Positions 1 through 64,000 of a stretch of DNA of 64,000 nucleotides are shown here, piece by piece. Every line of letters begins with the position of its first letter. Positions within the stretch are counted from its first letter, which is position 1. The DNA is from Candidatus Binataceae bacterium (lineage in GTDB: Bacteria; Desulfobacterota; Binatia; Binatales; Binataceae). The position numbers and the translations under genes were made by a program. The notes under the pieces are model-generated. The model saw nothing but the letters and a program-made list of their open reading frames with translations. It ran no database searches and was not told where the DNA came from. Location of the stretch: contig JASHOJ010000187.1 in the NCBI GenBank assembly GCA_030041155.1, forward strand, positions 1,446 to 65,445. Direction: 5' to 3'.

Positions 1-582
1 GGCGCGCAGACCTCCATCCAAGGACAGGGCAAATAGCGGAAGCAGCGCTGGACTCCGGCTCGCAGCGGATGCGGCGTAGAGTCGATCCTCATCTTCAGCA
101 GTGAGCGCCTTCCCGACATCCCGCCTCTCCTTAAGCCAATCGACATCTTCCGAGAGGGTGTGCCAGAGACGAAACGTTCTGAGAATTTGCCTGAGGACGC
201 CTATCTCGTAGTTCACGCTCCGAGGGCCGAGGCCTTCTTTGAGGCGCTTTCTCTGCAGTGCTCTGATGTCGGAGATGTCGATGTCGCATACCAGGCGATC
301 CTTGAATTCGACAGTCAAAGACTCAACATATTGCCTGTAATTCCGCAGCGTGCTTTCGCTTTTGCCGATCTTCGCTTCTATCCAATCCTTCGCGGCGACC
401 GGAAACAGCGGCGTGCGCTCCCTCTTTCCGATCCGGTTAATGCCAAGCTCAAGCTCACGCCGGCGAGCGCGTTCCGCCTCCTTCGCGACCGTTTTCGAGT
501 TTGTCTTTGCTGAATCGCGAATGACCTGGCCCTGAAACAGGAATTTGTACCAGTAGACCTGACCTCGTTTGTAAACGCTCAT
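1..582 (-). CDS. int: Tyrosine recombinase / phage-type integrase, N-terminal part (C-terminus lies beyond window start)
   Basis: Reverse-complement of 541-582 starts ATG AGC GTT TAC AAA CGA GGT = MSVYKRGQVYWYKF..., a classic integrase N-terminus (SAM-like domain). The frame stays open to position 1. It is absent from the ORF track because it is partial. Confidence 0.7.
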   Translation of the reverse strand, partial: MSVYKRGQVYWYKFLFQGQVIRDSAKTNSKTVAKEAERARRRELELGINRIGKRERTPLFPVAAKDWIEAKIGKSESTLRNYRQYVESLTVEFKDRLVCDIDISDIRALQRKRLKEGLGPRSVNYEIGVLRQILRTFRLWHTLSEDVDWLKERRDVGKALTAEDEDRLYAASAASRSPALLPLFALSLDGGLRA

Positions 583-612
583 ATGCGCTCTCGATCGAAG
601 CTGTGACGATCT

Positions 613-813
613 TCAGACGGCGCGCTCACTTGCCTCTGCCAAATAGCGACGAACTTCCTCATCGAGAAGTACCACTCTCCTTCCGAGGTGGGCGGCGCGC
701 AATCTACCGCGCTTTATTTCAAGCCGCAGAAAGGGGACGGACACGGTAAGACTCCGCGCGAGTTCTTCGAGCGTCCAACCAAGCTTTGAATCAATGTGAT
801 TGTTCGGCCTCAT
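613..813 (-). CDS. xis: Excisionase / AlpA-like (MerR-superfamily) DNA-binding protein
   Basis: Internal Met of ORF 613..891. 'LGWTLEELARSLTVSVPFLRLEIKRGRLRAAHLGRRVVLLDEEVRRYL' matches the helix-turn-helix of excisionase-family proteins. It sits next to int. Confidence 0.5.
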   Translation of the reverse strand: MRPNNHIDSKLGWTLEELARSLTVSVPFLRLEIKRGRLRAAHLGRRVVLLDEEVRRYLAEASERAV

Positions 814-887
814 ATCGTCACCTTTTAACTGAGCCGCGGCGGGGAAACGTCGGTCCGTCTTCCTCGCCGCAGCAACTCCTGAATAAA

Positions 888-1280
888 TCAAGCCGGAATC
901 TCGGCATCGCCGAGGACGGCTTGATCGGAGGACAGCTCGTCGGCACCTGCATGAGTCGGCGTCCCGAGAAATTGGACTCGCGCGGCTAGTATCTCAGTAC
1001 GCCGGCTCGTTGAACCGTTGCTTTCCCACTCTCGGGTCTGCAGGCGGCCCTCCACAAAAACCTGCCTACCCTTCTTGAGATACTCGTGGCAGGTGAGCGC
1101 GAGCTTTCCCACGACCACGACCCGGTGCCATTCGACCCGCTCCTGGCGCTTGCCATCTTTATCAACGTAGGCCTCGTCGGTGGCGACCGAGAGGTTGACG
1201 ACCGGCATGCCGGCGGGCGTGTAACGAATCTCGGGGTCTTGCCCAAGATGCCCGATGACCATAGCTTTGTTGAGCGACAT
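888..1280 (-). CDS. ssb: Single-stranded DNA-binding protein
   Basis: 'MSLNKAMVIGHLGQDPEIRYTPAG...' is a canonical SSB OB-fold N-terminus. Typical ICE accessory gene. Confidence 0.85.
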   Translation of the reverse strand: MSLNKAMVIGHLGQDPEIRYTPAGMPVVNLSVATDEAYVDKDGKRQERVEWHRVVVVGKLALTCHEYLKKGRQVFVEGRLQTREWESNGSTSRRTEILAARVQFLGTPTHAGADELSSDQAVLGDAEIPA

Positions 1281-1343
1281 GAGATTGACCTCCTGTTGTG
1301 CTCCGTGCCGGGGGTAGCGGCCTCGACACGGAGCTTTTGTTTA

Positions 1344-1532
1344 CTACTCTCTCGAAACCCTGCTCGCGTTCCACGTAGCGTCCTCGGCCGCCGCCTCGCC
1401 GTGCTCCTTCATCAGCTTCGTGAAACAGGTCCAATGGAACACCGCAGTGCTCGCCCAGAGGTGCGCCTTGAGATAGTTCTCGTCGGTCCTCACTTTCTGA
1501 CCACAACGGCCACAATTTCCCTGATACATCAT
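1344..1532 (-). CDS. Small zinc-ribbon protein (hypothetical)
   Basis: 62 aa with CGRCG...C/H motifs. In tandem with the next small Cys-rich ORF. Confidence 0.3.
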   Translation of the reverse strand: MMYQGNCGRCGQKVRTDENYLKAHLWASTAVFHWTCFTKLMKEHGEAAAEDATWNASRVSRE

Positions 1533-1542
1533 CCTTCACTCC

Positions 1543-1758
1543 CTACATCGAAGTATTGTTCTCCTCGTCGAACGCTTGCGATGAAAACTCTTGGCTCGCC
1601 GCCTTACCGCACTCCTCGCCTTCGCAGTAAAGCGAACGATCTTCGGGAAAGTAGAAGGCACGCTCGCCGGTATGAATCGGGCGTTTGCAGCGCACGCACT
1701 CGCCCTCGAACCTGACGTTGATCCAACGCGGATCGCACTTGTAACGAGGCATCGTCAT
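1543..1758 (-). CDS. Small zinc-ribbon protein (hypothetical)
   Basis: Internal Met 'MTMPRYKCDPRW...CVRCKRPIH...YCEGEECGK' (71 aa), four-Cys ribbon. Upstream part of track ORF 1543..1998 is R/P-rich and unlikely to be coding. Confidence 0.3.
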   Translation of the reverse strand: MTMPRYKCDPRWINVRFEGECVRCKRPIHTGERAFYFPEDRSLYCEGEECGKAASQEFSSQAFDEENNTSM

Positions 1759-2025
1759 CTCTCCTTTCGCGCCCGCTTGCCGTAGGCCAGGGCGCAGATG
1801 GCTTGGGCATGGATACCCAGCGCCATCTTTCCCCGCCGCCCTTCTCAGCCGAATCTGGAAGGGCGACGGCGGAAAGGAATTCGATGTGGCGCGCAGCGCC
1901 ACCACCAATGAGCGGTGGCGAAGCCGTGCAATTCCGGCGTGACCGAGCGGAGCGGTCCAGATAGACGGGCGCGACGGAATTGAGCGTAGCCGGCGCAAGG
2001 GGAGGCGTGGTTGCTGGTATCGCTT

Positions 2026-2751
2026 TCATGGCGTTAGCTCCGCACGCCCCGGCGCTGACTCGATTCGGCGCCGATTGTGACGGTCGTGTTTTTTGAAGAG
2101 CCGCAGGCAACGTCGGCAGAGTCCGTTCAGATAGCTCGCGAGCGAGTCTGTGAATGCATCGTCCTGCTCCTCCAGCAACTGCGAGCGAATAGCATGAATC
2201 TCGGGATGGGTTGTGCTCCACGTGTAGCTGTTGGCGGCATAATCGACGGCCGCGATCGCTGTGTGGTCGTAGAGCGGGTTGAGGGCGCGCACAAACGGAG
2301 CGGGAAAGATCAGCCCAATGCTGTTCCCTCGCCTGGCCTGCGGTCTGACTTGGCTGAGCACAAACGAGCGCTCGACGCCGCTGCCCAGTCTTAGTCGCAC
2401 GATGCTTCTGATGATTGGCTGCGTTTCCCTGCCGACGATCGGGTCGCACGGTCCTAGCCGTGGATCGTCCTTTTCCGACCAGATTTTGATGTGAGCCGAG
2501 TGCGCCGCGTCTTGATGGGTGCGGATCTCCAGGAGGGTTCCATTCACGTAGCTGAACGGGACACTCAGGCACCGCTGACGCTCGATCAGGCCGAGAAGAT
2601 GGACTTCGTATTTGAAGGTAAATGAGCGCAGTTCCCCAGCTCGTGGGTACTCGGCCGCCGGCCGACTCGCGGGTCTGAACGCAGGAGATCCGCAAATGCA
2701 GCAGATTTGTTGATCGATCATCCGTGAACCACAACGAGTGCAAAACTTCAT
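2026..2751 (-). CDS. Hypothetical protein with N-terminal zinc ribbon
   Basis: 'MKFCTRCGSRMIDQQICCICGS' N-terminus. 241 aa, directly downstream of the relaxase gene. No family recognised. Confidence 0.4.
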   Translation of the reverse strand: MKFCTRCGSRMIDQQICCICGSPAFRPASRPAAEYPRAGELRSFTFKYEVHLLGLIERQRCLSVPFSYVNGTLLEIRTHQDAAHSAHIKIWSEKDDPRLGPCDPIVGRETQPIIRSIVRLRLGSGVERSFVLSQVRPQARRGNSIGLIFPAPFVRALNPLYDHTAIAAVDYAANSYTWSTTHPEIHAIRSQLLEEQDDAFTDSLASYLNGLCRRCLRLFKKHDRHNRRRIESAPGRAELTP

Positions 2752-2769
2752 TGCGTTTTCCTCCTTGCC

Positions 2770-5553
2770 TCACCAACTGATTCCGCGGCTGCGCTTGACC
2801 TTTTGCTCCGGCCGGATGCCCTGCTTGAGTCGGGCGGCGAACGGGTCTTCGATGTCGATCGGCCTGAACCTCGGCAAGGATCGTCGCTGGGCGGGCGAAA
2901 GATGTTCGAGTGCGGTCGCCTTTAACTGCTCGCGTCCTACTGCGCGGGCCAGCGCTTCGGCACTGTCCGTGTAGATGCGAGCGTCATGTCTCGCGCGGCT
3001 GAGCGAGACGTAGAACTGTCGGCGATTTACCAACCGGACGCCGCGCTCGGTGTCGACGTTGACGATGACACGATCCACGGTCGCGCCCTGAGCAGCGTGC
3101 GAAGTCGACGCGTAGCCGTAGTCGATGTGGCGAAGCCGCGAGCTGGCCGCGGCTATTTCGCGACCCCTGTCGGTGCGGAGGCGAGTTTGAGCGGCGTCGA
3201 TCGCGACGACCGTAGCGAACTGGCCGTTGGCGACCCCGAGCGCCCGGTCCGGCGCGCGAAACTGAATTCGGTCTCCGACGGCAAGCGTACGCGCCTCGGA
3301 GCGGAAGACCTCGATACCCCGCAGGCGGCCAGGACGGTACTCGACGGTCTCACCACTCTCGGTTCTAAGTTTCAGGATGTTGCGCTTGGGATCCGACGCC
3401 TCGACCCTGGAATAGCTGCCGGAGGCGATGCCCAGCTTCGAGCTGCCACGACGAAAGCGAAGCACGTCGCCCACAGCGTAATGGCGCGCATGCCCCCGCT
3501 GCGCGCGGGTCAGATCGAGATTCGACAGCGTGGCGACTTCGATACCCTCACGCGCGATCGCACCACGCCCGACCAGCAGCTCGCGGATGACGCGGTTAAG
3601 CTCGGTGCGCTCCTCGATGGCGGGACTCACAACCAGAGTCGTTTGTCCGGCCCGATGCGAAACCAGATAGTCCTCCGCGATTGCACGGTAGCGGTCGGTG
3701 GCCTGAGGTATCTCGTGGATGCGCGACTGCTGGGAAAGCGCGGCGACGCTCTCGGCAAGCTTTCCAGCCGCCGCAAGCTCAACAGCTTCGCGCAACGCTG
3801 GATCGCGCTGGCGGCGAATCGCGGTAAGCGACGCGACCGTCATTCCCGCCTGCCGCATTTGAAAGAGCGGACGGCCCGCTTCGATTGCATGATGCTGCCG
3901 CTCGTCGCCGACGAAGACTATGCGTTCAACGCCTATTTCTCTGGCGAGATGGAGCAGCCGATTCACCTGGCGGGTGGCGAGCAGGCTCGACTCGTCGACG
4001 ATCCACAATTCCTTGCCCTGCCTTTCAGGCTTCGGATTTTCCAGTAGGCTCGCCACGGTGCGCGCCAGCACACCCGCCTCGTTCAGAGACTTGACGCTGC
4101 CGCTCGTTGGTCCGAAGCCGCGCACGAGGTAGCCGCGTTCTTCGGCCAGTTTGCGGATCGAGCCGACCGTGGTGGTCTTGGCGGCACCGGCGCGTCCTTC
4201 GAGTGCGCTCATCCAGTCACGAGTCGAGAGGGTCGTTTGGGCGACAAGAACCTGGTCGGCTGCGAGACCACGGCGCACAGCCCAGCGCTTCACCTCGTCG
4301 GCGCTCGCAATTGGTTCCGATCTGCCCCGGCCTTCGTGCATAAGCGCGATGTTGTCGCGCTCAAGCACTGCCATCTGCGGTGTGGTGAACGCTCCGATCG
4401 GATGACGATGGTTTGGTGCCAGATCGATTAGCCTGCCATCATTTCTGTGGGCCTCGATGGCGGCACGCACGCCATCTAGTACGCTGCCACCCATCGCGTG
4501 CTGGAGAGTGAAAGTCTCGAGCTCGCGCCGATCCGGCGCGGCGTCGCGCTCAATCGCATGCGCGGTTGCGTGGCGTACCGCCTCACCGAGCTCGGCCTCA
4601 CCTACTTTGGGCACGATCGATTTGCGGTTGAGGGCCGCTTCGGCGAGGCGCGCGAAAGGAATTTCGTAAGCCCCTGCGCGCTCGCGCCATTCAGCCTTGA
4701 GGGCCTGCTCGTCGCGCTGGTCTTTCGAGAGACGCGAGCGATGCGCGGCGATCTGTGCGGCGCTGGCGCCGTTAATGCCGAGCTTAGCAAGCTCGCGCTC
4801 GATCTCCTGGCGACGCAAGGAGAAAGCCATCACCTGCTCGCGTGCGTAACCTTCAAGCTCCCAGCGTCCGTCGCTTCCGGCGATGGTGATCGGGTAGCCC
4901 AGCCTCTGAACTGCGCGCGCGAATTCGGCGCGGTAGACGGCGGTGGCGAATGCTTGCGAGCGGTAGATTTCGACCGGATCGAGTCCGCGCCATGCGCCAT
5001 CTGGACGGCGCGTCATGTTCATCACCACAACGTGGGTATGCAGGTGCGGGTCAGGGCCGTATCCATCATTGGTGGCATCTTCCGTCGGCCTGGCCGCGAT
5101 ATGATCGAAGCGGGCAGCGACAACCTTGCCCGTCGTCACCCACTCCTGACCGCGATGCATGCGCGCCTGGGCAAACCGCTCGAGTTCCTGAAGAGCCGTT
5201 TCGACGGCGCGGCGATGCGCTCCGATGAGGCGTGAATCGTCGCCGACCAGCGCCTGTACGCTCACTGATTTGGGAGCGTTGAAGGTCGCGTCCCAACCTG
5301 CGCGCTTTTGTTCACCCTCGCGCTGCGCCGCCTGGACGATAATCTCGCCGCTCCTCGGGTCGAGGCCGTTTAGCACCGCGCGAAAATTCGCGGTATCGAT
5401 GTCGCCCGCGAGCCCCAGCTCCGCCGCGCCCTTACCGAACCAGCGTCCGATCACGCGCTGCTTCTCGGTGTAGTAGTCGTCGCGGCTGTACTTCTCTTCG
5501 TAGTAGGTCTCGGCCTGACCCGCGCTGAGGGCGCCTTTTGACATCACCAACAT
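2770..5553 (-). CDS. traI: Conjugative relaxase/helicase, TrwC/TraI (MobF) family
   Basis: N-terminal TrwC relaxase domain (..YYTEKQRVIGRWFGKGAAELGL.., HTHVVVMNMT histidine triad). C-terminal RecD-like helicase ('GRAGAAKTTTV' Walker A, 'WIVDESSLL' Walker B). 927 aa. Confidence 0.9.
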   Translation of the reverse strand: MLVMSKGALSAGQAETYYEEKYSRDDYYTEKQRVIGRWFGKGAAELGLAGDIDTANFRAVLNGLDPRSGEIIVQAAQREGEQKRAGWDATFNAPKSVSVQALVGDDSRLIGAHRRAVETALQELERFAQARMHRGQEWVTTGKVVAARFDHIAARPTEDATNDGYGPDPHLHTHVVVMNMTRRPDGAWRGLDPVEIYRSQAFATAVYRAEFARAVQRLGYPITIAGSDGRWELEGYAREQVMAFSLRRQEIERELAKLGINGASAAQIAAHRSRLSKDQRDEQALKAEWRERAGAYEIPFARLAEAALNRKSIVPKVGEAELGEAVRHATAHAIERDAAPDRRELETFTLQHAMGGSVLDGVRAAIEAHRNDGRLIDLAPNHRHPIGAFTTPQMAVLERDNIALMHEGRGRSEPIASADEVKRWAVRRGLAADQVLVAQTTLSTRDWMSALEGRAGAAKTTTVGSIRKLAEERGYLVRGFGPTSGSVKSLNEAGVLARTVASLLENPKPERQGKELWIVDESSLLATRQVNRLLHLAREIGVERIVFVGDERQHHAIEAGRPLFQMRQAGMTVASLTAIRRQRDPALREAVELAAAGKLAESVAALSQQSRIHEIPQATDRYRAIAEDYLVSHRAGQTTLVVSPAIEERTELNRVIRELLVGRGAIAREGIEVATLSNLDLTRAQRGHARHYAVGDVLRFRRGSSKLGIASGSYSRVEASDPKRNILKLRTESGETVEYRPGRLRGIEVFRSEARTLAVGDRIQFRAPDRALGVANGQFATVVAIDAAQTRLRTDRGREIAAASSRLRHIDYGYASTSHAAQGATVDRVIVNVDTERGVRLVNRRQFYVSLSRARHDARIYTDSAEALARAVGREQLKATALEHLSPAQRRSLPRFRPIDIEDPFAARLKQGIRPEQKVKRSRGISW

Positions 5554-5556
5554 GGC

Positions 5557-7425
5557 CTAATCCCACCCTCCGAGAGCCGAGTCTTGTTGTGCTTGTACAT
5601 TCAGCGTCGTGACAGGCTTGGTAGGGTTTCTCTCCGGAGAAACCACGGCTTCGGTGTCTCGTCGCAGAACAAAGGCTGGAGCCGTTCTCTTGGGCTCCGT
5701 CCATTGCAGTGCTACGCGAGCGCGGTCATATCCGGCGATGCACAGGTAGCCTTCGAGAGGTGGAAGTTTCTGGATCTCTGCGGGCAAGACCACTCGCTCC
5801 AGCGTCTGATGAGGTTGCAAGTTAAAGCCGTCGCGATAGAGCGAGGGTCCAGTTAGCGTGGTCATTTGGAGGCGAATCACCTCGCGCTGACCCAGCGTGC
5901 GGCTGGCCCACTCTGCGGTCTCGGCCTCGTCTGACCGCAGAATCAGTTTGGTCGCCGGCGCCGAGAGCAGCGTCACGGTGCGGTCACGTCCGTAGATCGA
6001 CTGAAGCTGCGAGATCGCCTGAAAGCCGAATACCACACAGAGGCCACGCTTGCGCCCGCGTACGACGAGGTTTTCGAGCTGACCCTGATAGTCGAGCGCG
6101 CCCAGCTCGTCGATCACGATCCAGACCTGCTCGCGCGCGCCGTCAAGCTCGGCGGCCAGAAGCTGGCGCACTAGACAGTCGAGCCACACGTTCTGGAGCG
6201 GGAGCGCCGCTGCCCGAGAATCCTCGGTCGAAGTCAGGAACAGCCAACCCCGTCGCTGCCGTACCCATTCAACGGCGCTCCATCTGGTACGACCGGGCAC
6301 CTCGGGCGGCAGGTAGCACAGCGGATTGGTCGCGTTGGTTGCCATCGCGACTATCCCAGCGCCTTGGTCGTGTGCACCTGGATCAATGAGCGCTTCCGCC
6401 GGCGTTCCGGCTAGGGCTTTCTTGAGCTGTTCGCGCGGCAACGTCAGCAGTTGAGTAATCGTTTTCGCGGTTTGTGGCTTGGCAGTCTCCAAAATGCTGA
6501 CCAGCGTGGTGCGCCCCGAGCGACGAAAGAACCGGTCGGCGCCGCTCTGGGCGAAGCTGTTCGGCACGTCCGGGATGAGTGACTGCGCCAGCGCCTCGGC
6601 GTCCATGCAAAAACTTTCCGCTCTCAGCTCAGCCCAGGGCGACCACGACGGGCAGCGGTCATCAAGCGGGTTCAGAACCGCGTCGCCACGTTCTGGCCGA
6701 TAGAATTCCGAAATGTATTCGGCGTCGGGATCGAGCACGACGCCAATCCCGCCGCGCGCCTCTATCTGGCGCAGCATCTGGCGAATGCAGTTCGACTTGC
6801 CCGAGCCGGTTTTGCCTGTAAGCGCAAAATGTTGCGGCTCCAGGTCTGCGGGGATCGACACGTTTGCGATATGGATTGGTCGCACGCCGCTTCCGCTCGT
6901 CGATCGTCGAAGCATCGGGATACGCAATGCTCCGCGCGCGGCAGCATTCTCCATTGCACCACTCAATTCCCGACTGCTGATAAGCTGCAGGCCGCGCACG
7001 AGGTGCGCATCGGTGCTCTTGCGACGAAGCAGCATGACGGCCGCCACGGTGATCAGCAGGGGAGCGACCGCGCCGTAGCGCATATAGTGGACCAGCCATT
7101 CGCCGAACGAGTGCTGATAGAAATGCCTGGCGTTGAGAAACGGATAGAGCACCTCAACCGGATAGCGCCGCTCCATATAGGGCAGTGTCGGATGAAGGAA
7201 CGGGATGCTCAGCTTCGTGAGCAGCCAGGCTGCGAACCACTGCACGAAGAGTTGATGGCCGAAGCTCGGGAAATAACGTCCAGTCCAGAACCAGACGAGT
7301 TCGAGCGTTGTCGCCAGCCATGAAAAGAGGCAGAGCTTAAGCCAGACGATGACGAAGCGCGCGTTCATCCGCGCGCCGGTAGCGTAAGCCTGCCAGCTTG
7401 CAGCCTGTCGTCCGCCCGACCACAT
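5557..7425 (-). CDS. traG: Type IV coupling protein (TraG/TraD/VirD4 family)
   Basis: N-terminal TM helices. 'TGKTGSGKSNCIRQM' Walker A and 'VWIVIDELG' Walker B. 622 aa, directly upstream of the relaxase. Confidence 0.85.
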   Translation of the reverse strand: MWSGGRQAASWQAYATGARMNARFVIVWLKLCLFSWLATTLELVWFWTGRYFPSFGHQLFVQWFAAWLLTKLSIPFLHPTLPYMERRYPVEVLYPFLNARHFYQHSFGEWLVHYMRYGAVAPLLITVAAVMLLRRKSTDAHLVRGLQLISSRELSGAMENAAARGALRIPMLRRSTSGSGVRPIHIANVSIPADLEPQHFALTGKTGSGKSNCIRQMLRQIEARGGIGVVLDPDAEYISEFYRPERGDAVLNPLDDRCPSWSPWAELRAESFCMDAEALAQSLIPDVPNSFAQSGADRFFRRSGRTTLVSILETAKPQTAKTITQLLTLPREQLKKALAGTPAEALIDPGAHDQGAGIVAMATNATNPLCYLPPEVPGRTRWSAVEWVRQRRGWLFLTSTEDSRAAALPLQNVWLDCLVRQLLAAELDGAREQVWIVIDELGALDYQGQLENLVVRGRKRGLCVVFGFQAISQLQSIYGRDRTVTLLSAPATKLILRSDEAETAEWASRTLGQREVIRLQMTTLTGPSLYRDGFNLQPHQTLERVVLPAEIQKLPPLEGYLCIAGYDRARVALQWTEPKRTAPAFVLRRDTEAVVSPERNPTKPVTTLNVQAQQDSALGGWD

Positions 7426-7431
7426 AGCCTG

Positions 7432-7872
7432 CTACTCGCGCCGCCCTTCGCTGTTGGCTTTCGCCGGGCTCTGCCGACGATCAATTTCTGCGTCGAGGCG
7501 GCCAAGATAATCGGTGGCGTCCTTGCGCGAGAGCTGCTGTATTTCCTTCAGCTTCGGACGATCGAGTCCGAAGGTCTCGCTCTGTTCGACCATGTTGTAA
7601 AGCGAGGACCGAGTGCGCGAGATCTCATAGACGGTGTGGCGGAAGCGATCCTCAATCAGGTCGCGAATCCCCCGAATCAACTCCGGCTGCTCGTTCGCTG
7701 CGCTATAGTGTTCGCACACGATCGACCGCACGATCTCGGTCGGACTGACTTCGCGCTCTCGTGCGTCGGTTTCGACGCGAGTTGCGATTTCCGGAGCGAG
7801 TCGCACCAGTACCGCTCGCGGCTGCTCGCTGGTCTCATTGATATCGGCTGATATCTTTTTGTTTTCGGGCAT
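7432..7872 (-). CDS. Putative relaxosome accessory / ribbon-helix-helix-like protein (hypothetical)
   Basis: Internal Met 'MPENKK...'. The segment 'REVSPTEIVRSIVCEHY' resembles CopG/RHH accessory proteins. Position between the coupling protein and traF. Confidence 0.3.
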   Translation of the reverse strand: MPENKKISADINETSEQPRAVLVRLAPEIATRVETDAREREVSPTEIVRSIVCEHYSAANEQPELIRGIRDLIEDRFRHTVYEISRTRSSLYNMVEQSETFGLDRPKLKEIQQLSRKDATDYLGRLDAEIDRRQSPAKANSEGRRE

Positions 7873-8041
7873 TTTCCTCTCCTCCAACTCCTCTTCTGAT
7901 ATCCGTGATAGCGTCCGGATTCCGGGCCCTTTCTGCGAGATTTCCTTCATCGAGGGGATGAGTGACGTGTCAAAGCCTGAAACGCGCGAAGCGCGTCAAC
8001 GGACCTAACGCCACATCTCATACCTGTGGACATGCAGGACC

Positions 8042-8302
8042 TCATCGCATTTCTGAATGGGCAGGGCCGCCGTTCATGTCCGCAACGCTGTTGGAATGGC
8101 GCTTGAGCCACGACTGGAACTTGCGGTCGGACTCCACGAAGTTGCGGACGATCTCGACAATGATTCTGCGGATGCCGATGGCGTCACCGTGGATGTGCTG
8201 GTAGTAGGTGGCGTATCCGTCCAATTCAGCCTTGAGCTTGCCGGGCAAGGTGACGTTGACCTGCGCTGACTTCAGCTGCTGCTCGACTTTGTTGAGCCTC
8301 AT
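8042..8302 (-). CDS. Small conserved ICE protein (DUF2274-like, putative)
   Basis: 86 aa. Position between trbI/traF and traG matches the small conserved ORF of Tn4371-like ICEs. Family assignment is from memory, not a search. Confidence 0.35.
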   Translation of the reverse strand: MRLNKVEQQLKSAQVNVTLPGKLKAELDGYATYYQHIHGDAIGIRRIIVEIVRNFVESDRKFQSWLKRHSNSVADMNGGPAHSEMR

Positions 8303-8972
8303 GGAAACCTCCTGATTGACTTCTGAGTTCGCGTGGAGAGATGAACCGAGCGTAAGCGCTATTCACGATGGCCATCGCAATCAGCATGGCGATGGCCGCG
8401 ATAAACACGATGTAAGCAAAGAGCAGCGCCTGCGAGACCGCTGGGCTTGACCAGACGATGACTGGAATCAGCTGCGAGATGACACTGCTGATCGCAACCG
8501 GACCGAAGTACCGGCTGTCGATCCCGCGCGGATGTTGGGACAAGACCCAGACCTGTCGGGTGCGGACGCGATAATTTCCAAACTGATAGTGCTGGAGGGG
8601 TTGCCCTTCCGCATCACGGTCTAGCGGCGCACTGTCGGGCCAGAGTGTTCCGTCGATGCGTACGCCATGCGCTCCGAGCTGCACCACATCCCCAGCGACT
8701 GCAGCGACGCGTTTGATCAGCGGGATATTGGCGGGGGCATACCGACGGAGGACCAACGCCGTCGGACCTGTAGGCTGCTTCAACCACACCAGGGCTCCGC
8801 GCTCGGCGCCACCCGGGGCAAGGCGGTAGATACCGACCGGCTCGCTTGGCGTCAGATTGAGGCAATACCCGAGCGCTGCTGGCAGCCGATAGCCGATCAG
8901 ACCCGTACCTAGGAGCACGGCGTAGCCTACGGCAACGGTTACGATGCGGAGTGTCCAGCAGCGTTTCTTCAT
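8226..8972 (-). CDS. traF: Conjugal transfer signal peptidase TraF (S26 family)
   Basis: 'LIKRVAAVAGDVVQ' signal-peptidase I-like motif with an N-terminal TM helix. Start overlaps the trbI stop. The ORF runs ~70 aa longer than typical TraF and overlaps 8042..8302. Confidence 0.7.
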   Translation of the reverse strand: MKKRCWTLRIVTVAVGYAVLLGTGLIGYRLPAALGYCLNLTPSEPVGIYRLAPGGAERGALVWLKQPTGPTALVLRRYAPANIPLIKRVAAVAGDVVQLGAHGVRIDGTLWPDSAPLDRDAEGQPLQHYQFGNYRVRTRQVWVLSQHPRGIDSRYFGPVAISSVISQLIPVIVWSSPAVSQALLFAYIVFIAAIAMLIAMAIVNSAYARFISPRELRSQSGGFHEAQQSRAAAEVSAGQRHLARQAQG

Positions 8973-10108
8973 CGCGCGTTCTCCATAGTGTTCGCGGCGT
9001 CCGCATAGGGTCCCGAGAACACCAAGTCACGCGTGACCAGGACGCGGAAGTGATAGCCGGGCCTGATTTGGATCGTGGGAGCGACTTGGATGTTGGCCAT
9101 GTGCCCCATCGCCTGCTGGCCGAGCTGTTGCGCTGCTCCCATTGCGGCCATCTGGCCGGGATTCATCGAGTAGGCACCCGTGCCATACGCTCCGCTGGTC
9201 ATGGTGGGATAGTCCGACATCATCATTCCTGCGGAGATTGCCGACATGAGCAGCGCCGGCGCCCACACTTTGGCGTAGTGATGGTTCACTTGATCCTGAA
9301 AGCCGGCGTAACCCGATGCGTCGCTTCCCGTCAGATCTGGAAGATTGAGTTCGCCGCCGTTGGGAAACACGATGGTGCGCCACTTGACCATCAGGCGCTC
9401 CTGCGACGGAATGAGCTGATTGGAGTAGGAGCCGATGAGCTTGCTGCCCTGGGGAATCAGAACGTATCGTTCGCTCACACTGTCCTTCACGTCTTGGGCC
9501 ACGCGGCCAAGCACGTCGCCGGGTATGTCGGAATTAATTCCGGTCTCGAGCGTGCCGTAGATGACGGTCCCCGTCGTAATGCTGTAAGGCGATGCGGGAT
9601 GCGGGTCGGCGATGATCGGAGCGCCGCTTGGATTGCCGCCTTGTCCCTCCACTGGTTCGCCTCCCGCTGAAACCAGACGGGGCGTTTCCAGCACCTGTGA
9701 CTGTCCCTTCGGTGCCACGAGTAGATCTGATGCGAGCGCCTTCTCATATTCTTCGCGACGATGTTCAGCGGCAGGGTTCGGCGCTGTAGGAGGAACATAG
9801 TTCTGCGCTGGCGGCTGGTACTGCGGGACGGGTGTGGCGACCGCCTGCATAGTCGGGGACGGGCTGGGCGACGCAGCAGAAGCTTCCGCATGCGCGACAC
9901 GGTTGGACTCATGATCGATCCAACTATCGTCGGCCTTCTGATAGCTGACGTTTTTCTTTGGCTGCGTGACCTGTCCCGCGTAGTGGATCGCGAGCACGCC
10001 GCCCAGTGTCCCGACGCCGAGCAATCCTGCGATCGCCAGCCCCCACCAGGGCTTGAGTCTGTGAACGAGTTCCTCGGGCTTGACGGTTCGTGGTTGCGTT
10101 TGATCCAT
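8969..10108 (-). CDS. trbI: TrbI / VirB10
   Basis: N-terminal TM helix, Pro/Gln-rich linker, and a conserved C-terminal VirB10 domain ('TGTVIYGTLETGINSD...RVLVTRDLVF'). Confidence 0.85.
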   Translation of the reverse strand: MDQTQPRTVKPEELVHRLKPWWGLAIAGLLGVGTLGGVLAIHYAGQVTQPKKNVSYQKADDSWIDHESNRVAHAEASAASPSPSPTMQAVATPVPQYQPPAQNYVPPTAPNPAAEHRREEYEKALASDLLVAPKGQSQVLETPRLVSAGGEPVEGQGGNPSGAPIIADPHPASPYSITTGTVIYGTLETGINSDIPGDVLGRVAQDVKDSVSERYVLIPQGSKLIGSYSNQLIPSQERLMVKWRTIVFPNGGELNLPDLTGSDASGYAGFQDQVNHHYAKVWAPALLMSAISAGMMMSDYPTMTSGAYGTGAYSMNPGQMAAMGAAQQLGQQAMGHMANIQVAPTIQIRPGYHFRVLVTRDLVFSGPYADAANTMENAR

Positions 10109-10111
10109 CGC

Positions 10112-10987
10112 TTAGGCTCCCGTCCGTGCAATCGTTATCTGCTGCTGCTCCTTGCCGGTGCCTGATACCAGCACCGCCTCTTTGAAGAGGCGGTCAACAA
10201 CGTAGTAGCGGCCTTTGACCTGGTAGTTGACCAACGCATCGGCGCCGTCCGCATTGACCATCAGCGTGGGTGCATCAGACGCCAGTAAGGTCTGCGGCAT
10301 CTCGATGTAGACGCGCTCGCCATCGTCGAAGGTCTGTACCGGCTTCCATGGAACGTTGGGGCCGGAAACGGTGTAGGCGAAGTTGAGCTTTGCTAGGGGA
10401 GTGGGCGTTGCGGCCTCGCGCGCTTTGCGCTCAAGTTCGCTCTTTCTGTTTGTTTCGGCAGCGATGACCTCCTTGGGATAGTAGAAGGCGATGCGGGGCA
10501 TATATTTCCCGCTGGACTTTAGAGTCAGATGATAGGTATGGCGGCTGGTAAGAATGATGAGGTTGGTCGTGATGCTCGCCGCCTTGGGCTTCACCAGCAC
10601 GCGCCCATCGACCGCCTGGATCATCCAACGCTCGGTATCGCCGGCGGCTGCATCGTCAGCACTCTCACCTGGCGCCAACAGAATCTCCGTGACGCGGAGC
10701 GGTTCGCATAGGACAACGAAATCAGCATCTGCTTCATACGGAAACCGCGTGGTGATGCCTTCGTGAAGCACGGGCGGCTGTCCGCTCCGCTGATAAGTTG
10801 CTATTGCGGTTCGGACATCAGCAGGCTGCTTATCGAGCACGCTTTCGGGCGGGAGCGGCGCTGGTTCGGATTCCAGCAACTTGGCTGGTACTAATTCGAT
10901 CGGCTGGGCAGGTTGCCGTGCCGAGCATCCTGACAGAATTGCTGTGGTTATGATTGCTGCGCTTATAAAGGCCGATTTACATTTCAT
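10112..10987 (-). CDS. trbG: TrbG / VirB9
   Basis: Lipoprotein-type signal 'MKCKSAFISAAIITTAILSGCS' and a VirB9 C-terminal domain. Start at an internal Met that overlaps the trbF stop. Confidence 0.85.
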   Translation of the reverse strand: MKCKSAFISAAIITTAILSGCSARQPAQPIELVPAKLLESEPAPLPPESVLDKQPADVRTAIATYQRSGQPPVLHEGITTRFPYEADADFVVLCEPLRVTEILLAPGESADDAAAGDTERWMIQAVDGRVLVKPKAASITTNLIILTSRHTYHLTLKSSGKYMPRIAFYYPKEVIAAETNRKSELERKAREAATPTPLAKLNFAYTVSGPNVPWKPVQTFDDGERVYIEMPQTLLASDAPTLMVNADGADALVNYQVKGRYYVVDRLFKEAVLVSGTGKEQQQITIARTGA

Positions 10988-11649
10988 GAGCCTTGCTCCT
11001 CGCTCCAGTCGATCTGAGTCACATAAAGGCCGATCGGATTGCTGAGCATGTGATCGGGGTCGGGCGCCGCAAGCTGCACCGCGAGCAAGGCGCGCCAACG
11101 GGCGGTCGACAGCACGTCGCCATTCAGGCTCCGTGTGGTTTCTGTCCAGCGAACCTCGTAGGTGCCGCTAGGCGCACGCAATACCGAATCGACCTCGGCC
11201 TGAATCGTCTCCTTGCTCGCAAGTTCGAATGGCGGGTGGTTGCGATACCAGACCGGCAGTACCGTAGCTGCCTCGCCGCGCGCCATGTCATAAACACGAT
11301 GAAGGGCCGCTTTTTCTTCTGCGCCGTCGCCAAGCACGCTGCGGGCATCGGTGATGAACCGTGCGAGCTCGAACCTGATCACCGCTTCGTTTTCCGATTG
11401 ATCGGCGGCCAATGGCTGTAGGAGGCCGCTGACCTCGCCCGCCTTATCCAGCTCGATGACGTAGGGAACGACGCGCGGTTTGCGGGCGAGATACAGTCCC
11501 AGCGTGGTTGAGAAAAGTAACGCGAGCGCCATTGCGATCATGCTGTGGCGTAGTATCTGGTTGCCGCGTTCGAGACGTTCGTACTCCGACCGGAGTGCAG
11601 CCGACGCAGCGAGATATGGACTGTCTGATTTGGCGTTGAAGGTCGTCAT
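10984..11649 (-). CDS. trbF: TrbF / VirB8
   Basis: '...LAASAALRSEYERLERGNQILRHSMIAMALALLF' N-terminal TM helix plus NTF2-like VirB8 body. 221 aa. Confidence 0.8.
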   Translation of the reverse strand: MTTFNAKSDSPYLAASAALRSEYERLERGNQILRHSMIAMALALLFSTTLGLYLARKPRVVPYVIELDKAGEVSGLLQPLAADQSENEAVIRFELARFITDARSVLGDGAEEKAALHRVYDMARGEAATVLPVWYRNHPPFELASKETIQAEVDSVLRAPSGTYEVRWTETTRSLNGDVLSTARWRALLAVQLAAPDPDHMLSNPIGLYVTQIDWSEEQGS

Positions 11650-11670
11650 ACGAGGGCTCCATGGCAGCGC

Positions 11671-12891
11671 TTACAGCTTGCTTGTTCCTTTGCCGTTGCC
11701 ATTGATGCGGCTCGTGGCTGGCGCCTTGCTACCAAGAGCCGACGTACCCGTTTGGCTGAGAGCTCCGGTTTTCGGCCAATCGTTGTTGAATCCTTGCGTT
11801 TGTGATGTCGATCCAAGAGGTGTGGTGCGTTTGCTCAAGTCCTCAGTGGTGGGAGCCGGAGGCGGTTTCAGCTGATCCTCCCGCTGCTTGTCCCACAAGC
11901 GCATCGCACGGGTCGCGCCTTCGTCGGCAAGATTGATGACACCGTTGAAGGCCTGGCCGCCCAATTTGCCGGCGACCTCAAGCGCCTTGGGTATGGCCTT
12001 GGCGCCGTCGCGGATCGCGCTGGCCAACGTGGTGCCAAGAATGATGTCACCCAACGTGGAGCTTACGGTGTGATCGACGATCTGTGCTGCTTTGGTGGGA
12101 ATCCGCGCGGTGATAACCGCGAGAAGGAAGGCCTCAACCGCCGCTTCGATGCCGTAGTACCAGTTGGTCATCAGCTCTGTGACGTGCCTCCCGCTGTCCA
12201 CTGTCCAGTTTCTGGCGAGCTGCGTGCCGACGCCTACCATCAGGTAAAGGAAGAACAGCCTGACGGCGATTCCGAGTGCCCAGCCGAAGTAGCCTTCGCC
12301 AAAGCGCCAAGTGAACCGGGTACCGGAAGTTGCTACCAGCGCGGTTCCCGCTACGCAGGCGACATAACCTTCGACGAGAGTTTCCAGCAGGATGCAGGCG
12401 ATGATCGCGAAGCACACGAGGATGATGAGAGCGGAGAGAAGTAGGAGGAGCGCATTGAGGGTGGCGCTAGGATGAAATACGGTCCATCCCGACGCGATCG
12501 CCTGCAGAAGGATCAGCGATAACTGAAAGCCCTGCGTCATGACGCCGCCGGGGGTCATCGCGCTAGCCGGCACGTGACCCGCAACTGACGCCCAACCGGT
12601 AAAGCTTAAGATCACGCCGTTCTGCAAAAAGTCGGGGCCGTACTTAAAGAGCGTGAACATCGCCATGACGCCCGCGATAGTTCGCACCAGATCGATCGCA
12701 AGCTGATCGAAGTCGCGTCGAAGCGTGCCGGTGATTCCAACGAGAATGAGTTCGATAGCCGCGAGCATGTAGAAGAGATTGGTTCCGATGCTGTACAGAC
12801 CTCCCAGCCATGTCGCGGTGACCGTCTGGAATTGGGTGAGTACGTCTTGAAAGACGCCGAATTGGGTTGGAGGCATTTTACTGTCCCTCAC
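11671..12891 (-). CDS. trbL: TrbL / VirB6
   Basis: Polytopic membrane protein with a Gly/Thr/Ser-rich C-terminal tail, typical of TrbL. 406 aa. Confidence 0.8.
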   Translation of the reverse strand: MRDSKMPPTQFGVFQDVLTQFQTVTATWLGGLYSIGTNLFYMLAAIELILVGITGTLRRDFDQLAIDLVRTIAGVMAMFTLFKYGPDFLQNGVILSFTGWASVAGHVPASAMTPGGVMTQGFQLSLILLQAIASGWTVFHPSATLNALLLLLSALIILVCFAIIACILLETLVEGYVACVAGTALVATSGTRFTWRFGEGYFGWALGIAVRLFFLYLMVGVGTQLARNWTVDSGRHVTELMTNWYYGIEAAVEAFLLAVITARIPTKAAQIVDHTVSSTLGDIILGTTLASAIRDGAKAIPKALEVAGKLGGQAFNGVINLADEGATRAMRLWDKQREDQLKPPPAPTTEDLSKRTTPLGSTSQTQGFNNDWPKTGALSQTGTSALGSKAPATSRINGNGKGTSKL

Positions 12892-13384
12892 TGCTGAAAT
12901 TCGGATCTGGAATCCCCTTCGGGATCACTGCTCCTGATGGGCACTGCCAGGTGGATGACCCCGGTTTGAGATAACTCGGGTAGTTTGTGGTGCATCCAGC
13001 AGCGTCCATTTCACGGAAAGGCAGCCACTCTTTGCGGACAAAGTCGTACTGGTAGCCACGGTGAAACATTTCATCGTTCTTGGCCGCGGCTCGGTTCCCT
13101 TCCTCAGCTTTTTTGCGCTGATCCGCCCGCATGATGTCGTTGACGGATAGGCAGTTCGGATAGTTGGCAAGTACGGTTTGCCCGCACAGCCGCTTCGCTT
13201 CTCGCCACGCGGAGGTATTCGCGTCGTGTTCGCGTTGCCAGAAGGTCCGGTCAAACTGAGTTGTAGGAATGGTACTGCCCAACGCTGTAATGGCCTCTTG
13301 ACTTTTCGCCGGCGACTCACCAGGCCGGGGTTTGCACGCAGCAAGCACGGTCACCGCAAGCGCGATTGCGAGACTCTTTTTCAA
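12878..13384 (-). CDS. Lipoprotein, putative entry-exclusion TrbK-like
   Basis: 'MKKSLAIALAVTVLAACKP' lipobox. Located between trbJ and trbL, as in Tn4371-like ICEs. Confidence 0.45.
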   Translation of the reverse strand: MKKSLAIALAVTVLAACKPRPGESPAKSQEAITALGSTIPTTQFDRTFWQREHDANTSAWREAKRLCGQTVLANYPNCLSVNDIMRADQRKKAEEGNRAAAKNDEMFHRGYQYDFVRKEWLPFREMDAAGCTTNYPSYLKPGSSTWQCPSGAVIPKGIPDPNFSSEGQ

Positions 13385-14088
13385 GGCTCGACTCCTCCTG
13401 CGTTCAGGAATTGGCTCGCTTGCACGACGCCTTGGGTGTCCGTGCTGAGGCGCGCGCCCCGATCCACCGCTTCCGCGTTGATGAGTGTGATCAACAGCTG
13501 GCGGATGAGCTGAAGCTGCTGTGCCTGGGCGAGGAGGATTTCATTGGTCACCTGCGCCGCCTGAAGCCGCCCGCTCACTGACGCGTTTCTGGATTCCAGC
13601 GCCGTAAGCTGCTGATCCTCATACTGGAAGTGCGCCGCCTGCTGTTGCGCCACGGCCAGTGCGCCGCCCAGTGTGCCGAGGGTTAGCGCGGCGAGCTGCT
13701 GCATATGTTGAGCGGCATTGACCGGCGGCGAAACGGCACCGGGAAAGTCTGCCTTGAACTGCTGCGCCGCATTGGGTGATGCGTAGCAGAGTCCTCCGGA
13801 CTGGCTCATCGTGCTCCCAAGGCCATTCAGGAGTCCTAGTTGCGATTGCCAAAGGCCCGAGTCGCCGGTCGTAGTGTTCTGCGCGGCGAGGTCGGCAATG
13901 CGTGTCTCCTGGCTAAGCTGCTCCGCTTGCCGGCCATACATCTGAGGATCGCTGACGATAACCGGACAACCGCAGGTGCCGCCGAACTGCGCGTGTGATT
14001 GCGGGACTTCGACAACCAAGGCGGCGGCAATAAAAACTAAGCTGGCGATTCGGCGCCGCCTTGCGCGCCGGATAAAGAAAACCTTCAT
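13381..14088 (-). CDS. trbJ: TrbJ / VirB5
   Basis: Internal Met 'MKVFFIRRARRRRIASLVFIAAALV' signal peptide followed by coiled-coil Q/A-rich sequence. Start overlaps the trbE stop. Confidence 0.75.
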   Translation of the reverse strand: MKVFFIRRARRRRIASLVFIAAALVVEVPQSHAQFGGTCGCPVIVSDPQMYGRQAEQLSQETRIADLAAQNTTTGDSGLWQSQLGLLNGLGSTMSQSGGLCYASPNAAQQFKADFPGAVSPPVNAAQHMQQLAALTLGTLGGALAVAQQQAAHFQYEDQQLTALESRNASVSGRLQAAQVTNEILLAQAQQLQLIRQLLITLINAEAVDRGARLSTDTQGVVQASQFLNAGGVEP

Positions 14089-16547
14089 GACTCCTGCTCC
14101 TGCCGTGCGACTCCATCGAGGAAGGATGGAATGGAATTCGTAGCCAAGGGTTTGGAAATCACGTGCGCTCCAAAGTCGGTCAATCCACGATCGGCGAGCC
14201 AAGCCTCTACGAAGTCGTCGGCCCCATGGGCGAGTAGCTCGCGAGCTCGCTGCACATCGCGATGACTGGTCGATCCGCACAGCGCCAGAGCGATTGGGCC
14301 TAGGTCCAGATTGAAAAGCCGGCTTCCGAGCGGCGAGGTGTAGTAGTACTGCGAGCGCGGGGTAGCACGCGCGATGATCTCGATCTGGCGCCGGGTCAGC
14401 CCAAGCTTGAGGTACGAATCTCTGACGTGTTCGCCGCGCGCCTCTGGATTAGGCAGGAAAATCTTCGCCGGACAGCTTTCCAAGAGGAGATTGCAGTTTG
14501 GAGATGATGCGATCTCGGTGAGGCTCTGGGTCGCCATCACGATGCCGGCGTTGCGCTTGCGGAGCGTCCGGAGCGCTCCATAGAACCAGTCGGCGGACAC
14601 CGGGTCGTTAAGCAGCCGCCAGGCCTCGTCAATGAAGATCAGCATCGGTTCGCCGGTGCATTCCCGCTCAATTTCATGCAACAACCATTCGAGCGCGGGT
14701 GCCGCGGCGCGTTCACCCAGTGCCATCAATCCGCGAGTCTCGTAGACGCGGAGGGTGCACTCGCCCAAATTGCCTGGTTCGCCGTCGAAGACTTGGCCCC
14801 AGGGGCCTAGCTCGGTGTACTGGGTGAGAATCCGACGGAGCGCATGAATCTGAACCATGCCTGCCAGATGCCGCATGCGGCGAAGTCTCTGGCTCGCACA
14901 AAGCTCGATTGAGCGCGCAAGCTCTTCCTGGTCCTCAGCACTCAGCGCGGTTTGCCAACGCGCGAACAGACGATCCGAAAATGCCAACAGAAATTGATCT
15001 TCCTCGTCGGATGAACCTGCTCGCTCCAGCGGACAGAGCGCCGGCGTGCCCTCGTTGCCAAGGTCGCGGTAATCCGCCCCAAGCGCGTGTACAGCGGCGA
15101 ACGACGAGTAATCGAAGTCGATCCAGCGGACGCGCGCAGCCTTGAGCGCAGTCCACGCCATCGCGAGCAGTGCCAACAGAACGGACTTTCCGGCTCCAGT
15201 CGGACCGATAACCAACATGTGAAGCAATCCGCCGCCGGAGTGTGGCGGGAGCCAGAAGGGAGCGTGCCCAGCCGAGCAACAGACCAATGGCGCCGGCGTG
15301 TCTGGTGGAAAATGCGGTGAATCGATGGTCGGCGTTCCCGGCCACGGCTCGCTCACCAGCGCGAGATGAGCGAAGTTGATCCCACTTATGAGAGGACGCG
15401 ATACGTCCGACCAACCGTTGCCGGGTTGTGGGCCTTTAAAGGCTTCAACCGCGTTAACATCTTCGACACGCGCGCCGATGCCTGCGTTCTGCAGACGCCT
15501 GACCAGTTCCCGAGCTTGCAGGTCGGCCCGGCGCGCGTCCTCGTCGAAAATCAACGCCCACATGCTGAGAAAGCCGAAGGGAGTTCCGCTTGCGGCGTGG
15601 GCGATCACTTCCTCGGCATCGGCCACCATTTCGTCGGCGTAGCGGTTGGCGCGAGTTCGCGGCACATTCATTGCGGCAAGGATGATCTGCATCAGCCCTT
15701 GGCGCCGCCGCGCCCATTGACCGCGCACTTGGTTGCCGTGGCGTTGACTTGTAACCGCATCAAGCGGAATCCAGCGCAGCGTGAAGCGCATGCGCCCGCG
15801 CTCATTCAGAACGAACCACAAGAGTTGCGGGATGGTCTCGGCCGGATAGCTGTTGATCGCGACCGGCCGAATATGAAGCTGGCCAACTCGGGGATACAGG
15901 CCGCCAAAGAAAGTCTGATCCGCCAGCACTTCATCCAGATGGACCGCAACGGACGGCAGAACGATCGGATGCTCCAGTCCGGTTAGGCACAGGTGCAGAT
16001 CGTGAAACATCTCGGCCGAAGTGAGTCGGCGCACTCGCGCGACTCCTGACAGGGCGTCGCCGAAGGCACGGGCGCGTTCACGAAACCGCTCGATCTCGTA
16101 CTGCCAACTTGATGAACTTTCGGCGCCACGGCCGGCGAAAAAGGCCGATGAGGCTCGCGCTTTGGCCTCCGCCGGAAAATAATGACTCAAGTAAATGCGG
16201 CTGCAAGTAACCCAGTAGCGTTCATTGCCGAACGCAGCCCGCCGCTCCGCGTCGACCAAAGCTGCGGCTCTCGTGGGAAACTCCCGTTCAGGATAGTTCG
16301 GCGCAGGTAGTCGATGATGGACGACGTGGAGCATGTCCATGTCGCCCAACAGGGCGAGCGCGTGTTCGAAGCGCTCGCAGATGGTTTCCACCTCCTCCGC
16401 CGACAGTGACTCGAAATCATCGTGTCGAATTTCCCATGCGACCATCAGGCCGCCGGGCTTGAGGAACGCCTCGCCTTCCGCCAGGAACGCGCTTGCCTGA
16501 ACGATATCCGCCAGCGAATGATCGATGCTCGACTTCCAGAGACTCAT
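14085..16547 (-). CDS. trbE: TrbE / VirB4 ATPase
   Basis: Large VirB4-family ATPase with Walker A 'GPTGAGKS'. Start at an internal Met (MSLWKSSIDHSLADI) that overlaps the trbD stop. Confidence 0.9.
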   Translation of the reverse strand: MSLWKSSIDHSLADIVQASAFLAEGEAFLKPGGLMVAWEIRHDDFESLSAEEVETICERFEHALALLGDMDMLHVVHHRLPAPNYPEREFPTRAAALVDAERRAAFGNERYWVTCSRIYLSHYFPAEAKARASSAFFAGRGAESSSSWQYEIERFRERARAFGDALSGVARVRRLTSAEMFHDLHLCLTGLEHPIVLPSVAVHLDEVLADQTFFGGLYPRVGQLHIRPVAINSYPAETIPQLLWFVLNERGRMRFTLRWIPLDAVTSQRHGNQVRGQWARRRQGLMQIILAAMNVPRTRANRYADEMVADAEEVIAHAASGTPFGFLSMWALIFDEDARRADLQARELVRRLQNAGIGARVEDVNAVEAFKGPQPGNGWSDVSRPLISGINFAHLALVSEPWPGTPTIDSPHFPPDTPAPLVCCSAGHAPFWLPPHSGGGLLHMLVIGPTGAGKSVLLALLAMAWTALKAARVRWIDFDYSSFAAVHALGADYRDLGNEGTPALCPLERAGSSDEEDQFLLAFSDRLFARWQTALSAEDQEELARSIELCASQRLRRMRHLAGMVQIHALRRILTQYTELGPWGQVFDGEPGNLGECTLRVYETRGLMALGERAAAPALEWLLHEIERECTGEPMLIFIDEAWRLLNDPVSADWFYGALRTLRKRNAGIVMATQSLTEIASSPNCNLLLESCPAKIFLPNPEARGEHVRDSYLKLGLTRRQIEIIARATPRSQYYYTSPLGSRLFNLDLGPIALALCGSTSHRDVQRARELLAHGADDFVEAWLADRGLTDFGAHVISKPLATNSIPSFLDGVARQEQES

Positions 16548-16864
16548 GGCATCCACCTCGGGAGCGGAGGGACGGTAGGCTTTGGCTTCTCCGGAGAGCC
16601 CCACGCTCGTCCGTGCGCCAGCCGGATTGCCGGCTCGCGCAGATGACGGAGATAAATGACCGGCCATTCCGGATGACGCTTGGCCGCCGCTCGAAGCGCC
16701 CACTGGACGCTCAGCGCGATGCCGATGGCGAGCACGAGGGTCCACCAGCGAAGCCCGGTCGACAGAATCGCCAGCGCCAGCACCACGTTGATCACCGTGA
16801 GCCGCGGATGACCGCCGCCAAGCAGCGGCGCACGCACCATCGACTGATGAACCGCGGCGCGCAT
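16544..16864 (-). CDS. trbD: TrbD / VirB3
   Basis: 106 aa two-TM protein, placed between the pilin gene and VirB4 with overlapping start/stop codons. Confidence 0.7.
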   Translation of the reverse strand: MRAAVHQSMVRAPLLGGGHPRLTVINVVLALAILSTGLRWWTLVLAIGIALSVQWALRAAAKRHPEWPVIYLRHLREPAIRLAHGRAWGSPEKPKPTVPPLPRWMP

Positions 16865-17166
16865 CAGTTAATCACCGCCGCGAGTCCCAGATAGGTCATG
16901 ATGTTGAGCGCCGCACCGGCGAGCGCGCCGCCCGCAATGACCCCAACCAGCGCCTTGGCCGCCGGGCCGAACTCCTGCCAGAACGTCCAACCTATTCCGG
17001 CGACGATGATCCCGGCCGCGAGCATCGCGTGAGCCAGTCCGCCCTGCATGCCGTTGATCAGAGTGGTCAGGGGTCCATCCCACGGCAGGCCCGTCGGCGT
17101 ATATGCGAGAGCCGAAGTGGCGTACACCAATAGGAATGTCGTGGTAAGAACGATTGACTTGCGCAT
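16864..17166 (-). CDS. trbC: TrbC / VirB2 pilin
   Basis: Internal Met 'MRKSIVLTTTFLLVYATSALA' signal peptide followed by a hydrophobic, Gly/Ala-rich pilin body. Confidence 0.65.
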   Translation of the reverse strand: MRKSIVLTTTFLLVYATSALAYTPTGLPWDGPLTTLINGMQGGLAHAMLAAGIIVAGIGWTFWQEFGPAAKALVGVIAGGALAGAALNIMTYLGLAAVIN

Positions 17167-17402
17167 CACCAACCTCCTGAAAAAGCGGGCGACAAAAGCA
17201 GCGCCGCTTGGATTCCGAACGTCAGAAGCAACAGGACAGTTACGAACATCGCTAAGGGGTAAGGCGCGTCGCTCAGGGCGAAGATGAACCACGCGATTAG
17301 AACCGCCGCTGTGAGCGCCGGCAGCTGGGCAGCATGGAGGGCTGCCAAAAAAATCAGGACCTGATTACCAAGAGCCGCTTCAGTCATTGGTCTCGTCTCC
17401 AT
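17166..17402 (-). CDS. Small two-TM membrane protein (hypothetical)
   Basis: 78 aa, hydrophobic. Its stop overlaps the trbC start, suggesting translational coupling. There is no counterpart in canonical IncP trb operons. Confidence 0.3.
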   Translation of the reverse strand: METRPMTEAALGNQVLIFLAALHAAQLPALTAAVLIAWFIFALSDAPYPLAMFVTVLLLLTFGIQAALLLSPAFSGGW

Positions 17403-17659
17403 AGACCTGAGTAGTTTTGAGCTGTCCCTTCTCCGCTGATGGAGTTAGCGAGGACGCAGCCCAGGCAGAACAGACCGGCGATTACGTAAGCTCCAACTGG
17501 TCCGACGAAGAACGCATGAACGCTCGGGTACTGCAGGAAGGGAACCGGATCGTAGACGCACATAAACTCACCATGGGCGTAAGCGTCGGCCTGCCTCGCG
17601 AGGAGCTTGGCCCATCGCTCAGGCGTGTCGAAGGTTGCGACCCAGCGAAGCACGAGCAT
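17384..17659 (-). CDS. Hypothetical small membrane protein
   Basis: 91 aa with a hydrophobic C-terminal half, located between trbB and trbC. Confidence 0.25.
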   Translation of the reverse strand: MLVLRWVATFDTPERWAKLLARQADAYAHGEFMCVYDPVPFLQYPSVHAFFVGPVGAYVIAGLFCLGCVLANSISGEGTAQNYSGLWRRDQ

Positions 17660-17719
17660 GTCGAGCGAGACGGCAGCGAGCAGAAACGCCGGCGTTCTTC
17701 AATATCCTGGTACAACGCA

Positions 17720-18673
17720 TCAGTCCGCTCTCTCCTTGATCTCTTTCAGCCGATACCCGCCGTTCGGGGCGCAGCCTTCCACCCGCACCATCTCCTCGAT
17801 CCTTCGTGCGCCATCCGGACGGCGAGAAATGAAAATCAGTAAATCGACGCTCTCGGCGATAAGCCGACGACTCGGCGGAACGCCCGCCTCCTCGACCAAG
17901 CTCTCCAGTCTGAGCAACGCGGCAGGCGCACTGTTGGCGTGAATCGTGGTGAAACCGCCGGAATGGCCGGTATTAAACGCCTTCAAGAGGTCCAGCGCTT
18001 CTGCTCCACGAACCTCGCCGACGATGATGCGATCCGGGCGCATGCGCAGCATCTCGCGGACGTGACGGCGCATATCGGCCCGACCGCGTGCAAGCCGGCG
18101 GATCGCATTGTTCGCACTGATCTGAAGTTCCGGTTCGTCCTCGATGATGCCGAGCCTTTCATCGGGCGACGTTTTCAGCAGCTGCGCAACCATTGCGTTA
18201 AGCAGCGTGGTCTTCCCGGCACCGGTGGCGCCAATGGCCACAATGTTGAAACGTCGTCGAATCGCGTTGTCGATAACGTGGAGTTGCCAGGGGGCGGCGA
18301 TGAAGTCACCAAGTGGTCTCACCGCCCGCCAATGCAGGCGAATCGAAAAGGTCGGTCCATCAGATACCGGAGGCAGCGCTGCCGAAAAACGCGCGCCATT
18401 GGGCAGGATCATGTTGATGAACGGGGCATCGCGCTCGATGGTTTTGCCGACACTCGCCGCGAGCAGGCGGATACCCGCCTCGACTTGCGCGGCTGGCAGC
18501 GCAACGCCCAGTGCCCGCATGTCGCCCGCACCTAGGTCCGCAAACAGCGGACAGCTCCGCTCAGCCCTGTCGTAGTTGGCCGAGACCTCCTGGGGCTTGC
18601 CCTGGAGCAACCTCTCGATTTCCAGCAGTTCCGCAGCTTGCCGCCACAGGAACTTATCGTGGCTCTGCATCAT
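17720..18673 (-). CDS. trbB: TrbB / VirB11 ATPase
   Basis: '[18 protein letters not shown]' Walker A and '[11 protein letters not shown]' typical of the VirB11/PulE family. Confidence 0.9.
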
Positions 18674-18771
18674 GACCGGCTTGCCTCATGCTTCGTCGCC
18701 GACCCTCTTACAGCATCCAGAATCCCCGATGAAATAACTCTGAGACTCTGAACTTTTGTAAGTGTGAAATC

Positions 18772-18801
18772 GTTGTATCGAAAAAAAGAGGCACCTGTCA
18801 A
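18772..18801 (-). promoter_or_regulatory. Putative sigma70-like promoter of the trb operon
   Basis: On the minus strand, TTGACA (18801-18796), an 18-nt spacer, then TACAAC (18777-18772), about 100 nt upstream of trbB. The -10 match is weak. Confidence 0.25.
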
Positions 18802-18822
18802 GCGCCTCGACGTCCAAATATT

Positions 18823-19488
18823 TTAGGACAATAGGTATTCGAGCTGGCGCAGGCGCACCCGCGCCGCTTCCGTTGATACCTTAAACAGCTCGCTGGTCCG
18901 CTGGATCAGCAGCTGTTCTTCGATCGAGTGCTCATCAAGCCGGCCTTCCACGCTGCGCTCGGCGCGAAACGCCCCGACGTGCAATTGCATACGGCTCGTG
19001 GGCATCAACATGGCGCCGGAAACGTAGCAGGCGAGCCACTCCATCCAGTCAATGTCGCTGCTTGCGGGTTTGATGTGGGCTCGCAAACACTTGTGCCGTT
19101 CGGTGCGCCTGCAGTAGCGGTCGAATAACCAGGTCTGCCAATGCACGTGCCCATATTCGTGCGTCAACGTGTTGCGTTTGCGGTGCTCGCGCCAGTGCTG
19201 GTACGACAGCTCCCGCGCGATGCTCACGTGGGGTTTGTGACCGGGGAAGAACTCGGTGAGGCCGTGCACCTCCTCACCCTCCCCGCTGAGGTCACAGTAC
19301 AGGTTGAGTTTGGCAGTCTCGCGGTCCAGCAGCTCTACGAGCGCGTCGGTGGGGACGGGAATCGAGTATTGCCCGTACCGGCCCATGAGGAATGACTCCA
19401 TGATGCGCTCGCACTCCTCTTCCAGCTCTTCGATTTCGTAGTATGGCCGTTCGGGAAAGCGGCCGGTCCGGTCCGGAATCATCTTCAT
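18823..19488 (-). CDS. ImmA/IrrE-family metallo-endopeptidase
   Basis: HEXXH motif 'LTHEYGHVHW'. Translationally overlapped by the upstream XRE repressor gene. Positioned directly in front of trbB. Confidence 0.7.
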   Translation of the reverse strand: MKMIPDRTGRFPERPYYEIEELEEECERIMESFLMGRYGQYSIPVPTDALVELLDRETAKLNLYCDLSGEGEEVHGLTEFFPGHKPHVSIARELSYQHWREHRKRNTLTHEYGHVHWQTWLFDRYCRRTERHKCLRAHIKPASSDIDWMEWLACYVSGAMLMPTSRMQLHVGAFRAERSVEGRLDEHSIEEQLLIQRTSELFKVSTEAARVRLRQLEYLLS

Positions 19489-19823
19489 GATTTCTTCCCA
19501 CCTTTCCCCCCTCCTTTGCTCTTGAGCTCGCGCCGGAAAGCTCGATACGCGGCAGTAACCTGCTCTTCGTTTGCCTCCCCCGGGAGGATATCGGGTGGCA
19601 TTCGCTGCGCCCAGAAATAAAACACGTCGCGCTCCACCTTGAGCACATCGGCGAACTGGTCGAGCAGGTAGTCGGGCGGCTTGCCGCGATCGTGTTCGAG
19701 GTAGTTCAGGTAGGTGGCTGAAATCGGCTTACCGTCACGGTTCTTGATTAACGCCGCAAACTCCTTCTGGCTAAGCCCCTGCGCCTTGCGTCTCTCTATC
19801 AGGAATTGTCCCAGCGTCTTCAT
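19485..19823 (-). CDS. XRE-family HTH transcriptional repressor (ImmR-like)
   Basis: Internal Met 'MKTLGQFLIERRKAQGLSQKEFAALI' is a Cro/C1-type HTH. Lys/Gly-rich C-terminus. Confidence 0.65.
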   Translation of the reverse strand: MKTLGQFLIERRKAQGLSQKEFAALIKNRDGKPISATYLNYLEHDRGKPPDYLLDQFADVLKVERDVFYFWAQRMPPDILPGEANEEQVTAAYRAFRRELKSKGGGKGGKKS

Positions 19824-20106
19824 CGTGGCGCCAGACTTCCTCCAGCAGTTGCGTTCGCTCCGCCAGCGGCCTGCACCGCGGCTCCCGGCACCCGTTCGAC
19901 AATTTGCTTCGATGTGATCATACGTTTTGACGTCGGCATCCTGCCGCCTGGCTTGCCGAGACGGTCGTACCGATTCCTCGGTCCGTGCTCCTTTTTGCGC
20001 GCTCTCAACCGCGCCCTTTTCGTAAGACTTCCGCAATTGCAAAAGCGCTGCAAGTCCGTGGCATGCGGTTGTCCAGTGGACCTTCGGTGATCGGACAACT
20101 GGAGAA

Positions 20107-20132
20107 GGCGACCGAGCCATGGCTCGGTCGCC
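20107..20132 (-). terminator. Perfect 26-bp palindrome GGCGACCGAGCCATGGCTCGGTCGCC (hairpin: terminator or operator)
   Basis: Exact reverse-complement symmetry read directly from the sequence, 9 nt 3' of the ardC stop (20141-20143). The downstream minus-strand tract is only moderately U-rich. Confidence 0.35.
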
Positions 20133-20140
20133 GCGCGCAT

Positions 20141-21022
20141 TTATTCGGTGGTGCAAGAACCGTCGAGGATGTAGTCAGCGGCCTTTTGCGCCTTGGCGGC
20201 GGCGATCACGATCAGGCGCTTGTCGCTGCGCACTCGCGCCAACCACCCTTGAAGGTAGGCCGCTTCGTTCTCGATCACCGCCGGCGAAATTCCTGCCTCC
20301 GCGCAGAGATAGGCGGCTGACATTTCCGCGATTAACTCTTCCGCGGCGTATGTCGGCGAACCGAAGGGTGCCGCCTCCGCGATCGATTCACGATTGAGTC
20401 GCTTCGGGTGTCCTGCCGCGTGGGATTCTTCGTGGTTCAGGGTCGCATAAAATTCGGCAGCGCTGCTGAAAAGCTCGCGCGGCGGCAGCGTGATGCGATC
20501 GGCCGTCGGGCTATAGAAAGCTTTCGATCCGCCGAATTCAATAGCCGGCGGGTTCGGCATATTGGCGATGATCCGCTCCGCTGCTTCGATGGGATCGCGC
20601 TGGTACGTCTGAATCTTCGGAAGCCTGTCCAGCACCGCTTGCGGCAGCTCGCACTGCTCTACGTTCCAGAGTCGGTAATAGCGCAGGACGAAGCGTCGGC
20701 GATTCCTCCGGTCCGCTTCCACCTTCTCCAGGTCCGGCTCCGCCTCGGACTGCGATGCGCCATCTACTCGCCAGAACACGACGATTTGGCTTTGCTCGCC
20801 TTTCGGCACCGATCCGCCAAGCTCGTTAGCCTGCCTGAGCGTGAGCCAGTATGGCGACACGTACTTGGTCGCCGACAAAAGAAAGAAGTTCACGCCGCGA
20901 TAGATCTTTTTCGAGACGATGTTGCGCGGTGCTCCAGCCGCGCTCCATGGCCGACGCCACGGAATCACGCCTTGCTCAAGCAGGTTGATGATCCTCTCAG
21001 TCACGATTGCGTAAGTGTTCAT
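20141..21022 (-). CDS. ardC: Antirestriction protein ArdC (ssDNA-binding N-domain plus metalloprotease C-domain)
   Basis: 'MNTYAIVTERIINLLEQGVIPWRRPW' is an ArdC/DUF1738-type N-terminus. 'LNHEESHAAGH' is the HEXXH zinc-protease motif. Confidence 0.8.
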   Translation of the reverse strand: MNTYAIVTERIINLLEQGVIPWRRPWSAAGAPRNIVSKKIYRGVNFFLLSATKYVSPYWLTLRQANELGGSVPKGEQSQIVVFWRVDGASQSEAEPDLEKVEADRRNRRRFVLRYYRLWNVEQCELPQAVLDRLPKIQTYQRDPIEAAERIIANMPNPPAIEFGGSKAFYSPTADRITLPPRELFSSAAEFYATLNHEESHAAGHPKRLNRESIAEAAPFGSPTYAAEELIAEMSAAYLCAEAGISPAVIENEAAYLQGWLARVRSDKRLIVIAAAKAQKAADYILDGSCTTE

Positions 21023-21252
21023 TGTCGCTCCGCTCCTCTTCTGGCGCCCGCTTCCGCGAAAGCGGCAGGGCGCGGCTTGGTTCGTAAACACCCGAACCGT
21101 TTTCCGCCCTCGCGCTCTTCACCCCTGACTGAGAGTGCGAGGGTGGAAAGACTCGCCGCGGAGCGAAGCGGAGCTACCAATGAGCGCGACGGAGCAATTC
21201 AAGGCCGCCGTGACAAGCGCGAGCGGTCTCGGTCAGGGATGGCGCGGCGGCC

Positions 21253-21633
21253 TTGAGCGCAGCCGCGCAAGGCGGAGTGGTGGGCATTGCGGTGTTGCTC
21301 ACGTATGTGACTGCGATATACATTGTCAGGGTGGATTGGGAGGAAAGGCTGGCGAGTTGCGAAGGGTTCCAATGGGATGCCGGCAACGCGGCAAAGATCT
21401 GGGACCGTCATCAGGTGACCCCGGCCGAATGCGAGGAGCTGTTCTTCAATCGGCCTCTAGTGGTGGCCACTGACGAAGAGCACTCCGCAGGCGAAGAACG
21501 GCTCTACGCACTCGGCCAGAGCGATAGTGCAAGGCTGATGTTCGTGGTGTTTACGATTCGTGGGCGGCTGATCCGCGTGATCTCGGCACGCGATATGAGT
21601 CGCAAGGAGCGAAGGATTTACCGATCATCATGA
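21253..21633 (+). CDS. brnT: BrnT-family toxin (DUF497)
   Basis: 'FQWDAGNAAKIWDRHQVTPAECEE' matches the BrnT signature. The true start may be GTG at 21331, which gives ~100 aa. Confidence 0.6.
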   Translation: MSAAAQGGVVGIAVLLTYVTAIYIVRVDWEERLASCEGFQWDAGNAAKIWDRHQVTPAECEELFFNRPLVVATDEEHSAGEERLYALGQSDSARLMFVVFTIRGRLIRVISARDMSRKERRIYRSS

Positions 21634-21902
21634 AAAAGGCACTACCCAAATTCAAAAGTGAAGACGCCGAGCGGGAGTTTTGGGCAACTCACGACTCGAC
21701 CGAATTCGTCAATTGGCGCAAAGCGAAGCGCATGATCCCGCCGAGCCTGAGGCCCTCCTCGCAGACCATCTCACTGCGTCTACCTAAGCCGATGCTCGAT
21801 CGCCTCAAGCTTCTCGCGAACAAACGGGACGTGCCGTATCAATCGCTGTTGAAAATGTTCGTTGCGGAGCGGCTTGAGGCTGAGCTGAAGGGACAGCGAT
21901 GA
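21630..21902 (+). CDS. brnA: BrnA-family antitoxin (CopG-like)
   Basis: ATGA overlap with brnT. 'EREFWATHDSTEFVNW...SLRLPKPMLDRLKLLANKRDVPYQSLLKMFVAERL' is the BrnA/ribbon-helix-helix pattern. Confidence 0.6.
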   Translation: MKKALPKFKSEDAEREFWATHDSTEFVNWRKAKRMIPPSLRPSSQTISLRLPKPMLDRLKLLANKRDVPYQSLLKMFVAERLEAELKGQR

Positions 21903-22126
21903 AGTGCGAGATGAAGTGCGATCAGAATCCGTCGCTGAAGGGGGATAAAAACGCTGGGTGCAGACGCCAAATAGGTGAAAACCCGGCATAGAGTGCACCT
22001 AAGGGAGTGACTGGCAGTCTTACCCCTCGAAAGATCCGGAGTGCCGAGACCGTCCTGGGAGTGGTCCAGGCGTGAGCGCTGATGTGTTTTACCGGAAAAT
22101 CGGTAAGACAGCGCCATACTGTATGC

Positions 22127-22155
22127 TTGACAATCGCTGAAATACGACGTACAGT
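22127..22155 (+). promoter_or_regulatory. Sigma70-type promoter of the DGQHR/SNF2/MTase operon
   Basis: TTGACA (22127-22132), a 17-nt spacer, then TACAGT (22150-22155). The AAGGAG RBS (22174-22179) lies 7 nt before the ATG at 22187. Confidence 0.4.
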
Positions 22156-22186
22156 CTGTGGAGTTTTGACGCAAAGGAGCTATACA

Positions 22187-23308
22187 ATGATCCTTTCATT
22201 TCCGGCGATGCGAGGGCACATGGGCAGGCGGGATTACTTTGTCACGATGGTGAAGCTCAGCCTGGTCCCCAAGCTGTTCAAATTCCGCGACTGGGCAGAG
22301 TTGCCGCCCGAGCAGCGGGCGCAGCGCGTGATCCAGAAGAGCCGTATCCCGGAAATCACCCAGTACATTCTCGATAACGAGGACGGCTATCTGTTCTCCT
22401 CGCTGACAGCCTCCTTCGATTGCGAACCAACTTTCACGCCTGTGAAAGGTCGGGATGATCTAGGCACTCTCGAGGTGCCGTTCGACTCGGATCTCGTGAT
22501 CAACGACGGTCAGCATCGACGCGCGGCGATCGAAGAAGCTCTCACCCAAAATCCGAAACTTGGCGATGAAACAATCTCGGTCGTGCTCTTCCCGTTCGAG
22601 GATTTGGGGCGGATGCAGCAGATGTTTTCCGACCTGAATCGAACCGCGCGCACCACCTCTAAGTCGCTCAACATCCTGTACAACCAGCGCGATCTCATGA
22701 GCCAGATCACGCTGACCGCAACCGAGCGCATCGACGTTTTCAAGGGTCTCGTCGACAAGGACCGCGTATCGCTCGCACTGCGGTCGCCCAAGTTGTTCAC
22801 GCTTGCTGCGATATATGACGCCACCAACGCGCTGCTCGGGTCAGTAGTCGACGCCGACTACGACAATAAGTTAGCGCTGGCGCTTGAGTTCTGGGAGGTC
22901 GTGGCGGAAAACATGCCCGAGTGGGAAAAGGTGAAAAGCGGCGATCTGAGACCGATGGAGCTTCGACAGGAATTCATCCATTCGCATGCCGTCGTGCTAT
23001 GCGCACTCGGTTCGATGGGCCAGACGCTGATTTCCACCTATCCGGATGAATGGAAAGCGCAGCTTCGGGGTCTTCGCAAGATCGATTGGCGCCGAACGAA
23101 CAAGGAATGGCAGGGAATCGCGATGTCCGGAGCGGACGTAGTCAATCGGCGGCAGAACCGGATGGACACTGCGTCCTTTCTTAAGCTCAAGATGGGGTTG
23201 AAGCTGACGCCGGCTGAAGAGCGCTCCATCAAGGGCGCCACCGATATCTCGTTGATCATGAACGACCTGCGCAAGTTTGCGGGCGAGCCTGCGGCAGCGG
23301 AAAACTAA
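22187..23308 (+). CDS. DGQHR-domain protein, DndB-like (ParB/sulfiredoxin-fold)
   Basis: 'DSDLVINDGQHRRAAIEEAL' carries the DGQHR motif (22505-22519). 374 aa, DndB-like size. No dndA/C/D/E genes nearby. Confidence 0.75.
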   Translation: MILSFPAMRGHMGRRDYFVTMVKLSLVPKLFKFRDWAELPPEQRAQRVIQKSRIPEITQYILDNEDGYLFSSLTASFDCEPTFTPVKGRDDLGTLEVPFDSDLVINDGQHRRAAIEEALTQNPKLGDETISVVLFPFEDLGRMQQMFSDLNRTARTTSKSLNILYNQRDLMSQITLTATERIDVFKGLVDKDRVSLALRSPKLFTLAAIYDATNALLGSVVDADYDNKLALALEFWEVVAENMPEWEKVKSGDLRPMELRQEFIHSHAVVLCALGSMGQTLISTYPDEWKAQLRGLRKIDWRRTNKEWQGIAMSGADVVNRRQNRMDTASFLKLKMGLKLTPAEERSIKGATDISLIMNDLRKFAGEPAAAEN

Positions 23309-23323
23309 CTCGGGGGAACTTCG

Positions 23324-23605
23324 GTGGACGACTCAAGCCAGCTTGTCGCACAGTTTGAGAAAAACGCCAAAGAGGAAGTTCGAGTCAGCATCGACGAATT
23401 TCGCGGGCGAAAGATCATCAATATGCGAGTGTATTACCGGTCCGATAGCGGCAAGTGGCTGCCTGGCAAACAGGGGCTTGCGTTGGCTGTTGATCGCTAC
23501 CGTGATCTCGCCGATGCCGTTCTAAGGCTTGGCGAACGGCTGCAGTCGCAAGGCCTGTTGCCAAACGCCTCGATCTCGACCGGCTCACGGACAGAGGGCA
23601 AATAG
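23324..23605 (+). CDS. PC4-like (transcriptional coactivator p15 / YdbC-like) ssDNA-binding protein
   Basis: 'VRVSIDEFRGRKIINMRVYYRSDSGKWLPGKQGLALAVDRYRDLADAV' aligns by eye with human PC4 '[48 protein letters not shown]'. Confidence 0.55.
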   Translation: MDDSSQLVAQFEKNAKEEVRVSIDEFRGRKIINMRVYYRSDSGKWLPGKQGLALAVDRYRDLADAVLRLGERLQSQGLLPNASISTGSRTEGK

Positions 23606-23615
23606 GGGACGGCCT

Positions 23616-26600
23616 GTGCCCAGCAAGCGATCAACAAGCCGCGAAGTCCGTGAGAATCCAACATCTGCGCAACCGGACCGAAAATCGGGCGGCGATGTTC
23701 TCGTCGTCGACAACAGCGACACCGATTGGAAGGTTCGTGACTACCTCCGAGAGTGGACGGAAATTGCTCATACCTTCGACATAGCTACGGGTTTCTTCGA
23801 GATCGGATCATTGCTGATGCTCGACGGCCAATGGCAGAAGCTCGACAAGATTCGCATCCTGATGGGAGACGAGGTATCGAAGCGCACGAAGAAGGCACTC
23901 GTCGATGGACTGATCGCCAAGGTAAAGTCCAAGCTCGACGACAGCATCGAACGTGAGAAGGAGTCTAACGATTTTCTAAGCGGAGTTCCCGCCATTGTTG
24001 ACGCCATCCGAAACCGTAAAATCGAGTGTCGCGCGTACACGAAAGACCGCTTTCACGCCAAGGCCTATATAACCCACGCGAAACTCGCGGTCGTTGGTTC
24101 AGCGGCGCTCGTGGGCTCAAGCAATTTCTCGGCGCCGGGCATCAGCCAGAACGTTGAGCTGAACATTCAACTCCGGCGCGAGGTTGAGCTGCTTCAGGAA
24201 TGGTTCGAGCGTCACTGGAAGGAAGCTGGAGACATTTCTGACGAGATCCTCAAGGTCGTCGAGCGGCAGGTCCGCGAGTACTTGCCGTTCGAGGTCTATG
24301 CGAAAGCCCTACTGGAGTACTTTCGCAACCACGAAATCTCAGCCGGCGAATGGGAACAGCTCCAGTCACGGATGTTCAAAGTCTTGGACCAGTATCAAAA
24401 GGAAGGATACCAAGCGCTCGTCAAGATCGCTCGTCAATACGGCGGAGCGTTTCTCTGCGACGGCGTCGGCCTTGGCAAGACGTTTGTTGGCCTGATGCTG
24501 ATCGAGCGTCTCGTGATGTACGAACGCAAGCGCGTGATGTTGCTCGTGCCCAAGGCCGCCCGCGAGTCTGTCTGGGAAGCCTCACTCAAGCGATACCTGC
24601 CGCATCTTCTTGGTGACTTCAGTAATCTCGTTGTCTTCAATCACACCGACCTTGGCCGAGGCAACGAATTCCCGGAGCGCTTTCAGCGGATGAAGGAACT
24701 CGCCGACGTGATCATCGTCGACGAGGCCCATCATTTCCGAAATCCAGGTGTTCGAGGCGGCGAGGACGCCCGTCCAGGAATTCGCAGGAAGGCAGAGGTC
24801 GCGCCCTCCCGCTACTGGCGCCTTTTCGAGATCGCCGAGGGCAAGACGCTTTTCATGTTGACGGCGACGCCCGTCAATAACAGCTTGCTCGACCTACAGC
24901 ACATGATTGAACTCTTCTCTCGTAGGCAGCCTGATTATTTCAAGGCAGCGCCGCTGGGAATCCATTCGCTTCCGGGGCATTTCAGGAAGATAGAAAACGA
25001 CCTTCTAAAGGCGCTTGGCGCTTCGAAGCCGAAGGACGACGGAGCGACGGAAACTAACGAAGTCGAAGCTGAGCAGGTTCTGTTTAGCGATGAACTGTTC
25101 CGGGCTCTCGTCGTACAACGCAGCCGTGCTTACGTACGCGAGAGTCAGAAGCAAGCCGGCGCCACCGAAGCTATCTTCCCGACGCGTGAAGACCCCAAGG
25201 TGGTGGAGTATTCGGTCAAGAAGACGTACGGGCGGGTCCTTGAAATGGTCGAAGCAGCCTTTTCGAAGAGCAAGCCCCTGTTCTCCTTGGCGATGTACTA
25301 CCCTTTGGCCTACTACAAGGGCGACGATACCACCATCAATCCTTTCGAGGAAAACCGTCAGAAACAGCTGGTGGTATTGATCCGGACCCAGTTCCTGAAG
25401 CGCTTTGAGAGCTCAGCGAAGGCGTTCGAGCTCTCTTGCGAAGCTCTGCTCCTCAAGCTCCTCGCTTTCATGACCAAGAACTCTGTGACCGATTCCGAAA
25501 AGCGTCGGCTTGAGCGATGGCGAGGACAGAACGCGGAGCTTCTCGGCTCGGTCAGACAGCACCAGTTGGAGCTGTTCGAGGAGGAACCGGAGCCCGATGA
25601 GGACGTTATCACCGAAGAAATGCTTGACGATGTCGAGGAGCTGTCTCGCGACGAATATAAGGTCGAAGAGATACTCGACGAGTCCCTCCTCGACATGGAC
25701 CAGATCGCGAAATTCCTTCAGGAACTTCAAAAGCTCAAGCCCGCGCAGGACGATAAGCTGCGAGCGCTGGCGCGTCTCCTCAAGACCGACAAGATTCTCA
25801 AATCCCACAAGGTCTTGATCTTCACCGAATTCATGGCGACTGCGCGATATCTGGCACGCGAGTTGGACAAGGCCGGCTTCGAAGGAGTCGATGAGATTGA
25901 CAGTGCCCGCAAGCGAAACCGTTCCGATGTGATTCGGCAGTTCGCCCCGTACTACAACGGTTCGTCCAGCGCCGAACTCGCGCAAGTCGGTCTTTCCGAG
26001 ACGCGCATCCTAATTTCGACTGACGTACTATCCGAAGGCTTGAACCTGCAGGACGCCGCTCGCCTGATAAATTACGACATCCATTGGAACCCCGTCCGAC
26101 TCATGCAGCGTATCGGTCGCGTCGACCGACGTATGAGCCCAGAAATAGAAGCACAACTCGTCGCCGATCATCCGGAACAAAAGCCGTTAAGAGGACAGGT
26201 CACGTATTGGAATTTTTTGCCGCCGGATGAACTAAATCTTCTGCTCAGCCTGTACAGCACGGTTTCCCACAAGACGCTGCGTATTTCGAAGACCTTTGGA
26301 ATTGAAGGGAAGAAGCTCCTCAAACCCGACGATGATTATGATGCGCTGCGAGACTTTATTCACTCCTACGAAGGTTCGACGACTCCCATCGAGAAGATGC
26401 ACCTTGAATATCAGCGGCTTCTCTCTGACTTTCCCGATTTGAAGGCGCGCCTCGACGTGCTTCCTGGGCGTGTATTCAGTGGAAAGCAGAACCTTAAGCC
26501 CGGAGCGCGAGGGGTGTTTTTCTGCTACGCACTCCCAACGCCGGCCGGTCCAGCCGAGCAGCGCGCAGAGGGCGAAGAGAACGGTTGGTCGGTGGAAAGG

Positions 26601-26840
26601 GGATACACCCGCTGGTTTCTCGCTGATCTCGACAGCGAGAAAATACTGGACGAGCCGTCTGAAATTATCGACTCCATCCGTAGCGATCCCGACACCCCGC
26701 GACGGGCGGTGTTGGACAAGGCTTTGCTTACCGAGACTCGTGTTCGGGTCGAAAAACACATCAAGAACACTTACCTCAAACAGGTACAAGCGCCGGTCGG
26801 AGTTAAGCCGTTGCTGAAAGCATGGATGGAGCTCAACTGA
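23616..26840 (+). CDS. PLD (HKD) nuclease-SNF2-family helicase fusion protein
   Basis: N-terminal 'DRFHAKAYITHAKLAVVGSAALVGSSNFS' HxK(x4)D(x6)GSxN motif at ~24050. SNF2 motifs 'GVGLGKT', 'IIVDEAHHFRN', 'LTATPVNN', 'LISTDVLSEGLNLQ', 'QRIGRVDR'. The track ORF begins at 23529 but overlaps the upstream gene; a GTG at 23616 lies 11 nt after the upstream stop. Start is uncertain. Confidence 0.8.
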   Translation: MPSKRSTSREVRENPTSAQPDRKSGGDVLVVDNSDTDWKVRDYLREWTEIAHTFDIATGFFEIGSLLMLDGQWQKLDKIRILMGDEVSKRTKKALVDGLIAKVKSKLDDSIEREKESNDFLSGVPAIVDAIRNRKIECRAYTKDRFHAKAYITHAKLAVVGSAALVGSSNFSAPGISQNVELNIQLRREVELLQEWFERHWKEAGDISDEILKVVERQVREYLPFEVYAKALLEYFRNHEISAGEWEQLQSRMFKVLDQYQKEGYQALVKIARQYGGAFLCDGVGLGKTFVGLMLIERLVMYERKRVMLLVPKAARESVWEASLKRYLPHLLGDFSNLVVFNHTDLGRGNEFPERFQRMKELADVIIVDEAHHFRNPGVRGGEDARPGIRRKAEVAPSRYWRLFEIAEGKTLFMLTATPVNNSLLDLQHMIELFSRRQPDYFKAAPLGIHSLPGHFRKIENDLLKALGASKPKDDGATETNEVEAEQVLFSDELFRALVVQRSRAYVRESQKQAGATEAIFPTREDPKVVEYSVKKTYGRVLEMVEAAFSKSKPLFSLAMYYPLAYYKGDDTTINPFEENRQKQLVVLIRTQFLKRFESSAKAFELSCEALLLKLLAFMTKNSVTDSEKRRLERWRGQNAELLGSVRQHQLELFEEEPEPDEDVITEEMLDDVEELSRDEYKVEEILDESLLDMDQIAKFLQELQKLKPAQDDKLRALARLLKTDKILKSHKVLIFTEFMATARYLARELDKAGFEGVDEIDSARKRNRSDVIRQFAPYYNGSSSAELAQVGLSETRILISTDVLSEGLNLQDAARLINYDIHWNPVRLMQRIGRVDRRMSPEIEAQLVADHPEQKPLRGQVTYWNFLPPDELNLLLSLYSTVSHKTLRISKTFGIEGKKLLKPDDDYDALRDFIHSYEGSTTPIEKMHLEYQRLLSDFPDLKARLDVLPGRVFSGKQNLKPGARGVFFCYALPTPAGPAEQRAEGEENGWSVERGYTRWFLADLDSEKILDEPSEIIDSIRSDPDTPRRAVLDKALLTETRVRVEKHIKNTYLKQVQAPVGVKPLLKAWMELN

Positions 26841-29800
26841 TGGCCTCTGCCCTGAGTGGTAACGCTAATCGCCTTCGCGACATCAAGACGTTCCCTTCAC
26901 TCGTCAAATACCTGCGCGATGACCTTGACTGGCCGATCGACAGCGATGACTTCGAGGATCTGACGTTCGAATGGGAGCCTGAGGAACTCGGGATCGACCC
27001 AGCAAGCGCGGCGAAGATTCAGGAGATCAAACAGCTTCGTCCTCTCAGCAGCGATCAACCTTGGGGCATCTTCTTCGTGAAGTTCGAGCCCCGGAGACTC
27101 CCAGTTGTCGCGCTGCGGCGGATCTTACGCGCCTTGGTCGTTCGCAAACGCGTTGCCACCGCTAAAGCTCAGCAGAAAACCTGGTCGCTCCACGACTTGC
27201 TGTTCATCTCAAGTTATGGCGAATCCGATCAACGGGAAATCGCTTTTGCTCACTTCGCCGAGGAACCGGAACTTGGAGATCTGGCGACGCTGCGGGTTCT
27301 CGGCTGGGATGAGGACAATGCCGAGGAACGCCTGCAATACACGGACGCAGTGCTGAGAGAGAAGCTTCGATGGCCGGATGACGACCGCGACTTGGATTCG
27401 TGGCGATCGCGATGGTCGGAAGCTTTTACCCTGCGTCCGGGAGAGGTAATTCGAACCGCCAAGGCGATGGCCGAACGTTTGGCGGAACTAGCCGTGAGAA
27501 TCCGTAAGCGGGTCATCGAGGTACTGAACTACGAGCGTGAGCGCGGACAGATGCGAAACCTATATGTCGCGTTCAAGGAGGCGTTGATCCACGACCTGAC
27601 CGAGGACGATTTCGCAGATACATACGCGCAGACCATCTGCTACGGTCTCCTGACCGCCCGCTTCTCCCGTCCGGCAGGCTTGATCGCGGAGAACCTGAAA
27701 GACATGGTGCCACCGAGTACCAATCCCTTCCTCCGGGAATTACTGGGTACCTTTCTCAAGATCGGCGGTCGCAAAGACAAGCTGGATTTCGACGAGCTTG
27801 GCATCACCGAAGTCCTTCAAACTTTGCACGCCGCCAAGATGGAAGAAGTAAGGCGCGACTTCCTCGAGCGGAATCCAGACGAAGACCCGACGATTCGCTT
27901 TTACGAAGATTTTCTCAAACAGTACGACCCCAAGAGGCGCACACAACGCGGGGTCTTTTATACACCACGCCCTGTCGTTTCTTACATCGTCCGCAGCGTC
28001 CACGAACTTCTCCAAAGTGAATTTGGACTTCCTGAAGGTCTAGCTTCGACCACTACCTGGGGCGAGATGGTGAAACGCCATCCCAGCCTGAAAATTCCCG
28101 AAGGAACAGCTCCCAGTTCGCCGTTCGTTCAGATCCTCGACCCGGCAGTTGGTACAGGGACCTTTCTCGTTGAAGTGATCGACATCGTCCACAAAACCAT
28201 GCTGGCCAAATGGGAAAGGGACGGTCGCAAGGCCCTCGAGATTCCGAAACTGTGGAACGAATACGTCTCGAGACATCTTCTTCCACGGCTTCACGGCTAT
28301 GAACTTATGATGGCTCCGTACGCCATTGCCCACATGAAGATTGGCCTGAAACTTCACGAGACCGGCTACCGCTTTGGCAGCGACGAGCGCGCCCGGATTT
28401 ACTTGACAAACTCACTGGAGCCGCCCCACGACTTTTCTGATCGGCTCGCGTTCGACGCTCCCGCACTTGCTCATGAGGCCAAAGCAGTCAACGCGATAAA
28501 GCGCGAACAACGGTTTACGGTAGTTATTGGTAATCCGCCTTATTCGGCTTCAATTTCGGAGCCCGACTGGCTCATGAAGGCACTGGAACAATGGAAGCAA
28601 GGTCTAAACGAAACGAAAATCGATCTTAATCGTGAAGAATGGAAGTTCCTTCGTCTGGGTCAGATCCTGTGTGGTAAAGCATCGCTCGGACTCCTGGGCT
28701 TCGTGATAAATCGTGATTACCTGGACGGCGTCGCGAAGCGAAAGATGCGAGAGAGCCTCCAAGAAAGCTTCCCCTACCGTCTGATTGTGGATCTAAACGG
28801 CGACGTAAAGGGCAACATCGCCGACCAGAACGTATTCGAGATTACGCAGGGTGTTTGCATAACGATCCTTTGCCGCGGCGATGGCGATCAGCATCGATTC
28901 TTTTCCGTTATCGGCAATCGGGACGAGAAATATTCCATTTTGTCGGATAAGGTGGCACTCGATCGGCATCTCATCAGTTTTACGCCAACGCCTCCATATT
29001 TTCGCTGGATTCCTCCCGCCGGACAGCGCTCGGCTGATGCTGAAAACGAGTATTTGCAATGGTATCCGGTCAACGAGCTATTTCAGGTCTACTCTTCCGG
29101 AATCCAAACCAAGCGCGACGGATTGTGTATTCACTTCAGCGAGAAAGATCTCTGGTCAACCGTAACCCGGCTGAATGAGCTCACTGTCGCCGCTGCTCGG
29201 AAAGAGTTTGACCTACCCCCGGACGGCCGAGATTGGACGGTCGCAGCGGCGAAAGCAGACATATCTGCATCCGGGCCGAACAAGCGATATATCACTCGTC
29301 TTCTGTATCGCCCATTTGATATCCGCTTTACCTACTGGACGGGACGCACGAAGGGTTTTGCCGCCTATCCGAGGCGTGAGGTTATGCAGCATGTTGTCGG
29401 CCGACACAATATAGGAATGATTTTCAATCGTCAGGTGGTCGGCGACGGCGTTTCTCACTTCGGGGTATCCCGTTTGCCCATTTGCCATGGCACGTTTTAT
29501 CTGGGGAACAAAGGGCAGGACTATTTCGCTCCTTTATTCATCGTAAGGGACGACCTTATCTCACGGTCAAACCCTCTCCTTGAGCCAAACTTTAGTACGC
29601 AGTTTGCGTCTGCCTTAGCGGACGTATGGAGGCGGACGGCTGATAAGCCAGCTCCTTCTGATGTCTTTAACTATGCCTATGCGGTCTTCCACAGTCCTAT
29701 CTATCGTAGGCGGTATGAAGAATTTCTGAAACGTGATTTTCCACGACTTCCGTTAACGGGGGACGCCAAATTGTTCCAAATTCTCGCGCGGCTCGGAGGC

Positions 29801-30193
29801 GAGCTTGTAGCCTTACATCTTATGGAGTCGGCGCTTCTGAATCGGCATTTGAGTGATTTTCTCGGCAGAAGGAGACCTGAGGTTGAAAGGGTCTCCTACG
29901 ACAACAAGACAATCTGGATCGACAAGGAGCAGGTCTGCGGTTTTCAGGGCGTGCCGGAGGTCGTCTGGGAGTTTCGCGTTGGGGGTTATCGGGTCTGCGA
30001 AAAATGGCTAAAGGACCGCAAGGGTCGCGTACTGTCCACGGAGGACATCGATCACTACCAGCGCATCGTCGTCGCTCTATCCGAGACTATTCGGCTCATG
30101 AAGGAAATCGACAAAGTCATCGAAAAACACGGCGGCTGGCCCGGTGCATTTTCCACTGACAACGTGGATTCGACCAGAAGCGCGAACGCGTAG
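26840..30193 (+). CDS. N6-adenine DNA methyltransferase, gamma-class, PglX/DrmMI/Eco57I-like (MTase plus putative TRD)
   Basis: Motif X 'GVFYTPRPVVSYIV', motif I 'LDPAVGTGTFLVEV', motif IV 'VIGNPPYSA' (NPPY at 28532-28543). N-terminal aromatic helix 'TYAQTICYGLLTARF' as in PglX. TGATG overlap with the upstream stop; an alternative ATG at 26822. Confidence 0.8.
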   Translation: MASALSGNANRLRDIKTFPSLVKYLRDDLDWPIDSDDFEDLTFEWEPEELGIDPASAAKIQEIKQLRPLSSDQPWGIFFVKFEPRRLPVVALRRILRALVVRKRVATAKAQQKTWSLHDLLFISSYGESDQREIAFAHFAEEPELGDLATLRVLGWDEDNAEERLQYTDAVLREKLRWPDDDRDLDSWRSRWSEAFTLRPGEVIRTAKAMAERLAELAVRIRKRVIEVLNYERERGQMRNLYVAFKEALIHDLTEDDFADTYAQTICYGLLTARFSRPAGLIAENLKDMVPPSTNPFLRELLGTFLKIGGRKDKLDFDELGITEVLQTLHAAKMEEVRRDFLERNPDEDPTIRFYEDFLKQYDPKRRTQRGVFYTPRPVVSYIVRSVHELLQSEFGLPEGLASTTTWGEMVKRHPSLKIPEGTAPSSPFVQILDPAVGTGTFLVEVIDIVHKTMLAKWERDGRKALEIPKLWNEYVSRHLLPRLHGYELMMAPYAIAHMKIGLKLHETGYRFGSDERARIYLTNSLEPPHDFSDRLAFDAPALAHEAKAVNAIKREQRFTVVIGNPPYSASISEPDWLMKALEQWKQGLNETKIDLNREEWKFLRLGQILCGKASLGLLGFVINRDYLDGVAKRKMRESLQESFPYRLIVDLNGDVKGNIADQNVFEITQGVCITILCRGDGDQHRFFSVIGNRDEKYSILSDKVALDRHLISFTPTPPYFRWIPPAGQRSADAENEYLQWYPVNELFQVYSSGIQTKRDGLCIHFSEKDLWSTVTRLNELTVAAARKEFDLPPDGRDWTVAAAKADISASGPNKRYITRLLYRPFDIRFTYWTGRTKGFAAYPRREVMQHVVGRHNIGMIFNRQVVGDGVSHFGVSRLPICHGTFYLGNKGQDYFAPLFIVRDDLISRSNPLLEPNFSTQFASALADVWRRTADKPAPSDVFNYAYAVFHSPIYRRRYEEFLKRDFPRLPLTGDAKLFQILARLGGELVALHLMESALLNRHLSDFLGRRRPEVERVSYDNKTIWIDKEQVCGFQGVPEVVWEFRVGGYRVCEKWLKDRKGRVLSTEDIDHYQRIVVALSETIRLMKEIDKVIEKHGGWPGAFSTDNVDSTRSANA

Positions 30194-30228
30194 TTCGGCC
30201 AGAACTTATCTGCTCGCAGGTTAAGCCG

Positions 30229-33200
30229 ATGCCAACCCCCTACGTTCGTCATGTCTCAGTCCGAGTTCCCTGGCAGGATGCCGTGTGGAATGGTCACGTG
30301 TGCGATGATCCCTTGGCTAACAGTTCCTGTCTCGCCCTGCGGTTGATCGCCGAGAATCGAGACGACGAGGTCGAGCAAGGACTCGCGAAGGAAGCATTTG
30401 ACGGACTCTCGCCGGAGCAGATGCCGCCTTGTCTTAGGAGCAGTGCCGCGTTCCTGTCCCCTCACTCGTACACGTTTAAGAGTGTGATGGAGTACTCAAA
30501 ATGGAGCCGCGACCACAAGCACATTCTGCCGCGTTCGGTTCATCTTCCGGCGTTTGGAGCACTGCTGATCCCTTATCGTTGGATGCTAAAGGAGAGCGGG
30601 TTTCAAATTGCCGAGAGTCTCGAACTGGACGCACACGCGGAGCGCGAGCCAAATAGACCATCCTGGCTGGTGAACACGAGCTGGGTTCAGCACCAGGACA
30701 ATCAACGAACCCTCCTCGATGCGTTCGCGAAGCCGCTCTTAGAAGATGAAACGCTAGTGTTCTTCTACGCGCCACGAACGCCACTTTGCGATGACGAGCG
30801 CCGGGCGCTTCTCGGAGTTGCTCTCCTCCAGAAGAAGTCCGACCTAGTTGAGTATCCCTACGAAGGTGGCAATCCAAACGGCCGCCTTCAGGCGATGGTA
30901 TGGGAACGGCCCATTCAGCATTCGTTGCGGCCACGACGGAAGAAGGGGACGGGATTCAGCGGAGGTTTCGTGATGCCGTATCACGAAGTCCTGGCGCTCG
31001 CAGAGCGCGACCGAACGGTCGATCCCGCCGAATTCGTGGCGTTTGTTCCTAACGACGTGCGCGTGCAGTTCTCCTATGGCAGCGAGCATGTTTCCCATGG
31101 TGTGGCGGCAACCGTTTTGACCGCTTCGAGGAATGCGCTGGAAAAGATTGGAACAAAGCTTGAAGGGCCATGGACTAGCTACATCAGTTGGATTGACGAA
31201 CGCCTCTCTCGCCTTTGGCGCCTACAAGGTCCCGCGCCAGGACTTGGTGTGACGTTGTCGGCGCTCCATAAGGGGTTCAATGGAACATTGTTCGCGGTCG
31301 CACTCTCGGATGTTCTCGGCGAAAACGAAGATCCATGGTCGGTCGTAGATAGGGTCCTATCGGGAGCACAGGACGCACCGCCCGGAGCACCGAAGATTAC
31401 GACAGTTCTTCGCCGACGCTGGGCTAACGTCAAAACCGATCCAAAGAGACTCGCGGCGCTGAAACTCCTCGCGCGCTTCGAACTGACAAATGATCAAGCT
31501 GATCGAGCTGTGAACGATTCTGAGCCTGCAAGGCTGTTGGGCAACCCTTACGTGTTATACGAGGACGATCGCAAAAGTTTCGACAGGGTGTCCTTTGCGA
31601 CGATCGATCGTGGTCTTTACCCAGGTGCTGAAATCGCCGCCGCGCATCCGCTATCTGCGGAATGCGACCGCAGTCTCGACGAACCGGACAATCCACTCCG
31701 CCTACGGGCCGCTTGTGTCCATATTCTCGAAGAGGCCGCTGCCCAGGGAGACACTATTCTACCTGCGGACCGTGTCAAAGATGCATGCGAGAAGCTGACT
31801 CTTTCCCGGCCGTTGCCTCTCGACGGCGAGTTGCTCGATATATTCCGAGACGATTTCAGGCCCGTAATTCAGGTCGGCGGTGAAAGGACGAAGCCGACCG
31901 CTCAACTGGAGCGATACGTTCACTATCGTGAAATCATCGAGCAGGCGGTCAAAAGCCGCCTCAAATCCAAGCCGAAGAGAGTCGTCGTCGACTGGAAAGC
32001 CTCTTTAATCCGCAAATTCGGGAAGCCCAGGCCGGGCGACGTCGATGAACTGCGCGCACGGCAGGAGAAAGAGGTTGCATTGGATCGGCTTACCGCAAGC
32101 CGAATCGCCACTTTGGTTGGCCCGGCGGGCACGGGTAAAACGACTGTCCTTGAGCTCTTGCTCCAGCAGGATGCGGTGGTCGGTACTCGGGTTCATCTTC
32201 TGGCGCCGACTGGGAAAGCCCGTGTCCGTCTCGCTCAGGAGACTAACCGACCCGGAGAGGGCGAAACCATAGCGCAATTTTTGTTGGCCTTGGAACGGTA
32301 CGACAAAGTGACGGGCCGCTATTTTCCCAATCCTTCAGCCGCTAAAGCCGAAGCGACGACCTGCATCGTCGATGAATCTTCGATGATGACCGAAGACATG
32401 CTGGCGGCCATCACCGATGCAATACCTGATAGTTGTCGTCTGATCTTGGTTGGAGACCCGTATCAGCTTCCCCCGATCGGCGCGGGGTGCCCGTTCGTGG
32501 ACATTATTGAGTTTCTCCGCCACAACCATGCGGAGGCCATAGGTGAACTAACAGTACCAAGACGGCAGGACACCAGCTCGCAAGACGGCCGTCGAACGAC
32601 CCCGCTAGAGCGATCGGACGTTCAACTCGCTGCGATCTTCTCTGGACGTGCGCTCCTTCCAGGTGAAGATGAAATCGCCGCTCGAATATTGACTTCTGCT
32701 GATGACGAATTTGTGAAGTGTCGCCGATGGGATCAGACGGCCGAGCTGCCGAGCCTTCTCAGAACGATCTTCAAAAAAGAATTCAGTGCGAACGATGACA
32801 CCCTACAGAGCAAGTTTGAAGAATTCCTTGGTGCAGTCACAAACCAGAAGGGATACCTCAACTTTGAAAATGGTTGTTCCGACGGGGCGTCCGATTGGCA
32901 GATCCTGTGCGTTACCAAAACTCAGCCCGGTGGCTCCATCCACCTGAACCGCCACATTAAGGAGACATACCGCAGCGAATGGCTAGAGAAAGCGATCGAA
33001 TCAAATCACGTTCCACACTTTCGAGATTGGTTTAGATTCATTAAGCCGCGGGGCCCGGAGCAAATCACATACGGCGACAAGGTGATTTGCGTGCGAAACC
33101 ATTTTCGGGGTCCTTGGATATATGCTGAGAGAACGAGAGGTCCCGAAGATGAATATATAGCCAACGGCGAAACCGGCATAGTGGTTGGACAGTGCGCCTA

Positions 33201-34017
33201 TGGTAAAAGCAATCCTCGCTTTACGCACGTGGAGTTCTCCGGGCGACCTGATCGCTCGTTCAGCTTTGGCCCTGGCGCCTTCCGCGAAGAAGGGCAGCCA
33301 TATCTTGAACTTGCTTACGCGATAACTGTCCACAAAGCACAAGGTAGCGACTTTGACACAGTGATTCTTGTGCTGCCGATGCAAAGCAGGTTGCTCTCTC
33401 GAGAGATGCTATACACGGCGCTGACCCGACAGAAGAGAAGAATCTGGATCCTGCATCAGGGGCCACTTGATAGCCTGTTGGCTTACCGCCATTACTCGTT
33501 CTCCGATATTGCAGCACGCTTCACGAACCTCCTACGCGAGCATCGACCACAGCAAGTGCCCAACCCAGTCGGCCTCCCGTCGGGTCTCCTGTCATTAAGC
33601 AGAGGGTTCCTCGAAGAACGCCTAGTCCATAGAACAGTTCGCGGTGAGATGGTTAGCTCTAAGTCGGAGCTCGCGATTGCCAATATTTTGTACTTACTCG
33701 AACGAGAGGGGCATTTGACATACGTAGTGGAGCCTCCATTGCCTTTTGCTGATAACGCAAAAGGCCGTTGGGCGGACTTTCAGATTAAATGTCGCAGCGG
33801 GACCTGGTATTGGGAGCACTGCGGAATGATGGATCACGAGAGCTATCGGCGGCGTTGGAAGCGGAAGGAGAGGCTATACCAGGAGAACGGCTTCACGCGT
33901 TACTCCGACGAGAATCCGTCTGGACACCTGATAGTCACAGAGGACGGATCGGGCCAGGGTCTGGACTCGCAGGCTATCGCCCTTCTGGCGCGCAAGCTCT
34001 TTGTCTCAGCGGATTAG
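30229..34017 (+). CDS. SF1 (RecD/Dda-like) helicase with unknown N-terminal domain and C-terminal DUF559/Vsr-like endonuclease fold
   Basis: Walker A 'LVGPAGTGKTTVLE', Walker B 'CIVDESSMM', 'YAITVHKAQGSDFDTVILVL' (SF1 motif VI region). C-terminal 'ELAIANILYLLEREGHLTYVVEP...ADFQIKCRSGTWYWEHCG' resembles DUF559/very-short-patch-repair nuclease domains. Confidence 0.7.
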   Translation: MPTPYVRHVSVRVPWQDAVWNGHVCDDPLANSSCLALRLIAENRDDEVEQGLAKEAFDGLSPEQMPPCLRSSAAFLSPHSYTFKSVMEYSKWSRDHKHILPRSVHLPAFGALLIPYRWMLKESGFQIAESLELDAHAEREPNRPSWLVNTSWVQHQDNQRTLLDAFAKPLLEDETLVFFYAPRTPLCDDERRALLGVALLQKKSDLVEYPYEGGNPNGRLQAMVWERPIQHSLRPRRKKGTGFSGGFVMPYHEVLALAERDRTVDPAEFVAFVPNDVRVQFSYGSEHVSHGVAATVLTASRNALEKIGTKLEGPWTSYISWIDERLSRLWRLQGPAPGLGVTLSALHKGFNGTLFAVALSDVLGENEDPWSVVDRVLSGAQDAPPGAPKITTVLRRRWANVKTDPKRLAALKLLARFELTNDQADRAVNDSEPARLLGNPYVLYEDDRKSFDRVSFATIDRGLYPGAEIAAAHPLSAECDRSLDEPDNPLRLRAACVHILEEAAAQGDTILPADRVKDACEKLTLSRPLPLDGELLDIFRDDFRPVIQVGGERTKPTAQLERYVHYREIIEQAVKSRLKSKPKRVVVDWKASLIRKFGKPRPGDVDELRARQEKEVALDRLTASRIATLVGPAGTGKTTVLELLLQQDAVVGTRVHLLAPTGKARVRLAQETNRPGEGETIAQFLLALERYDKVTGRYFPNPSAAKAEATTCIVDESSMMTEDMLAAITDAIPDSCRLILVGDPYQLPPIGAGCPFVDIIEFLRHNHAEAIGELTVPRRQDTSSQDGRRTTPLERSDVQLAAIFSGRALLPGEDEIAARILTSADDEFVKCRRWDQTAELPSLLRTIFKKEFSANDDTLQSKFEEFLGAVTNQKGYLNFENGCSDGASDWQILCVTKTQPGGSIHLNRHIKETYRSEWLEKAIESNHVPHFRDWFRFIKPRGPEQITYGDKVICVRNHFRGPWIYAERTRGPEDEYIANGETGIVVGQCAYGKSNPRFTHVEFSGRPDRSFSFGPGAFREEGQPYLELAYAITVHKAQGSDFDTVILVLPMQSRLLSREMLYTALTRQKRRIWILHQGPLDSLLAYRHYSFSDIAARFTNLLREHRPQQVPNPVGLPSGLLSLSRGFLEERLVHRTVRGEMVSSKSELAIANILYLLEREGHLTYVVEPPLPFADNAKGRWADFQIKCRSGTWYWEHCGMMDHESYRRRWKRKERLYQENGFTRYSDENPSGHLIVTEDGSGQGLDSQAIALLARKLFVSAD

Positions 34018-34152
34018 TGCGGTTTAGTAAATAGGATCTCGTCAGAGAATCAGAGGACCGGCACGGCCGCCGCACAGTCCTTCGCGACATGGTGAAAAAG
34101 CTTTTGTTGTTCAAGTGATTCACGCGTCAGGACTGCAACTCGAGGCGCAGCT

Positions 34153-35298
34153 ATGGGGATTGCGAGCTATCAAGAAGACGATTTTGAGCGCTATACAGAC
34201 GCTCACTGGCGGGAGCTTAAATCCGCGCCCCAGGACCGACTTTATTTCTGCGATGTCTGTCGGGCTGAGTTCGCGAGCGAAGAGCAACGTGATCTACACC
34301 GGAGCGAGGTGCACTTGGCCGCGATTCCGCTGCTGCTGCTTGGAAATGTGGCGGCCCCCCACGAAATCCGGATCCGCAATCACAAGATGGCGGAGCAAGT
34401 CGGATTTCAAAACTGTCGCAAGCTTTCGGTTGCTCGCGACGGCCTTAGGCCGGTGCCCTACACCCCGACCCGACTGAAAGCCGAACTCGCGAAGGCCAAC
34501 CAGAGCCACTACCTGGTCCGTCCAGATGGTAGCGATGAGGAATACGTGATCTCCGTCCAGATTCCGGAAGCAGCGGTGCTGCGCGAAATTGATAGGACAT
34601 TCGTCGAATTGCTAGCAGTCGAAGCGCCGCGCGTTCAGGACATTGCCCGCTTCCGCGAAGTTGCCGCATCCATCGGTCGGGTCGGCGAATACAGCGGTGC
34701 GTTAGCTGATTACGTTATGGGCACGATCATCAAGGATCGGGATCACGCGCGCGGCGCCACGCTCGATTTTAATGAGTACAAGCCGAAGTACGAGTCCGCG
34801 CGCGCCATCCTTTTTGATTATGTGAAGGACGAGAGCCACCGCCCACCCGTCCCAGAGGCGGTCTGCGCGTCCATCAATTTTGGTCTTAACCAGTTTGACG
34901 GAACCTATCGTCCCGTCGGGATTCGGCTTCTCGACGACTGTGTCAGGTTTCTACTGCCACTTCTCGGTCCGACTACCAAGCTGCCAGACTTCACGCTCGT
35001 GTCACCCAGCCGGCATGGTGCCCCGATCTGTCCGCTCGATGGTGGCACGCATCATGTGCTGCAGGCCTTCGAGCGGATCAGCCTCAGCTCCGGTCGGTCA
35101 TTAGACGTGCTTCGGGAAGAGGCGGAAAAGGCCGAAAGCACCCTGCTTTCCGAGTATGACCGTGCGAAGCTTTACACGTTTACGGCGGTGGGACTTTTAA
35201 AGGCGGGCGATCGCAGCTCCTCTAAAAAGATACTCGCGCATCTCGTGAACGATTTTACTTTTAGCCGATGGGCCGAAGCTCAACTCTATTCCGCATGA
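34153..35298 (+). CDS. Hypothetical protein with N-terminal C2H2-type zinc finger
   Basis: 'YFCDVCRAEFASEEQRDLHRSEVH' is a perfect C-x2-C-x12-H-x4-H pattern. 381 aa, first gene of a coupled trio. Confidence 0.5.
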   Translation: MGIASYQEDDFERYTDAHWRELKSAPQDRLYFCDVCRAEFASEEQRDLHRSEVHLAAIPLLLLGNVAAPHEIRIRNHKMAEQVGFQNCRKLSVARDGLRPVPYTPTRLKAELAKANQSHYLVRPDGSDEEYVISVQIPEAAVLREIDRTFVELLAVEAPRVQDIARFREVAASIGRVGEYSGALADYVMGTIIKDRDHARGATLDFNEYKPKYESARAILFDYVKDESHRPPVPEAVCASINFGLNQFDGTYRPVGIRLLDDCVRFLLPLLGPTTKLPDFTLVSPSRHGAPICPLDGGTHHVLQAFERISLSSGRSLDVLREEAEKAESTLLSEYDRAKLYTFTAVGLLKAGDRSSSKKILAHLVNDFTFSRWAEAQLYSA

Positions 35299-36407
35299 AT
35301 GACAAGAATATCCAGCAAAACGCTGCTGAAAAGACGGCTGCCGGCACCCGAGACAGCTCGCAGGCACACGATGATAGCTCTCACGCCGAAGGACCGTCAT
35401 CCCCCAGGCTGAATCAATCGGATGTCGGGGGTGCCCACATTCCTTCGGGACCGAGCCCAATGTCGGCTCCATCGCTTACAGGTTATTACTCAGCGCGGCG
35501 CGGCCAGCCGGGGGCCCTCGTTAAGGCGCTTCGCCTGGGACCCGGCACAGGGTTTCCGGATACCGAGCGACAAACAATTCTCGCCGATATCAGCCGACTT
35601 GATCCGTATCTAGCGAAGTCTGTCACTCTGGCCCAAGCTGCAACGGACGTGGCAAAAGATCGGGCCGTCTTTGATTGGATCGGTGAACTCGTCGTTTACG
35701 AACTCCGAGGTCATTGGGCGCCGGAAGCGGGCCTCTCCGCCGCAGAAACGTTCGATGAGATCTCCCGCTCGATACGCGCCCAGATGCAGCGAAAGGAAGC
35801 TCGCAAAAAGGGCTTCAACCTGCTGCTAACCGCACTCGCCTGGCTTGCGCCTCGCGGCCTCCAGCCCGAGGACGCTCTGAGAGCGATCGAACACGCTCTC
35901 ACCGTTGCCAAGCGGAGCAGCATTACAAGCGACGAGCGGCAGCGCCAAGCGATGGCAGAGCTGGTGAAGATCAAAGCCAGCCCCAAGCTTCTCAAGGCGT
36001 TGCTCCAGATTCTCGCTCCCTGGCGCACGCGTACTCTCGAGGTCGAAGCACAAGCCGCCGCGCACCGCGAAGAAGTGGCCGCCCTAAATTCCCGAATACA
36101 AGCGTTGGAAGGACGCGTTACGGAATCCAGGGAACTGACGACAAATCTCGAGGCGCGACTGGCGGATCACGGCCGTCTGCTTGAAGACCGTGAGCGTAGG
36201 CTAAGCACACAGCACAATCTTGCCCAATCGCAGCTGGCCCTTACTAGGGGAACGATTAACGGTTGGCTCGAAAACGAAGTGCGACCGCGCCTGGCAGATG
36301 CATTGGATGCGGTCGAGTGCGAGCCCCCGCGCCACGAGGTCTTGCGCGAGCGCTTAAAGGCGGTCCTGGCTTTGCTTGATCAGAAAAAAGGGGGGCACTG
36401 GGGATGA
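35295..36407 (+). CDS. Hypothetical protein, disordered N-terminus plus long C-terminal coiled coil
   Basis: ATGA overlap with the upstream stop. The C-terminal ~150 aa have heptad-like spacing (..AALNSRIQALEGRVTESRELTTNLEARLADHGRLLEDRERRL..). Confidence 0.45.
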   Translation: MNDKNIQQNAAEKTAAGTRDSSQAHDDSSHAEGPSSPRLNQSDVGGAHIPSGPSPMSAPSLTGYYSARRGQPGALVKALRLGPGTGFPDTERQTILADISRLDPYLAKSVTLAQAATDVAKDRAVFDWIGELVVYELRGHWAPEAGLSAAETFDEISRSIRAQMQRKEARKKGFNLLLTALAWLAPRGLQPEDALRAIEHALTVAKRSSITSDERQRQAMAELVKIKASPKLLKALLQILAPWRTRTLEVEAQAAAHREEVAALNSRIQALEGRVTESRELTTNLEARLADHGRLLEDRERRLSTQHNLAQSQLALTRGTINGWLENEVRPRLADALDAVECEPPRHEVLRERLKAVLALLDQKKGGHWG

Positions 36408-38260
36408 TTTTCGGCCTCGACTTTGGAACCACGAATTCGCTGGTGGCTCTGGTACAGGGTGACCGCGTAATCCATTTTCTGGACGGCAACGAGCCACATC
36501 CATCCGTAGTGTGGTACCGAAGCGGTGACGCTACTGTCGTTGGCCGGATCGCAAAAGAAAACCTGGGGTCGCGCCAGAGTGGCGTCATCGGTGACTTTGT
36601 GCGGTCGCCGAAATTCAATCTGGGAAAGGGCCATCCGGTGTATGTAGCTGGCCGGAACTTAGCGGCCAGCGATGTTGTGTCAGAAATTTTAGCGTTTCTA
36701 CGCAATGACGTAATGCGAGAAGAGCGCGGCCTGAAGGATATCAGTTTCGAGCGCGCCGTGGTCACAATTCCAGTCACCATGCATGGTCCGGCTCGGCAAG
36801 AATTACGCGAAGCCGCGCACAAGGCCGGACTTCGAATCCACCAGTTCGTTCACGAACCGCTCGCCGCTCTTTATGGCCATCTCCGCGCGCATCCTGATTT
36901 CAGACGCCGAATCGCCGAGCTCGAGAACAAAGTTGCTCTGGTTTTCGATTGGGGCGGTGGCACTTTGGATCTGACGCTCTGCAAGTTCATGCGCGGCAGT
37001 TTGGTACAGATCGCGAATCGTGGTGATACCGACGTAGGAGGCGACCGGTTCGACGAGGCAATCGCCGATTGGGTGCGTGAACGCCACAGAAGGCAACACT
37101 CCTTGCAGTCTGGCCGAGAGGACACCGAACTCGCCAAGGCCCGATTGATCGAGCAGTGTGAGCTCGCAAAAAAACAGCTTTCAATTCAAAACAGTACATT
37201 CATCTTTGTCAGAGACTTCATTCAGCGGTCTAGTCCAGAACACACACTCCAGGTAGCCATAACGGCCGACGACCTGAGCACTATTAGCGATCGCCTCGTC
37301 ACTCAGGGTCTCGAAAATATCGACAAGCTTCTGTCTTCGGCCGGCTATGATCAAAGGTCAATTGCATTTTGTCTGGCGACCGGAGGAATGTGCCGCGTTC
37401 CCTTTATTCAGCGGCGTCTTCAAGAAAAATTTGGCTTCGACCGTGTTGAAGCTCCGGAACATGCCGAATGGCTTATCGCCGACGGCGCAGCCTGGATCGC
37501 TCATGATGGCCTTCCCCTGGAACTGGCCAAGCCTTTCGAGCTTTATCACGCGGACAACACATACGTGCCGATACTGCACGACAAGCGAAGACTCCCAATC
37601 GAGAACGTCCAAGAATCGCCGGTATCGCTCCAGGTCTATTGCGTCGACCCGAGAGACGGTCTCGCTAAGCTCCAATTTGCGCGCCCAACCTGGCCGGGTC
37701 GCACGTCGCCTTCTGATCCGCGCCAGATCTATACGACCCAGACTCTCAAGGTCGACCCCAATGCTCCGCCATTTGTCGAACGAATCATGCTCGACATCAC
37801 GATCGATCACAACCTGGTTGTCAGCGTTCGCGCCAGATCTGGTGAGGACGACAAACTTACTGAGGTGCATGACCTGGAATTCGGCTTGCATCTCGGCCCA
37901 GCGTCAAACGCGGGGTCGTCCGATCGGGCCGGAGGAGGTTCGTCCAGTAACGACCCGCTACCCACTGCAAGCAATCAGACCATAGGGGCGGTCCGGATTC
38001 GATCCAACGTCCTTCTTCAGAGTCATGAAATAAATGGCGGTTATCGCTGGGACTTGGTTCCAGGTGACATTGTCGAGCAATACTCTCCTCGCTACTGGCC
38101 AATCGTCCTTAACGCGCGCCAAATAGGCGAGAAAATGTATTACGTCCCGTGTGCATTGTGTCACCAAGGAATCTACGAAATTATGCTTCGAGGATGCAGC
38201 GAACCACGATGTCCGGAGAGCCGCAGATCCCATCCCACGACCCAGTCGGCGCGGCACTAA
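36404..38260 (+). CDS. Hsp70/DnaK-like actin-fold ATPase (non-canonical, 618 aa)
   Basis: 'MIFGLDFGTTNSLVAL' phosphate-1 motif, 'LVFDWGGGTLDLTL' (DLGGGTFD-like), 'FCLATGGMCRVPFIQ' adenosine motif. The C-terminal 230 aa are unlike a DnaK substrate-binding domain. ATGA overlap with the upstream gene. Confidence 0.75.
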   Translation: MIFGLDFGTTNSLVALVQGDRVIHFLDGNEPHPSVVWYRSGDATVVGRIAKENLGSRQSGVIGDFVRSPKFNLGKGHPVYVAGRNLAASDVVSEILAFLRNDVMREERGLKDISFERAVVTIPVTMHGPARQELREAAHKAGLRIHQFVHEPLAALYGHLRAHPDFRRRIAELENKVALVFDWGGGTLDLTLCKFMRGSLVQIANRGDTDVGGDRFDEAIADWVRERHRRQHSLQSGREDTELAKARLIEQCELAKKQLSIQNSTFIFVRDFIQRSSPEHTLQVAITADDLSTISDRLVTQGLENIDKLLSSAGYDQRSIAFCLATGGMCRVPFIQRRLQEKFGFDRVEAPEHAEWLIADGAAWIAHDGLPLELAKPFELYHADNTYVPILHDKRRLPIENVQESPVSLQVYCVDPRDGLAKLQFARPTWPGRTSPSDPRQIYTTQTLKVDPNAPPFVERIMLDITIDHNLVVSVRARSGEDDKLTEVHDLEFGLHLGPASNAGSSDRAGGGSSSNDPLPTASNQTIGAVRIRSNVLLQSHEINGGYRWDLVPGDIVEQYSPRYWPIVLNARQIGEKMYYVPCALCHQGIYEIMLRGCSEPRCPESRRSHPTTQSARH

Positions 38261-38303
38261 ACCTTTGATCGCAATAATAGTGACTGCCCTTGAGTCATAG
38301 GCA

Positions 38304-39119
38304 ATGCCAGCTACAACACCGAATATCCGTCGGGAGCTTGCTCGTCGCTACCGTGACTGTCCAATCGATTGTCCGATGTTTCAAGACGAGCTGATTTCCA
38401 CGCTGAGCGATTTCTTCGGTGTGTTTCACTCTTTGTTGGAGCCAGACAAAGTGTTTTGGTTTCGAGGCCATCCACGACTGACGCATTCACTCGCCCCTTC
38501 AGCGCTTCGATACACCGAGCAAGAGAAGAGGGATACGGCGCTCCGTCTCGTAGCTGATATGAAGCGCTTCCTGGACATGAAGTTAGGCCGCCCGCCGGCT
38601 CCCGACGATGACCTCGGGTGGATTCAGGTTGCGCAGCATTATGGACTACCCACACGACTGTTAGACTGGACTCAGAATGCAGCGGTGGCACTCTTTTTCT
38701 CGTGCAGCAAAGACATCGATTCGGATGGCTTGGTCGTAATCCTTAATCCTATCGAACTCAATCAAAGTGCCGATCCTCGCTCGCCACGCGTGTTCAATAT
38801 GGAACGAGATGCCAGAATCATCAGACCATACTTGAAGCTCGACGGCAGAATACGACCTTCGGGCAAGCGCACAATCGCAATCAACCCAACCTGGAACACC
38901 GAAAGAATCGCTCTACAGCAAGGTGTCTTTACTCTCCACGGTTCGCGAACCTTTGCGTTGGATCGCGGTCAGGCAAGCTCCCTCCTATACGTACCTATAT
39001 TGCGCGAGCACAAAAGCGCTCTATTAAACGAGTTGGAGCGTGTTGGTATCGGTGAGATGTTCATTTTTCCGGAACCGGAACATGTGTGCTCTCACCTCCG
39101 GCGAGGTGCCGGATTGTAA
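38304..39119 (+). CDS. FRG-domain protein
   Basis: 'KVFWFRGHPRLTHSLAPSALR' is the FRG signature. 271 aa. Confidence 0.6.
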   Translation: MPATTPNIRRELARRYRDCPIDCPMFQDELISTLSDFFGVFHSLLEPDKVFWFRGHPRLTHSLAPSALRYTEQEKRDTALRLVADMKRFLDMKLGRPPAPDDDLGWIQVAQHYGLPTRLLDWTQNAAVALFFSCSKDIDSDGLVVILNPIELNQSADPRSPRVFNMERDARIIRPYLKLDGRIRPSGKRTIAINPTWNTERIALQQGVFTLHGSRTFALDRGQASSLLYVPILREHKSALLNELERVGIGEMFIFPEPEHVCSHLRRGAGL

Positions 39120-39127
39120 GGACAGTA

Positions 39128-40297
39128 ATGGCGGAGCAAATTCCATTTATAACGAGCGACGACACGGCGAGAATCACGCGAAGATTTTATGCGGACTCGG
39201 AAATAGTGCGGATCCCAATAGACCGAGCCACAAGCCTGCTTCCACTTTTGCGCCCGGCCTTCAGAATATGGCTGGACCCTTGCGTCGATGGTATGGACGA
39301 TATTGACTCACGTCGCGACCGACCATGGTTCGCTTTCATGAAGCGCTTTCCAAGATTCGAGGATGTCGGGAAGCCGCCATTCCAAGCAAAACCCGTCGCG
39401 TCAGAAGTGGAGGCTTTCGTTGACGCCATTTTAGACAACTGCGCGTCACAGAAGCCGGCATGGATCACTGTTCCGCAGATGCCGTTAATAACGAATTCTG
39501 ATCGCAACAAAATCAATCGAGCGCTGGCCGCCGCCACCGGCAAGTGGAAAAGCCGTAAGGGATTTGCCGGGAAGCTTATTTTGCCTGTGATATTTACGCA
39601 TCAGGAACAAGTGAACGGTAAGACCGCAAGGAACCCCAAAATACAGCAGGCTGAGAAGTGTTACCACGATGCTCAGGCAGACGGACTTTGGGTCGTCGAA
39701 AGGAGCTTGGTCGACGACAGCGGGTCAGCGACTCTCAGAAACAGACGTCTGCCGGGAATTGTTGCCTTGCATCAGGAACTCAATGAACGAATCGCATCCA
39801 GAATCCGTATAGCGGGACCGTACTGGGGCCTAAATCTAGTACTGTGGTCGAAAGGTCTAGTGGAATACCCTGCGATTGGAGTTGGTTCTGGATACCAATA
39901 TTTTCTAGCAGGTGGCCACATAACGCAGGCGAGCGTGAAAATCGTAATGCCCTCACTCAGACGCCGGGTTGGTGTTAGTGTTCAACTCAGAGGCTGGCTC
40001 GATGCGGCACTTGCCAAACTAGCCACGATGCATCCGGCATTTGCAGAGCTCAACGATATTAAGAAGCAGTACAGCAGCCTGAGTTCGCCCGATGCCTCGC
40101 GTGAGCAAGTTGCTGCGTTTTACAAAAATTGGCTTGACCTTATTGCCAATGCGCCCAGATCTGGGCGGTCGATGGCTCTGTTTCAAGATTTGTCCGCTGC
40201 ATATGCACTAGGCAAGTCGCTTCCCGACCTACCGAATGAGGGGACAGCACGGCGTCCCGAAGCCGTGGCCGAGCCACTGATGCTTAGTTGCCTTTGA
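39128..40297 (+). CDS. Hypothetical protein, partner of FRG-domain gene
   Basis: Starts 9 nt after the FRG stop, behind an AAGGACAG RBS. 389 aa, no family recognised. An upstream in-frame ATG exists at 39086. Confidence 0.45.
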   Translation: MAEQIPFITSDDTARITRRFYADSEIVRIPIDRATSLLPLLRPAFRIWLDPCVDGMDDIDSRRDRPWFAFMKRFPRFEDVGKPPFQAKPVASEVEAFVDAILDNCASQKPAWITVPQMPLITNSDRNKINRALAAATGKWKSRKGFAGKLILPVIFTHQEQVNGKTARNPKIQQAEKCYHDAQADGLWVVERSLVDDSGSATLRNRRLPGIVALHQELNERIASRIRIAGPYWGLNLVLWSKGLVEYPAIGVGSGYQYFLAGGHITQASVKIVMPSLRRRVGVSVQLRGWLDAALAKLATMHPAFAELNDIKKQYSSLSSPDASREQVAAFYKNWLDLIANAPRSGRSMALFQDLSAAYALGKSLPDLPNEGTARRPEAVAEPLMLSCL

Positions 40298-40985
40298 CCT
40301 GGCTTCTCCAGAACTTTTCCACACAATACAGCTGAGCAGCCTTATCCCTCCATTGCTCGGTTTTCTTGGGTGCGATCATGACTTGACATCGGCTATGCGT
40401 CACGCTGAGCAAGCCCACGCCAGCCGAGAAGAACGTTGACCAACGCGATGGTGTAGACTCGACACGTTTGGCATTATCGGCCGGCAACGCAACATATGAT
40501 TCGTCGGCAAACGCTAGATTGTTCAGCGCTTGCCGCATGGCCTCCTCCACTCTAGAGAGCTTTAATTCCACAGCGATCAGGCGGTCCTGAAGTGGCATCC
40601 AGCCGTTGATCTTCTGCAGCCTGGTCTTTGAGGAAAGGATCACGAACCGATCAGCGATGAGTCTTTCGGTCTCCTTTCGAACGGCTTCCTCAGGTACCCA
40701 GCCTGTCCAACGCCGCAATAACTTCTCGAACGTAAGGGATCTCCCAGTTTCCACGTCCGGAATCTGAAGGAGAATCATTGCGCGGGTGATTGATGTAACC
40801 GGACGTGTCTGCTTGAGCTGAATGCGCCGGGCGACATTTTGCGAATTGAAGCGCAGACCGACGAGATCGCACGCGCCCCACGGCGTGACGAATTCCGCCT
40901 TGGCCGTCAAGCCTTCGGCTCTCATCCACCGCGCCACGGTCGGCGTCATATCACATTCCTTCAGAAACATCGTCCCTCTCAGCAT
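40284..40985 (-). CDS. Hypothetical protein, possible PD-(D/E)xK (Hjc/NucS-like) nuclease fold
   Basis: 'VTPWGACDLVGLRF...RRIQLKQT' and 'RLIAVELKLS' resemble D...(E/Q)xK nuclease cores. Convergent with the upstream plus-strand genes. Weak assignment. Confidence 0.3.
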   Translation of the reverse strand: MLRGTMFLKECDMTPTVARWMRAEGLTAKAEFVTPWGACDLVGLRFNSQNVARRIQLKQTRPVTSITRAMILLQIPDVETGRSLTFEKLLRRWTGWVPEEAVRKETERLIADRFVILSSKTRLQKINGWMPLQDRLIAVELKLSRVEEAMRQALNNLAFADESYVALPADNAKRVESTPSRWSTFFSAGVGLLSVTHSRCQVMIAPKKTEQWRDKAAQLYCVEKFWRSQVKGN

Positions 40986-41511
40986 CTACTCGCGCTTGCT
41001 CTCGCCGCTCCGTTCAAGCGAGGCGATGCTACGCGAAGCGCGTGTTGAACTCCAGACACGGCCAGTTCCTGCGTTCAACGTCTCAGTTTTTCGGCGGGAA
41101 GTGAGCGCTCCGCCGGTCACTATGGCGGGCTCGCTCGCGGGCTGATTCGGTCTCGGCTGTTCGCCAGGGTCCTCGCGGGTCGCTCCGAGTAGAACCAGAT
41201 CCGTCGGACTCCTCGAACCGTCAAACCGCGGTCTATCCAGCCCGTCCAACGTGGCCGCTAAACACGATCGCTTAGCCCTCGACAACATTCTATCACGCCT
41301 TTTGGCTGGACGGCATCCCTGGATCAGAACGCGAGGCGAACGCCCGAGTTAAGCTCCGGCTTTCGTTGCCCAAAAGAGGTCAGTATCCGAGCGCCTTTGC
41401 GTTGGCGGCACCTGCGATGTCCCGGGAAACCGAAGCCGCCGTGGCGTTGATCCGGTCGAGGGCGACGAGTGCGTTGCCACCCGGTTTCAAGGAGGATGTC
41501 ACGAGCGGGGT

Positions 41512-41540
41512 TTGACGAAGTGGTAAGGCCACCCTAAACT
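41512..41540 (+). promoter_or_regulatory. Putative promoter of second MTase operon
   Basis: TTGACG (41512-41517), a 17-nt spacer, then TAAACT (41535-41540), 35 nt upstream of the TTG start at 41575. Confidence 0.3.
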
Positions 41541-41574
41541 GGGGTTAGCCCCAACCTGTATGGGGTAAATCAAC

Positions 41575-42042
41575 TTGAATTATACGCTTCAGCAGCTTCG
41601 GGACATTGTCGGTATTTCGGTGGAAACGTTCCGACATTGGCAGCGGGTAATCCCCGCTTTCTCTGCTCGAAAAGGACGTCGGGCGCGTTTTTCAACGGGC
41701 GATCTTATCGCCGCCGCGATAATTCGAGTCCTCACCGACGACTGCGGAATAAAAATTGGCCGACTGAAGGCAGCGAATCAGATCGTCTCGCTGTGCAATG
41801 ATAAATCATGGGCTCTTGATCGCAAGACCCTGGTGGTGAACCCAGCCGAAGGTAGTTGCCAGGTCGTTGGAGATCGGGGCGCTGGGGGCGACGGCTTCGT
41901 TGTCCTCTGCCCTCTCAAACCCATAATGAGCGAGCTGCGAGGCAAACTGTTGGACTCCGAAACGACCCGGGCACAGCGAGCCCTCGCCTTTCCAGTGATC
42001 GAGGTGAAGAGGAAAAACCAGACCTGGAGACGCGGACCATGA
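41575..42042 (+). CDS. MerR/AlpA-like HTH protein (putative regulator)
   Basis: TTG start. 'YTLQQLRDIVGISVETFRHWQR' resembles MerR-superfamily HTHs. ATGA overlap with the downstream MTase. Confidence 0.45.
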   Translation: MNYTLQQLRDIVGISVETFRHWQRVIPAFSARKGRRARFSTGDLIAAAIIRVLTDDCGIKIGRLKAANQIVSLCNDKSWALDRKTLVVNPAEGSCQVVGDRGAGGDGFVVLCPLKPIMSELRGKLLDSETTRAQRALAFPVIEVKRKNQTWRRGP

Positions 42043-45000
42043 ATGGCAGGCATCTCCTGTCCGACGAGTGGAAGGTGCGGCTGGGTCTTTTGAGTCGCTC
42101 CGCCGCTGAATTCTACGAGGAGAACGAATCCGTCGGCGACGTACCATATGCGGGAGCTATCCGTACCGCACTCCGGGAGTTGAACCTCTCGGGATTGTTC
42201 TGCGTGCAGGGCGTTCCGACGATCGTCTTCCTTTCCTTGGATGAATACGACCCGGAGAAGCTCATTGCCGTACATGCCGCTCTCTGGAACCAAGGGCTTG
42301 CGAGCTTGCTTATGGTCGCAAGCGGCGACACACTGCGAGCCTTTTCGTTGGCGAAGAAGCCACTCAGAGAAACTGGTGACGAGTTCGAAAAGCGCTGTCT
42401 GGTGGAAACGCTGGAGGCAGTCGTTGATGTTCTCAGGATACAGAGCGTCTTGTCCGCAGCTGAGTCCGGCAGGCTGTGGCAAGACGAGCCGGAATATTTT
42501 CAGCCGAAGGAACGGGTCGACCAAGTCTTGCTCGACAACCTGACAGAATCCCACCGTCAGCTGTGTGACTTGAGTCTGCCATCTCAAGCCGCTCAAGCTC
42601 TCCTCATACAGGCGATGTTTATCGCCTACTTGGAAGATCGCGGCATAACGTCCCGAGAGTATTTTGCTAGGGGCACTGGCGGTATGGCAGACACCTTCCT
42701 TGAGCTGCTTCGGACCGGGAAGGTTAGCTCACTCAGCTCGCTCTTCGGAAAACTTCGAGAAGACTTCAATGGCGACCTGTTCGTGGCGCCCTGTTCTTTC
42801 GATAGCGGCGCCAAGGCTCCGGCATTGAACAGCGCACATCTTGATGTACTTTCACGGTTCCGCAGCGGTGAGGAGGAAATGGTCGGTGGCCAGCGCAGAT
42901 TTTGGGGATACGACTTCAAATACATCCCGATAGAACTCATCAGTGCTGTCTACGATCGCTTTCTTGAGGAGGAAAAGCAGGAGCGCCGCGAGCAGGGAGC
43001 CTACTACACTCCGATGTTCCTCGCGGATGCAATTGTTTCCCAGGTCTGGGAACTTCTGCCCACAGAATTGAAGGTTAAGTGCACAGTCCTCGATCCCGCA
43101 TGCGGTTCTGGGGTCTTCCTTGTACGGTTTTTTCAAAGATCCTGCGAGTTTTGGCGTTCGACTCACCAAACGAAAACCATCCGGTGGGACGTCCTGCGCT
43201 CAATCTTAGATCGAATCAATGGTTGGGACGTGAACGAGAACGCGGTGCGGGTCGCAGTCTTCTCTCTATATGTGGCGCTAATGGAGGAGGTATCTCCGCC
43301 AGATCTTCAGCTGCTCCTGAAACGAGGAAGAATCCTGCCGGGGCTATGGACTCGAACCATGGTGTGCCAGGACTTCTTCTCAGTACGTGAAGATCGCACG
43401 AATAATTTCGACGTTATTGTTGGCAATCCTCCGTGGAGCAGCCGTCAAGGCTCGGAACGCAGCCACGTGAAGTGGTCCGAAGCGGCGCAGCTCCCGCTAC
43501 CCGCCAAGGAAGCGGCGTGGGCTTTTGCATGGAAAAGCCTTCGTCACATATCACAGGCCGGTATTGTCGGTTTGCTACTTCCCGCCATGGGATTCCTCCA
43601 CAACCAAGCGGAGGACGCGATCGAAGCGCGCAATCAATTCCTAGTAGATGCGCGGATCCGGCGAATCGTCAACTTTGCTGACCTGCGTTTTTTGCTTTTC
43701 GACAAAGCGCAACGAGCAGCCGCGCTCTTAGTCTTCGCGCAAAACTCTGAGTCGAAGCCTGTGTATCGTATTGAATACTGGGTGCCTAAGGCGCGCCCGG
43801 GTCTGTTTATAAAGCGTGTTATTCTGGTAAGTACCGCCGACAAGGCGTCGTTTACCTCCGAGGAAGCCGTTGCTGATCCACTGCTGTTTACAAGGAGAAT
43901 GTGGATGCACGATTCGGAGGCGAAGCTTTTCAACTATTTGAGGCACCTGACACCGCTGAGCCGCTTGGTGAAGGAACATCGCGAGGCACGAACGGAAGAA
44001 CCGTCCACCGGCCTATGGATAATCGGCCAAGGGTTTCAGCCTTTCAACGAGCCCACGAAAAGCGCTCCCAAAGCCAAGGAGAGCGACTATGTAGGCAAGG
44101 TCCCCGATCTGCCGGTAAAACGAATGACCCGGCTCGCGCAGTCAGCAACGGGATTGGCTCCGTGGAGAGATAATTTAGTTCGTAGAAAAGGCTACGAGCG
44201 GGGATTCCACGGGCCCCGTGTGTTGGTCTCTCGCGCAGTTGAAGTCTCGGACAGCAGATTGCGAGCTTCGTATGTAGAGGCGCCGCTGACCTTCCAGGAT
44301 ATCATTCAGGCAATCGCCGTTCCGATAGATGATGTCCCTCGCGCCAAGGTTCTCGCGGCTTTCCTGAATAGTCGGCTTGCAACCTGGTTTGCGTTTCACG
44401 GAACTTCGTCGTTCTCTTCCGATCGTCAGGAAGTCAAGGAAAATCAACTACTGACTTTGCCGTTCCCAGCTGCAGATGAAGTAGAGAAGCCCCAACGGGC
44501 TAGAGCCGCGGCTCAAGGGTTAATCAGTCTCGTCGATGCTTATTTCGGAGACGGGAACACCAGTTTCCGACTCGTCGGTGAGGACAACCCGATTCCTACC
44601 GAATTGGACGACCTTACGTACGACTACTTCGGTCTATCCAAAATCGAGCGAACTCTCGTTGACGACGTTGTTGCGAACATAATCCCGGGGATCCAACCTA
44701 CCCGGACTCGATACCCGGACCTATGGAGGCCCGCTGACGTCTCGGACCGACACCAGTACGCGAGTCTCCTTCTGAGCTTACTCAGAGAGTGGTTCGATCA
44801 AACCTGCGTTGTCGGCGCAAAGTTAGTGGCCAGAAATTCAGACTTGGCAATTTTGAAGCTGTCGCTCGAAAGCAGGAATGGAACTCCAGAGTACACCGAA
44901 GAGGCTGGCGACTCGTTCACCGATGTGCTCACGCGGCTTTCGCGAGAGGTAAACCAGCCGTTGGATCGCAATTTTCAGGTAGTTCCGAATTTCCGGATTT

Positions 45001-45128
45001 TCATCGGCAGAGACCTCTATCTTATCAAGCCGACGCAGAAGCGATATTGGCTAAAGTCCACCGCGATAGCTGACTCGGATTCGATCGCGATGGATCTGCA
45101 GACCGGCGCGGAATTACACCTCGAGTAA
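42039..45128 (+). CDS. N6-adenine DNA methyltransferase, gamma-class, PglX/Type IIG-like (second copy)
   Basis: 'GAYYTPMFLADAIVSQV' (motif X), 'LDPACGSGVFLVRF' (motif I), 'VIVGNPPWSS' (motif IV at 43425-43436). ~560 aa C-terminal putative TRD. Internal Met start at 42039; the track ORF starts at 41856. Confidence 0.8.
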   Translation: MNGRHLLSDEWKVRLGLLSRSAAEFYEENESVGDVPYAGAIRTALRELNLSGLFCVQGVPTIVFLSLDEYDPEKLIAVHAALWNQGLASLLMVASGDTLRAFSLAKKPLRETGDEFEKRCLVETLEAVVDVLRIQSVLSAAESGRLWQDEPEYFQPKERVDQVLLDNLTESHRQLCDLSLPSQAAQALLIQAMFIAYLEDRGITSREYFARGTGGMADTFLELLRTGKVSSLSSLFGKLREDFNGDLFVAPCSFDSGAKAPALNSAHLDVLSRFRSGEEEMVGGQRRFWGYDFKYIPIELISAVYDRFLEEEKQERREQGAYYTPMFLADAIVSQVWELLPTELKVKCTVLDPACGSGVFLVRFFQRSCEFWRSTHQTKTIRWDVLRSILDRINGWDVNENAVRVAVFSLYVALMEEVSPPDLQLLLKRGRILPGLWTRTMVCQDFFSVREDRTNNFDVIVGNPPWSSRQGSERSHVKWSEAAQLPLPAKEAAWAFAWKSLRHISQAGIVGLLLPAMGFLHNQAEDAIEARNQFLVDARIRRIVNFADLRFLLFDKAQRAAALLVFAQNSESKPVYRIEYWVPKARPGLFIKRVILVSTADKASFTSEEAVADPLLFTRRMWMHDSEAKLFNYLRHLTPLSRLVKEHREARTEEPSTGLWIIGQGFQPFNEPTKSAPKAKESDYVGKVPDLPVKRMTRLAQSATGLAPWRDNLVRRKGYERGFHGPRVLVSRAVEVSDSRLRASYVEAPLTFQDIIQAIAVPIDDVPRAKVLAAFLNSRLATWFAFHGTSSFSSDRQEVKENQLLTLPFPAADEVEKPQRARAAAQGLISLVDAYFGDGNTSFRLVGEDNPIPTELDDLTYDYFGLSKIERTLVDDVVANIIPGIQPTRTRYPDLWRPADVSDRHQYASLLLSLLREWFDQTCVVGAKLVARNSDLAILKLSLESRNGTPEYTEEAGDSFTDVLTRLSREVNQPLDRNFQVVPNFRIFIGRDLYLIKPTQKRYWLKSTAIADSDSIAMDLQTGAELHLE

Positions 45129-45138
45129 AGGTAAGACA

Positions 45139-45801
45139 ATGCCGGTGGGAGATGCCGAGGAGTGGCGGAAGCGATTCATAAGAATGGACGAGCGCCTACT
45201 CGCACGCATTTCCGAAATCTGGCCGTCGTGCCTGGCAACACTGCGCGGGCAACCTGAAGAGAACACGATAACGATGACCTTAGTGGACGTACTGTCCCGC
45301 GACATCGTCGCTCGTCGAATTGCCTACTTTGAGTACCAGTTTGAACCGTTCGGATACAGGCCGGACGGAGTCGTCTTCAGCAAAGGAAAGGTGGATTTGG
45401 CTGCGATTCTAGATCAGGACCGCAACAAATACTTGGCCTACGAGTGCAAGCGATTGAACGTCATCTATAGCGGCACCACGCGCTTGCTCGCGGCTGACTA
45501 CGTGAAAGATGGCACCATGCGATTTGTGACCGAGCAATACGCTGATGGGCTTCCGCTCGGTGGTATGCTGGGTTACGTTCTGAACGGCGACACGCAGTCT
45601 GCAATCGATGGCGTAAAAAAGGCAATCACCAAGAAGCGCGCGCGGCTCGGTCTTCGGTCCGGACCCCGGGAGATACCACCTATAGCCGGACTTAAAAGAT
45701 TCTCAACGGGACATGCTCGGCCCGCGGGCTCTACGATTGAACTCTTACACACTTTTCTGCCGTTTTCGGCATCGAAAGGCGAGCTAACAATCGGCTATTA
45801 A
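45139..45801 (+). CDS. Putative PD-(D/E)xK restriction-endonuclease-like protein
   Basis: 'YRPDGVVFSKGKVDLAAILDQDRNKYLAYECKRL' has a PD...D...ECK arrangement. Starts 11 nt after the MTase stop. Confidence 0.45.
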   Translation: MPVGDAEEWRKRFIRMDERLLARISEIWPSCLATLRGQPEENTITMTLVDVLSRDIVARRIAYFEYQFEPFGYRPDGVVFSKGKVDLAAILDQDRNKYLAYECKRLNVIYSGTTRLLAADYVKDGTMRFVTEQYADGLPLGGMLGYVLNGDTQSAIDGVKKAITKKRARLGLRSGPREIPPIAGLKRFSTGHARPAGSTIELLHTFLPFSASKGELTIGY

Positions 45802-46052
45802 CCGTCCAGTCGAATCCGGTTCGGCGCCAATAAGGCCTTGACATTGAACATCACCTTGGGGTTCACCCTGCCCTTCGGTTGACGACTATGTGGGATTTTT
45901 GTGGGGGCTCAAAAATTAAGCGATCTTACTTATGAATGCGCACAACTTGGGTGCACACCAACGCCAACACTATTCGGCCTATCTAAGACGTCGCTAAAGG
46001 GAGGCGCCGCCCCGGCCGCAGTCAGAGAGACCGGGTTTGTTGACATAGTCAC

Positions 46053-47126
46053 ATGACAGACCTGCAGATGCCGACGCTCAATTTCATGCCGTGGTGTCGG
46101 CTCGATCGAGAATATCGCGTGGGAGCGGTTGCGCTCATCCCGTATTCGCGCGAACATCCGCCGGTTGATCTCGATCCCGACCATACCCGCGCCGTTAACA
46201 CGATCCTCGCCGACTTCATTTACGTTAACGGGCGTCCGATCGATCGGTGCACACTCATAACCCTCGAAAACCGCTTGTTAATAGAGGGTTGGGACAACCC
46301 CAACGCATTCGAGACAACATACGGCCACGCGCAGATGGCGTGTCTCTCGTCACTCGAGGGCCGCGACTATTTTGGTAGCGCGGAACCGTACAGCAACGCG
46401 GAATGCTTCGCGCTCTATTCACGGCAATACCGTGAAGGGAGGGCCGTCGCGGCGCCGATTTTCAGGCGGGATAGTACTCCGTTGGGGCTCGCCGGACCTG
46501 CCCTGCGGGTTCACATACCTGCGCAGGCAATAGCCGTTCCGAAGCTCCCATTCAATGAGCCGCTCTATCGCGCGCTCACGGCGCTGCGTCGTCGATGGCT
46601 CGACGCGGGGCGGACGGGCGACTGGGCGATCTGGGCCGAGTCTATCTATTCCTTCAATCTAGCGAATACCGACCAGGAGAGTTTCGGCAGGGACTTGGAG
46701 TGGGTGCTCATGTGTTCGGCCATGCAGCGCCTTTTGGGAGCCCGCTCTTCAGCGGCGGATACAGCTAGCAAACTCGCAGCCGCCTTAACATCCGACGGCT
46801 CGCTCGGTCCGTCAGCATCAGAGACTGTCCAGGACTGGGCGAAAGAGTTTTACCGCCTGCGCAACGACTTTGCGCATGGGAAATTGCGGACGCGGCAGCC
46901 GCGCATGTGGCACCAACCCTATCACCTGCTACTCGCCGCCATCGTCTTTCCTCTGCTCGTCAAAAAGCTTCTGGAACGGGAGGCATTCTACCAATCGACC
47001 GAAACCGATCGGGTGGAGGTCGCGGCGTTCGTGCGTTTCGCCGCCGATCTCCGCGACACCGGCTCTCCGCGCAAGAGTTGGCACCGCTATGTGCGCGAGG
47101 AGCAGGAGCAGGCGCGGGTCCCATAG
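46053..47126 (+). CDS. HEPN-motif protein (putative RNase / abortive-infection effector)
   Basis: 'EFYRLRNDFAHGKL' is the R-x4-H HEPN motif (46860-46877). The N-terminal ~250 aa are unassigned. Confidence 0.5.
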   Translation: MTDLQMPTLNFMPWCRLDREYRVGAVALIPYSREHPPVDLDPDHTRAVNTILADFIYVNGRPIDRCTLITLENRLLIEGWDNPNAFETTYGHAQMACLSSLEGRDYFGSAEPYSNAECFALYSRQYREGRAVAAPIFRRDSTPLGLAGPALRVHIPAQAIAVPKLPFNEPLYRALTALRRRWLDAGRTGDWAIWAESIYSFNLANTDQESFGRDLEWVLMCSAMQRLLGARSSAADTASKLAAALTSDGSLGPSASETVQDWAKEFYRLRNDFAHGKLRTRQPRMWHQPYHLLLAAIVFPLLVKKLLEREAFYQSTETDRVEVAAFVRFAADLRDTGSPRKSWHRYVREEQEQARVP

Positions 47127-47646
47127 GTCGAGCCGTGGCGCTACTGCCAGGCCATCGGCCGCACAGGCGAGACGCGTGTCGGTCGTCTAACCGCGCTCGT
47201 TCATATGCGGTACTTCTTTATATCGACCGTGTTTGGAATTGCCGCCTCTGCTGTCGCCGTCGCCGTTACGACGATCGAGATGTATCCGCCCGCGCTGGCG
47301 CGCGCCGTTTTTTGATTACGGTGGGTCGTCCTGAAAGGGTGAAATCCGGTCAATTCCGAGGAAGAAATGCCATCAGAGTTTGATCGCGAAGGCGGTCGGC
47401 TCGTTCTTCCTAGAGCGTGAGACATTTGTGAGAAACGCGGCTTCAAGCGAGAAATCGACGTGGCCGATTCTGTGCCACCGCCGTGCCCACAATTTGGGCC
47501 GTTTCACCGTTTCATGTCGACATTTCTGGCGTCTTTCGCGCTCGACAGCCTCAATTGACAACCTTGAGCAACGAGTGGGATACAGCAAAGGGTAGGGGTC
47601 ACAATAGGGCGCGGCGTAAAGTCCACAAAGGAGGAGGGCAATAGAA

Positions 47647-48753
47647 TTGCCGATCTCGGAAGAAATCATCGGAGAGGCGACTGCTCGCTATGAGCGGGAG
47701 CGTGACCGCTATCTCAAACTCGCCGCCCGGGTTGCTGACATTTGTCGGTCTGAAATCGTGGAGGCGAACGCAATACGCGCTCAAGTCACCTGGCGCGCGA
47801 AGAGTGCAAAAAGTTTTGCAGACAAGCTCAGACGTTTTTCAAAAAGGCCCGAAAAGAAATGCGAGACCGTCGACAAAGTTTTCGTTATGGTTAGCGACTT
47901 GGCTGGTGTTCGCATCGCGACCTACCAGCCAGAGACGGAATCGCGCGTCACACAGGAGATTCAAAAGCGCTTTCGAGGGACAGATGGACTTGATGTTAAG
48001 CCGGAAAAAAAAGACAAGGTTGCACAAGGCGGATTTTATCGTGCGACGCACTGTCAGGTGGTGCTTCCAGATGACGACCTGGTGGGGACCTATGAAAACC
48101 TAAAGGCCACGAGTTGTGAAATCCAAGTCTGCTCCATGATGGCGCATGTCTGGAATGAAATTGAGCACGACATCGGCTACAAACCCGAGGGAACGGGCCC
48201 TCAAGAGAAAGAGCACGGCCTTCTTCAAGCACTTGGCCACCTGACTCGTTCGGGCGATGAGATCATCACACGGCTGCTGGAAGCCAATACGGAACGTCTA
48301 CAAGAGCAGCAGGGCGAATTTGAAGATGTGTTTGAGTTTGTCGCCAGGCTCAAACCGCACTTCCCAGATACTGACTTCACTCTATACTCCGGACAGCTCT
48401 TCGATGAGGCGCAGGCGCTTGGATTGTCCTCTTTCGAGAAGTTGAAGGCGGCGCTGGGAGGAGATGCGAACTTCACTCCGGAAGTCGCCAGGAAGAAGCT
48501 GGCAGAATTCAACGACTATCTGACGAAGCGCCAGGAACCAGAGTGGCTTCTCAACGAAGAATCATCAGATGTCGTGCTGATTTTGCTTCTCGAGAAGTTT
48601 GCAAAGCAGATAGAAGAGAACCACCCGGCCGGCCGCGGCATGGGTCGTCCTCCAAGAATCAGAAGCATTGCGACGCGGTACCGACAGTACCGCAACGATC
48701 TCGAGCAAATCACTGTGGCTTCTGACGGAGTCGCCGAGCCTCACCCCGGATGA
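47647..48753 (+). CDS. RelA/SpoT-domain protein, fused toxSAS-antitoxin (CapRel-like) candidate
   Basis: TTG start after an AAGGAGGAGGG RBS. 'DLAGVRIATY', 'GFYRATHCQVVLP', 'EIQVCSMMAHVWNEIEHDIGYK' are synthetase-domain motifs of small alarmone synthetases. 368 aa with a ~190 aa C-terminal extension. Confidence 0.6.
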   Translation: MPISEEIIGEATARYERERDRYLKLAARVADICRSEIVEANAIRAQVTWRAKSAKSFADKLRRFSKRPEKKCETVDKVFVMVSDLAGVRIATYQPETESRVTQEIQKRFRGTDGLDVKPEKKDKVAQGGFYRATHCQVVLPDDDLVGTYENLKATSCEIQVCSMMAHVWNEIEHDIGYKPEGTGPQEKEHGLLQALGHLTRSGDEIITRLLEANTERLQEQQGEFEDVFEFVARLKPHFPDTDFTLYSGQLFDEAQALGLSSFEKLKAALGGDANFTPEVARKKLAEFNDYLTKRQEPEWLLNEESSDVVLILLLEKFAKQIEENHPAGRGMGRPPRIRSIATRYRQYRNDLEQITVASDGVAEPHPG

Positions 48754-49002
48754 TTGGCCAGCAAGAGGCCAGCTGTTTAGGAGGCGACTCTCGAGGCGGC
48801 AATAGTGTCCGATCCGATTCCGGCTGGCCGTGCTAAAAGGGCAGCGGGATCCGAACGGACACGACTGAAATTGAGTTCAATGCGCCGGTATTTGAGAATC
48901 GAACTGTCGTAGTCTGGCTACGATTCGACGAAAGAAACCAAACGAATCAAGCGAGAGGACTGCCTCGGAACGCCTCTCAGCGATTCTAATTCCGCGCGGA
49001 TC

Positions 49003-49046
49003 GCTGTGCCCGATTTTGTGCCCTGCTGTGCCCAAAATTGTGCCCT
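49003..49046 (+). repeat. Two tandem 22-bp direct repeats (4 x TGTGCCC at 12/10/12-bp spacing)
   Basis: GCTGTGCCCGATTTTGTGCCCT / GCTGTGCCCAAAATTGTGCCCT, read directly from the sequence, ~150 bp inside the tRNA fragment. Confidence 0.5.
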
Positions 49047-49196
49047 TACTGTTTACCGCTGCCGATCACTCGATGGCGCTCGGTGGGATCTATGAAAGCG
49101 TCTGAAGTCCCTCTCCGCCAAAGGTTTTGGTGACCTCAAGTGTCAAGAAAGGATACCGGTTACTCCCGACGCTTCGGAACCTGAATAGAATTCGTA

Positions 49197-49235
49197 ATCA
49201 GCAGGTCGTCGGTTCGAATCCGACGGGTGGCTCCA
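49197..49235 (+). other. 3' tRNA fragment (variable region + T-arm + acceptor 3' strand + CCA); putative attR of the ICE
   Basis: T-stem GTCGG, loop TTCGAAT, stem CCGAC, then GGGTGGC T CCA. No complementary 5' acceptor strand (GCCACCC) or anticodon arm lies upstream, so it is not a full tRNA. Confidence 0.5.
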
Positions 49236-49299
49236 AAAAACCCAATAAAATCATGCACTTTTGACGGCGATCGGCTAGCTGAATTGACAATAAGCATTT

Positions 49300-49320
49300 T
49301 GTGTCACCACTGTGTCACCA
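49300..49320 (+). repeat. Tandem duplication TGTGTCACCA(C)TGTGTCACCA just outside the tRNA fragment
   Basis: Read directly from the sequence. Confidence 0.4.
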
Positions 49321-49450
49321 TCCGGTGTGTGAGTCCCCGTCTTCAGCTAAGGGAGGGAGCGCGCAGGCGATTCAAGGCTGCCAGGCAATCAGAATAGAGT
49401 GCCTGCACATCCCCGTCGGGCAGCATTCGGAACCAGAAGTGCGATAAGAA

Positions 49451-50494
49451 GTGCTCAATCGGCGCGGGCCAACAAGACCGGGCGAAAAGAGCCCCAGCTA
49501 CTGGGGACCTCCGGCTCCCCGGTGCTACAATTGGTTTGATGTGGATTTACTAAAGAATGCCATCAGCTCCATAAAAGTCGGGGTCGAAGATTCCCAATCG
49601 ACTGAACACGAGCGTTTACTCTCGGCAGTTCGCAACATCTACGCCGGCATCCTCCTTCTTTACAAAGAGAAGTTGCGCCGACTCTCGCCTCCAAACAGCG
49701 ACGAGGCCTTACTCAAAGCGATAATCCTTCCCAGGCTGGACGCCGACGGCAAGGTAATCTTCATGGGCCGAGGAAGGAAGACGGTTGACGTGCAGCAGAT
49801 GAAGGAGCGTTTCGCTTCGCTCGGAATCGCAACCGACTGGGGCCGGTTCGACCGCATCAGCGGAGTCCGGAACGATCTCGAACATTACTATGCGAACGTC
49901 AGCGAGGCTCAACTAAGGGGACTGATCTCTGATGCATTTGTCCTGGTACGCGACTTCGTGGTCAGCCAGCTAGACGAGGATCCGAGAGCGCTCCTAGGCG
50001 AAGACGCTTGGCAGGAGATGCTCGCCGTTTCTGAAGTTTTCGAGAAAGAGCGCAGAGAGTGTCAAGAATTGCTGGAGTCGATCGAGTGGGCGTCCGATGC
50101 TCTATGTCGTGGAGTGCTAAGCTTAGCATGCGAGAATTGTGGCTCTCCCCTGCTTCGAGCTGGCCCCGCAGCAGCGGCCCAGCAGGATGAGGTCGGGTTG
50201 GAGTGTCGTGCCTGCGGAGAGCGCGAAGAACGAGAATCTTTTGTGCCGCGGGCCATCGCCTCAGCTTTGGAAAATGAACTGTACCTGTCGCACTCGGACG
50301 GTAACGAGACGCCTTACGTCGCGTGCCCCGAATGCTCCGTTGAAGCGTATGTTATCGAAGAAGGCCGCTGCGCGCTCTGCGGGCATGAGGCCGACCATTC
50401 ATGCTCGAGTTGCGGTGGTAACATTCCACCCGAGGAGTTGGACTCCTCTCCGCTTTGCGGCTGGTGCGCACACATGATGTCGAAGGACGATTAG
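49451..50494 (+). CDS. Hypothetical protein with HEPN-like R-x4-H motif and C-terminal zinc ribbons
   Basis: GTG start. 'RISGVRNDLEHYY' (49868-49885). C-terminal CENCG...CRACG...CPECS...CALCG...CSSCGG...CGWC clusters. Confidence 0.4.
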   Translation: MLNRRGPTRPGEKSPSYWGPPAPRCYNWFDVDLLKNAISSIKVGVEDSQSTEHERLLSAVRNIYAGILLLYKEKLRRLSPPNSDEALLKAIILPRLDADGKVIFMGRGRKTVDVQQMKERFASLGIATDWGRFDRISGVRNDLEHYYANVSEAQLRGLISDAFVLVRDFVVSQLDEDPRALLGEDAWQEMLAVSEVFEKERRECQELLESIEWASDALCRGVLSLACENCGSPLLRAGPAAAAQQDEVGLECRACGEREERESFVPRAIASALENELYLSHSDGNETPYVACPECSVEAYVIEEGRCALCGHEADHSCSSCGGNIPPEELDSSPLCGWCAHMMSKDD

Positions 50495-50688
50495 TTGTAC
50501 TCCGAGTCATCGCGCAACACCCCACCTCCGACGATTCAGCCCTAACACAACAATCGCTGTTCGTTGATTCAAATCCGTCATTGCGACGTGGTTTCCCTCA
50601 ACAGTGGCGCGAGAATTGCTGATGCTCAGAACTCAGCGAGCACGAATTTCACAACACGTGCTCGATAGTTCAGCAGCGAGGCGTCGGC

Positions 50689-50830
50689 ATGGAAGGCAGC
50701 GTCTACCTCAAAGCGCGGCAGGAATGGGACGAGCGTTACGCTGATCTGGTTCTCGGCAAACGCAACTGGCAGATCGCCGCCGGCTGCTCGCTCGTTATCA
50801 GTCTCATGCTCGAGGCGGCATCTGGGCGGC
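50689..50830 (+). pseudogene. trbF/virB8 5' fragment (remnant of another conjugative element)
   Basis: 'YLKARQEWDERYADLVLGKRNWQIAAGCSLVISLMLEAA' matches the TrbF N-terminus and TM helix, then degenerates. It abuts the end of a convergent gene. Confidence 0.4.
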
Positions 50831-50836
50831 AATCTC

Positions 50837-51964
50837 TCAGTCGGGTTTTCGCGCCGGACTTTCGGCTGAATCCTCGTCTACATCGTCAAAGCCGGGCGGA
50901 AGTGCGGACTCGCGCTCCCGATCTTGTGCAGACCGCCGATTTCTCAGACGTTCGATAAGGCCGCGCCTCATTGAAGTCAGTTCCGCAGGCAGATTGTTCA
51001 CAGCCTCATCCTCGAAGCTTAGGTTCAGGTAATCCAACGCCAGGCTGGCCACTGCCTCGCCTTGACGGAAATCGCGCTTTCGTTTCATCGGGTCGCGCGT
51101 CGGATGCGTCGAAAGCCAGAGTTTGTGCAGGGCAAAAACACGCGGGTCCGGGACGACGAATCGTACCGGGTAACCATTTTCCGCGATTACAACTTGCGTC
51201 GTTCGTGGCGCGTCGGCTATCCAGTCCAACCCCTGCAAGGGTTCCGGTACGAGGTCTTCATTGCTGCCGAGACTCATAGCTGGCCGATTCTCTGAGAGCG
51301 GCGCACGGATGAGGTCGACCATGAAGCCCTTGTTGTTCACGGCGCGGAAAGAACGTTGGCGCGCGGGGCGAAAGGTCTTATCGACCTTTTGAATCAACCC
51401 CAGCAGTCCGGAACTTCGAACGTCACCAGCGATCTCAAGCTCCGATTTTGTGTGTAGGAGCGTATCGAGGTCGTTCGTTTGAAGAAGGCCGGCCTTAAGC
51501 TGAACGCCGGCAGCCATCTCGTAGGCATAAATGGCGTGGCTGCCGAGGACGATCAGGTGTGTGCCCAAGACGCCCTTGGAGTCGAGCAGTCTTACGATAT
51601 CGGCGGCGATCCTCGGAACGCGATTGACCCCAGCCGCGACGCAGAACTTGGATCGCGCAGCGATCTCGCCTTCGAGGGCTTTGATCTGCTCTCTAAGTTC
51701 GTTCTTCCTTGCGGTGAACCGCTGAAGGACTTCCTCCGTTTTCGCCGAGCGCGGGCCCAGCGACTGTTGGTGCCCCTCGCGGTCGAGCGTCTTTACCAGA
51801 TACTCTTTGGAGCCAACCCGCTTCCAATGGAGGCCACCCCTGAATTTCGCGTACTCTTGTTGGAGATCAGTGAAGTGTTGATAGAGCTGGACAGCATCGA
51901 CCGCTACCCTCCGCTGCTCCGCAGTTAATTCCTTGAATTTCAGGAGTTTTCCTCTCCAAATCAA
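50837..51964 (-). CDS. Nucleotidyltransferase-fold protein (AbiEii/GSU2403-like, putative)
   Basis: 'LIVLGSHAIYAYE...LLQTNDLDTLL' fits the GS...DxD minimal nucleotidyltransferase pattern. Family placement is tentative. Confidence 0.35.
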   Translation of the reverse strand: MIWRGKLLKFKELTAEQRRVAVDAVQLYQHFTDLQQEYAKFRGGLHWKRVGSKEYLVKTLDREGHQQSLGPRSAKTEEVLQRFTARKNELREQIKALEGEIAARSKFCVAAGVNRVPRIAADIVRLLDSKGVLGTHLIVLGSHAIYAYEMAAGVQLKAGLLQTNDLDTLLHTKSELEIAGDVRSSGLLGLIQKVDKTFRPARQRSFRAVNNKGFMVDLIRAPLSENRPAMSLGSNEDLVPEPLQGLDWIADAPRTTQVVIAENGYPVRFVVPDPRVFALHKLWLSTHPTRDPMKRKRDFRQGEAVASLALDYLNLSFEDEAVNNLPAELTSMRRGLIERLRNRRSAQDRERESALPPGFDDVDEDSAESPARKPD

Positions 51965-52097
51965 AAATACCTACGACTGAAAGGAAAATCAAGCTGCGGA
52001 GCGGTATATTATGCATCTGCGGGACCCGTTGAGTGGCTGTTTCCTTTAAAAAGTACGTGGTTAATGATTTGAAAGGAAGGGCCACCCATTTTGAGTC

Positions 52098-53192
52098 CTA
52101 CGCGGCGCGGTTGAGGACCATGTAGTGCAGGCCCTTGGAAATCGGCGCAAGCCCGCTGGCAATCAGCGACCAGGTTTCGCCGCCGTCGTCGGTCGCGAAC
52201 ACCTCGCCCGAGGTCGTGCCGGCAAACACCGAGAATGAATCGTCCCACTCCTCGAGAGTCATCGCCTCGACCGCGGATCGCCACTGCTCGGGAGCGGGCA
52301 GACCTCCACTCAGAATTTTCCAGGTCCGGCCATGGTCGCGGCTGAGACCGATTCGCGATCCGGCAAACGCCGTTTGCATCCAGGTAAACGGATTTCCGCG
52401 AGCGCCCGATGCGACCAGCACCTCCGGGTTGCTCGGCAAATACGTAAGCTGATCCGGATAGCCGCCGATCGGCGATTTCGTGTCGCTGTAGCGAGTCCAG
52501 CTCTTACCTCGATCGTCGCTGACGCACAGACCCGTGCCGCCCATCATGTAGAGGCGCGCCGGTGACTTCGGATGGATCACCAACCGGTGCACATCGAAGT
52601 CGAAATCTCCCTCGAAGCCGGAAATCTCGCGCCAGCTTTCACCACCGTCGGTGCTGCGAAGAAGGTCTCCCTGCTCGATGCTGGCATAGATGGTTGCGGG
52701 ATCGTCGGGCGCGACCGTAATCACTTTGACGTGCGCCTGATGCGGCGGTCCCGGGAAAGTCCATCGCGCCACGCCTGCGCCGGATCGGAGCGATGGGCTC
52801 TCGCGCCACGTCTCGCCGAGGTCGTCGCTCAAGTAGAAGTGCGCGGGTTCGGTCCCCGCAAACAACCTGAGTTTGCCGTTCAATGACGTAGCGCCGAGGC
52901 TGTAAACGTCGTTGTGCGCGATTCCGGCATCGCGATGCTCCCAGGTTTTGCCGTCGTCCCGGCTCATCATGACGCCGCCGTGATAAATCGCCGCCAGCAT
53001 CAGGCCCGCCTGCGGCATGATCATCGAGCTGATATGCGCGCCCTTAAGTGTTTGCTCGCCAACTCGCCATCCGTGAAGCTCTTTTGTGCGTTCAAGCCTC
53101 ACTACTCCGTCGGCCGTGCCGACCAGGAGCTCGCGCGAAGGCCGATCAGACGCATAAACCGAGGTACCGCTGTGGGTCAGGGTAATTGCCAT
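52098..53192 (-). CDS. BNR/Asp-box repeat protein (sialidase/Ycf48-like beta-propeller)
   Basis: Six S-x-D-x-G-x-T/S-W repeats (SRDDGKTW, SDDLGETW, STDGGESW, SDDRGKSW, SRDHGRTW, TDDGGETW). Confidence 0.7.
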   Translation of the reverse strand: MAITLTHSGTSVYASDRPSRELLVGTADGVVRLERTKELHGWRVGEQTLKGAHISSMIMPQAGLMLAAIYHGGVMMSRDDGKTWEHRDAGIAHNDVYSLGATSLNGKLRLFAGTEPAHFYLSDDLGETWRESPSLRSGAGVARWTFPGPPHQAHVKVITVAPDDPATIYASIEQGDLLRSTDGGESWREISGFEGDFDFDVHRLVIHPKSPARLYMMGGTGLCVSDDRGKSWTRYSDTKSPIGGYPDQLTYLPSNPEVLVASGARGNPFTWMQTAFAGSRIGLSRDHGRTWKILSGGLPAPEQWRSAVEAMTLEEWDDSFSVFAGTTSGEVFATDDGGETWSLIASGLAPISKGLHYMVLNRAA

Positions 53193-53467
53193 GATCGTTC
53201 TCCTTGAGAAGGGCGCTGGACAGCACGATTGTGCGTCCGCCTCTGCCGAAACGCAAAGGCGATAGAACCAGCCGCTCAGGTCTCGGGGAGCGACTCCGAC
53301 AGCCGCCCCGCAATACTCGGCGCATTCAGCGTCGCCTGCTCCGTGAAAACCTTAACCATCCTTGATGAATTTCCGTTAATCGTCGCGCCGCGGCCCGGCT
53401 TCCCATATGGATCGCTGCTGCTTGGTGAAACGAACCCGGCTCGGATTCCGTCTGAGGATTAGGAGGT

Positions 53468-53683
53468 TTGGTCATGAAAATAATGATCTCGGCAATCGCA
53501 GCGTTCTTCATGCTGTTCATGATGATCATGCCAATAAGCGCTTCCGCTGATTCGACCGTCACACCCCAGAATCCGCCTGCTGCTTACGGGCAGATTTACC
53601 AAACGGCTTACTGGGGACATCACTACGGCGGCGCCTGCCGCAACCCGCGCTTCCGCCATCATCATCGGTGGCTCTGCTGGTAG
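53468..53683 (+). CDS. Small secreted His/Cys-rich peptide (hypothetical)
   Basis: Signal peptide 'MKIMISAIAAFFMLFMMIMPISASA', then 'AYWGHHYGGACRNPRFRHHHRWLCW'. A terminator-like hairpin lies downstream. Confidence 0.3.
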   Translation: MVMKIMISAIAAFFMLFMMIMPISASADSTVTPQNPPAAYGQIYQTAYWGHHYGGACRNPRFRHHHRWLCW

Positions 53684-53742
53684 AAACCCGAAGGTGAACG
53701 CGCTGTAATTCGACTGACGCAAATCGAAAAGGCTAATCGAAG

Positions 53743-53778
53743 GGGTGGAAGCGTTAATTGCTGCCACCCTTTTCTGTT
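53743..53778 (+). terminator. Putative rho-independent terminator
   Basis: GGGTGG, a 15-nt loop, CCACCC, then TTTTCTGTTT. Confidence 0.35.
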
Positions 53779-53903
53779 TATTGCGGTTGAGACTCCGGCA
53801 AGTGTTGTGCGAGGTGCTTGAGCCAGCCCCTCGTCGAGTTTCGTCTGGATAGCGCTACGGATGGATCGCGCTACGAAGCCCCGTTTGTTATAGCTTCTCG
53901 GCA

Positions 53904-55466
53904 ATGTCAACGGACAAGAACGATGGCGAGAATGGTTCGGTGTTGGCTCGAACTGCGCGCGAGGCCGTCATCTATGCGGTGCTGCTGAGCGCGGCGGTCG
54001 GCATCTACCTGATCATCCACTACTACGGCGAGCGAATTCCGATGCCCACGCGTCCGGCCGCACAACTCGGCCTCGTGGGCGGTCCGGCAACTGGTCATGA
54101 TGCTGACGTGATGCTCCACGTCCTGATCGCGCTCTCGCTAATAGTTGCGGTCGCGCGGGTAGGCGGAATCGTCTTTCACTTCCTTAGACAGCCAGCGGTA
54201 ATCGGCGAGATCGTCGCCGGCATCATGCTCGGTCCTTCCCTCCTGGGATACGTCTGGCCGAGTGCATTCAACTACTTGTTGCCTCCGATGGTCGCGCCTT
54301 TCCTGGACGTGTTGGCGCAGCTCGGGATCATTCTTTACATGTTCCTGGTCGGACTCGAACTCGATCCGCGCGCGGTCGCCAAGAATGGGCAGGCAGCGGT
54401 CGCGATTTCGCACGCGAGCATTGTGGTGCCCTTCCTGCTCGGAACCGCGCTGGCGCTGGTGCTTTATCCCGAGATCGCCGCGCAGGGCATCCCTTTCACC
54501 GGCTTTTCTCTGTTCATGGGTATCTCGATGTCGGTGACGGCGTTTCCCGTGCTGTCGCGCATTCTGACCGACCTCGGCTACAACAAGACGCCGCTGGGCA
54601 CGACGGTGCTCACTTGCGCGGCGGTTGATGACGTGACCGCCTGGTGCCTGCTGGCAGTTGTAGTAGGCGTGGTCGAAGCCCGCGGCACCGGCAGCATCAT
54701 CACGATAGTGATGGCAATCACTTACATCATTCTGATGATCGTCCTGGTGCGTCCAACAATGGTGCGGCTGAGCCTGCATCAGGAGGGTCGCGAGCGCCTG
54801 ACCCAGGGCATCATCGCGATCGTCTTCATCCTGCTGCTGATCTCGGCACTGACGACGGAACTGATCGGCATCCATGCGATGTTCGGTGCGTTCGCGATCG
54901 GCGCAATCATTCCCTCCGACAGCAAGATGGCGCACGAAATGACCGACCGGCTCGAAGATGTGCTGGTGGTTCTGCTCCTGCCGACCTTCTTCGCACTGAC
55001 CGGCCTGCGGACTCGCATCGGCCTGGTCAGCGGGCAGGAAGCATGGATTATGTGCGGACTCACTATTCTGGTGGCGTCGGTCGGAAAATTCGGCGGCAGC
55101 TTCATCGCGGCTCGTCTTACCGGGATGAAGTCGCGCGACGCGTCGACGCTCGGCGTGCTTATGAACACGCGCGGTCTGGCCGAGTTGATCGTGCTGAATA
55201 TCGGGCTCCAGTTGCGCGTCCTCAATCCCAAGGTTTTTGCGATGCTGGTGGTAATGTCGCTGGTGACCACCCTCGCAACCTCTCCGATTCTTTACTTGAT
55301 AAGGCGCGACGAGTTGAACGCGATGCGCACCGAGCAAGGCGCTTTTCCGGTTGCATGGTTTCAGCGCGCAATATTCAAGCATGTGGAGCTGCGCAGACGC
55401 GGAGCGCTGTCTAAGTCCGCTGATTCAAGCACGGGGGCGATAGAAGCGGCAACGCAGGACCGCTAG
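53904..55466 (+). CDS. Monovalent cation:proton antiporter-2 (CPA2, Kef/NapA-type)
   Basis: 'QPAVIGEIVAGIMLGPSLLG' and 'GLELDPR' signatures with ~12 TM segments. 520 aa. Confidence 0.8.
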   Translation: MSTDKNDGENGSVLARTAREAVIYAVLLSAAVGIYLIIHYYGERIPMPTRPAAQLGLVGGPATGHDADVMLHVLIALSLIVAVARVGGIVFHFLRQPAVIGEIVAGIMLGPSLLGYVWPSAFNYLLPPMVAPFLDVLAQLGIILYMFLVGLELDPRAVAKNGQAAVAISHASIVVPFLLGTALALVLYPEIAAQGIPFTGFSLFMGISMSVTAFPVLSRILTDLGYNKTPLGTTVLTCAAVDDVTAWCLLAVVVGVVEARGTGSIITIVMAITYIILMIVLVRPTMVRLSLHQEGRERLTQGIIAIVFILLLISALTTELIGIHAMFGAFAIGAIIPSDSKMAHEMTDRLEDVLVVLLLPTFFALTGLRTRIGLVSGQEAWIMCGLTILVASVGKFGGSFIAARLTGMKSRDASTLGVLMNTRGLAELIVLNIGLQLRVLNPKVFAMLVVMSLVTTLATSPILYLIRRDELNAMRTEQGAFPVAWFQRAIFKHVELRRRGALSKSADSSTGAIEAATQDR

Positions 55467-55522
55467 CGAGTCTCGCGCGCGTTGGGAGTCCCGTTATCTC
55501 CAAAGACCCGGCGTCTGGATTC

Positions 55523-57592
55523 TCAAGGTAGACAGACGTTATGACCATTAATTAGGCATTGTTGGGGCGGCGTCATTACCGGCGCCGCCAAGCCTATTAT
55601 CTCGCTGACGCTGTTGCTGAGTCCGTTCGTCAGAAAAACGTTGCCTGAAGCATCCAAAGCCAGCCCGTTGATGTTGTCAAACGGTGCGCCCGAGGGAGCG
55701 AAGTTATATCCAGTAGCGTAGTTGCTGGCGCCAGTCAGCTCGGCCACGCTGTTGCTGGCGAGATTCGCGACGAAGACATTGGCAGAACTGTCTACCACCA
55801 ACCATCTGGGATCGTCGAAAGCCGCTCCTGCGGGGGCGAAGTTGAGTCCGGTGGCATAGCTGCTGGCGGCAGTCAGCTCGCTCACGCTATTGCCGATGAC
55901 GTTCGCAACGAAAATGTCGCCCGCCGCATCCAACGCGAGCGATGCAGGATAATCAAACGCGGCGCTCGACGGAGCGAAGTTGAGTCCGGTGGCATAGCCG
56001 CTGGCGGCAGTCAATTCGCTCACGCTAAATGGGGGGTTAGCGTAGTTTACGACAAAGGCGTTGTTAGAGGCGTCTAACGCTAGCGATAGAGGATAGTCAA
56101 TATATGCGGCTGAAGGAGTGAAGTTGAGTCCACTGGTATAGCCGCTGATGGCGGTCAACTCGCTGACGCTGTTCGTGTCAAGATTTGCGACGAAAAGGTT
56201 GCCGGAAGTATCCAACCCCATCATGTCAGGAAGATTCATGGCTGCGCCAGACGGAGTGAAGTTGAGTCCGCTGGCATAGCCGCTGGCGGCGGTTAACTCG
56301 CTCACGCTGTTACTAGTAGAGTTAGTCAAAAAAAGGTCATCCGAAATATCGATTACCAGGTACTGTACATTGTCCAAGGCTGCGTCTGAAGGAGCGAAGC
56401 TTAATCCGACTGTATAGCTGCTGGCCGCGGTCAGCTCGCTGACAGTGTTAGTGGCGAGATTCCCTGTGAAAAGGTTGCCGGCGTTATCCATAGCCAGTGG
56501 GCCGGGGTACTGCAGATTCGCACCCGAAGGCGCGAAGTTGAGCACCAACTCCCAATTATCGGGAGCCGCGGAGAGCGCGGGTGCGAGCAAGCTCAGACCC
56601 GTTGGCGGTGTGACTCCGAAGATCGTGCTCACGTTGGAGCCTGGGTTGGCTACTATCGCGTGAACCGCCGCCAAAGTGTCAGATATCGCGGGCGTGGCTG
56701 AGCAATTAGTGCCGTTCCAACTGGCTCCGGCCGTGGCCCCACAAAAAAGCTGCGCGCATTGATTCGATGATGGTCCGGCGGTGTTGATACACGAGGCGAC
56801 GATGTTGGCCAGCGTGTTCAGCCGCTCCAGCGCGTCGCAATTGATCGGCGGTGATCCACCCTCGCAATCCGCCGCCGTGGGCAGAAAGCTGGCCGGGACT
56901 CCGCTGTCGCTCGCGCTGGTGCCCACGCTGGTTACCAGGTCGTTCATTGACTGGTTGATCGCCTTGCTGAAACCCGCGGCATTAGTCGAGGATGTGCCCA
57001 ATTGTGTTCCGGTAGTATCGATGAATTGAGTCAGAGCCCATTGCGCGGCCACCGTGGTCAGTCCATTTACAGTCACATAAGTAGTTCGGCTGAGGTTGTT
57101 ACAGGGTCCGGCTAGCGCCATCAGGCCGATTGCAGAGTTGTTTCCACTGCCGGGATTTCCGCCGCTGGCAACTATGTAAGTAGCCACCGCTTCATTGCCT
57201 GCTGGACAGGTGTACTCAAGGTTGAAATCGCCGGAGGAGTCTGAAGAGCTAGTCCCCAGAGCCATCGCGCCAGCTCCGTAACATGACGAGCCTGAGCAGC
57301 TATTGGCAGGGCCGGCGGCGTAGAGCGTCACCATTGCGCCGGCTATGCCGCCGGCACCACCTTGGACGGAGCCGGAAATCGAAAGTGGAGTCGGAGTTGG
57401 AGTCGAGGTAGGAGTGGGGGTTGGGCTCGCACTCGGCGATCGCGAACCGCTGCTGCCACAGCCGTACACCGTGGCAAGGCTCGCGGTCAGGATCATGGTG
57501 AATAGCACCTGCAGATTTACCCGGCTTGTGAACGGCCGCCATACGATTTTTTGAAAACGAGCGTCGCACCCCTTCGCCATTTTCCACCTCAC
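55523..57592 (-). CDS. Secreted NHL-repeat beta-propeller protein with Pro/Thr linker
   Basis: N-terminal signal/lipoprotein-like segment and a 'PTPTPTSTPTPTP' linker. About 7 tandem ~46-aa repeats (..GLALDASGNLFVAN..NSVSELTAASGY..). The start may be the internal Met at 57496. Confidence 0.65.
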   Translation of the reverse strand: MRWKMAKGCDARFQKIVWRPFTSRVNLQVLFTMILTASLATVYGCGSSGSRSPSASPTPTPTSTPTPTPLSISGSVQGGAGGIAGAMVTLYAAGPANSCSGSSCYGAGAMALGTSSSDSSGDFNLEYTCPAGNEAVATYIVASGGNPGSGNNSAIGLMALAGPCNNLSRTTYVTVNGLTTVAAQWALTQFIDTTGTQLGTSSTNAAGFSKAINQSMNDLVTSVGTSASDSGVPASFLPTAADCEGGSPPINCDALERLNTLANIVASCINTAGPSSNQCAQLFCGATAGASWNGTNCSATPAISDTLAAVHAIVANPGSNVSTIFGVTPPTGLSLLAPALSAAPDNWELVLNFAPSGANLQYPGPLAMDNAGNLFTGNLATNTVSELTAASSYTVGLSFAPSDAALDNVQYLVIDISDDLFLTNSTSNSVSELTAASGYASGLNFTPSGAAMNLPDMMGLDTSGNLFVANLDTNSVSELTAISGYTSGLNFTPSAAYIDYPLSLALDASNNAFVVNYANPPFSVSELTAASGYATGLNFAPSSAAFDYPASLALDAAGDIFVANVIGNSVSELTAASSYATGLNFAPAGAAFDDPRWLVVDSSANVFVANLASNSVAELTGASNYATGYNFAPSGAPFDNINGLALDASGNVFLTNGLSNSVSEIIGLAAPVMTPPQQCLINGHNVCLP

Positions 57593-58129
57593 CTTTCACC
57601 TGCGCACACCCCATCGAAGCTCGGGTGAATCACGCTTCTCGATTAAGATGACGACAGACGCTACATAACCAGATACGTTGCACGTCCCACGATTGACCTA
57701 ACCGCCTGAGCATGGAATGCCTTATTATCGCGAGCTTCGTTTGCTTTACAGCACTCGCGCTGCATAAGTCTACATCTGTGCCGCTTTTTTCCTGACAATC
57801 GCGGACTCCGCTGAACCTTTACCAGGTCAATCAGCACGATCAGGCAACGCCCGCCTTGCGCGCTCCGGAAAAGGAAATCTGGTGTCGCTCTGTCCTGCCG
57901 TGGGCGATGAATCTACCTGCGATCGAAAAAACGCGGCCGCCAGTGAGAGCGCCAGTCTTGAGGGCAATGTCCGCCGCGCTATCGATGTTCACGAGGAGAT
58001 TGACGAAGGTGCATTCAAGGCTCTCATCCGAGCGGCGGTAGCGCTGAACAAATCGTTGTCCCGTCGCAAGTAACGGGAACGAGTCCAAGGATTCGGCACA
58101 TCCAATCGCACCGGCGTATCGAGCCAGCC

Positions 58130-58555
58130 TTAACTTGCGAGTGACGCCGAGTTCGTCCACGAGCTGCCGTACAGCCCGCCCCGACGCCCTGATCGCGCGG
58201 CCCAAGCTGCGGTAACGCGCGGTGCAAATATAGGCGAACGGAACTTTCGTGGTTGGGTTCCAGATGAAATCCCGGAACGTTCGTCCGACCGCACCGGCTC
58301 TCGTGTCGCTATGATCCGGCCACGCTCGTCGAGAACGAAAGCGGCATAGCGACAACTAGTGGCACACCACCTGATATCGGTCCAATGCCGCGCGACCGCG
58401 AAATCCACATCGTGTGCTCGGGTCCCTAGGGACGGGTTCGCTCGTCTGGCTTCCTCTTTAGAAGGTCTGATCAGCGTGAACTTTCCGCAGTGCTTCGCGA
58501 ACTGCACTCCTCGATTCGATTTGGTTTGAACAGTGAGTATGATATCTATCTCCAA
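58130..58555 (-). pseudogene. Possible C-terminal fragment of a Bcp-type peroxiredoxin (truncated)
   Basis: 'GVQFAKHCGKFTLIRPSKEEARRA...AAFVLDERGRIIATREP' resembles the C-terminal half of thiol peroxidases. There is no N-terminal catalytic-Cys region and it overlaps the nikR upstream region. Weak. Confidence 0.2.
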
Positions 58556-58588
58556 ACATCATACCAGACCAAAGAAAGAGAGGGGCTG

Positions 58589-59071
58589 ATGCAACGCGTA
58601 ACAATAACGCTCGACGATGATCTGGTGGCGCAGCTTGATCGGTTTATCAACGGTCGCGGCTATCAGAATCGTTCCGAAGCGATCCGCGACCTGGCTCGTG
58701 CGGGTGTTCAACTGGCAACGGAACAAGCTTATCCAGAAGCGCAATGCGCGGCGGCAGTAATTTACGTTTATGATCATGAGACCCGCGAGCTCCCGAAGCG
58801 GCTGACCCGCAGTTATCACAACCATAGCGACCTTTCGGTGGCGACCTTTCATATCCATTTGAATCGCGAGAGCTGTATGGAAGTGACGGCGCTAAGAGGA
58901 CGCACCGGCGAGGTGCGGCATTTCGCCGAACATGTTATTGCAGAGCGTGGGGTGCGGCACGGCAACATCGTCCTTGTGCCAATGCCATCCGGAAAACGCG
59001 CGCATCGAAATGGCGCGAAAGGGATTTTCGCTTCGAAATCCCTCAGCCACCGGATAGTGCGAACCGCCTGA
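58589..59071 (+). CDS. nikR: Nickel-responsive regulator NikR
   Basis: 'MQRVTITLDDDLVAQLDRFINGRGYQNRSEAIRDLAR' ribbon-helix-helix domain. C-terminal 'YHNHSDL...CMEV' is a metal-site-like pattern. RBS AGAGAGGGG. Confidence 0.7.
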   Translation: MQRVTITLDDDLVAQLDRFINGRGYQNRSEAIRDLARAGVQLATEQAYPEAQCAAAVIYVYDHETRELPKRLTRSYHNHSDLSVATFHIHLNRESCMEVTALRGRTGEVRHFAEHVIAERGVRHGNIVLVPMPSGKRAHRNGAKGIFASKSLSHRIVRTA

Positions 59072-59099
59072 GGCGGTCGCCGCGCGCATCTCAGTAGCC

Positions 59100-60926
59100 A
59101 TGAGAAAAAAGCCTTTGCCAACGGAAAGGCGCATCTTGCGGCCCGGTCCACCCAACAGAGACATCAGGGATCAGGTTAGCCTTGACGTGTGGGGATTTTG
59201 CGACACGCATTTCGAATTCAAGTCTTCGGGCGCGGTCGAACTTGCTGGAGATCGTTACGCTCTCAGCGGGCACGAGCTTCCAGCTTTGAAACCTTGGATG
59301 TCCGGAATTCTGGGTGTTCCGCTGGACGGCAGCTCGCGGTTTGCGCCGGTATACCCGCCGGAGATTCCGGAGCCGATCCGTTCGTCGAATTTCTTGAAGG
59401 AGATAAATGGGTTCCTGACGGCAGACCAGCTCTCTGAGGATCCTGAAATCAGACTGCGTCACGGCCATGGCCACACGCAAGAAGAAATGTATGAGATCAA
59501 GCACGGACGACTTGACCGAATTCCAGACATCGTAGTCTTCCCGAGCGATGATAGGCAGGTGCGTCTGCTGGTCGAAGCAGCCGTTCGCCACAACGTATGC
59601 CTAATTCCCTACGGTGGAGGCACCAACGTTACAGGCGCGTTGCGATGTCCGTTGACCGAATCCCGAACCATCGTGTCAGTCGATATGGAGCGGATGAATC
59701 GCATTCTCTGGATCGATCCAATCAACAGAATGGCGCAAATCCAGGCGGGTGCTATCGGCCGTCAACTCGCCGCGCAACTTGCGGAGCACGGTTTCACGAT
59801 GGGCCACGAGCCTGACAGCATTGAATTTTCAACGCTGGGTGGATGGATAGCGACCAACGCCAGCGGCATGAAAAAGAATAAGTACGGCAATATTGAAGAT
59901 TTGGTGCTCGCTGTCGACGTCGTTACAGCGATGGGCGAGCTTAAAAGGACTTCCGTCCCTCCTCGCGAGTCCGTTGGGCCCGATCTCCGTCGCTCGATTT
60001 TCGGATCAGAGGGCAACTTTGGAATCATTACGTCGGCAGCGGTAAAAGTCTTTCCGTTGCCCGAGGTTCAGCTCTACGGCTCGGTCATCTTTCCATCGTT
60101 CGAAGAAGGATTCGATTTTTTGTACGAGCTGACTCAGCAAGGGGATCTACCTGCGAGCGTCCGCTTGGTTGACAATTTGCAATTCCAATTCAGCCAGGCC
60201 CTCAAACCGCGCGCCGCGGGATGGAAAGCCTATAAGAGTGCTGCCGAGCGACTCTTTGTCACGCGCATAAAACGATTTGACCCGGCGCGGATGGTGGCGT
60301 GCACTCTGGTGTTTGAGGGCACGAAGGACGAGGTCCAAAGACAACAGAATCTCGTCTATAGTCTTGCTCGCCGGCACGGCGGAATGGCAGCAGGAAGTGA
60401 AAATGGCGAGCGCGGCTATCAGCTCACCTTCAGCATCGCCTATATCCGCGACTTCGTGATGAACCACTACATCATAGCCGAGTCGTTCGAGACCTCAGTC
60501 GCTTGGAGCGACGCATTAAGGCTCTGCGAGAACGTCAAACGACGCGTCACCGAAGAACACCGGCGACGCGCGCTGCCTGGCAACCCGTTTATTACGTGCC
60601 GCATCACTCAACTCTACCAGACCGGAGTATGCGTCTATTTCTACTTCGCATTCTACTTCAAAGGCATAGAAAGACCGGCGCAAGTCTATCTTGACATCGA
60701 AGATGCCGCTCGCGATGAGATACTGAAGTCGGGAGGGTCCCTTTCCCATCATCACGGCATCGGCAAGCTCAGAAGAAAGTTCGTGCCGCGGATAATGTCG
60801 GCGCCCTCGCTTTACTGGAATTCCGAGCTCAAGAGGGCGATTGATCCAACCAACGTGTTTGGATGCGGCAATTTGGATCCGGCGCCGACGAAAGACGAGC
60901 TTGCAAGCTCGGCCCGTCAACTTTAA
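59100..60926 (+). CDS. FAD-linked oxidase, alkyl-dihydroxyacetonephosphate synthase (AGPS)-like
   Basis: 608 aa with a ~130 aa N-terminal extension before the PCMH FAD domain ('IPYGGGTNVTGAL'). C-terminal 'HHHGIGKLRRKF' as in AGPS. Adjacent to an acyltransferase. Confidence 0.55.
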   Translation: MRKKPLPTERRILRPGPPNRDIRDQVSLDVWGFCDTHFEFKSSGAVELAGDRYALSGHELPALKPWMSGILGVPLDGSSRFAPVYPPEIPEPIRSSNFLKEINGFLTADQLSEDPEIRLRHGHGHTQEEMYEIKHGRLDRIPDIVVFPSDDRQVRLLVEAAVRHNVCLIPYGGGTNVTGALRCPLTESRTIVSVDMERMNRILWIDPINRMAQIQAGAIGRQLAAQLAEHGFTMGHEPDSIEFSTLGGWIATNASGMKKNKYGNIEDLVLAVDVVTAMGELKRTSVPPRESVGPDLRRSIFGSEGNFGIITSAAVKVFPLPEVQLYGSVIFPSFEEGFDFLYELTQQGDLPASVRLVDNLQFQFSQALKPRAAGWKAYKSAAERLFVTRIKRFDPARMVACTLVFEGTKDEVQRQQNLVYSLARRHGGMAAGSENGERGYQLTFSIAYIRDFVMNHYIIAESFETSVAWSDALRLCENVKRRVTEEHRRRALPGNPFITCRITQLYQTGVCVYFYFAFYFKGIERPAQVYLDIEDAARDEILKSGGSLSHHHGIGKLRRKFVPRIMSAPSLYWNSELKRAIDPTNVFGCGNLDPAPTKDELASSARQL

Positions 60927-60947
60927 CGTCGGACCTTCAGGAGATTC

Positions 60948-62435
60948 ATGGAACCGTCCGGACGCGGCGCCTCGACTCTCACACGTATGGAAGCCCTTGA
61001 CGAAGCAAACTCGAGAGAAACGTGTATTGGCGGTCGTTCCGCGCCGAAACCGCGGGGCATCAGTTGGGCAATCCGGCAGCCCAATGGAACGGCTGTTATC
61101 CGGCTCTTTGGTTATGTCGTCGCGAAGGTGCTTCGCCGCGCCGCGGATTCGGTAACCGTCGACTTGGCCTCATTTGAATCAGCTTTGACGCGAGTTCCCG
61201 AGGGAACGCTAGTGGTTATCGCACCGTCCCATCGAAGCTACATGGATTTTCTGCTGTGCTCGTATCTCTTCTTCGATCAGCCGCAATTGGGCGTTGCGAT
61301 ACCCCACATCGCTGCTGCGGAAGAGTTCTCGCGCATACCCGTCATTGGCCGGCTTTTTGAGAAGGCTCAGGCGTTTTTCGTCAAGCGCGGCATGCGGCGC
61401 AAGGATTACGCAGAATTGAGAGAGCGCATCGCCGACCTGGTTAAACGTCGCCAGACATTGCAGGTGTTCATAGAAGGTACGCGAAGCCGCTCTCGTCAAT
61501 TCTTACGGCCGAAGCACGGCCTTCTTAGATGCCTTCAGGAAACCGGACAGCCCGCGACGATTCTGCCGGTAGCGCTCAGCTATGACCGTGTAACGGAAGA
61601 GGCAAGTTTCCTTCGCGAACTTGCGGGCCGCTCGAAGCCAAAGATGAGACTTCGCACCCTCTCGATATGGACCACTCGTCTAATGCGAGGAAAGATAAAG
61701 ATTGGGCGCGTTCACATCGCATGCGGTACACCGATCATGTTGGACGAGTTTGCCCGACTGAGAGATGTCGCCGAAGCAATCAACGGTCAACTTCAAGCGC
61801 AAACAGTGACCACCACGCTTCATCTCGGGTCTTTTCTCAAGGCTAATCAAATTGACGGCGACTTGGACTGGCTCTCATCAATGCTCAAGCTAAGGGGTGG
61901 ACAGGTCCTAACAAGCGAAAGCGATTTCGGCCGGGCCATTTCGCCTCTGCTTGAAAGATGTATGAGATACCATTGGATTCACCTGTTCTATGCAGAAGCT
62001 CGCACCCTATTTCCCGACAACGCTGCAATCCAGCATCATATTTCCCTGAATGGTTATCTCCAAAGCCCAGCCTTGACCGAACTACCACCTTCCGCTGATC
62101 CGCGGGTTCTCCAGTTGTTGCACGCACTGTTCGAGCCGATCTGCCAGAATTACGTGATGGTCATCGACAGCCTGGGAAAGCCTGGCGATTCGTTAGAGGG
62201 CATCAACGCCGCCAGTGTCCTTTTGAAAAATCCTTCTTCCTTTCTGCCCGACATAGAAGCTGCGTTTGATGCCCTGGTGAAGCGCAGAATTCTAGCGCAT
62301 GCGCAAGAACCGCGGAGCTACCGATGGGGCCGATGCGCCCCAGAGCTCGCGGACTTCAGACGCTCTTGCGTGTTCCGCTATCCCTTGATGGCGGTGGACG
62401 GTGCTCCTCGCCAGACGGAGGAATCCGAAGCCTAG
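60948..62435 (+). CDS. Glycerol-3-phosphate/DHAP acyltransferase family protein (PlsB/GNPAT-like)
   Basis: Motif I 'VIAPSHRSYMDF' (H-x4-D) and motif III 'VFIEGTRSRS'. 495 aa. Confidence 0.6.
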   Translation: MEPSGRGASTLTRMEALDEANSRETCIGGRSAPKPRGISWAIRQPNGTAVIRLFGYVVAKVLRRAADSVTVDLASFESALTRVPEGTLVVIAPSHRSYMDFLLCSYLFFDQPQLGVAIPHIAAAEEFSRIPVIGRLFEKAQAFFVKRGMRRKDYAELRERIADLVKRRQTLQVFIEGTRSRSRQFLRPKHGLLRCLQETGQPATILPVALSYDRVTEEASFLRELAGRSKPKMRLRTLSIWTTRLMRGKIKIGRVHIACGTPIMLDEFARLRDVAEAINGQLQAQTVTTTLHLGSFLKANQIDGDLDWLSSMLKLRGGQVLTSESDFGRAISPLLERCMRYHWIHLFYAEARTLFPDNAAIQHHISLNGYLQSPALTELPPSADPRVLQLLHALFEPICQNYVMVIDSLGKPGDSLEGINAASVLLKNPSSFLPDIEAAFDALVKRRILAHAQEPRSYRWGRCAPELADFRRSCVFRYPLMAVDGAPRQTEESEA

Positions 62436-63471
62436 ACTGAAGTTGTGCGCTGAGGGTCCGCAGAGTATGTGGCGATGAGGGCCGCCCTTTCTGCTCGATC
62501 TGTCTCACCGCTTCGACAATACCTTCGTTGATTGGAGTAGAACATCCGCGCTGTATTCCGCGGCGAACAATCTCACCATTTAGGTAGTCGATCTCGATCG
62601 GCCGTCCCCGTTCAATCGCGTAGAGCATCGATGATCGCATGCGCCGGAATTTGAAGCCGACCGCAAGCAGAGCTGCGTGCTTGAGCAAGAGCGACAATGC
62701 GAACCGAGCGCTCCTCTCGCGTGGTTTCATAGCAACCTTGTCGATTGCTAGCGTTCCGGCGACTGGTTGCATCTCAATCCCCTCAAGCCGGGCAATTTGG
62801 GCAACCTCGGCGAATACTTCTAATGCTAATCGACGCACGCTCGCGTACCTGAGCAATCTGCCAAGTGCTTCGCCACCAATTGCTCCGAACGGACTCGTAA
62901 CGCAGTTGATCGCAAGCTTGGACCATCGAACACCGCGCAAGTCGTCTACAACTTCAACTTCCGAGACCGCGCGCAGAACTTCGGCGATCCTTTCCGGTGA
63001 GGGACACGAAGCCGACGTCCCGCCGATCTGGAGGCGGCCCTTCGACGTACGCCGATAGCGGCCCGGCTGATCCATCGCGGCACCCCATCCGACGACGCAG
63101 CCGATAACGCGCTCGCCGGCTATCGCGATCGCGCGTTCCTCGGCCAGGCCGTTCTGGCATGTAACCACGATGCCGTCCGGTGCCAGCGTCGGCAGTACGT
63201 CCCGAAGCGAGGTTTCCAGCGCGATCGCGGGCGTGGCTGAGATCACAAGGTCGAACGGCGCAGTGGCTTGTTGCGGAGTCGCGATTGGCGCCTGGCAAGG
63301 TGAGATCGTCTCTGCGGGGCCATCAAGCTCCGCCAGGCGGAAGCCCTCGCGTTGCAGTGCTGTCTCTATATTTGGGTTTTTGACGATCGGGGTAATGTCA
63401 TAGCCCGCGCGAGTCAGCCGCGCGGCAATCACTCCTCCGACCGCACCGCACCCAAGAACCGCTATTCGCAT
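62356..63471 (-). CDS. panE: 2-dehydropantoate 2-reductase (ketopantoate reductase, PanE/ApbA family)
   Basis: 'MRIAVLGCGAVGGVIAARLTRAGYD' Rossmann N-terminus (internal Met of ORF 62356..63675). The C-terminal ~60 aa are low-complexity and overlap the convergent gene, so the true stop is unclear. Confidence 0.6.
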   Translation of the reverse strand: MRIAVLGCGAVGGVIAARLTRAGYDITPIVKNPNIETALQREGFRLAELDGPAETISPCQAPIATPQQATAPFDLVISATPAIALETSLRDVLPTLAPDGIVVTCQNGLAEERAIAIAGERVIGCVVGWGAAMDQPGRYRRTSKGRLQIGGTSASCPSPERIAEVLRAVSEVEVVDDLRGVRWSKLAINCVTSPFGAIGGEALGRLLRYASVRRLALEVFAEVAQIARLEGIEMQPVAGTLAIDKVAMKPRERSARFALSLLLKHAALLAVGFKFRRMRSSMLYAIERGRPIEIDYLNGEIVRRGIQRGCSTPINEGIVEAVRQIEQKGRPSSPHTLRTLSAQLQSRLRIPPSGEEHRPPPSRDSGTRKSV

Positions 63472-63698
63472 CAGATTGGTGCAGGTTAGCCCTCGGCCGC
63501 CTGCAATGGAATCAAGAACGACGCCTCTTCGATCGAGGTGAATCGCTCGCTCCATCTCGCGCAGCGCGCAGCCGCCCGGCGCGCAACAAGGAGACGGGTT
63601 CGAAGTTGATTTGAGAAGCGTTGGAGCAGGCAATCTGTTACTTGAAGTACCAGTTGTCGTGCCATGAAGGCTCATCGTGCGTGGGATGATGTAACCCC

Positions 63699-64000
63699 CT
63701 AATCAAGGCCGCGAGTGGCGATCACTTCCTTAGCCGGCGAGCGGTCTCCGGTGCAGTTGATCATCCGCGGCGCATCGATAAGACGAAGGCGGAATCCTAG
63801 CTCTCTGTAGAGCAGGATAATCCTATCGGTTGCTTGATTGGAAAGGACCGCGGGGCCTTTATGCCGCGCTATTCACTCGGCCAGGCGAACCTGATCCTTC
63901 CAGTCGAATCTTTCTTTCGAGTAAGACCTGAATTCCACGTCATAAGGCGGGTCAGCATAGATGAAGTCGTCTGGCAAGGTCACAAGCTTATCGAAGTCGC
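63699..64000 (-). pseudogene. Dam-like N6-adenine DNA methyltransferase, 3' part, with in-frame TGA stop (N-terminus beyond window)
   Basis: Minus-strand translation 'DFDKLVTLPDDFIYADPPYDVEFRSYSKERFDWKDQVRLAE*IARHKGPAVLSNQATDRIILLYRELGFRLRLIDAPRMIN...' has the DPPY motif and a Dam C-terminus. An in-frame TGA lies at plus-strand 63873-63875. Confidence 0.55.

Follow-up and report, generated by a model that had tools for sequence, protein, structure and literature searches.

Proteins in which a helicase is fused to a nuclease include RecB/AddA and Dna2, as well as the defence proteins Nhi, Hna, Hhe and DdmD, of which Hhe is an Upf1-like helicase with DUF559. The protein described here, which is encoded in a 64,000-nucleotide stretch of DNA (the window), appears to be built on the same principle as all of these, with an SF1/2 motor and a predicted PD-(D/E)xK-type nuclease in one polypeptide. 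However, its architecture, in which an SF1B motor is joined to a C-terminal nuclease-like domain and an N-terminal domain, is distinct from that of the named helicase-nuclease systems. Our results indicated that this 1262-aa protein is a typical new member of PDC-S68, a catalogued, uncharacterised candidate family of PADLOC.

PDC-S68 is a PADLOC phage-defence candidate (Payne et al., bioRxiv 10.1101/2024.01.29.577857). The PDC families were defined by their embedding in BREX, DISARM or Type I R-M systems, and most of them are unvalidated. The name 'PDC-S68' was not found in the literature searched, nor was the family found in supplements of the defining preprint (bioRxiv 10.1101/2024.01.29.577857), and it is not among the PDCs tested for defence in PMC12881386. 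This large family has stood without a published domain description. Its anatomy can now be given as a RecD2-like motor, a tail modelled with a PD-(D/E)xK fold and an N-terminal module, and candidate catalytic residues can be named for the tail.

The gene lies on the + strand, where the ORF runs uninterrupted from an ATG at 30229 to a stop codon at 34015-34017 and encodes 1262 aa. Its features are as follows.

30229..34017, + strand: complete PDC-S68 gene, ATG start, 1262 aa plus stop codon
30229..31098, + strand: N-terminal alpha/beta subdomain, residues ~1-290 (AF2 model; conservation in 66 sequences)
31099..31668, + strand: all-helical subdomain, residues ~291-480 (secondary structure of the model; conservation)
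31681..32028, + strand: RecD2-like pre-helicase region, residues ~485-600 (NCBIfam RecD2 alignment; weak HHH_RecD2 match)
32056..33468, + strand: SF1B helicase core, residues ~610-1080 (Pfam, PDB, conservation)
nt 32119-32142, + strand: Walker A, G631-T638 (66/66 conserved)
nt 32371-32376, + strand: Walker B, D715-E716 (66/66 conserved)
33616..34014, + strand: PD-(D/E)xK-fold nuclease-like domain, residues ~1130-1262 (AF2 model, Foldseek, conservation)

A preliminary description of this DNA had reported a 1262-aa ORF and quoted several strings from its translation, and all of them were recovered at 30229-34017. VRVPWQDAVWNGHVCDDPLANSSC corresponds to residues 11-34 of the 1262-aa protein, GPAGTGKTT to residues 631-639, DESSMM to 715-720, VHKAQGSDFD to 1034-1043, and ELAIANILYLLEREGHLTYVVEP...WEHCG to residues 1147-1199 in the C-terminal domain. 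In about 66 of the 80 genomes fetched, relatives aligned with the protein end to end (residues ~6-1258) at 35-63% identity; because of this alignment, we regard the ORF as a real, intact gene.

Residues 5-1258 of the protein matched positions 4-1219 of the 1221 in the PADLOC model PDLC05065 (PDC-S68) with an E value of 0 and 1341 bits, while the sister models PDLC05066 and PDLC05064 gave 454 and 377 bits. Apart from the generic RecD-type models typeIV_RecD and RecD_like, only PDC-S68 produced PADLOC matches above 100 bits. The protein has the same full-length, three-module architecture as the family, with no structural difference. The preliminary description had named, as a result that would speak against it, an N-terminal domain belonging to a known defence-system component. 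This holds by half, since the whole protein, its N-domain included, matches PDC-S68, but this family is only catalogued and not characterised. In an exhaustive search of representatives, the family comprised 2,039 clusters at 50% identity (E<=1e-3). Its distribution is patchy and crosses domains, with members in many phyla of Bacteria and in several lineages of Archaea, and 23 plasmids carry relatives. A scan of 185,579 species genomes with a single peptide pattern, which makes the count a minimum, yielded at least 163 matches scattered over many phyla. Co-inheritance of the three modules is strict: all of the 150 matches listed in a search of representatives with the N-domain were PDC-S68 family members, and the C-domain was present in 79 of the 80 near-full-length representatives found in this way. 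Among these 150 matches, the N-domain had no new fusion partners except for C-terminal add-ons, an example of which is the Schlafen AlbA_2 domain in P0178.

The preliminary description had placed the helicase in the SF1 RecD/Dda group, and this placement was confirmed by both PDB sequence matches and conservation. Judged from its sequence, the core is an SF1B helicase of the RecD2/Dda/Pif1 type with its Walker A and Walker B and its motifs Ia, III, V and VI intact. Pfam searches identified AAA_30 at residues 616-783 (97 bits) and UvrD_C_2 at 1028-1074 (51 bits), as well as AAA_19, and found no match in residues 1-600 or 1090-1262. The PDB sequence matches were RecD2 (chain 3e1s, E=4e-23), RecD, Dda and Pif1. 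In addition to Walker A and Walker B, we located motif Ia (APTGKA, 659-664), motif III (G742-D743...Q746), H1035-K1036-x-Q1038-G1039 and R1067. Both Walker motifs, motifs Ia, III and VI and the H1035-K1036-x-Q-G/R1067 region were invariant in all 66 intact relatives. The likeness to RecD2 begins at about residue 485, from which the NCBIfam RecD2 model aligns (model positions 199-462), and residues 485-509 gave a weak HHH_RecD2 match. The protein shares the core and all of its motifs with RecD2, RecD, Dda and Pif1, which are SF1B 5'-3' DNA helicases, but it possesses an additional N-terminal module of ~480 aa and a C-terminal nuclease-fold domain that are absent from those helicases. It scored 189 bits against TIGR01448 (RecD2; cutoff 500) and 150 bits against TIGR01447 (RecD; cutoff 310), and since both values are far under the NCBIfam equivalog cutoffs, orthology with RecD2 or RecD was rejected. 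A conjugative relaxase-helicase of the TraI/TraA/TrwC kind was also rejected, because the TraA and TraI models matched the helicase core only, far below their cutoffs, and no relaxase Pfam domain was found.

Membership in Gabija, Hachiman, DdmDE, Hhe, Nhi or Hna was likewise rejected, because the matches of the protein to named PADLOC systems, GajB (E=0.0099) and MkoA (4.6e-5), were only generic ones to the helicase core. None of the Hhe, Nhi, Hna, DdmD and HamB models was among the 16 PADLOC families matched at E<=0.01 in the 2023 library.

The C-terminal domain was modelled by AF2 with a core pLDDT above 90 and with its elements in the order alpha-beta-beta-beta-alpha-beta. Nearly all of its Foldseek matches in the PDB were PD-(D/E)xK nucleases, the best being Bax1 (probability 0.89-0.95), followed by R2 RLE, Hjc, RecU, the nuclease domain of DdmD, Can2 and McrC; the scores were weak (E ~0.01, TM 0.3-0.4). 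E1147, E1168, D1183, E1196 and H1197 were conserved in 66/66 sequences and K1213 in 65/66, and further conserved residues were S1144, K1145, (P/A)1182, Y1206, W1210 and Y1217. In the model, E1147 lies in helix 1, (P/A)1182-D1183 in strand 2 and E1196-H1197 in strand 3, whereas helix 2 carries Y1206, W1210, K1213 and Y1217. Position 1182 is a proline in 61 of the 66 sequences and an alanine in the window protein. The model and these matches together identify the domain as a predicted PD-(D/E)xK nuclease fold with invariant acidic residues. It has the same core topology as Bax1, Hjc, RecU and R2 RLE, with E in helix 1, D in strand 2 and E in strand 3. However, the identity to these enzymes is only 10-18%, Leu or Cys stands in place of the canonical Lys, and for the conserved H1197 and K1213 no counterpart has been established in them. 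The preliminary description had likened this region to the Vsr/DUF559 restriction-endonuclease-like fold. The model does show a fold of the restriction-endonuclease-like kind, and acidic residues in it are conserved, but the assignment to Vsr/DUF559 did not hold: PF04480 had no match in the window protein (E<=10) or in 42 family members (E<=1), and no Vsr/DUF559 structure was recognised among the best 50 Foldseek PDB matches. In this respect, the domain differs from Hhe, the DUF559 match of which it does not share. When a profile of the C-domain was compared with PDB sequences, the helicase end alone was returned and no solved nuclease. One family member, P0135, matched the PADLOC model HEAT_CxxC_PD-DEXK weakly. 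The C-terminal nuclease-like domain is also common to PDC-S69 and to the free-standing proteins P0105, P0116, P0122 and P0127, and residues 1133-1223 matched positions 180-261 of the PDC-S69 model weakly (E 1e-5 to 1e-8). In contrast to PDC-S68, those proteins are short (~210-290 aa) and contain neither the helicase nor the N-domain.

At position 1198, where the canonical (D/E)xK motif has its Lys, 42 of the 66 sequences have Leu and 24 have Cys, and for this reason catalysis is not assured. The domain might instead be a catalytically dead nuclease fold serving in DNA binding or oligomerisation, in which case the protein, as a translocase or sensor, would block replication or recruit other nucleases instead of cutting DNA itself. 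The missing Lys, the low structural similarity scores and the lack of any match between nuclease family HMMs and the window protein agree with such a loss. Nevertheless, E1147, D1183 and E1196 occupy canonical positions in 66/66 sequences that span 35-63% identity, and, together with H1197 and K1213, they form a pattern typical of a retained active site. Moreover, PD-(D/E)xK enzymes with migrated or substituted lysines exist, and the conserved K1145, H1197 and K1213 could substitute for the canonical Lys. We consider this dead-nuclease reading very unlikely.

The N-terminal region had been described as matching nothing recognisable, and our searches bore this out, with no match in Pfam, among PDB chains or among solved or viral structures. 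AF2 modelled the 590-aa N-terminal segment with a pLDDT of 93.3, and Foldseek searches of this model against the PDB and BFVD returned nothing better than E=0.3. The small matches to MJECL36 (2p5d) and to a phage ASCH-domain protein (E~1), which hint at a PUA-like barrel, and the winged-helix-type sub-matches of the all-helical subdomain were non-significant. An N-domain profile compared with PDB sequences produced noise alone, and so did the scanning of 42 members with Pfam (NDUF_B12-like, E>=0.015). The N-terminal ~480 aa are thus confidently modelled and, as modelled, resemble nothing solved among Pfam, PDB and BFVD. Across the 66 sequences, S10, R12, P14, W15, D17, C25, C34, C68, E49, E140, R192, W225, H231 and E286 were invariant, R234 (65/66) and H8 (64/66) were nearly so, and W321, G334, P337, G338, W370, R416 and D460 were conserved in the all-helical subdomain. 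C25, C34 and C68 are the three invariant cysteines within the ~480 aa, and through them the domain may bind a metal. We also weighed an Fe-S cluster of the sort present in AddB, Dna2 or Cas4; because no more than three cysteines are invariant and they are spaced differently, they were graded as a possible metal site. An HUH relaxase based on H96-x-H98 was rejected, since 23/66 sequences have Tyr in place of H96, the residue between the two positions is non-hydrophobic, and neither a relaxase HMM nor a relaxase fold matched.

The gene is situated on a conjugative element, of which the following features of the window are relevant.

2770-5553: TrwC relaxase-helicase of the element
22082..23308, + strand: DndB (DGQHR/ParB-superfamily), orphan, context (TIGR03233, 399 bits vs cutoff 328)
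23529-26840, + strand: PLD(HKD)-SNF2 helicase, context (Pfam, PADLOC)
26822-30193, + strand: methyltransferase with Type_ISP_C specificity domain, context (Pfam, PADLOC)

No dndC, dndD or dndE was found among the window genes scanned. The PLD-SNF2 and methyltransferase genes (23529..30193) constitute a predicted two-gene split Type ISP-like R-M module, which lies outside the PDC-S68 unit. A gap of 35 nt separates the stop codon of the methylase from the PDC-S68 gene on the same strand, and no terminator-like or promoter-like site was seen between them. This arrangement accords with the proposal of the preliminary description that the gene is the last of an operon, that is, the fourth after DndB, PLD-SNF2 and the methylase, and encodes a dependent second effector processing DNA ends made by restriction. 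The company kept by its relatives in part agrees with this proposal. SNF2-type helicase genes (DrmD/BrxH/HKD-Snf2) adjoin PDC-S68 in 15 of the 59 loci with adequate flanks, often together with methylases, and type III Mod does so in 7. In four loci (L066, L068, L073 and L079), DUF4391 and type III Mod are separated by the inserted relative. PLD-SNF2 relatives of the window's own type lie near PDC-S68 in seven loci (L020, L036, L045, L066, L068, L074 and L079), and a split PLD and helicase pair does so in L092. However, several observations contradict such a dependence. First, DndB and the ISP-like methylase adjoin a PDC-S68 relative in 0/80 loci, and 34 of the 59 loci show no recurrent neighbour, the defence scan having covered part of the neighbours. 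Second, the five nearest methylase relatives (61-74% identity) keep PLD-SNF2 in 5/5 cases, as fragments in L088, and have the PDC-S68 gene beside them in 0/5; DndB is absent there too, and downstream of them lie housekeeping genes, DUF3800, CBS+GmrSD, an IS element or CBASS+SIR2/HerA. Third, nucleotide similarity to the closest PDC-S68 relative ends 4 nt past the stop codon, and the gene alone is common to both. The reading as a second effector is not supported, because of the 0/80 loci with DndB or the methylase and the methylase relatives that lack the gene, and we consider it unlikely. The PDC-S68 gene moves independently of its neighbours.

The same surroundings bear on whether the protein might serve in DNA repair or recombination, or process mobile-element DNA as a helicase-nuclease (like RecD2, Dna2 or AddAB), and have no part in immunity. 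A RecD2-like core, residence on a conjugative element, relatives on plasmids and the presence of some relatives among housekeeping genes would all suit such an enzyme. On the other hand, the core scores far under the RecD2 and RecD equivalog cutoffs, and the very patchy spread of PDC-S68 does not fit a housekeeping function. In addition, the element already owns a TrwC relaxase-helicase and a coupling protein, while the PDC-S68 protein has no relaxase domain, and relatives repeatedly adjoin DISARM, BREX-like, type I and type III R-M genes. A purely repair or mobile-element function appears distinctly improbable.

The explanation that we favour, and that we hold to be moderately probable, is that the protein is an autonomous helicase-nuclease of PDC-S68, complete in a single polypeptide, and that its gene is cargo within a defence island of the conjugative element. 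We infer a role in defence, in which the RecD2-like SF1B motor would be driven by ATP in the 5'-to-3' direction along a DNA strand of the invading replicon, while the PD-(D/E)xK domain would act as a nuclease and cut the DNA of this replicon. The ~480-aa N-terminal module with its three invariant cysteines would choose the substrate or license the enzyme, and may be a sensor. If the protein is active, PDC-S68 would add a helicase-nuclease class, together with a new sensor or regulatory domain, to the defence repertoire.

As a cassette of one gene, PDC-S68 occurs either by itself or within or next to BREX, DISARM and R-M systems; it is independent, yet it stands beside SNF2-type helicase genes in about a quarter of the loci. 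A speculative and rather unlikely extension is that the N-terminal module has a previously undescribed fold and a metal centre of the Cys3(+His/Asp) type, and that it detects an infection cue or the state of DNA ends or modification and thereby licenses the SF1B helicase-nuclease. The protein would then be a portable 'restriction booster', recruited repeatedly beside SNF2/methylase modules of the DISARM, BREX-like, type III and split Type ISP kinds, where it would destroy the DNA that these had marked or cut, and its role would be analogous to that of RecBCD acting after restriction. PDC-S68 frequently adjoins restriction-type defence genes: on a B. cereus plasmid, DISARM is the neighbour of a relative, and type I R-M and GmrSD genes also adjoin relatives.

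The gene at 30229-34017 (+) is intact: it forms one unbroken open reading frame (ORF) of 1262 aa whose ATG is the first after an in-frame stop, and residues 5-1258 of its product matched PDLC05065, the PADLOC model of the candidate family PDC-S68, with 1341 bits. All of the peptides quoted from it in a preliminary description, made from the sequence alone, were located where that description had placed them. Using the N-terminal region of the product, we fetched 80 genomes, in most of which a relative aligned with it over residues ~6 to ~1258; 66 of these relatives are full-length unbroken ORFs showing 35-63% identity. The PDC families are 145 candidates recognized by 'guilt-by-embedding', that is, as genes embedded within systems of the BREX, DISARM or Type I R-M kind (Payne et al., bioRxiv 10.1101/2024.01.29.577857), and they entered PADLOC without validation. 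The name PDC-S68 was not mentioned in the literature searched, a cold-seep study (PMC12881386) tested other candidates but not this one, and the name did not appear in the supplements searched of the defining preprint; in RefSeq, plasmid copies are named only 'AAA family ATPase'. The gene is a typical member of a catalogued, uncharacterised candidate family and not a new kind.

An exhaustive profile search with the N-terminal domain recovered 2,039 clusters (50% identity) at E<=1e-3, of which 537 reach E<=1e-30. Among the matches listed, this domain lies at the protein start, and lengths are mostly 1215-1300 aa. Of the representatives listed, 80 reach 1100 aa or more, and 79 of these also have the C-terminal domain, which indicates that the three modules are one co-inherited unit. 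Longer variants add domains after the nuclease fold, such as a Schlafen AlbA_2 domain at residues 1255-1390 of one relative (P0178); other variants of 1490-1560 aa carry C-terminal extensions without a Pfam match. The bacterial hosts belong to Alpha- and Gammaproteobacteria, Actinomycetota, Bacillota, Cyanobacteria, Bacteroidota, Acidobacteriota, Planctomycetota, Verrucomicrobiota and Chloroflexota, and the archaeal hosts to Methanolobus, Methanoregula and Bathyarchaeia. Viruses hardly carry the family: we found a single relative in IMG/VR and, at 25% identity, two small uncultured contigs. Methanolobus profundi Mob M has two full-length copies on separate contigs (L062 and L064), each 35% identical to the window protein. 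Database copies are often split into at least two ORFs, either through real pseudogenisation, perhaps, or through frameshift errors in long-read MAG sequences; on the Sphingomonas plasmid pC33 (L082, 9348-12742), an 'AAA family ATPase' and a 'RecD-like DNA helicase' overlap by 4 nt.

We lean, at slightly better than even confidence, towards the protein being an autonomous helicase-nuclease immune effector, in which the N-terminal module would select the substrate or license the enzyme, a superfamily 1B motor would translocate 5'-to-3' along a strand of invading DNA, and a PD-(D/E)xK domain would cleave that DNA. What the sequence data show directly is the architecture, the intact motifs, the joint inheritance of the modules, the mobility of the gene and its neighbourhood; the role in defence, the substrate, the polarity, the catalysis and the part played by the N-terminal module are inferred. 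The presence of a helicase-nuclease in a defence island is no surprise to a specialist.

The helicase core had been assigned to the SF1 RecD/Dda type, and this assignment was borne out. Pfam placed AAA_30/AAA_19 at residues 616-783 and UvrD_C_2 at 1028-1074, the best PDB sequence matches were RecD2 of D. radiodurans (3e1s, 4e-23), E. coli RecD, Dda and Pif1 helicases, which places the core in superfamily 1B, and the motifs are kept in every full-length relative. The RecD2-like similarity starts near residue 485. The 5'-to-3' polarity is presumed by analogy with known SF1B enzymes. Orthology with RecD2 or RecD was ruled out by a TIGR01448 score of 189 bits against a cutoff of 500.

Helicase motifs of the gene product, each identical in 66/66 full-length relatives
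Walker A: G631, A633, G634, G636, K637, T638
Motif Ia: A659-PTGKA
Walker B: D715, E716
Motif III: G742, D743, Q746
H1035-K1036-x-Q1038-G1039
R1067

For the C-terminal domain (residues 1085-1262), Pfam returned nothing at E<=10 except a sub-threshold DUF7200 match, and the family profile matched no solved nuclease. In an AlphaFold2 model built from 42 homologues, the core is confident, with blocks above pLDDT 90 from about residue 1130, and its order of elements (helix, three strands, helix, strand) is that of a PD-(D/E)xK core. Foldseek matches in the PDB were nearly all PD-(D/E)xK nucleases, led by Bax1 (probability 0.89-0.95, E~0.01) and including the R2 retrotransposon RLE domain, Hjc, RecU, DdmD, Can2, Cdn1, McrC, EcoT38I and PvuRts1I; for the modelled domain, these scores are weak and consistent in class. 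One family member weakly matches the PADLOC HEAT_CxxC_PD-DEXK model (1.7e-5). Thus, of the DUF559/Vsr-like endonuclease tail proposed in the preliminary description, the restriction-endonuclease-like fold stood and the label did not: DUF559 (PF04480) was matched by 0 of 42 members at E<=1, and no recognisable Vsr-type structure occurred among the top 50 Foldseek matches. The conserved residues occupy the canonical positions.

Conserved residues of the C-terminal domain
Helix 1: S1144, K1145 (64/66), E1147
After strand 1: E1168
Before strand 2: P1182 (61/66; Ala in the window), D1183
Strand 3: E1196-H1197
Helix 2: Y1206, W1210, K1213 (65/66), Y1217

Position 1198, the canonical lysine site, is Leu or Cys, so the signature reads E...PD...E-H with a lysine that may have migrated; the domain is probably, though not certainly, catalytic. 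This substitution is what a motor bearing a catalytically dead nuclease fold might show; given the other conserved residues, we regard such a protein as very unlikely. The C-terminal domain also occurs in short proteins of 211-221 aa with unrelated N-terminal extensions (P0105, P0116, P0122 and P0127) and weakly matches the C-terminus of the PADLOC candidate PDC-S69, and it may therefore be an independent effector module.

The N-terminus had been described as matching nothing recognisable, and our searches agree. Residues 1-590 were modelled from 46 homologues with a mean pLDDT of 93.3 and a pTM of 0.89; residues ~1-290 form a mixed alpha/beta domain and ~291-480 are helical, followed by the RecD2-like part. 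The best Foldseek match of this model in the PDB and BFVD was no better than E=0.3, a 42-sequence profile matched nothing among PDB sequences, and no family member matched any Pfam family meaningfully in this region. S10, R12, P14, W15, D17, G22, C25, P28, N31, C34, E49, P66, C68, E140, R192, W225, H231, F281-S282 and E286 are kept in 66/66 relatives, and H8 (64/66) and R234 (65/66) are nearly invariant. The three invariant cysteines with nearby His, Asp or Glu suggest a putative metal site. This large, strongly conserved module, with a confident model and no detectable relative, is worth following.

The gene stands in a lower-GC cargo region with other defence-like genes, downstream of restriction genes and a transfer module.

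Features upstream of the gene in the window
2770-21091 (-): complete conjugative transfer module, with TrwC relaxase-helicase (2770-5553), TrwB coupling protein, homologues of TrbI/VirB10, CagX/VirB9 and TrbL/VirB6, VirB4-like ATPase, VirB11-type ATPase, HTH protein and anti-restriction protein ArdC (ArdcN + metallopeptidase)
22082-23308 (+): DndB
23529-26840 (+): PLD-SNF2 helicase
26822-30193 (+): methylase (Type_ISP_C)

The gene follows the methylase on the same strand after 35 nt without a terminator-like site between them, so co-transcription is possible, and the gene had been regarded as the last of an operon. Conservation argues against functional membership. On the side of the gene, tblastn found no copy of the window DndB and methylase in any of the 80 loci; of the 59 loci whose flanks reach 3 kb or more on each side, 34 lack any recurrent neighbour, and some copies sit among housekeeping genes. 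On the side of the methylase, its five nearest relatives (74, 67, 65, 64 and 61% identity) all follow a PLDc_2-SNF2-Helicase_C gene (in fragments in L088), DndB is never present, and the PDC-S68 gene never comes next; the following gene is instead housekeeping, DUF3800, CBS + GmrSD, an IS element or CD-NTase/Cap15 + SIR2/HerA. Finally, the nearest PDC-S68 relative (88% aa, 85% nt identity), which precedes a class III cyclase protein, resembles the gene at the nucleotide level as far as 4 nt beyond the stop and no further. That the gene encodes a second effector dependent on the adjacent R-M, a reading compatible with the short spacing, is thus unlikely. Since the PLD-SNF2/methylase pair is kept while the downstream gene changes, the unit that is conserved is this pair, a two-gene split Type ISP-like R-M, followed by a variable cargo slot that is occupied here by PDC-S68.

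Directly after relatives of the methylase, this slot holds different defence cargo from genome to genome, namely DUF3800 (L085, 9977-10834), CBS + GmrSD (L087, 12345-15294) and CD-NTase/Cap15 CBASS + SIR2/HerA (L089, 12354-16665), and it resembles a hotspot where accessory defence genes gather beside R-M systems of this type. In the window, an orphan DndB (TIGR03233 above cutoff) precedes the split R-M (22082-30193, +), and no dndC/D/E turned up in the genes that were scanned. The PLD/HKD-SNF2 helicase resembles PbeA at its N-terminus, and its gene overlaps by 19 nt that of the methyltransferase, in which Type_ISP_C is the specificity domain; elsewhere the pair is kept without DndB.

In 15 of the 59 loci an SNF2-type helicase is encoded no more than 6 kb away, for example DrmD (1002 bits, L007), a BrxHI-like protein (L034) and, of the same type as that of the window, HKD+Snf2 (C3a139, L045). 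Type III Mod is nearby in 7 loci, and four loci (L066, L068, L073 and L079) share the order PLD-SNF2, DUF4391, the gene, Mod, x, Res. A B. cereus plasmid copy adjoins DrmA + DUF1998, one copy precedes a Type I R-M, and a further copy stands between a PLD + helicase pair and a downstream GmrSD. These placements are consistent with a defence gene that frequently settles within restriction systems or next to them, the kind of location through which the PDC families were recognized. The gene may cooperate functionally to some degree with SNF2/methylase modules, and its recurrent siting next to them also deserves to be followed.

The window belongs to a conjugative plasmid or an ICE, a setting in which a repair enzyme or a mobile-element DNA-processing enzyme might be looked for. 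The element has its own transfer helicase, since its conjugation module is complete with TrwC, and we hold this reading to be rather improbable beside that of an immune effector.

Downstream, 34153-40297 (+) holds a run of five closely spaced ORFs, some of which overlap: a 618-aa protein whose sole domain is an Hsp70/actin-like ATPase far below DnaK cutoffs, 381-aa and 379-aa proteins without a match in Pfam, PADLOC or NCBIfam, and, scanned against Pfam only, an FRG-domain protein and a 403-aa protein without a match. This run may be an undescribed Hsp70-like system of the same island. Further candidate defence cargo comprises a second large N6_Mtase/Eco57I-type protein of 1090 aa (41856-45128, +) and, at 47647-48753 (+), a protein of 368 aa that contains a RelA/SpoT nucleotide-pyrophosphokinase domain and may be CapRel-like or a toxin of the small alarmone synthetase type.

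What the first reader, a model, noticed from the sequence alone, without database searches (positions are those of the whole stretch)
41512..45801. Second PglX-like MTase operon with MerR-like HTH and a separately encoded small PD-(D/E)xK nuclease (split Type IIG/IIL-like R-M?)
The HTH gene overlaps the MTase start (ATGA at 42039-42042). The 220-aa PD...D...ECK protein starts 11 nt after the MTase stop. The MTase is ~1030 aa, with NPPW at 43425-43436 and a long C-terminal TRD-like region. This is far larger than Type II MTases and resembles Type IIG/IIL or BREX enzymes. Those carry the nuclease in the same polypeptide (IIG/IIL) or have none (BREX). A trans-encoded nuclease subunit would be an unusual arrangement.
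Basis: partly seen in the sequence, partly recalled or inferred. Interest (0 to 1): 0.55.

Follow-up and report, generated by a model that had tools for sequence, protein, structure and literature searches.

The report
Split restriction-modification cassette, separate small nuclease
Three tightly coupled genes (a small DNA-binding protein, a 1029-aa adenine methyltransferase with its own DNA-recognition region, and a 220-aa nuclease of an undescribed family) most likely form a restriction-modification system whose cutting subunit is a separate protein; the general idea was reported in 2016, but I found no description of this version.

Summary
The HTH gene starts at 41575, not 41512. The MTase runs 42039-45128 (1029 aa, ATGA overlap with the HTH stop, NPPW at 43425-43436). 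The 220-aa ORF runs 45139-45801.

The N-terminal 140 residues of the MTase contain no invariant acidic residue, so it has no intact nuclease domain. The 220-aa protein matches no Pfam, NCBIfam, PADLOC or PDB entry. In 79 homologues down to 27% identity, only seven columns are invariant, and four of them are E41, D86, E102 and K104, a PD-(D/E)xK catalytic set. The predicted secondary-structure order fits that fold.

The gene pair is essentially obligate:
- 84/84 loci found through the nuclease have the MTase directly upstream, and the stop and start codons overlap in 78.
- 52/53 loci found through the MTase have the nuclease downstream. The one exception has an IS insertion.
- The HTH gene precedes the MTase in about 80-90% of loci, behind a conserved GGGG-N4-CCCC palindrome.

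Best reading: a split Type IIG-like R-M system without a translocase, spread by mobile elements. It is not BREX, MADS or the MmeI family. Blow et al. (2016) described split Type IIG-like systems with other nucleases, so this is a new variant of a known kind. No activity has been tested.

The parts
41512..41540 (+). Sigma-70-like promoter candidate (TTGACG, 17 nt, TAAACT), 35 nt upstream of the HTH start codon
   Evidence: Consensus scan, (9 of 12 matches). This is a consensus match only.
41541..41552 (+). Palindrome GGGGTTAGCCCC (GGGG-N4-CCCC), candidate operator for the HTH protein, directly after the -10-like hexamer and 34 nt before the start codon
   Evidence: It is the only exact match in the 64-kb window. 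The same element lies at -34 or -50 in 43/53 unique upstream regions of related loci, with at most 1 mismatch (shuffles: mean 2.8, max 9). Binding by the HTH protein is inferred.
41575..42042 (+). 155-aa protein with an N-terminal HTH domain (TTG start); probable controller, or a third subunit
   Evidence: Pfam MerR_1 (E 0.0038) and HTH_17 (E 0.0044), residues 3-65, both below the curated cut-offs. Homologues lie upstream of the MTase in 59/84 and 64/71 loci. The ATGA overlap with the MTase start occurs in 52/59.
42039..45128 (+). 1029-aa N6-adenine DNA methyltransferase with a C-terminal target-recognition-like region (M.S subunit)
   Evidence: Pfam N6_Mtase 4.2e-18 (aa 299-577) and Eco57I 4.8e-11. 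PADLOC REase_MTase_IIG PDLC03623 1.9e-80 over aa 48-1022. Closest solved structure by sequence is CamA, 7lni. At least 2814 homologues (only 8000 candidates were scored).
42039..42488 (+). MTase N-terminal domain (aa 1-150): conserved, with no catalytic acidic residues; possibly a degenerate nuclease-like fold and a docking site
   Evidence: No invariant D/E before E142 in 27 homologues. Mean pairwise identity is 0.62, similar to the rest of the protein. AF2 model pLDDT 77. Foldseek hits are all non-significant (E>0.18), but the top ones are PD-(D/E)xK folds: EcoR124I HsdR, TT1808, 9y1l, Hjc, RecU. No sequence-level match to PDB or Pfam.
43092..43112 (+). SAM-binding motif I, DPACGSG (aa 352-358)
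   Evidence: D352, P353, A354, C355, S357 and G358 are invariant and G356 is nearly invariant (>=90%) in alignment A2.
43425..43436 (+). Catalytic motif IV, NPPW (aa 463-466)
   Evidence: Invariant in alignment A2. Coordinates computed from the ORF start.
43779..45125 (+). C-terminal ~450 aa, putative target recognition region
   Evidence: No Pfam family. Covered by PADLOC Type IIG model PDLC03623. Mean pairwise identity 0.61 (aa 581-800) and 0.53 (aa 801-1029). The function is inferred from position in the architecture.
45139..45801 (+). 220-aa stand-alone putative PD-(D/E)xK nuclease (R subunit). Catalytic codons: E41 45259-45261, D86 45394-45396, E102 45442-45444, K104 45448-45450
   Evidence: Invariant E41, D86, E102 and K104 in 79 homologues. 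AF2 pLDDT 83, with helix 41-54, strand 85-90 starting at D86, strand 98-105 carrying ExK, helix 118-131 and strand 140-147. Sub-threshold Pfam hits in distant members to PDDEXK_9 (best E 0.0032) and HSDR_N_2. 1268 clusters in a profile search; the 150 listed are all stand-alone.

Best explanation
This is a three-gene, split Type IIG-like restriction-modification cassette.

Shown by sequence:
- One co-directional operon (41575-45801) encodes an HTH protein, a 1029-aa gamma-class N6-adenine methyltransferase with intact SAM-binding (DPACGSG) and catalytic (NPPW) motifs and a long C-terminal region, and a 220-aa protein with an invariant E...D...ExK set.
- The three genes are translationally coupled in nearly all relatives.
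- The MTase and the small protein are found together almost without exception.

Inferred:
- The C-terminal region of the MTase supplies the only sequence specificity. It methylates host sites.
- The small protein is the catalytic endonuclease. It has no evident specificity domain of its own. It is recruited to unmethylated sites by binding the MTase, most plausibly through the conserved, catalytically dead N-terminal domain, which sits where fused Type IIG/IIL enzymes carry their nuclease.
- The HTH protein binds the conserved GGGG-N4-CCCC palindrome next to the promoter and autoregulates the operon, as controller proteins do in Type II systems. It may also be part of the complex.
- No helicase or translocase is involved.

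The cassette travels on plasmids, integrative elements and transposons.
For: - MTase identity and intact motifs.
- No conserved acidic residue in MTase aa 1-141, and no nuclease family match.
- The N-terminal domain is as conserved as the catalytic domain (0.62 against 0.70), so it is functional.
- Small protein: E41, D86, E102 and K104 are four of the seven invariant columns at 27-58% identity. The predicted alpha-beta-beta-beta-alpha-beta order places D86 at a strand start and ExK inside the next strand. There are recurrent weak PDDEXK_9 and HSDR_N_2 hits, and a weak profile alignment of D...ECK to the PDB 'restriction endonuclease' 9wuf.
- Synteny: 84/84 nuclease-seeded loci have the MTase directly upstream. 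52/53 MTase-seeded metagenome loci have the nuclease downstream, and the one exception carries an IS630-like insertion. A member at 28% identity keeps the arrangement.
- Coupling: the MTase stop and nuclease start overlap by 1 nt in 73 and by 4 nt in 5 of 84 loci. The HTH stop and MTase start overlap as ATGA in 52/59. In one locus the HTH is fused in frame to the MTase.
- Conserved palindrome at a fixed distance upstream of the HTH gene.
- Mobile contexts: relaxase, T4CP and integrase; TniQ, TniB and transposase; plasmids.
- Precedent for split Type IIG-like systems: PMC4752239, section 10 and S4 Fig.
Against: - No activity has been tested for methylation, cleavage or defence.
- Foldseek gave no significant match for the small protein (best E 0.055 against PDB and 0.007 against BFVD). 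The profile search against PDB sequences and the Pfam scan also gave nothing significant. The nuclease assignment therefore rests on the motif and the predicted topology.
- The nuclease-like fold of the MTase N-terminus rests on non-significant hits only.
- In this window the MTase-nuclease junction is a 10-nt gap rather than the usual overlap.
- A distant branch of the small-protein family sits next to SEC-C proteins without an MTase, so the fold is not tied to this partner alone.
- The C-terminal region of the MTase is fairly conserved (0.53-0.61). That is less variable than one might expect for a diversifying specificity domain.
Confidence: 0.68

Rival explanations
1. The cassette is a methylation-based defence that does not work by simple restriction. 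The small nuclease is a latent toxin or effector held in check by the MTase complex and released on infection (an abortive-infection or guard logic), or it acts on a substrate other than unmethylated target sites.
For: - The cassette lies in a defence island: DndB, PLD-SNF2, PDC-S68, PDC-S15 and PDC-S64.
- Tight stoichiometric coupling would suit a toxin and its inhibitor.
- The small-protein fold also pairs with non-MTase partners.
- The C-terminal region of the MTase is rather conserved.
Against: - The MTase keeps all catalytic motifs under strong conservation. That is expected if methylation protects the host genome.
- No sensor or ATPase component is conserved in the cassette.
- The classical R-M logic explains every part without extra assumptions.
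Confidence: 0.12
2. The MTase is an orphan or regulatory methyltransferase. The 220-aa protein is not a nuclease in this context, or it has another role in the mobile element, such as DNA repair or processing. The HTH protein is then simply a transcription factor of the element.
For: - The small protein matches no curated family or solved structure.
- RefSeq annotates the pair as 'hypothetical protein' and 'N-6 DNA methylase'.
- The cassette is often found in mobile elements.
Against: - The four residues of the nuclease motif are among the seven invariant columns of the family.
- Near-100% reciprocal synteny and codon overlap with the MTase, across phyla and across unrelated flanking genes, show that the pair is the selected unit, not the surrounding element.
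- Only 1 hit in 2.9 million viral contigs.
Confidence: 0.08
3. The small protein is a modification-dependent (Type IV, Mrr-like) nuclease that merely travels with the MTase. This is what the UniProt name given to one homologue suggests.
For: UniRef names the Nitrospina watsonii homologue 'Restriction endonuclease type IV Mrr domain-containing protein'.
Against: - No Mrr_cat (PF04471) match in any of the 79 members scanned, even at E<=1.
- A methyl-dependent nuclease translationally coupled to an active adenine MTase would attack its own host, unless it were specific for a different modification.
- The protein has no evident modified-base-binding domain.
Confidence: 0.04
4. The MTase is a canonical single-chain Type IIG enzyme, as the PADLOC/REBASE-derived model name implies, with an unrecognised active nuclease in its N-terminus. 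The downstream gene would then be accessory.
For: - The full-length match to PADLOC 'REase_MTase_IIG' PDLC03623 covers aa 48-1022.
- The N-terminal domain gives weak structural hits to restriction-endonuclease-like folds.
Against: - No invariant Asp or Glu, and Lys only at K12, in aa 1-141 across 27 homologues. The position that would read 'PD' is an invariant P60-T61.
- No sequence match to any nuclease family.
- An accessory role would not explain the near-absolute retention of the downstream gene with its invariant catalytic residues.
Confidence: 0.05

Closest known systems
Split 'Type IIG-like' R-M systems of Blow et al. 2016 (AchA6III, OspHL35III, MexAMORF1192P; PMC4752239, section 10 and S4 Fig)
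   Same: One polypeptide carries an m6A MTase plus a single recognition region, in an MmeI-like architecture without the N-terminal PD-ExK motif. The endonuclease is encoded by a separate adjacent gene.
   Different: The published examples pair the MTase with a PLD nuclease-translocase fusion, with a GIY-YIG nuclease plus a translocase, or with an HNH nuclease plus two translocases. Here the partner is a small stand-alone PD-(D/E)xK-type protein, there is no translocase, and an HTH gene is translationally coupled upstream. I could not check whether REBASE already lists this family.
MmeI family (Type IIL / Type IIG single-chain enzymes)
   Same: The domain order is the same: N-terminal domain, helical linker, gamma-class N6A MTase starting near residue 300, then a long C-terminal recognition region. 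There is a weak match to Pfam MmeI_Mtase (E 2.8e-5).
   Different: The MmeI_Mtase score (23.9 bits) is below the cut-off (27). There is no match to MmeI_N, MmeI_hel, MmeI_TRD or MmeI_C. The N-terminal domain lacks D...ExK. The nuclease is a separate protein.
BREX PglX (BrxX) methyltransferase
   Same: A large N6A MTase with a C-terminal recognition region and no nuclease activity of its own. There are local matches to PglX models over the SAM-binding region.
   Different: Scores are far below the NCBIfam cut-offs (48 against 400 bits, and lower). No PglZ, BrxC or BrxL matched among the 17 neighbouring ORFs of 22-57 kb that were scanned. BREX has no dedicated small nuclease.
C-protein-controlled Type II R-M systems
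   Same: A small HTH gene is the first gene of the operon and overlaps the next gene. A conserved palindrome lies at the promoter.
   Different: Classical C proteins are Xre-type proteins of about 80-100 aa. This protein has 155 aa, a MerR/HTH_17-like N-terminus (sub-threshold) and an extra C-terminal domain of about 90 aa. In one locus it is fused to the MTase.
MADS (methylation-associated defence system, 8 genes)
   Same: Weak PADLOC hits of the HTH protein to mad1 (E 0.0016) and of the MTase to mad2 (6.9e-17).
   Different: MADS detection requires MAD6-8 (10.1101/2023.03.30.534895), and these are absent here. The NCBIfam MAD2 score is 25.7 against a cut-off of 720.

Membership tests
Type IIG restriction enzymes (strict sense: R and M in one polypeptide) | Endonuclease catalytic motif in the same chain as the MTase | tested here: not met
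   No invariant D/E in aa 1-141 of 27 homologues. P60-T61 stands where a 'PD' could be. No nuclease family or PDB sequence match.
Type IIG restriction enzymes (strict sense: R and M in one polypeptide) | Gamma-class m6A MTase with a single recognition region serving the whole system | tested here: inconclusive
   MTase motifs I and IV and Pfam N6_Mtase/Eco57I are present. There is no separate S gene in the cassette. That the C-terminal 450 aa recognises DNA is inferred, not shown.
Split Type IIG-like systems (Blow et al. 2016) | MTase/TRD protein lacking the nuclease motif, plus a separately encoded adjacent endonuclease | tested here: met
   Definition taken from PMC4752239.
Split Type IIG-like systems (Blow et al. 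2016) | Associated DNA translocase or helicase (present in all three published examples) | tested here: not met
   No helicase gene is conserved in the cassette. The flanking genes differ between loci.
MmeI family / Type IIL | Pfam MmeI_N, MmeI_hel, MmeI_Mtase, MmeI_TRD and MmeI_C domains | tested here: not met
   Only MmeI_Mtase matches, at 23.9 bits against a cut-off of 27. The other four models give no match at E<=0.01.
MmeI family / Type IIL | Methylation of one strand only; cleavage about 20 nt from the site | not testable with these tools
   Needs methylome data and cleavage assays.
BREX PglX | Score above the NCBIfam BREX MTase cut-offs | tested here: not met
   BREX-2: 48.3 against 400. 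BREX-6: 28.3 against 900. BREX-1: 19.4 against 500.
BREX PglX | Neighbouring PglZ, BrxC/PglY, BrxA/B/L genes | tested here: not met
   No PglZ, BrxC or BrxL match was listed for the 17 ORFs of 22-57 kb scanned with PADLOC or Pfam. The only BREX-type hit is a weak BrxH helicase match of the PLD-SNF2 protein at 23529-26840. None is conserved in related loci.
MADS | MAD6, MAD7 and MAD8 present; MAD2 equivalog score | tested here: not met
   MAD2 scores 25.7 against 720. Only mad1 and mad2 gave local hits among the neighbours scanned. Requirement taken from 10.1101/2023.03.30.534895.
PD-(D/E)xK nuclease superfamily (220-aa protein) | Conserved E / D / (D/E)xK catalytic residues | tested here: met
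   E41, D86, E102 and K104 are invariant in 79 sequences at 27-58% identity to the window protein.
PD-(D/E)xK nuclease superfamily (220-aa protein) | alpha-beta-beta-beta-alpha-beta core fold, with Asp at the start of strand 2 and ExK in strand 3 | tested here: inconclusive
   The AF2 secondary-structure order fits (pLDDT 83). Foldseek found no significant match in PDB or BFVD.
PD-(D/E)xK nuclease superfamily (220-aa protein) | Significant sequence match to a curated PD-(D/E)xK family | tested here: inconclusive
   Only sub-threshold hits: PDDEXK_9 in 4/79 members (best E 0.0032, 17.9 bits against a cut-off of 25.5) and HSDR_N_2 in 2/79.
R-M controller (C) proteins | Small Xre-type HTH protein that autoregulates through palindromic C-boxes upstream of its own gene | tested here: inconclusive
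   A conserved palindrome lies at a fixed distance upstream. The HTH is MerR/HTH_17-like, not HTH_3, and the protein has 155 aa. Binding was not tested.

The most novel reading that the evidence does not exclude
The cassette defines an uncharacterised, minimal class of R-M system. A sequence-reading MTase keeps a catalytically dead remnant of its own nuclease domain. It uses that remnant as a docking or dimerisation partner for a separately encoded nuclease of a new PD-(D/E)xK family. The co-translated HTH protein could be a third subunit rather than only a regulator; one natural HTH-MTase fusion points that way. If true, this would be a naturally modular 'reader plus detachable cutter' and a snapshot of how fused Type IIG enzymes and multi-subunit systems interconvert.
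Probability: 0.3. Interest if true: 0.6.

Novelty: new variant of a known kind. Interest (0 to 1): 0.5.

Why it matters
If the model is right, three things follow.

- About 1270 clusters (at 50% identity) of proteins now annotated as 'hypothetical' would be the missing restriction subunits of MTases that are currently filed either as orphan 'N-6 DNA methylases' or, wrongly, as single-chain Type IIG enzymes. That would change how R-M content and orphan methyltransferases are counted in genomes.
- A system with one specificity module and a detachable small nuclease, with no translocase, is attractive for engineering programmable cutters. It would also be an intermediate in the evolutionary shuffling between fused and multi-subunit R-M enzymes.
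- The conserved promoter palindrome offers a testable new controller-operator pair.

Tried and rejected
- Sequence and profile searches of the 220-aa protein gave nothing above threshold: Pfam, NCBIfam, PADLOC, and PDB by single profile A1 and broader profile A4.
- Foldseek of its AF2 model against PDB and BFVD gave no significant hit.
- The profile search of 1.84 billion representatives was meant to find fusions of the small protein to MTases. The 150 hits listed are all stand-alone proteins of 80-280 aa. Hits below that were not visible.
- hhalign of the nuclease family against the MTase family tested whether the N-terminal domain is a paralogue of the nuclease. It found no relation.
- The N-terminal domain profile against PDB and Pfam gave nothing.
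- A third homologue search with MTase aa 1-160 was meant to find distant relatives with an intact motif. It returned only fragments of the same family.
- Looking up the 100%-identical MTase (P0121) to name the source organism failed, because it is not on record. The organism remains unknown.
- The supplements of Blow et al. 2016 were searched for hosts that carry the cassette, in order to get a methylated motif. None of the genera searched yielded a usable entry.
- BREX, MADS and MmeI-family membership were considered and rejected on the tests listed above.

Full report
**1. What is in the sequence**

Three co-directional ORFs occupy 41575-45801.
- The first ORF (155 aa) starts at TTG 41575. 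Position 41512 in fact opens a -35-like hexamer of a promoter-like site, TTGACG-17-TAAACT, at 41512-41540.
- The first ORF's TGA overlaps the ATG of the second ORF (ATGA, 42039-42042).
- The second ORF runs to TAA 45128 and encodes 1029 aa.
- After a 10-nt gap, the third ORF (45139-45801) encodes 220 aa.

**2. The methyltransferase**

Family matches:
- Pfam finds N6_Mtase (aa 299-577, 4.2e-18) and Eco57I (4.8e-11). MmeI_Mtase matches only below its cut-off, and no other MmeI domain matches.
- PADLOC's REBASE-derived model 'REase_MTase_IIG' PDLC03623 matches end to end (aa 48-1022, 1.9e-80).
- BREX PglX and MADS MAD2 models score far below their curated cut-offs.
- The closest solved structure by sequence is the orphan adenine MTase CamA, over the catalytic domain only.

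The family is large, with at least 2814 proteins at E<=1e-10 (only 8000 candidates were scored); the listed ones share 52-57% identity over the full length.

In an alignment of 27 members, motif I (DPACGSG; G356 nearly invariant) and motif IV (NPPW) are conserved. The first 141 residues contain no invariant Asp or Glu. Their invariant residues include W11, K12, R20, Q57, P60, T61, N84, Q85, G86, S89, T98 and R100.

This N-terminal domain is nevertheless as conserved as the rest of the protein: mean pairwise identity 0.62, against 0.70 for the MTase domain and 0.53-0.61 for the C-terminal region.

An AF2 model of aa 1-305 (pLDDT 77) gave only non-significant Foldseek hits (E>0.18). The top hits are almost all restriction-endonuclease-like folds: the EcoR124I HsdR nuclease domain, TT1808, 9y1l, Hjc and RecU. 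Sequence profiles of the domain match nothing in PDB or Pfam.

I conclude that the MTase has no intact nuclease domain. It may retain a degenerate nuclease-like fold, but that is a hint and not a result.

**3. The 220-aa protein**

It has no match in Pfam, NCBIfam, PADLOC or PDB sequences. It nevertheless belongs to a sizeable family:
- 328 proteins in the word-indexed search.
- 1268 clusters at 50% identity in the exhaustive profile search. The 150 listed are all stand-alone proteins of 80-280 aa.

In 79 sequences with 27-58% identity to the window protein, only seven columns are invariant: E41, D86, E102, K104, Y121, G125 and Y134. The first four make the E / D / ExK set of PD-(D/E)xK nucleases.

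The AF2 model (pLDDT 83) has:
- a helix starting at E41;
- a strand starting at D86;
- the next strand carrying E102-C-K104;
- then a helix and a further strand.

This is the order of the PD-(D/E)xK core.

Other evidence is weak but consistent:
- Foldseek found nothing significant.
- Distant members give repeated sub-threshold Pfam hits to PDDEXK_9 and HSDR_N_2.
- The family profile aligns its D...ECK segment to the PDB entry 9wuf, 'restriction endonuclease', at E 0.66.

D86 is the conserved Asp. hhalign finds no relation between this family and the MTase.

**4. Linkage**

*Loci seeded with the small protein.* 122 species genomes out of 185,579 encode a relative. They span Alpha-, Gamma- and Deltaproteobacteria, Chlorobi, Spirochaetes, Verrucomicrobia, Gemmatimonadetes, Actinobacteria, Bacteroidetes and Dadabacteria.
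- In all 84 loci held, an MTase homologue lies immediately upstream on the same strand.
- The MTase stop and the nuclease start overlap by 1 nt in 73 loci and by 4 nt in 5.

*Loci seeded the other way, with the MTase N-terminal domain, in metagenome contigs.*
- 52 of 53 evaluable loci have the nuclease downstream.
- The single exception has an IS630-like transposase fragment in its place.

*More distant members.*
- A member at 28% identity keeps the arrangement.
- A still more distant one sits behind SEC-C proteins instead.

*The HTH gene.*
- It is detectable upstream in 59/84 and 64/71 loci.
- Its stop overlaps the MTase start (ATGA) in 52/59.
- In one MAG it reads in frame into the MTase.

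*Contexts.* Flanking genes differ from locus to locus and are often mobile-element genes: relaxase, T4CP and integrase; TniQ, TniB and transposase; small and conjugative plasmids. Only one of 2.9 million viral contigs carries the cassette.

**5. Regulation**

A palindrome GGGG-N4-CCCC lies at -34 or -50 from the HTH start codon in 43 of 53 unique upstream regions, allowing 1 mismatch (mononucleotide shuffles: mean 2.8, max 9).

The window's copy, GGGGTTAGCCCC at 41541-41552, is the only exact match in 64 kb. A single occurrence is not unusual in itself, since about 0.8 are expected by chance. It directly follows the -10-like hexamer.

This fits an operator for the HTH protein, as in C-protein-controlled R-M systems. 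Binding is inferred.

**6. Mechanism proposed**

- The MTase reads the target through its C-terminal region and methylates host sites.
- The small protein is the catalytic cutter. It is recruited to unmethylated sites by the MTase, probably through the conserved but catalytically dead N-terminal domain.
- The HTH protein autoregulates the operon and possibly joins the complex.
- No translocase is involved.

What is shown: gene structure, motifs, conservation, synteny and coupling. What is inferred: complex formation, source of specificity, cleavage and repression.

**7. Comparison with what is known**

Blow et al. 2016 (PMC4752239, section 10 and S4 Fig) described 'Type IIG-like' systems in which an MmeI-like MTase/TRD lacks the PD-ExK motif and the endonuclease is a separate protein. 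Their examples use:
- a PLD nuclease-translocase fusion (AchA6III);
- a GIY-YIG nuclease plus a translocase (OspHL35III);
- an HNH nuclease plus two translocases (MexAMORF1192P).

The present cassette shares the principle but differs in three ways. It uses a small PD-(D/E)xK-type protein of an undescribed family, it has no translocase, and it adds a coupled HTH gene. I found no paper describing it. REBASE could not be consulted.

It is not a member of strict-sense Type IIG, the MmeI family, BREX or MADS on the tests listed in the membership table.

**8. Verdict**

This is a new variant of a known kind, of moderate interest.

Noticed in passing
window 23529-30193: A 1103-aa PLD + SNF2-helicase protein (23529-26840) overlaps the start of a second large Type IIG-like MTase (26822-30193; PADLOC PDLC03610, 3.4e-165). 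This matches the AchA6III-type split Type IIG-like system of Blow et al. 2016. The two MTases in the window are related only over the catalytic motifs (23% identity).
   Followed up: partly
related loci L003, L006, L010, L013, L027, L034, L071 and others, 70-98 nt upstream of the HTH start (absent from the window): A direct repeat GAAC-N7-GAAC occurs in 30/53 unique upstream regions, allowing 1 mismatch (shuffle mean 3.3). It has the form of the alphaproteobacterial LexA (SOS) box as I recall it, so some copies of the cassette may be SOS-regulated. Alternatively it is a second operator.
   Followed up: partly
L005:2414-5998: In one alphaproteobacterial MAG the HTH ORF continues in frame into the MTase, giving an apparent 1194-aa fusion. 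This hints that the HTH protein works physically with the MTase. It could also be an assembly error.
   Followed up: no
L157:5531-5928: This is the only MTase-seeded locus without the nuclease. An IS630-like transposase fragment on the opposite strand lies directly after the MTase stop, which looks like a decayed copy.
   Followed up: yes
L087:4273-6604 and L088: A distant member of the small-nuclease family (P0383) follows SEC-C-motif proteins rather than an MTase. The nuclease module therefore also pairs with other partners.
   Followed up: no
window 34153-38260: Three ORFs with overlapping ends: two of unknown function (381 and 379 aa; no Pfam or PADLOC match) and a 618-aa Hsp70/actin-like ATPase. 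They sit between known defence candidates and may be an uncharacterised defence operon.
   Followed up: no
window 22082-23308, 30229-34017, 38304-39119, 47647-48753, 49451-50494, 50837-51964: The surrounding 30 kb is a defence island. It contains DndB-like (8.7e-125), PDC-S68 with a RecD-like helicase (1262 aa), FRG-domain PDC-S15, a RelA/SpoT-like nucleotidyltransferase, PDC-S64 and NTP_transf_8. G+C drops to 0.52-0.57 across 21-51 kb, against about 0.60 in the flanks.
   Followed up: partly
window 45129-45138: In this window the MTase and nuclease genes are separated by 10 nt, and the MTase C-terminus (…AELHLE) differs from the family consensus (…RSxA). In 78 of 84 related loci the stop and start codons overlap.
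   Followed up: yes

Follow-up and report, generated by a model that had tools for sequence, protein, structure and literature searches.

A RelA/SpoT-type pyrophosphokinase with an orphan helical C-terminal domain in a mobile defence island, from a family co-inherited with BREX and Pbe operons

Results

Gene, cassette and genomic island

The window analysed here is a stretch of 64,000 nucleotides from contig JASHOJ010000187.1 of a Candidatus Binataceae bacterium (assembly GCA_030041155.1). At positions 47647–48753 of its forward strand it carries a complete open reading frame, which starts with TTG and encodes 368 amino acids followed by a stop codon. The ribosome-binding site GGAGGAGGG occupies positions 47630–47638, with the TTG 8 nt downstream of it. 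The preceding reading frame stops at 47126, leaving a gap of 520 bp on the 5' side of the gene. In the closest copies found elsewhere (loci L001, L002 and L034; 85–87% DNA identity) both the ribosome-binding site and the position of the start align, GTG replacing TTG, so that the start of the window gene is backed by conservation. Thus, the coordinates, the TTG start, the ribosome-binding site in front of it and the 520-bp upstream non-coding region, all proposed in an initial annotation made from the window alone, were reproduced. The features discussed below are as follows.

47508–48852, no strand assigned: mobile single-gene cassette, the only DNA in common with L034 (87%) and L001/L002 (85%)
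47539–47646, forward strand: conserved leader in front of the gene within the cassette, containing a TTGACA box (47555–47560) and the ribosome-binding site (47630–47638), from alignment with related copies
47647–48753, forward strand: complete reading frame of an RSH-type pyrophosphokinase with an orphan C-terminal domain (ORF call, Pfam, homologues, AF2)
47647–47781, forward strand: residues 1–45, long predicted N-terminal helix, H5–41 (AF2, alignment)
47782–48201, forward strand: residues 46–185, SYNTH core (Pfam, PDB searches, Foldseek, alignment, mapping to FaRel2, PMC11782079)
48202–48306, forward strand: residues 186–220, long predicted helix, H187–219, joining the core to the tail domain (AF2, Foldseek)
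48307–48627, forward strand: residues 221–327, acidic, predicted all-alpha domain of five helices with no known fold (AF2, Foldseek, charge, entropy)
48628–48726, forward strand: residues 328–360, basic loop AGRGxGRPPRI and then the predicted C-terminal helix (alignment, AF2)

DNA similarity to the related copies covers the gene together with ~110–140 bp upstream and 50–100 bp downstream, and the flanks are unrelated to those of L034 and L001/L002. Since it is confined to this segment and includes a shared leader, the segment represents a single-gene cassette of ~1.3 kb. The L001 copy sits beside a serine recombinase. Conservation with the related copies within the 520-bp gap is likewise limited to its proximal ~110–140 bp. 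A small antitoxin gene or RNA conserved in this gap was considered and rejected: the short reading frames present there are not common to the copies, an Rfam search of the upstream region matched no family, and no ToxI-like tandem repeats were found in the gap.

The window contains conjugation genes at 2.7–19 kb (TrwC relaxase, TrwB coupling protein, VirB4-, VirB6- and VirB11-like proteins) and defence genes at 22–52 kb. The latter follow in the order DndB, HKD-SNF2 helicase, Type ISP enzyme, PDC-S68, Hsp70-like gene, PDC-S15, Type IIG enzyme, two reading frames without matches, the synthetase gene (hereafter SAS, small alarmone synthetase), PDC-S64 and an NTP_transf_8 protein. The Type IIG and Type ISP restriction–modification enzymes, DndB, PDC-S68, PDC-S15 and PDC-S64 make this a dense defence island around the gene. 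No BREX, Pbe or YejK-like genes adjoin the window SAS. The window copy is described here as an autonomous cassette with a promoter-like leader, lying among the defence genes carried by a conjugative element.

The synthetase core

RelA_SpoT (PF04607) is the sole Pfam match of the window protein (residues 50–181, E 1.9e-10, 41.4 bits at a cut-off of 27); no TGS, ACT or HD domains were registered. The donor-ATP residues of the SYNTH core are R50, K52, S56, K60 and R63, the Mg ligand is D84, and R89 belongs here as well. They are followed by the G-loop Y131-R132-x-x-H135, the catalytic E158-x-Q160-x-C162-S163 and residues E171, H174, Y178 and K179. Positions R50, K52, K60, D84, R89, Y131, H135, E158, Q160, E171, Y178 and K179 are invariant in an alignment of 192 family members, and S56 is kept in 191 of them. 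In FaRel2 the counterparts that serve donor ATP, Mg and, as the G-loop tyrosine, acceptor stacking are R64, K66, S70, K74, D90, R95, E145, Q147 and Y128 (PMC11782079). The agreement of the conserved core residues with this list argues that the enzyme is almost certainly active. Because no part of the core is missing and purifying selection on it is strong, the reaction is most likely transfer of pyrophosphate from ATP onto the 3'-OH of an acceptor. Judged by its residues, the window protein is apparently an active pyrophosphate-transferring enzyme of the RelA/SpoT type. An intact synthetase encoded by a single gene had been suggested in the initial annotation, and the Pfam score above the cut-off and the invariance of catalytic residues among relatives bear this out.

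The active-site strand has the form EIQxCS in this family, the cysteine being present in 191 of 192 members; the same strand reads EIQIRT in RelQ and EVQLRT in CapRel. Judging by the alternation of residues along the strand, the cysteine probably faces the active site beside E158 and Q160. In front of the G-loop lies the basic-Asp pair K122-D123, as in alarmone synthetases, whereas CapRel has Y-D at that place. The N-terminal helix is among the best-conserved parts of the protein: R14, R17, D20, R21 and L25 are invariant in a 40-sequence alignment, and the entropy of residues 11–30 is 0.6 bits.

Searches of all PDB sequences with phmmer and with the family profile matched only RelQ/YjbM and RelP/YwaC (best E 8e-8, with the profile). 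The AF2 model built on 40 homologues has pLDDT 89.7 and pTM 0.85, so the predicted placement of the two protein halves relative to each other may be regarded as confident. When this model was compared with PDB by Foldseek, RelQ/RelP chains took the top ranks (E 1.5e-7, TM 0.77 on the target, ~210 columns, 23% identity), while CapRel chains (9ERV, 7ZTB) appeared at ranks 29–37 with 12–15% identity and rmsd of 12–18 Å. By predicted fold the N-terminal half is nearer to RelQ/RelP than to CapRel.

The C-terminal tail

The protein continues for about 150–180 residues beyond the synthetase core, and this part is conserved in over 1000 homologues of ~360 aa. The first part of helix H187–219 still aligns with the C-terminal helix of RelQ/RelP. 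The domain behind it (residues 221–327) has a net charge of −9, the family median being −8. R337 of the basic loop is found in 189 of 192 members, and the C-terminal helix bears an aromatic pair [YF]345-x-x-[FY]348, kept in 182/192 and 148/192 at its two positions and written YRQY in the window protein. Residues 187–360 are modelled entirely as helix both in the full-length AF2 model and in a separate model of residues 216–368 (pLDDT 88.8). Foldseek found no match of the tail in PDB (best E 2, no CapRel chain) or in BFVD. The tail evolves faster than the core, with entropies of 1.9–2.1 and 1.0–1.3 bits, respectively. A faster-evolving sensor domain is the pattern published for CapRel (PMC9712102).

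A search of 1.84 billion representative proteins with the tail profile, in which no word index was used, gave 115 proteins or clusters. All of them are the C-terminal part of proteins of ~350–420 aa, or fragments, and the tail is thus exclusive to its fusion with the synthetase core: among these representatives it was found neither fused to other effectors nor free-standing. Three short matches proved to be fragments, and P0126 is a frameshifted piece of a fragmented BREX locus.

A housekeeping tail of the TGS/ACT or HD type was rejected by Pfam and Foldseek. Two observations had been named as fatal to the initial annotation, namely synthetase motifs devoid of catalytic residues and a tail aligning to TGS/ACT. 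Since the catalytic residues are intact and the tail contains neither of these domains, the annotation withstood both.

Relation to CapRel

The C-terminal extension, estimated as ~190 aa in the initial annotation, had been taken there as a sign of membership in the CapRel family of fused toxin–antitoxins, and the alignment to CapRel that it called for was now made. With CapRel^SJ46 (KU760857, J46_0058) as the reference, the window protein shows no sequence relation: BLASTP gave E 0.44 over 15 residues, i.e. no similarity, and hhalign with the family alignment gave a probability of 0.15%. The PADLOC model PDC-S33 is matched by CapRel^SJ46 over its whole length (7e-87, 290 bits) and is therefore usable as a CapRel-family model; the window protein matches it at 1.1e-4 and 19.7 bits, in residues 20–169 only, that is, in the shared synthetase core. 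The CapRel antitoxin, which is also its sensor, is a pseudo-zinc-finger on a three-stranded beta-sheet (PMC9712102); it has a helix besides and is homologous to the ATphRel/ATcapRel antitoxins. The tail described here is predicted to consist of helices only, so the two folds would differ. No full-length homologue of the window protein was found in 50,697 phage records. Membership in the CapRel family was rejected on the basis of BLASTP, hhalign, the core-only PDC-S33 match, PDB searches in which 7ZTB was absent, and the Foldseek search with the all-alpha tail. What stands of the original proposal is a single-gene synthetase with a non-housekeeping extension of ~150–180 aa, in agreement with Pfam and Foldseek, lying in a dense defence island; the kinship of this extension with the CapRel antitoxin domain does not. 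The results obtained give no support for capsid sensing or for tRNA pyrophosphorylation specifically.

Distribution of the family and its operon contexts

More than 1000 proteins of ~360 aa can be detected as members of the window protein's family, and conservation extends from end to end. A scan of one genome per species yielded 80 loci, mostly in Alphaproteobacteria (Mesorhizobium, Rhizobium, sphingomonads, Rhodobacterales); other hosts include Myxococcota, Acidobacteriota, Actinomycetota, Planctomycetota and others, making at least six phyla. Its occurrence is patchy and cassette-like, on plasmids, ICEs and in defence operons. Databases label it "GTP pyrophosphokinase". It is a distinct, unstudied RSH family, which may be the same as one of the 30 SAS subfamilies of Jimmy et al. 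2020.

Contexts were assigned for 84 loci by clustering of the neighbours and subsequent comparison with reference proteins. Thirty of these loci lie inside BREX type 1 operons, and three more are on truncated contigs that still show BREX genes. There are two insertion points, giving the gene orders brxC-SAS-pglX-pglZ-brxL or brxC-pglX-SAS-pglZ-brxL; L044 of Polyangium jinanense is one of the BREX-embedded homologues. At 27 of the 84 loci SAS is the first gene of a CxC-ABC/PbeABCD operon adjoining dndA-E, in the order SAS, a ~870-aa Sigma70_r4 HTH protein, PbeA (HKD-helicase), a small protein, PbeC (CxC ABC ATPase) and a DndE-like protein; an example lies on a conjugative plasmid of Rhizobium leguminosarum, and L087, on a plasmid of strain WSM1689, is Pbe-linked. 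Altogether ~70% of loci are inside BREX- or Pbe-type operons, where reading frames meet in start/stop overlaps or across gaps of no more than 20 nt. Rarer neighbours are DrmD and DrmMI of DISARM (L056), a DrmMI-like methylase with a DruE-like helicase (L076), MADS-like proteins related to mad3/LmuB (L074) and a GmrSD-like enzyme (L079). Clustering of the neighbours found no protein partner conserved across all contexts.

In a neighbour-joining tree the BREX and Pbe contexts each form a coherent clade, so that the association is of long standing and not a product of scattered recent insertions. The window protein groups with stand-alone L034 and L001/L002, and this group is sister to BREX-embedded copies. 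The closest relatives outside its own clade, at 72%, 65% and 64% identity, are all of the pglX-SAS-pglZ-brxL type. Two others, at 68% and 65%, stand alone, beside a transposase or in an integrase-bearing element; the stand-alone members include P0005 and P0010. The family is thus co-inherited with BREX type 1, CxC-ABC/Pbe and further defence operons based on DNA modification. This embedding, the strongest feature of the family, could not be seen by the earlier reader, who worked from the window alone.

In the literature searched no link was found between RelA/SpoT enzymes or alarmones and BREX, PglZ, Dnd or Pbe, nor any RSH pyrophosphokinase effector for BREX, Dnd/Pbe or DISARM; a detailed comparative study of Dnd/CxC systems mentions neither RelA/SpoT enzymes nor alarmones. 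As far as this literature shows, the association with BREX and Pbe at the level of the family is unreported.

Discussion

Preferred explanation

Based on these data one can assume, with somewhat more confidence than doubt, that the window protein is a stand-alone member of a distinct RSH family, combining a RelQ-like core, an orphan acidic all-alpha tail and a basic/aromatic C-terminal helix, which serves in anti-phage defence. The window copy is most likely a regulated defence effector similar to toxSASs. Its tail would keep the enzyme silent or sense a trigger. Such control may be exerted through occlusion of the ATP site in cis, by analogy with CapRel, whose C-terminal domain plugs this site until a phage protein pulls the domain away (PMC9712102). 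It may also proceed through oligomerisation or partner binding, by analogy with GRel/Pag1B of type I PANGU: there a nucleoid protein binds the acidic C-terminal domain, breaks the inert tetramer and turns on pppGpp synthesis, and the isolated synthetase domain of Pag1B is inactive and not toxic (bioRxiv 10.64898/2026.04.06.716658). Infection would then switch the enzyme on and lead to growth arrest (abortive infection), either through synthesis of (pp)pGpp/(pp)pApp accompanied by a drain of NTPs, or through pyrophosphorylation of the tRNA 3' end.

As to the acceptor, a purine nucleotide appears somewhat more probable than tRNA, because the core comes nearest to RelQ/RelP and has retained the pair K122-D123 that is absent in CapRel. 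The conserved and ordered N-terminal helix counts against this preference, as it recalls the N-terminus of FaRel2, which anchors tRNA (PMC11782079). The invariant cysteine in place of the active-site arginine of EIQIRT likewise makes the choice of acceptor less certain, and it counts against the preferred explanation too. It also speaks against this explanation as a whole that the core is more like that of non-toxic housekeeping SASs than that of proven toxSASs. Besides, co-inheritance with BREX and Pbe may mean that the protein needs those systems, which would weaken the autonomous reading of the window copy.

Alternative explanations

A bolder proposal, which we regard as possible but doubtful, is that many BREX type 1 operons have this RSH family as a seventh functional component and that many CxC-ABC/Pbe operons have it as their lead gene. 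Pyrophosphorylation of nucleotides (or tRNA), switched by the tail, would then be coupled to DNA-modification-based immunity. It might form a second line of defence by suicide, called into action once the primary system is inhibited or overwhelmed, or be a source of a signal for partners such as PglZ. In the window, this module would have been captured in the form of an autonomous cassette.

PrrC in the EcoprrI type I locus, BrxU and PARIS, the latter triggered by Ocr, are examples of accessory genes found within BREX or restriction–modification loci. By analogy with PrrC and PARIS/Ocr, the window protein might be a dependent accessory, or guard, that works only with machinery of the BREX, Pbe or DISARM type, being a latent suicide effector freed when a phage inhibits the host system. 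In another version it would make a nucleotide signal that is used or degraded by a partner, for instance by PglZ of the phosphatase family. The window copy would in this case be a remnant, or would work with restriction–modification enzymes in trans. The share of loci inside such operons (~70%) with overlapping or nearly abutting frames, the coherence of the BREX and Pbe clades, the occurrence of the nearest relatives beyond the window clade between pglX and pglZ and the existence of a second insertion point between brxC and pglX are all consistent with dependence. However, the systems concerned (BREX, CxC-ABC/Pbe, DISARM, MADS-like) are mutually unrelated and have no partner gene common to all, while the window clade, P0005 and P0010 stand alone with a leader of their own. 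Independent defence genes are also known to nest in BREX and restriction–modification loci. On balance dependence seems unlikely for the protein, in the guard version as in the other.

The preferred explanation should further be weighed against a mechanism like that of PANGU, in which the acidic tail imitates DNA and is recognised by a DNA-binding protein that comes free when a phage attacks the chromosome. By analogy with GRel/Pag1B, this binding would make an active (pp)pGpp synthetase of a hitherto inert oligomer. Layout and size correspond to what is described for Pag1B, and the core is similar to that of RelQ, which is a tetramer (PMC11782079). Nevertheless, no gene of a YejK-like nucleoid-associated protein (NAP) lies beside the inspected members, and the genes flanking the SAS in the window and at 10 other loci gave no NA37/YejK match with Pfam. 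The mimicry itself is a guess from charge, and GRel was compared by its published description only. We find this mechanism improbable.

It is still harder to believe that the protein is a housekeeping small alarmone synthetase, an analogue of RelQ/RelP that makes (p)ppGpp under stress, with a lineage-specific tail for oligomerisation or regulation and no role in defence. The best matches in sequence and fold (RelQ/YjbM, RelP/YwaC) and the database name agree with such a function. At the same time, the score with the NCBIfam model NF053588 (YjbM) is 32.3 bits against a cut-off of 320, and the protein is no RelQ/RelP equivalog, having 368 aa versus ~200–230 aa and the invariant EIQxCS versus EIQIRT. 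The family is moreover scattered, cassette-like, over plasmids, ICEs and defence operons of at least six phyla. Nor is it a long RSH enzyme (RelA/SpoT/Rel), being without HD hydrolase and TGS/ACT domains.

A true CapRel-family fusion, whose tail binds the major capsid protein of a phage and frees a tRNA-pyrophosphorylating toxin, would agree with the single reading frame of like length, the G-loop tyrosine, the adenine-sandwiching arginines and the position of the Y-x-x-Y pair at about the same distance from the C-terminus, but it is hardly tenable against the BLASTP and hhalign results, the 19.7 bits in the core versus 290 bits for full-length CapRel^SJ46, the ranking of CapRel below all RelQ/RelP chains, the lack of a beta-sheet and of any Foldseek match of the tail to 7ZTB or 9ERV, and the lack of a full-length homologue in the phage records.

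Meaning of the findings

Immunity based on RSH enzymes is known in the form of bicistronic toxSAS pairs, fused CapRel and NAP-activated GRel; the family described here would add a fourth form, with a new regulatory domain represented by ~115 sequence clusters in at least six phyla. Of more significance is the stable place of its genes in BREX (between pglX and pglZ or between brxC and pglX) and at the head of Pbe operons, because this position connects an enzyme of simple, assayable chemistry with systems for which it is not yet clear how phages are excluded. For annotation of such genes neither the housekeeping name "GTP pyrophosphokinase" nor CapRel is suitable. The initial annotation dealt with a real gene and made a sensible guess at its general kind, but named the wrong family.

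Comparison with known systems

Like CapRel, the window protein is self-contained. Each consists of one polypeptide of ~370 aa (368 vs 373 aa) with an N-terminal RSH synthetase, a G-loop tyrosine and ATP-binding arginines, both have a faster-evolving C-terminal region, and both occur in a mobile-element or defence setting. A pair of the YxxY type is found near the C-terminus of each (YRQY 345–348 here and YPNY 352–355 in CapRel), though in a non-homologous context; in CapRel the YXXY motif is the neutralisation motif that plugs the ATP site, and here the pair is taken as a lead rather than as evidence. The differences are the acidic, predicted all-alpha tail in place of the beta-sheet pseudo-zinc-finger, a core nearer to RelQ/RelP with the strand EIQxCS in place of EVQLRT, and, on the level of the family, embedding in BREX/Pbe operons and absence from the phage collection.

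In outline (RelQ-like core, helical linker, acidic tail) the window protein looks nearer to Pag1B, but without a partner gene. According to the published description of GRel/Pag1B, the synthetase is likewise followed by a helical linker (187–219 here) and an acidic helical tail without a known fold, both proteins are of ~37–41 kDa and linked to defence, and a nucleotide acceptor is plausible in both. The gene of a YejK-like nucleoid protein forms a bicistronic operon with GRel, while none stands beside the inspected members of the present family. The ranges are different too: GRel is found in Gammaproteobacteria, the present family in Alphaproteobacteria, Myxococcota, Acidobacteriota and Actinomycetota.

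RelQ/SAS1 and RelP/SAS2 (PDB 5DEC, 6EWZ) remain the closest match in sequence and fold (residues ~47–205, 23% identity), with identical catalytic residues and the basic-Asp motif kept before the G-loop. The window protein is distinguished from them by ~150 extra C-terminal residues, an ordered and highly conserved N-terminal helix, cysteine for the arginine of EIQIRT and a context of defence and mobile elements instead of housekeeping. With the nested accessory genes PrrC, BrxU and PARIS the family has in common that an extra gene has entered a modification-based system, sits between its core genes and is transcribed together with them; what sets it apart is that the effector is an RSH pyrophosphokinase.

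Genomic setting of the SAS gene

Conjugation genes occupy positions 2770-18673 of the window, on the − strand:

2770-5553, − strand, TrwC relaxase
5557-7425, − strand, TrwB coupling protein
11671-12891, − strand, TrbL/VirB6
14085-16745, − strand, VirB4-like ATPase
17720-18673, − strand, VirB11-like T2SSE ATPase

The window therefore belongs to a conjugative element, of which it is a piece, and the defence island is carried as its cargo. Upstream of the gene for SAS, the RelA/SpoT-type protein, defence genes are densely packed across 22082-45128:

22082-23308, orphan DndB, without dndCDE
23529-26840, HKD+SNF2 helicase, weakly similar to PbeA/DrmD
26822-30193, Type ISP RM enzyme
30229-34017, PADLOC candidate PDC-S68
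36404-38260, Hsp70/MreB-like ATPase
38304-39119, PDC-S15/FRG
41856-45128, Type IIG RM enzyme

The Hsp70/MreB-like ATPase is preceded by two mutually overlapping ORFs of ~380 aa, neither of which was matched in Pfam or PADLOC, and the three genes together (34153-38260) may represent a candidate defence system of unknown kind. The nearest neighbours of SAS are as follows:

45139-45801, 220-aa ORF, between the Type IIG enzyme and SAS
46053-47126, 357-aa ORF, also between them
49451-50494, Cys-rich protein downstream of SAS, matching candidate system PDC-S64 (E 1.5e-44)
50837-51964, − strand, PF12281 nucleotidyltransferase (NTP_transf_8), downstream of SAS (E 1.9e-50)

Searches of Pfam, NCBIfam and PADLOC gave no match for the 220-aa and 357-aa ORFs, the latter being followed by a terminator-like hairpin (47291-47304).

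Direct repeats rich in TGTGCC(C/A) were registered on both sides of the SAS cassette, as a single copy upstream (47457-47478) and two copies in tandem downstream (49003-49046), just beyond the segment common to the homologous loci L001 and L034. They may be remnants of an insertion site or may have arisen by chance. The conserved leader box of SAS (47538-47561) contains AATTGACAA. Its second copy, 75% identical, was found at 49267-49290 upstream of the PDC-S64 gene, and the two genes may have a promoter type in common.

Conserved cysteines of SAS

In the alignment of 192 relatives, the Arg of the EIQIRT strand is replaced by Cys162 in all but one (191/192; residues 161-163 are encoded at 48127-48135), and we infer that its side chain is directed at the active site. 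Cys157 is present in 190 and Cys136 in 157 of the 192 sequences. These cysteines may confer redox or metal sensitivity, or change phosphate binding.

Partners in BREX and Pbe operons

In one BREX locus (L094), where SAS separates pglX from pglZ, a SLFN/AlbA_2-HATPase gene (434-2101) likewise separates brxC from pglX; a single BREX operon can therefore host more than one nested accessory gene. At all 27 loci where SAS heads a CxC-ABC/Pbe operon, it is directly followed by a ~870-aa Sigma70_r4 HTH protein (11087-13690 in L012, 11235-13529 in L087), annotated as a “sigma factor-like helix-turn-helix DNA-binding protein”. The canonical description of PbeABCD does not include this protein.
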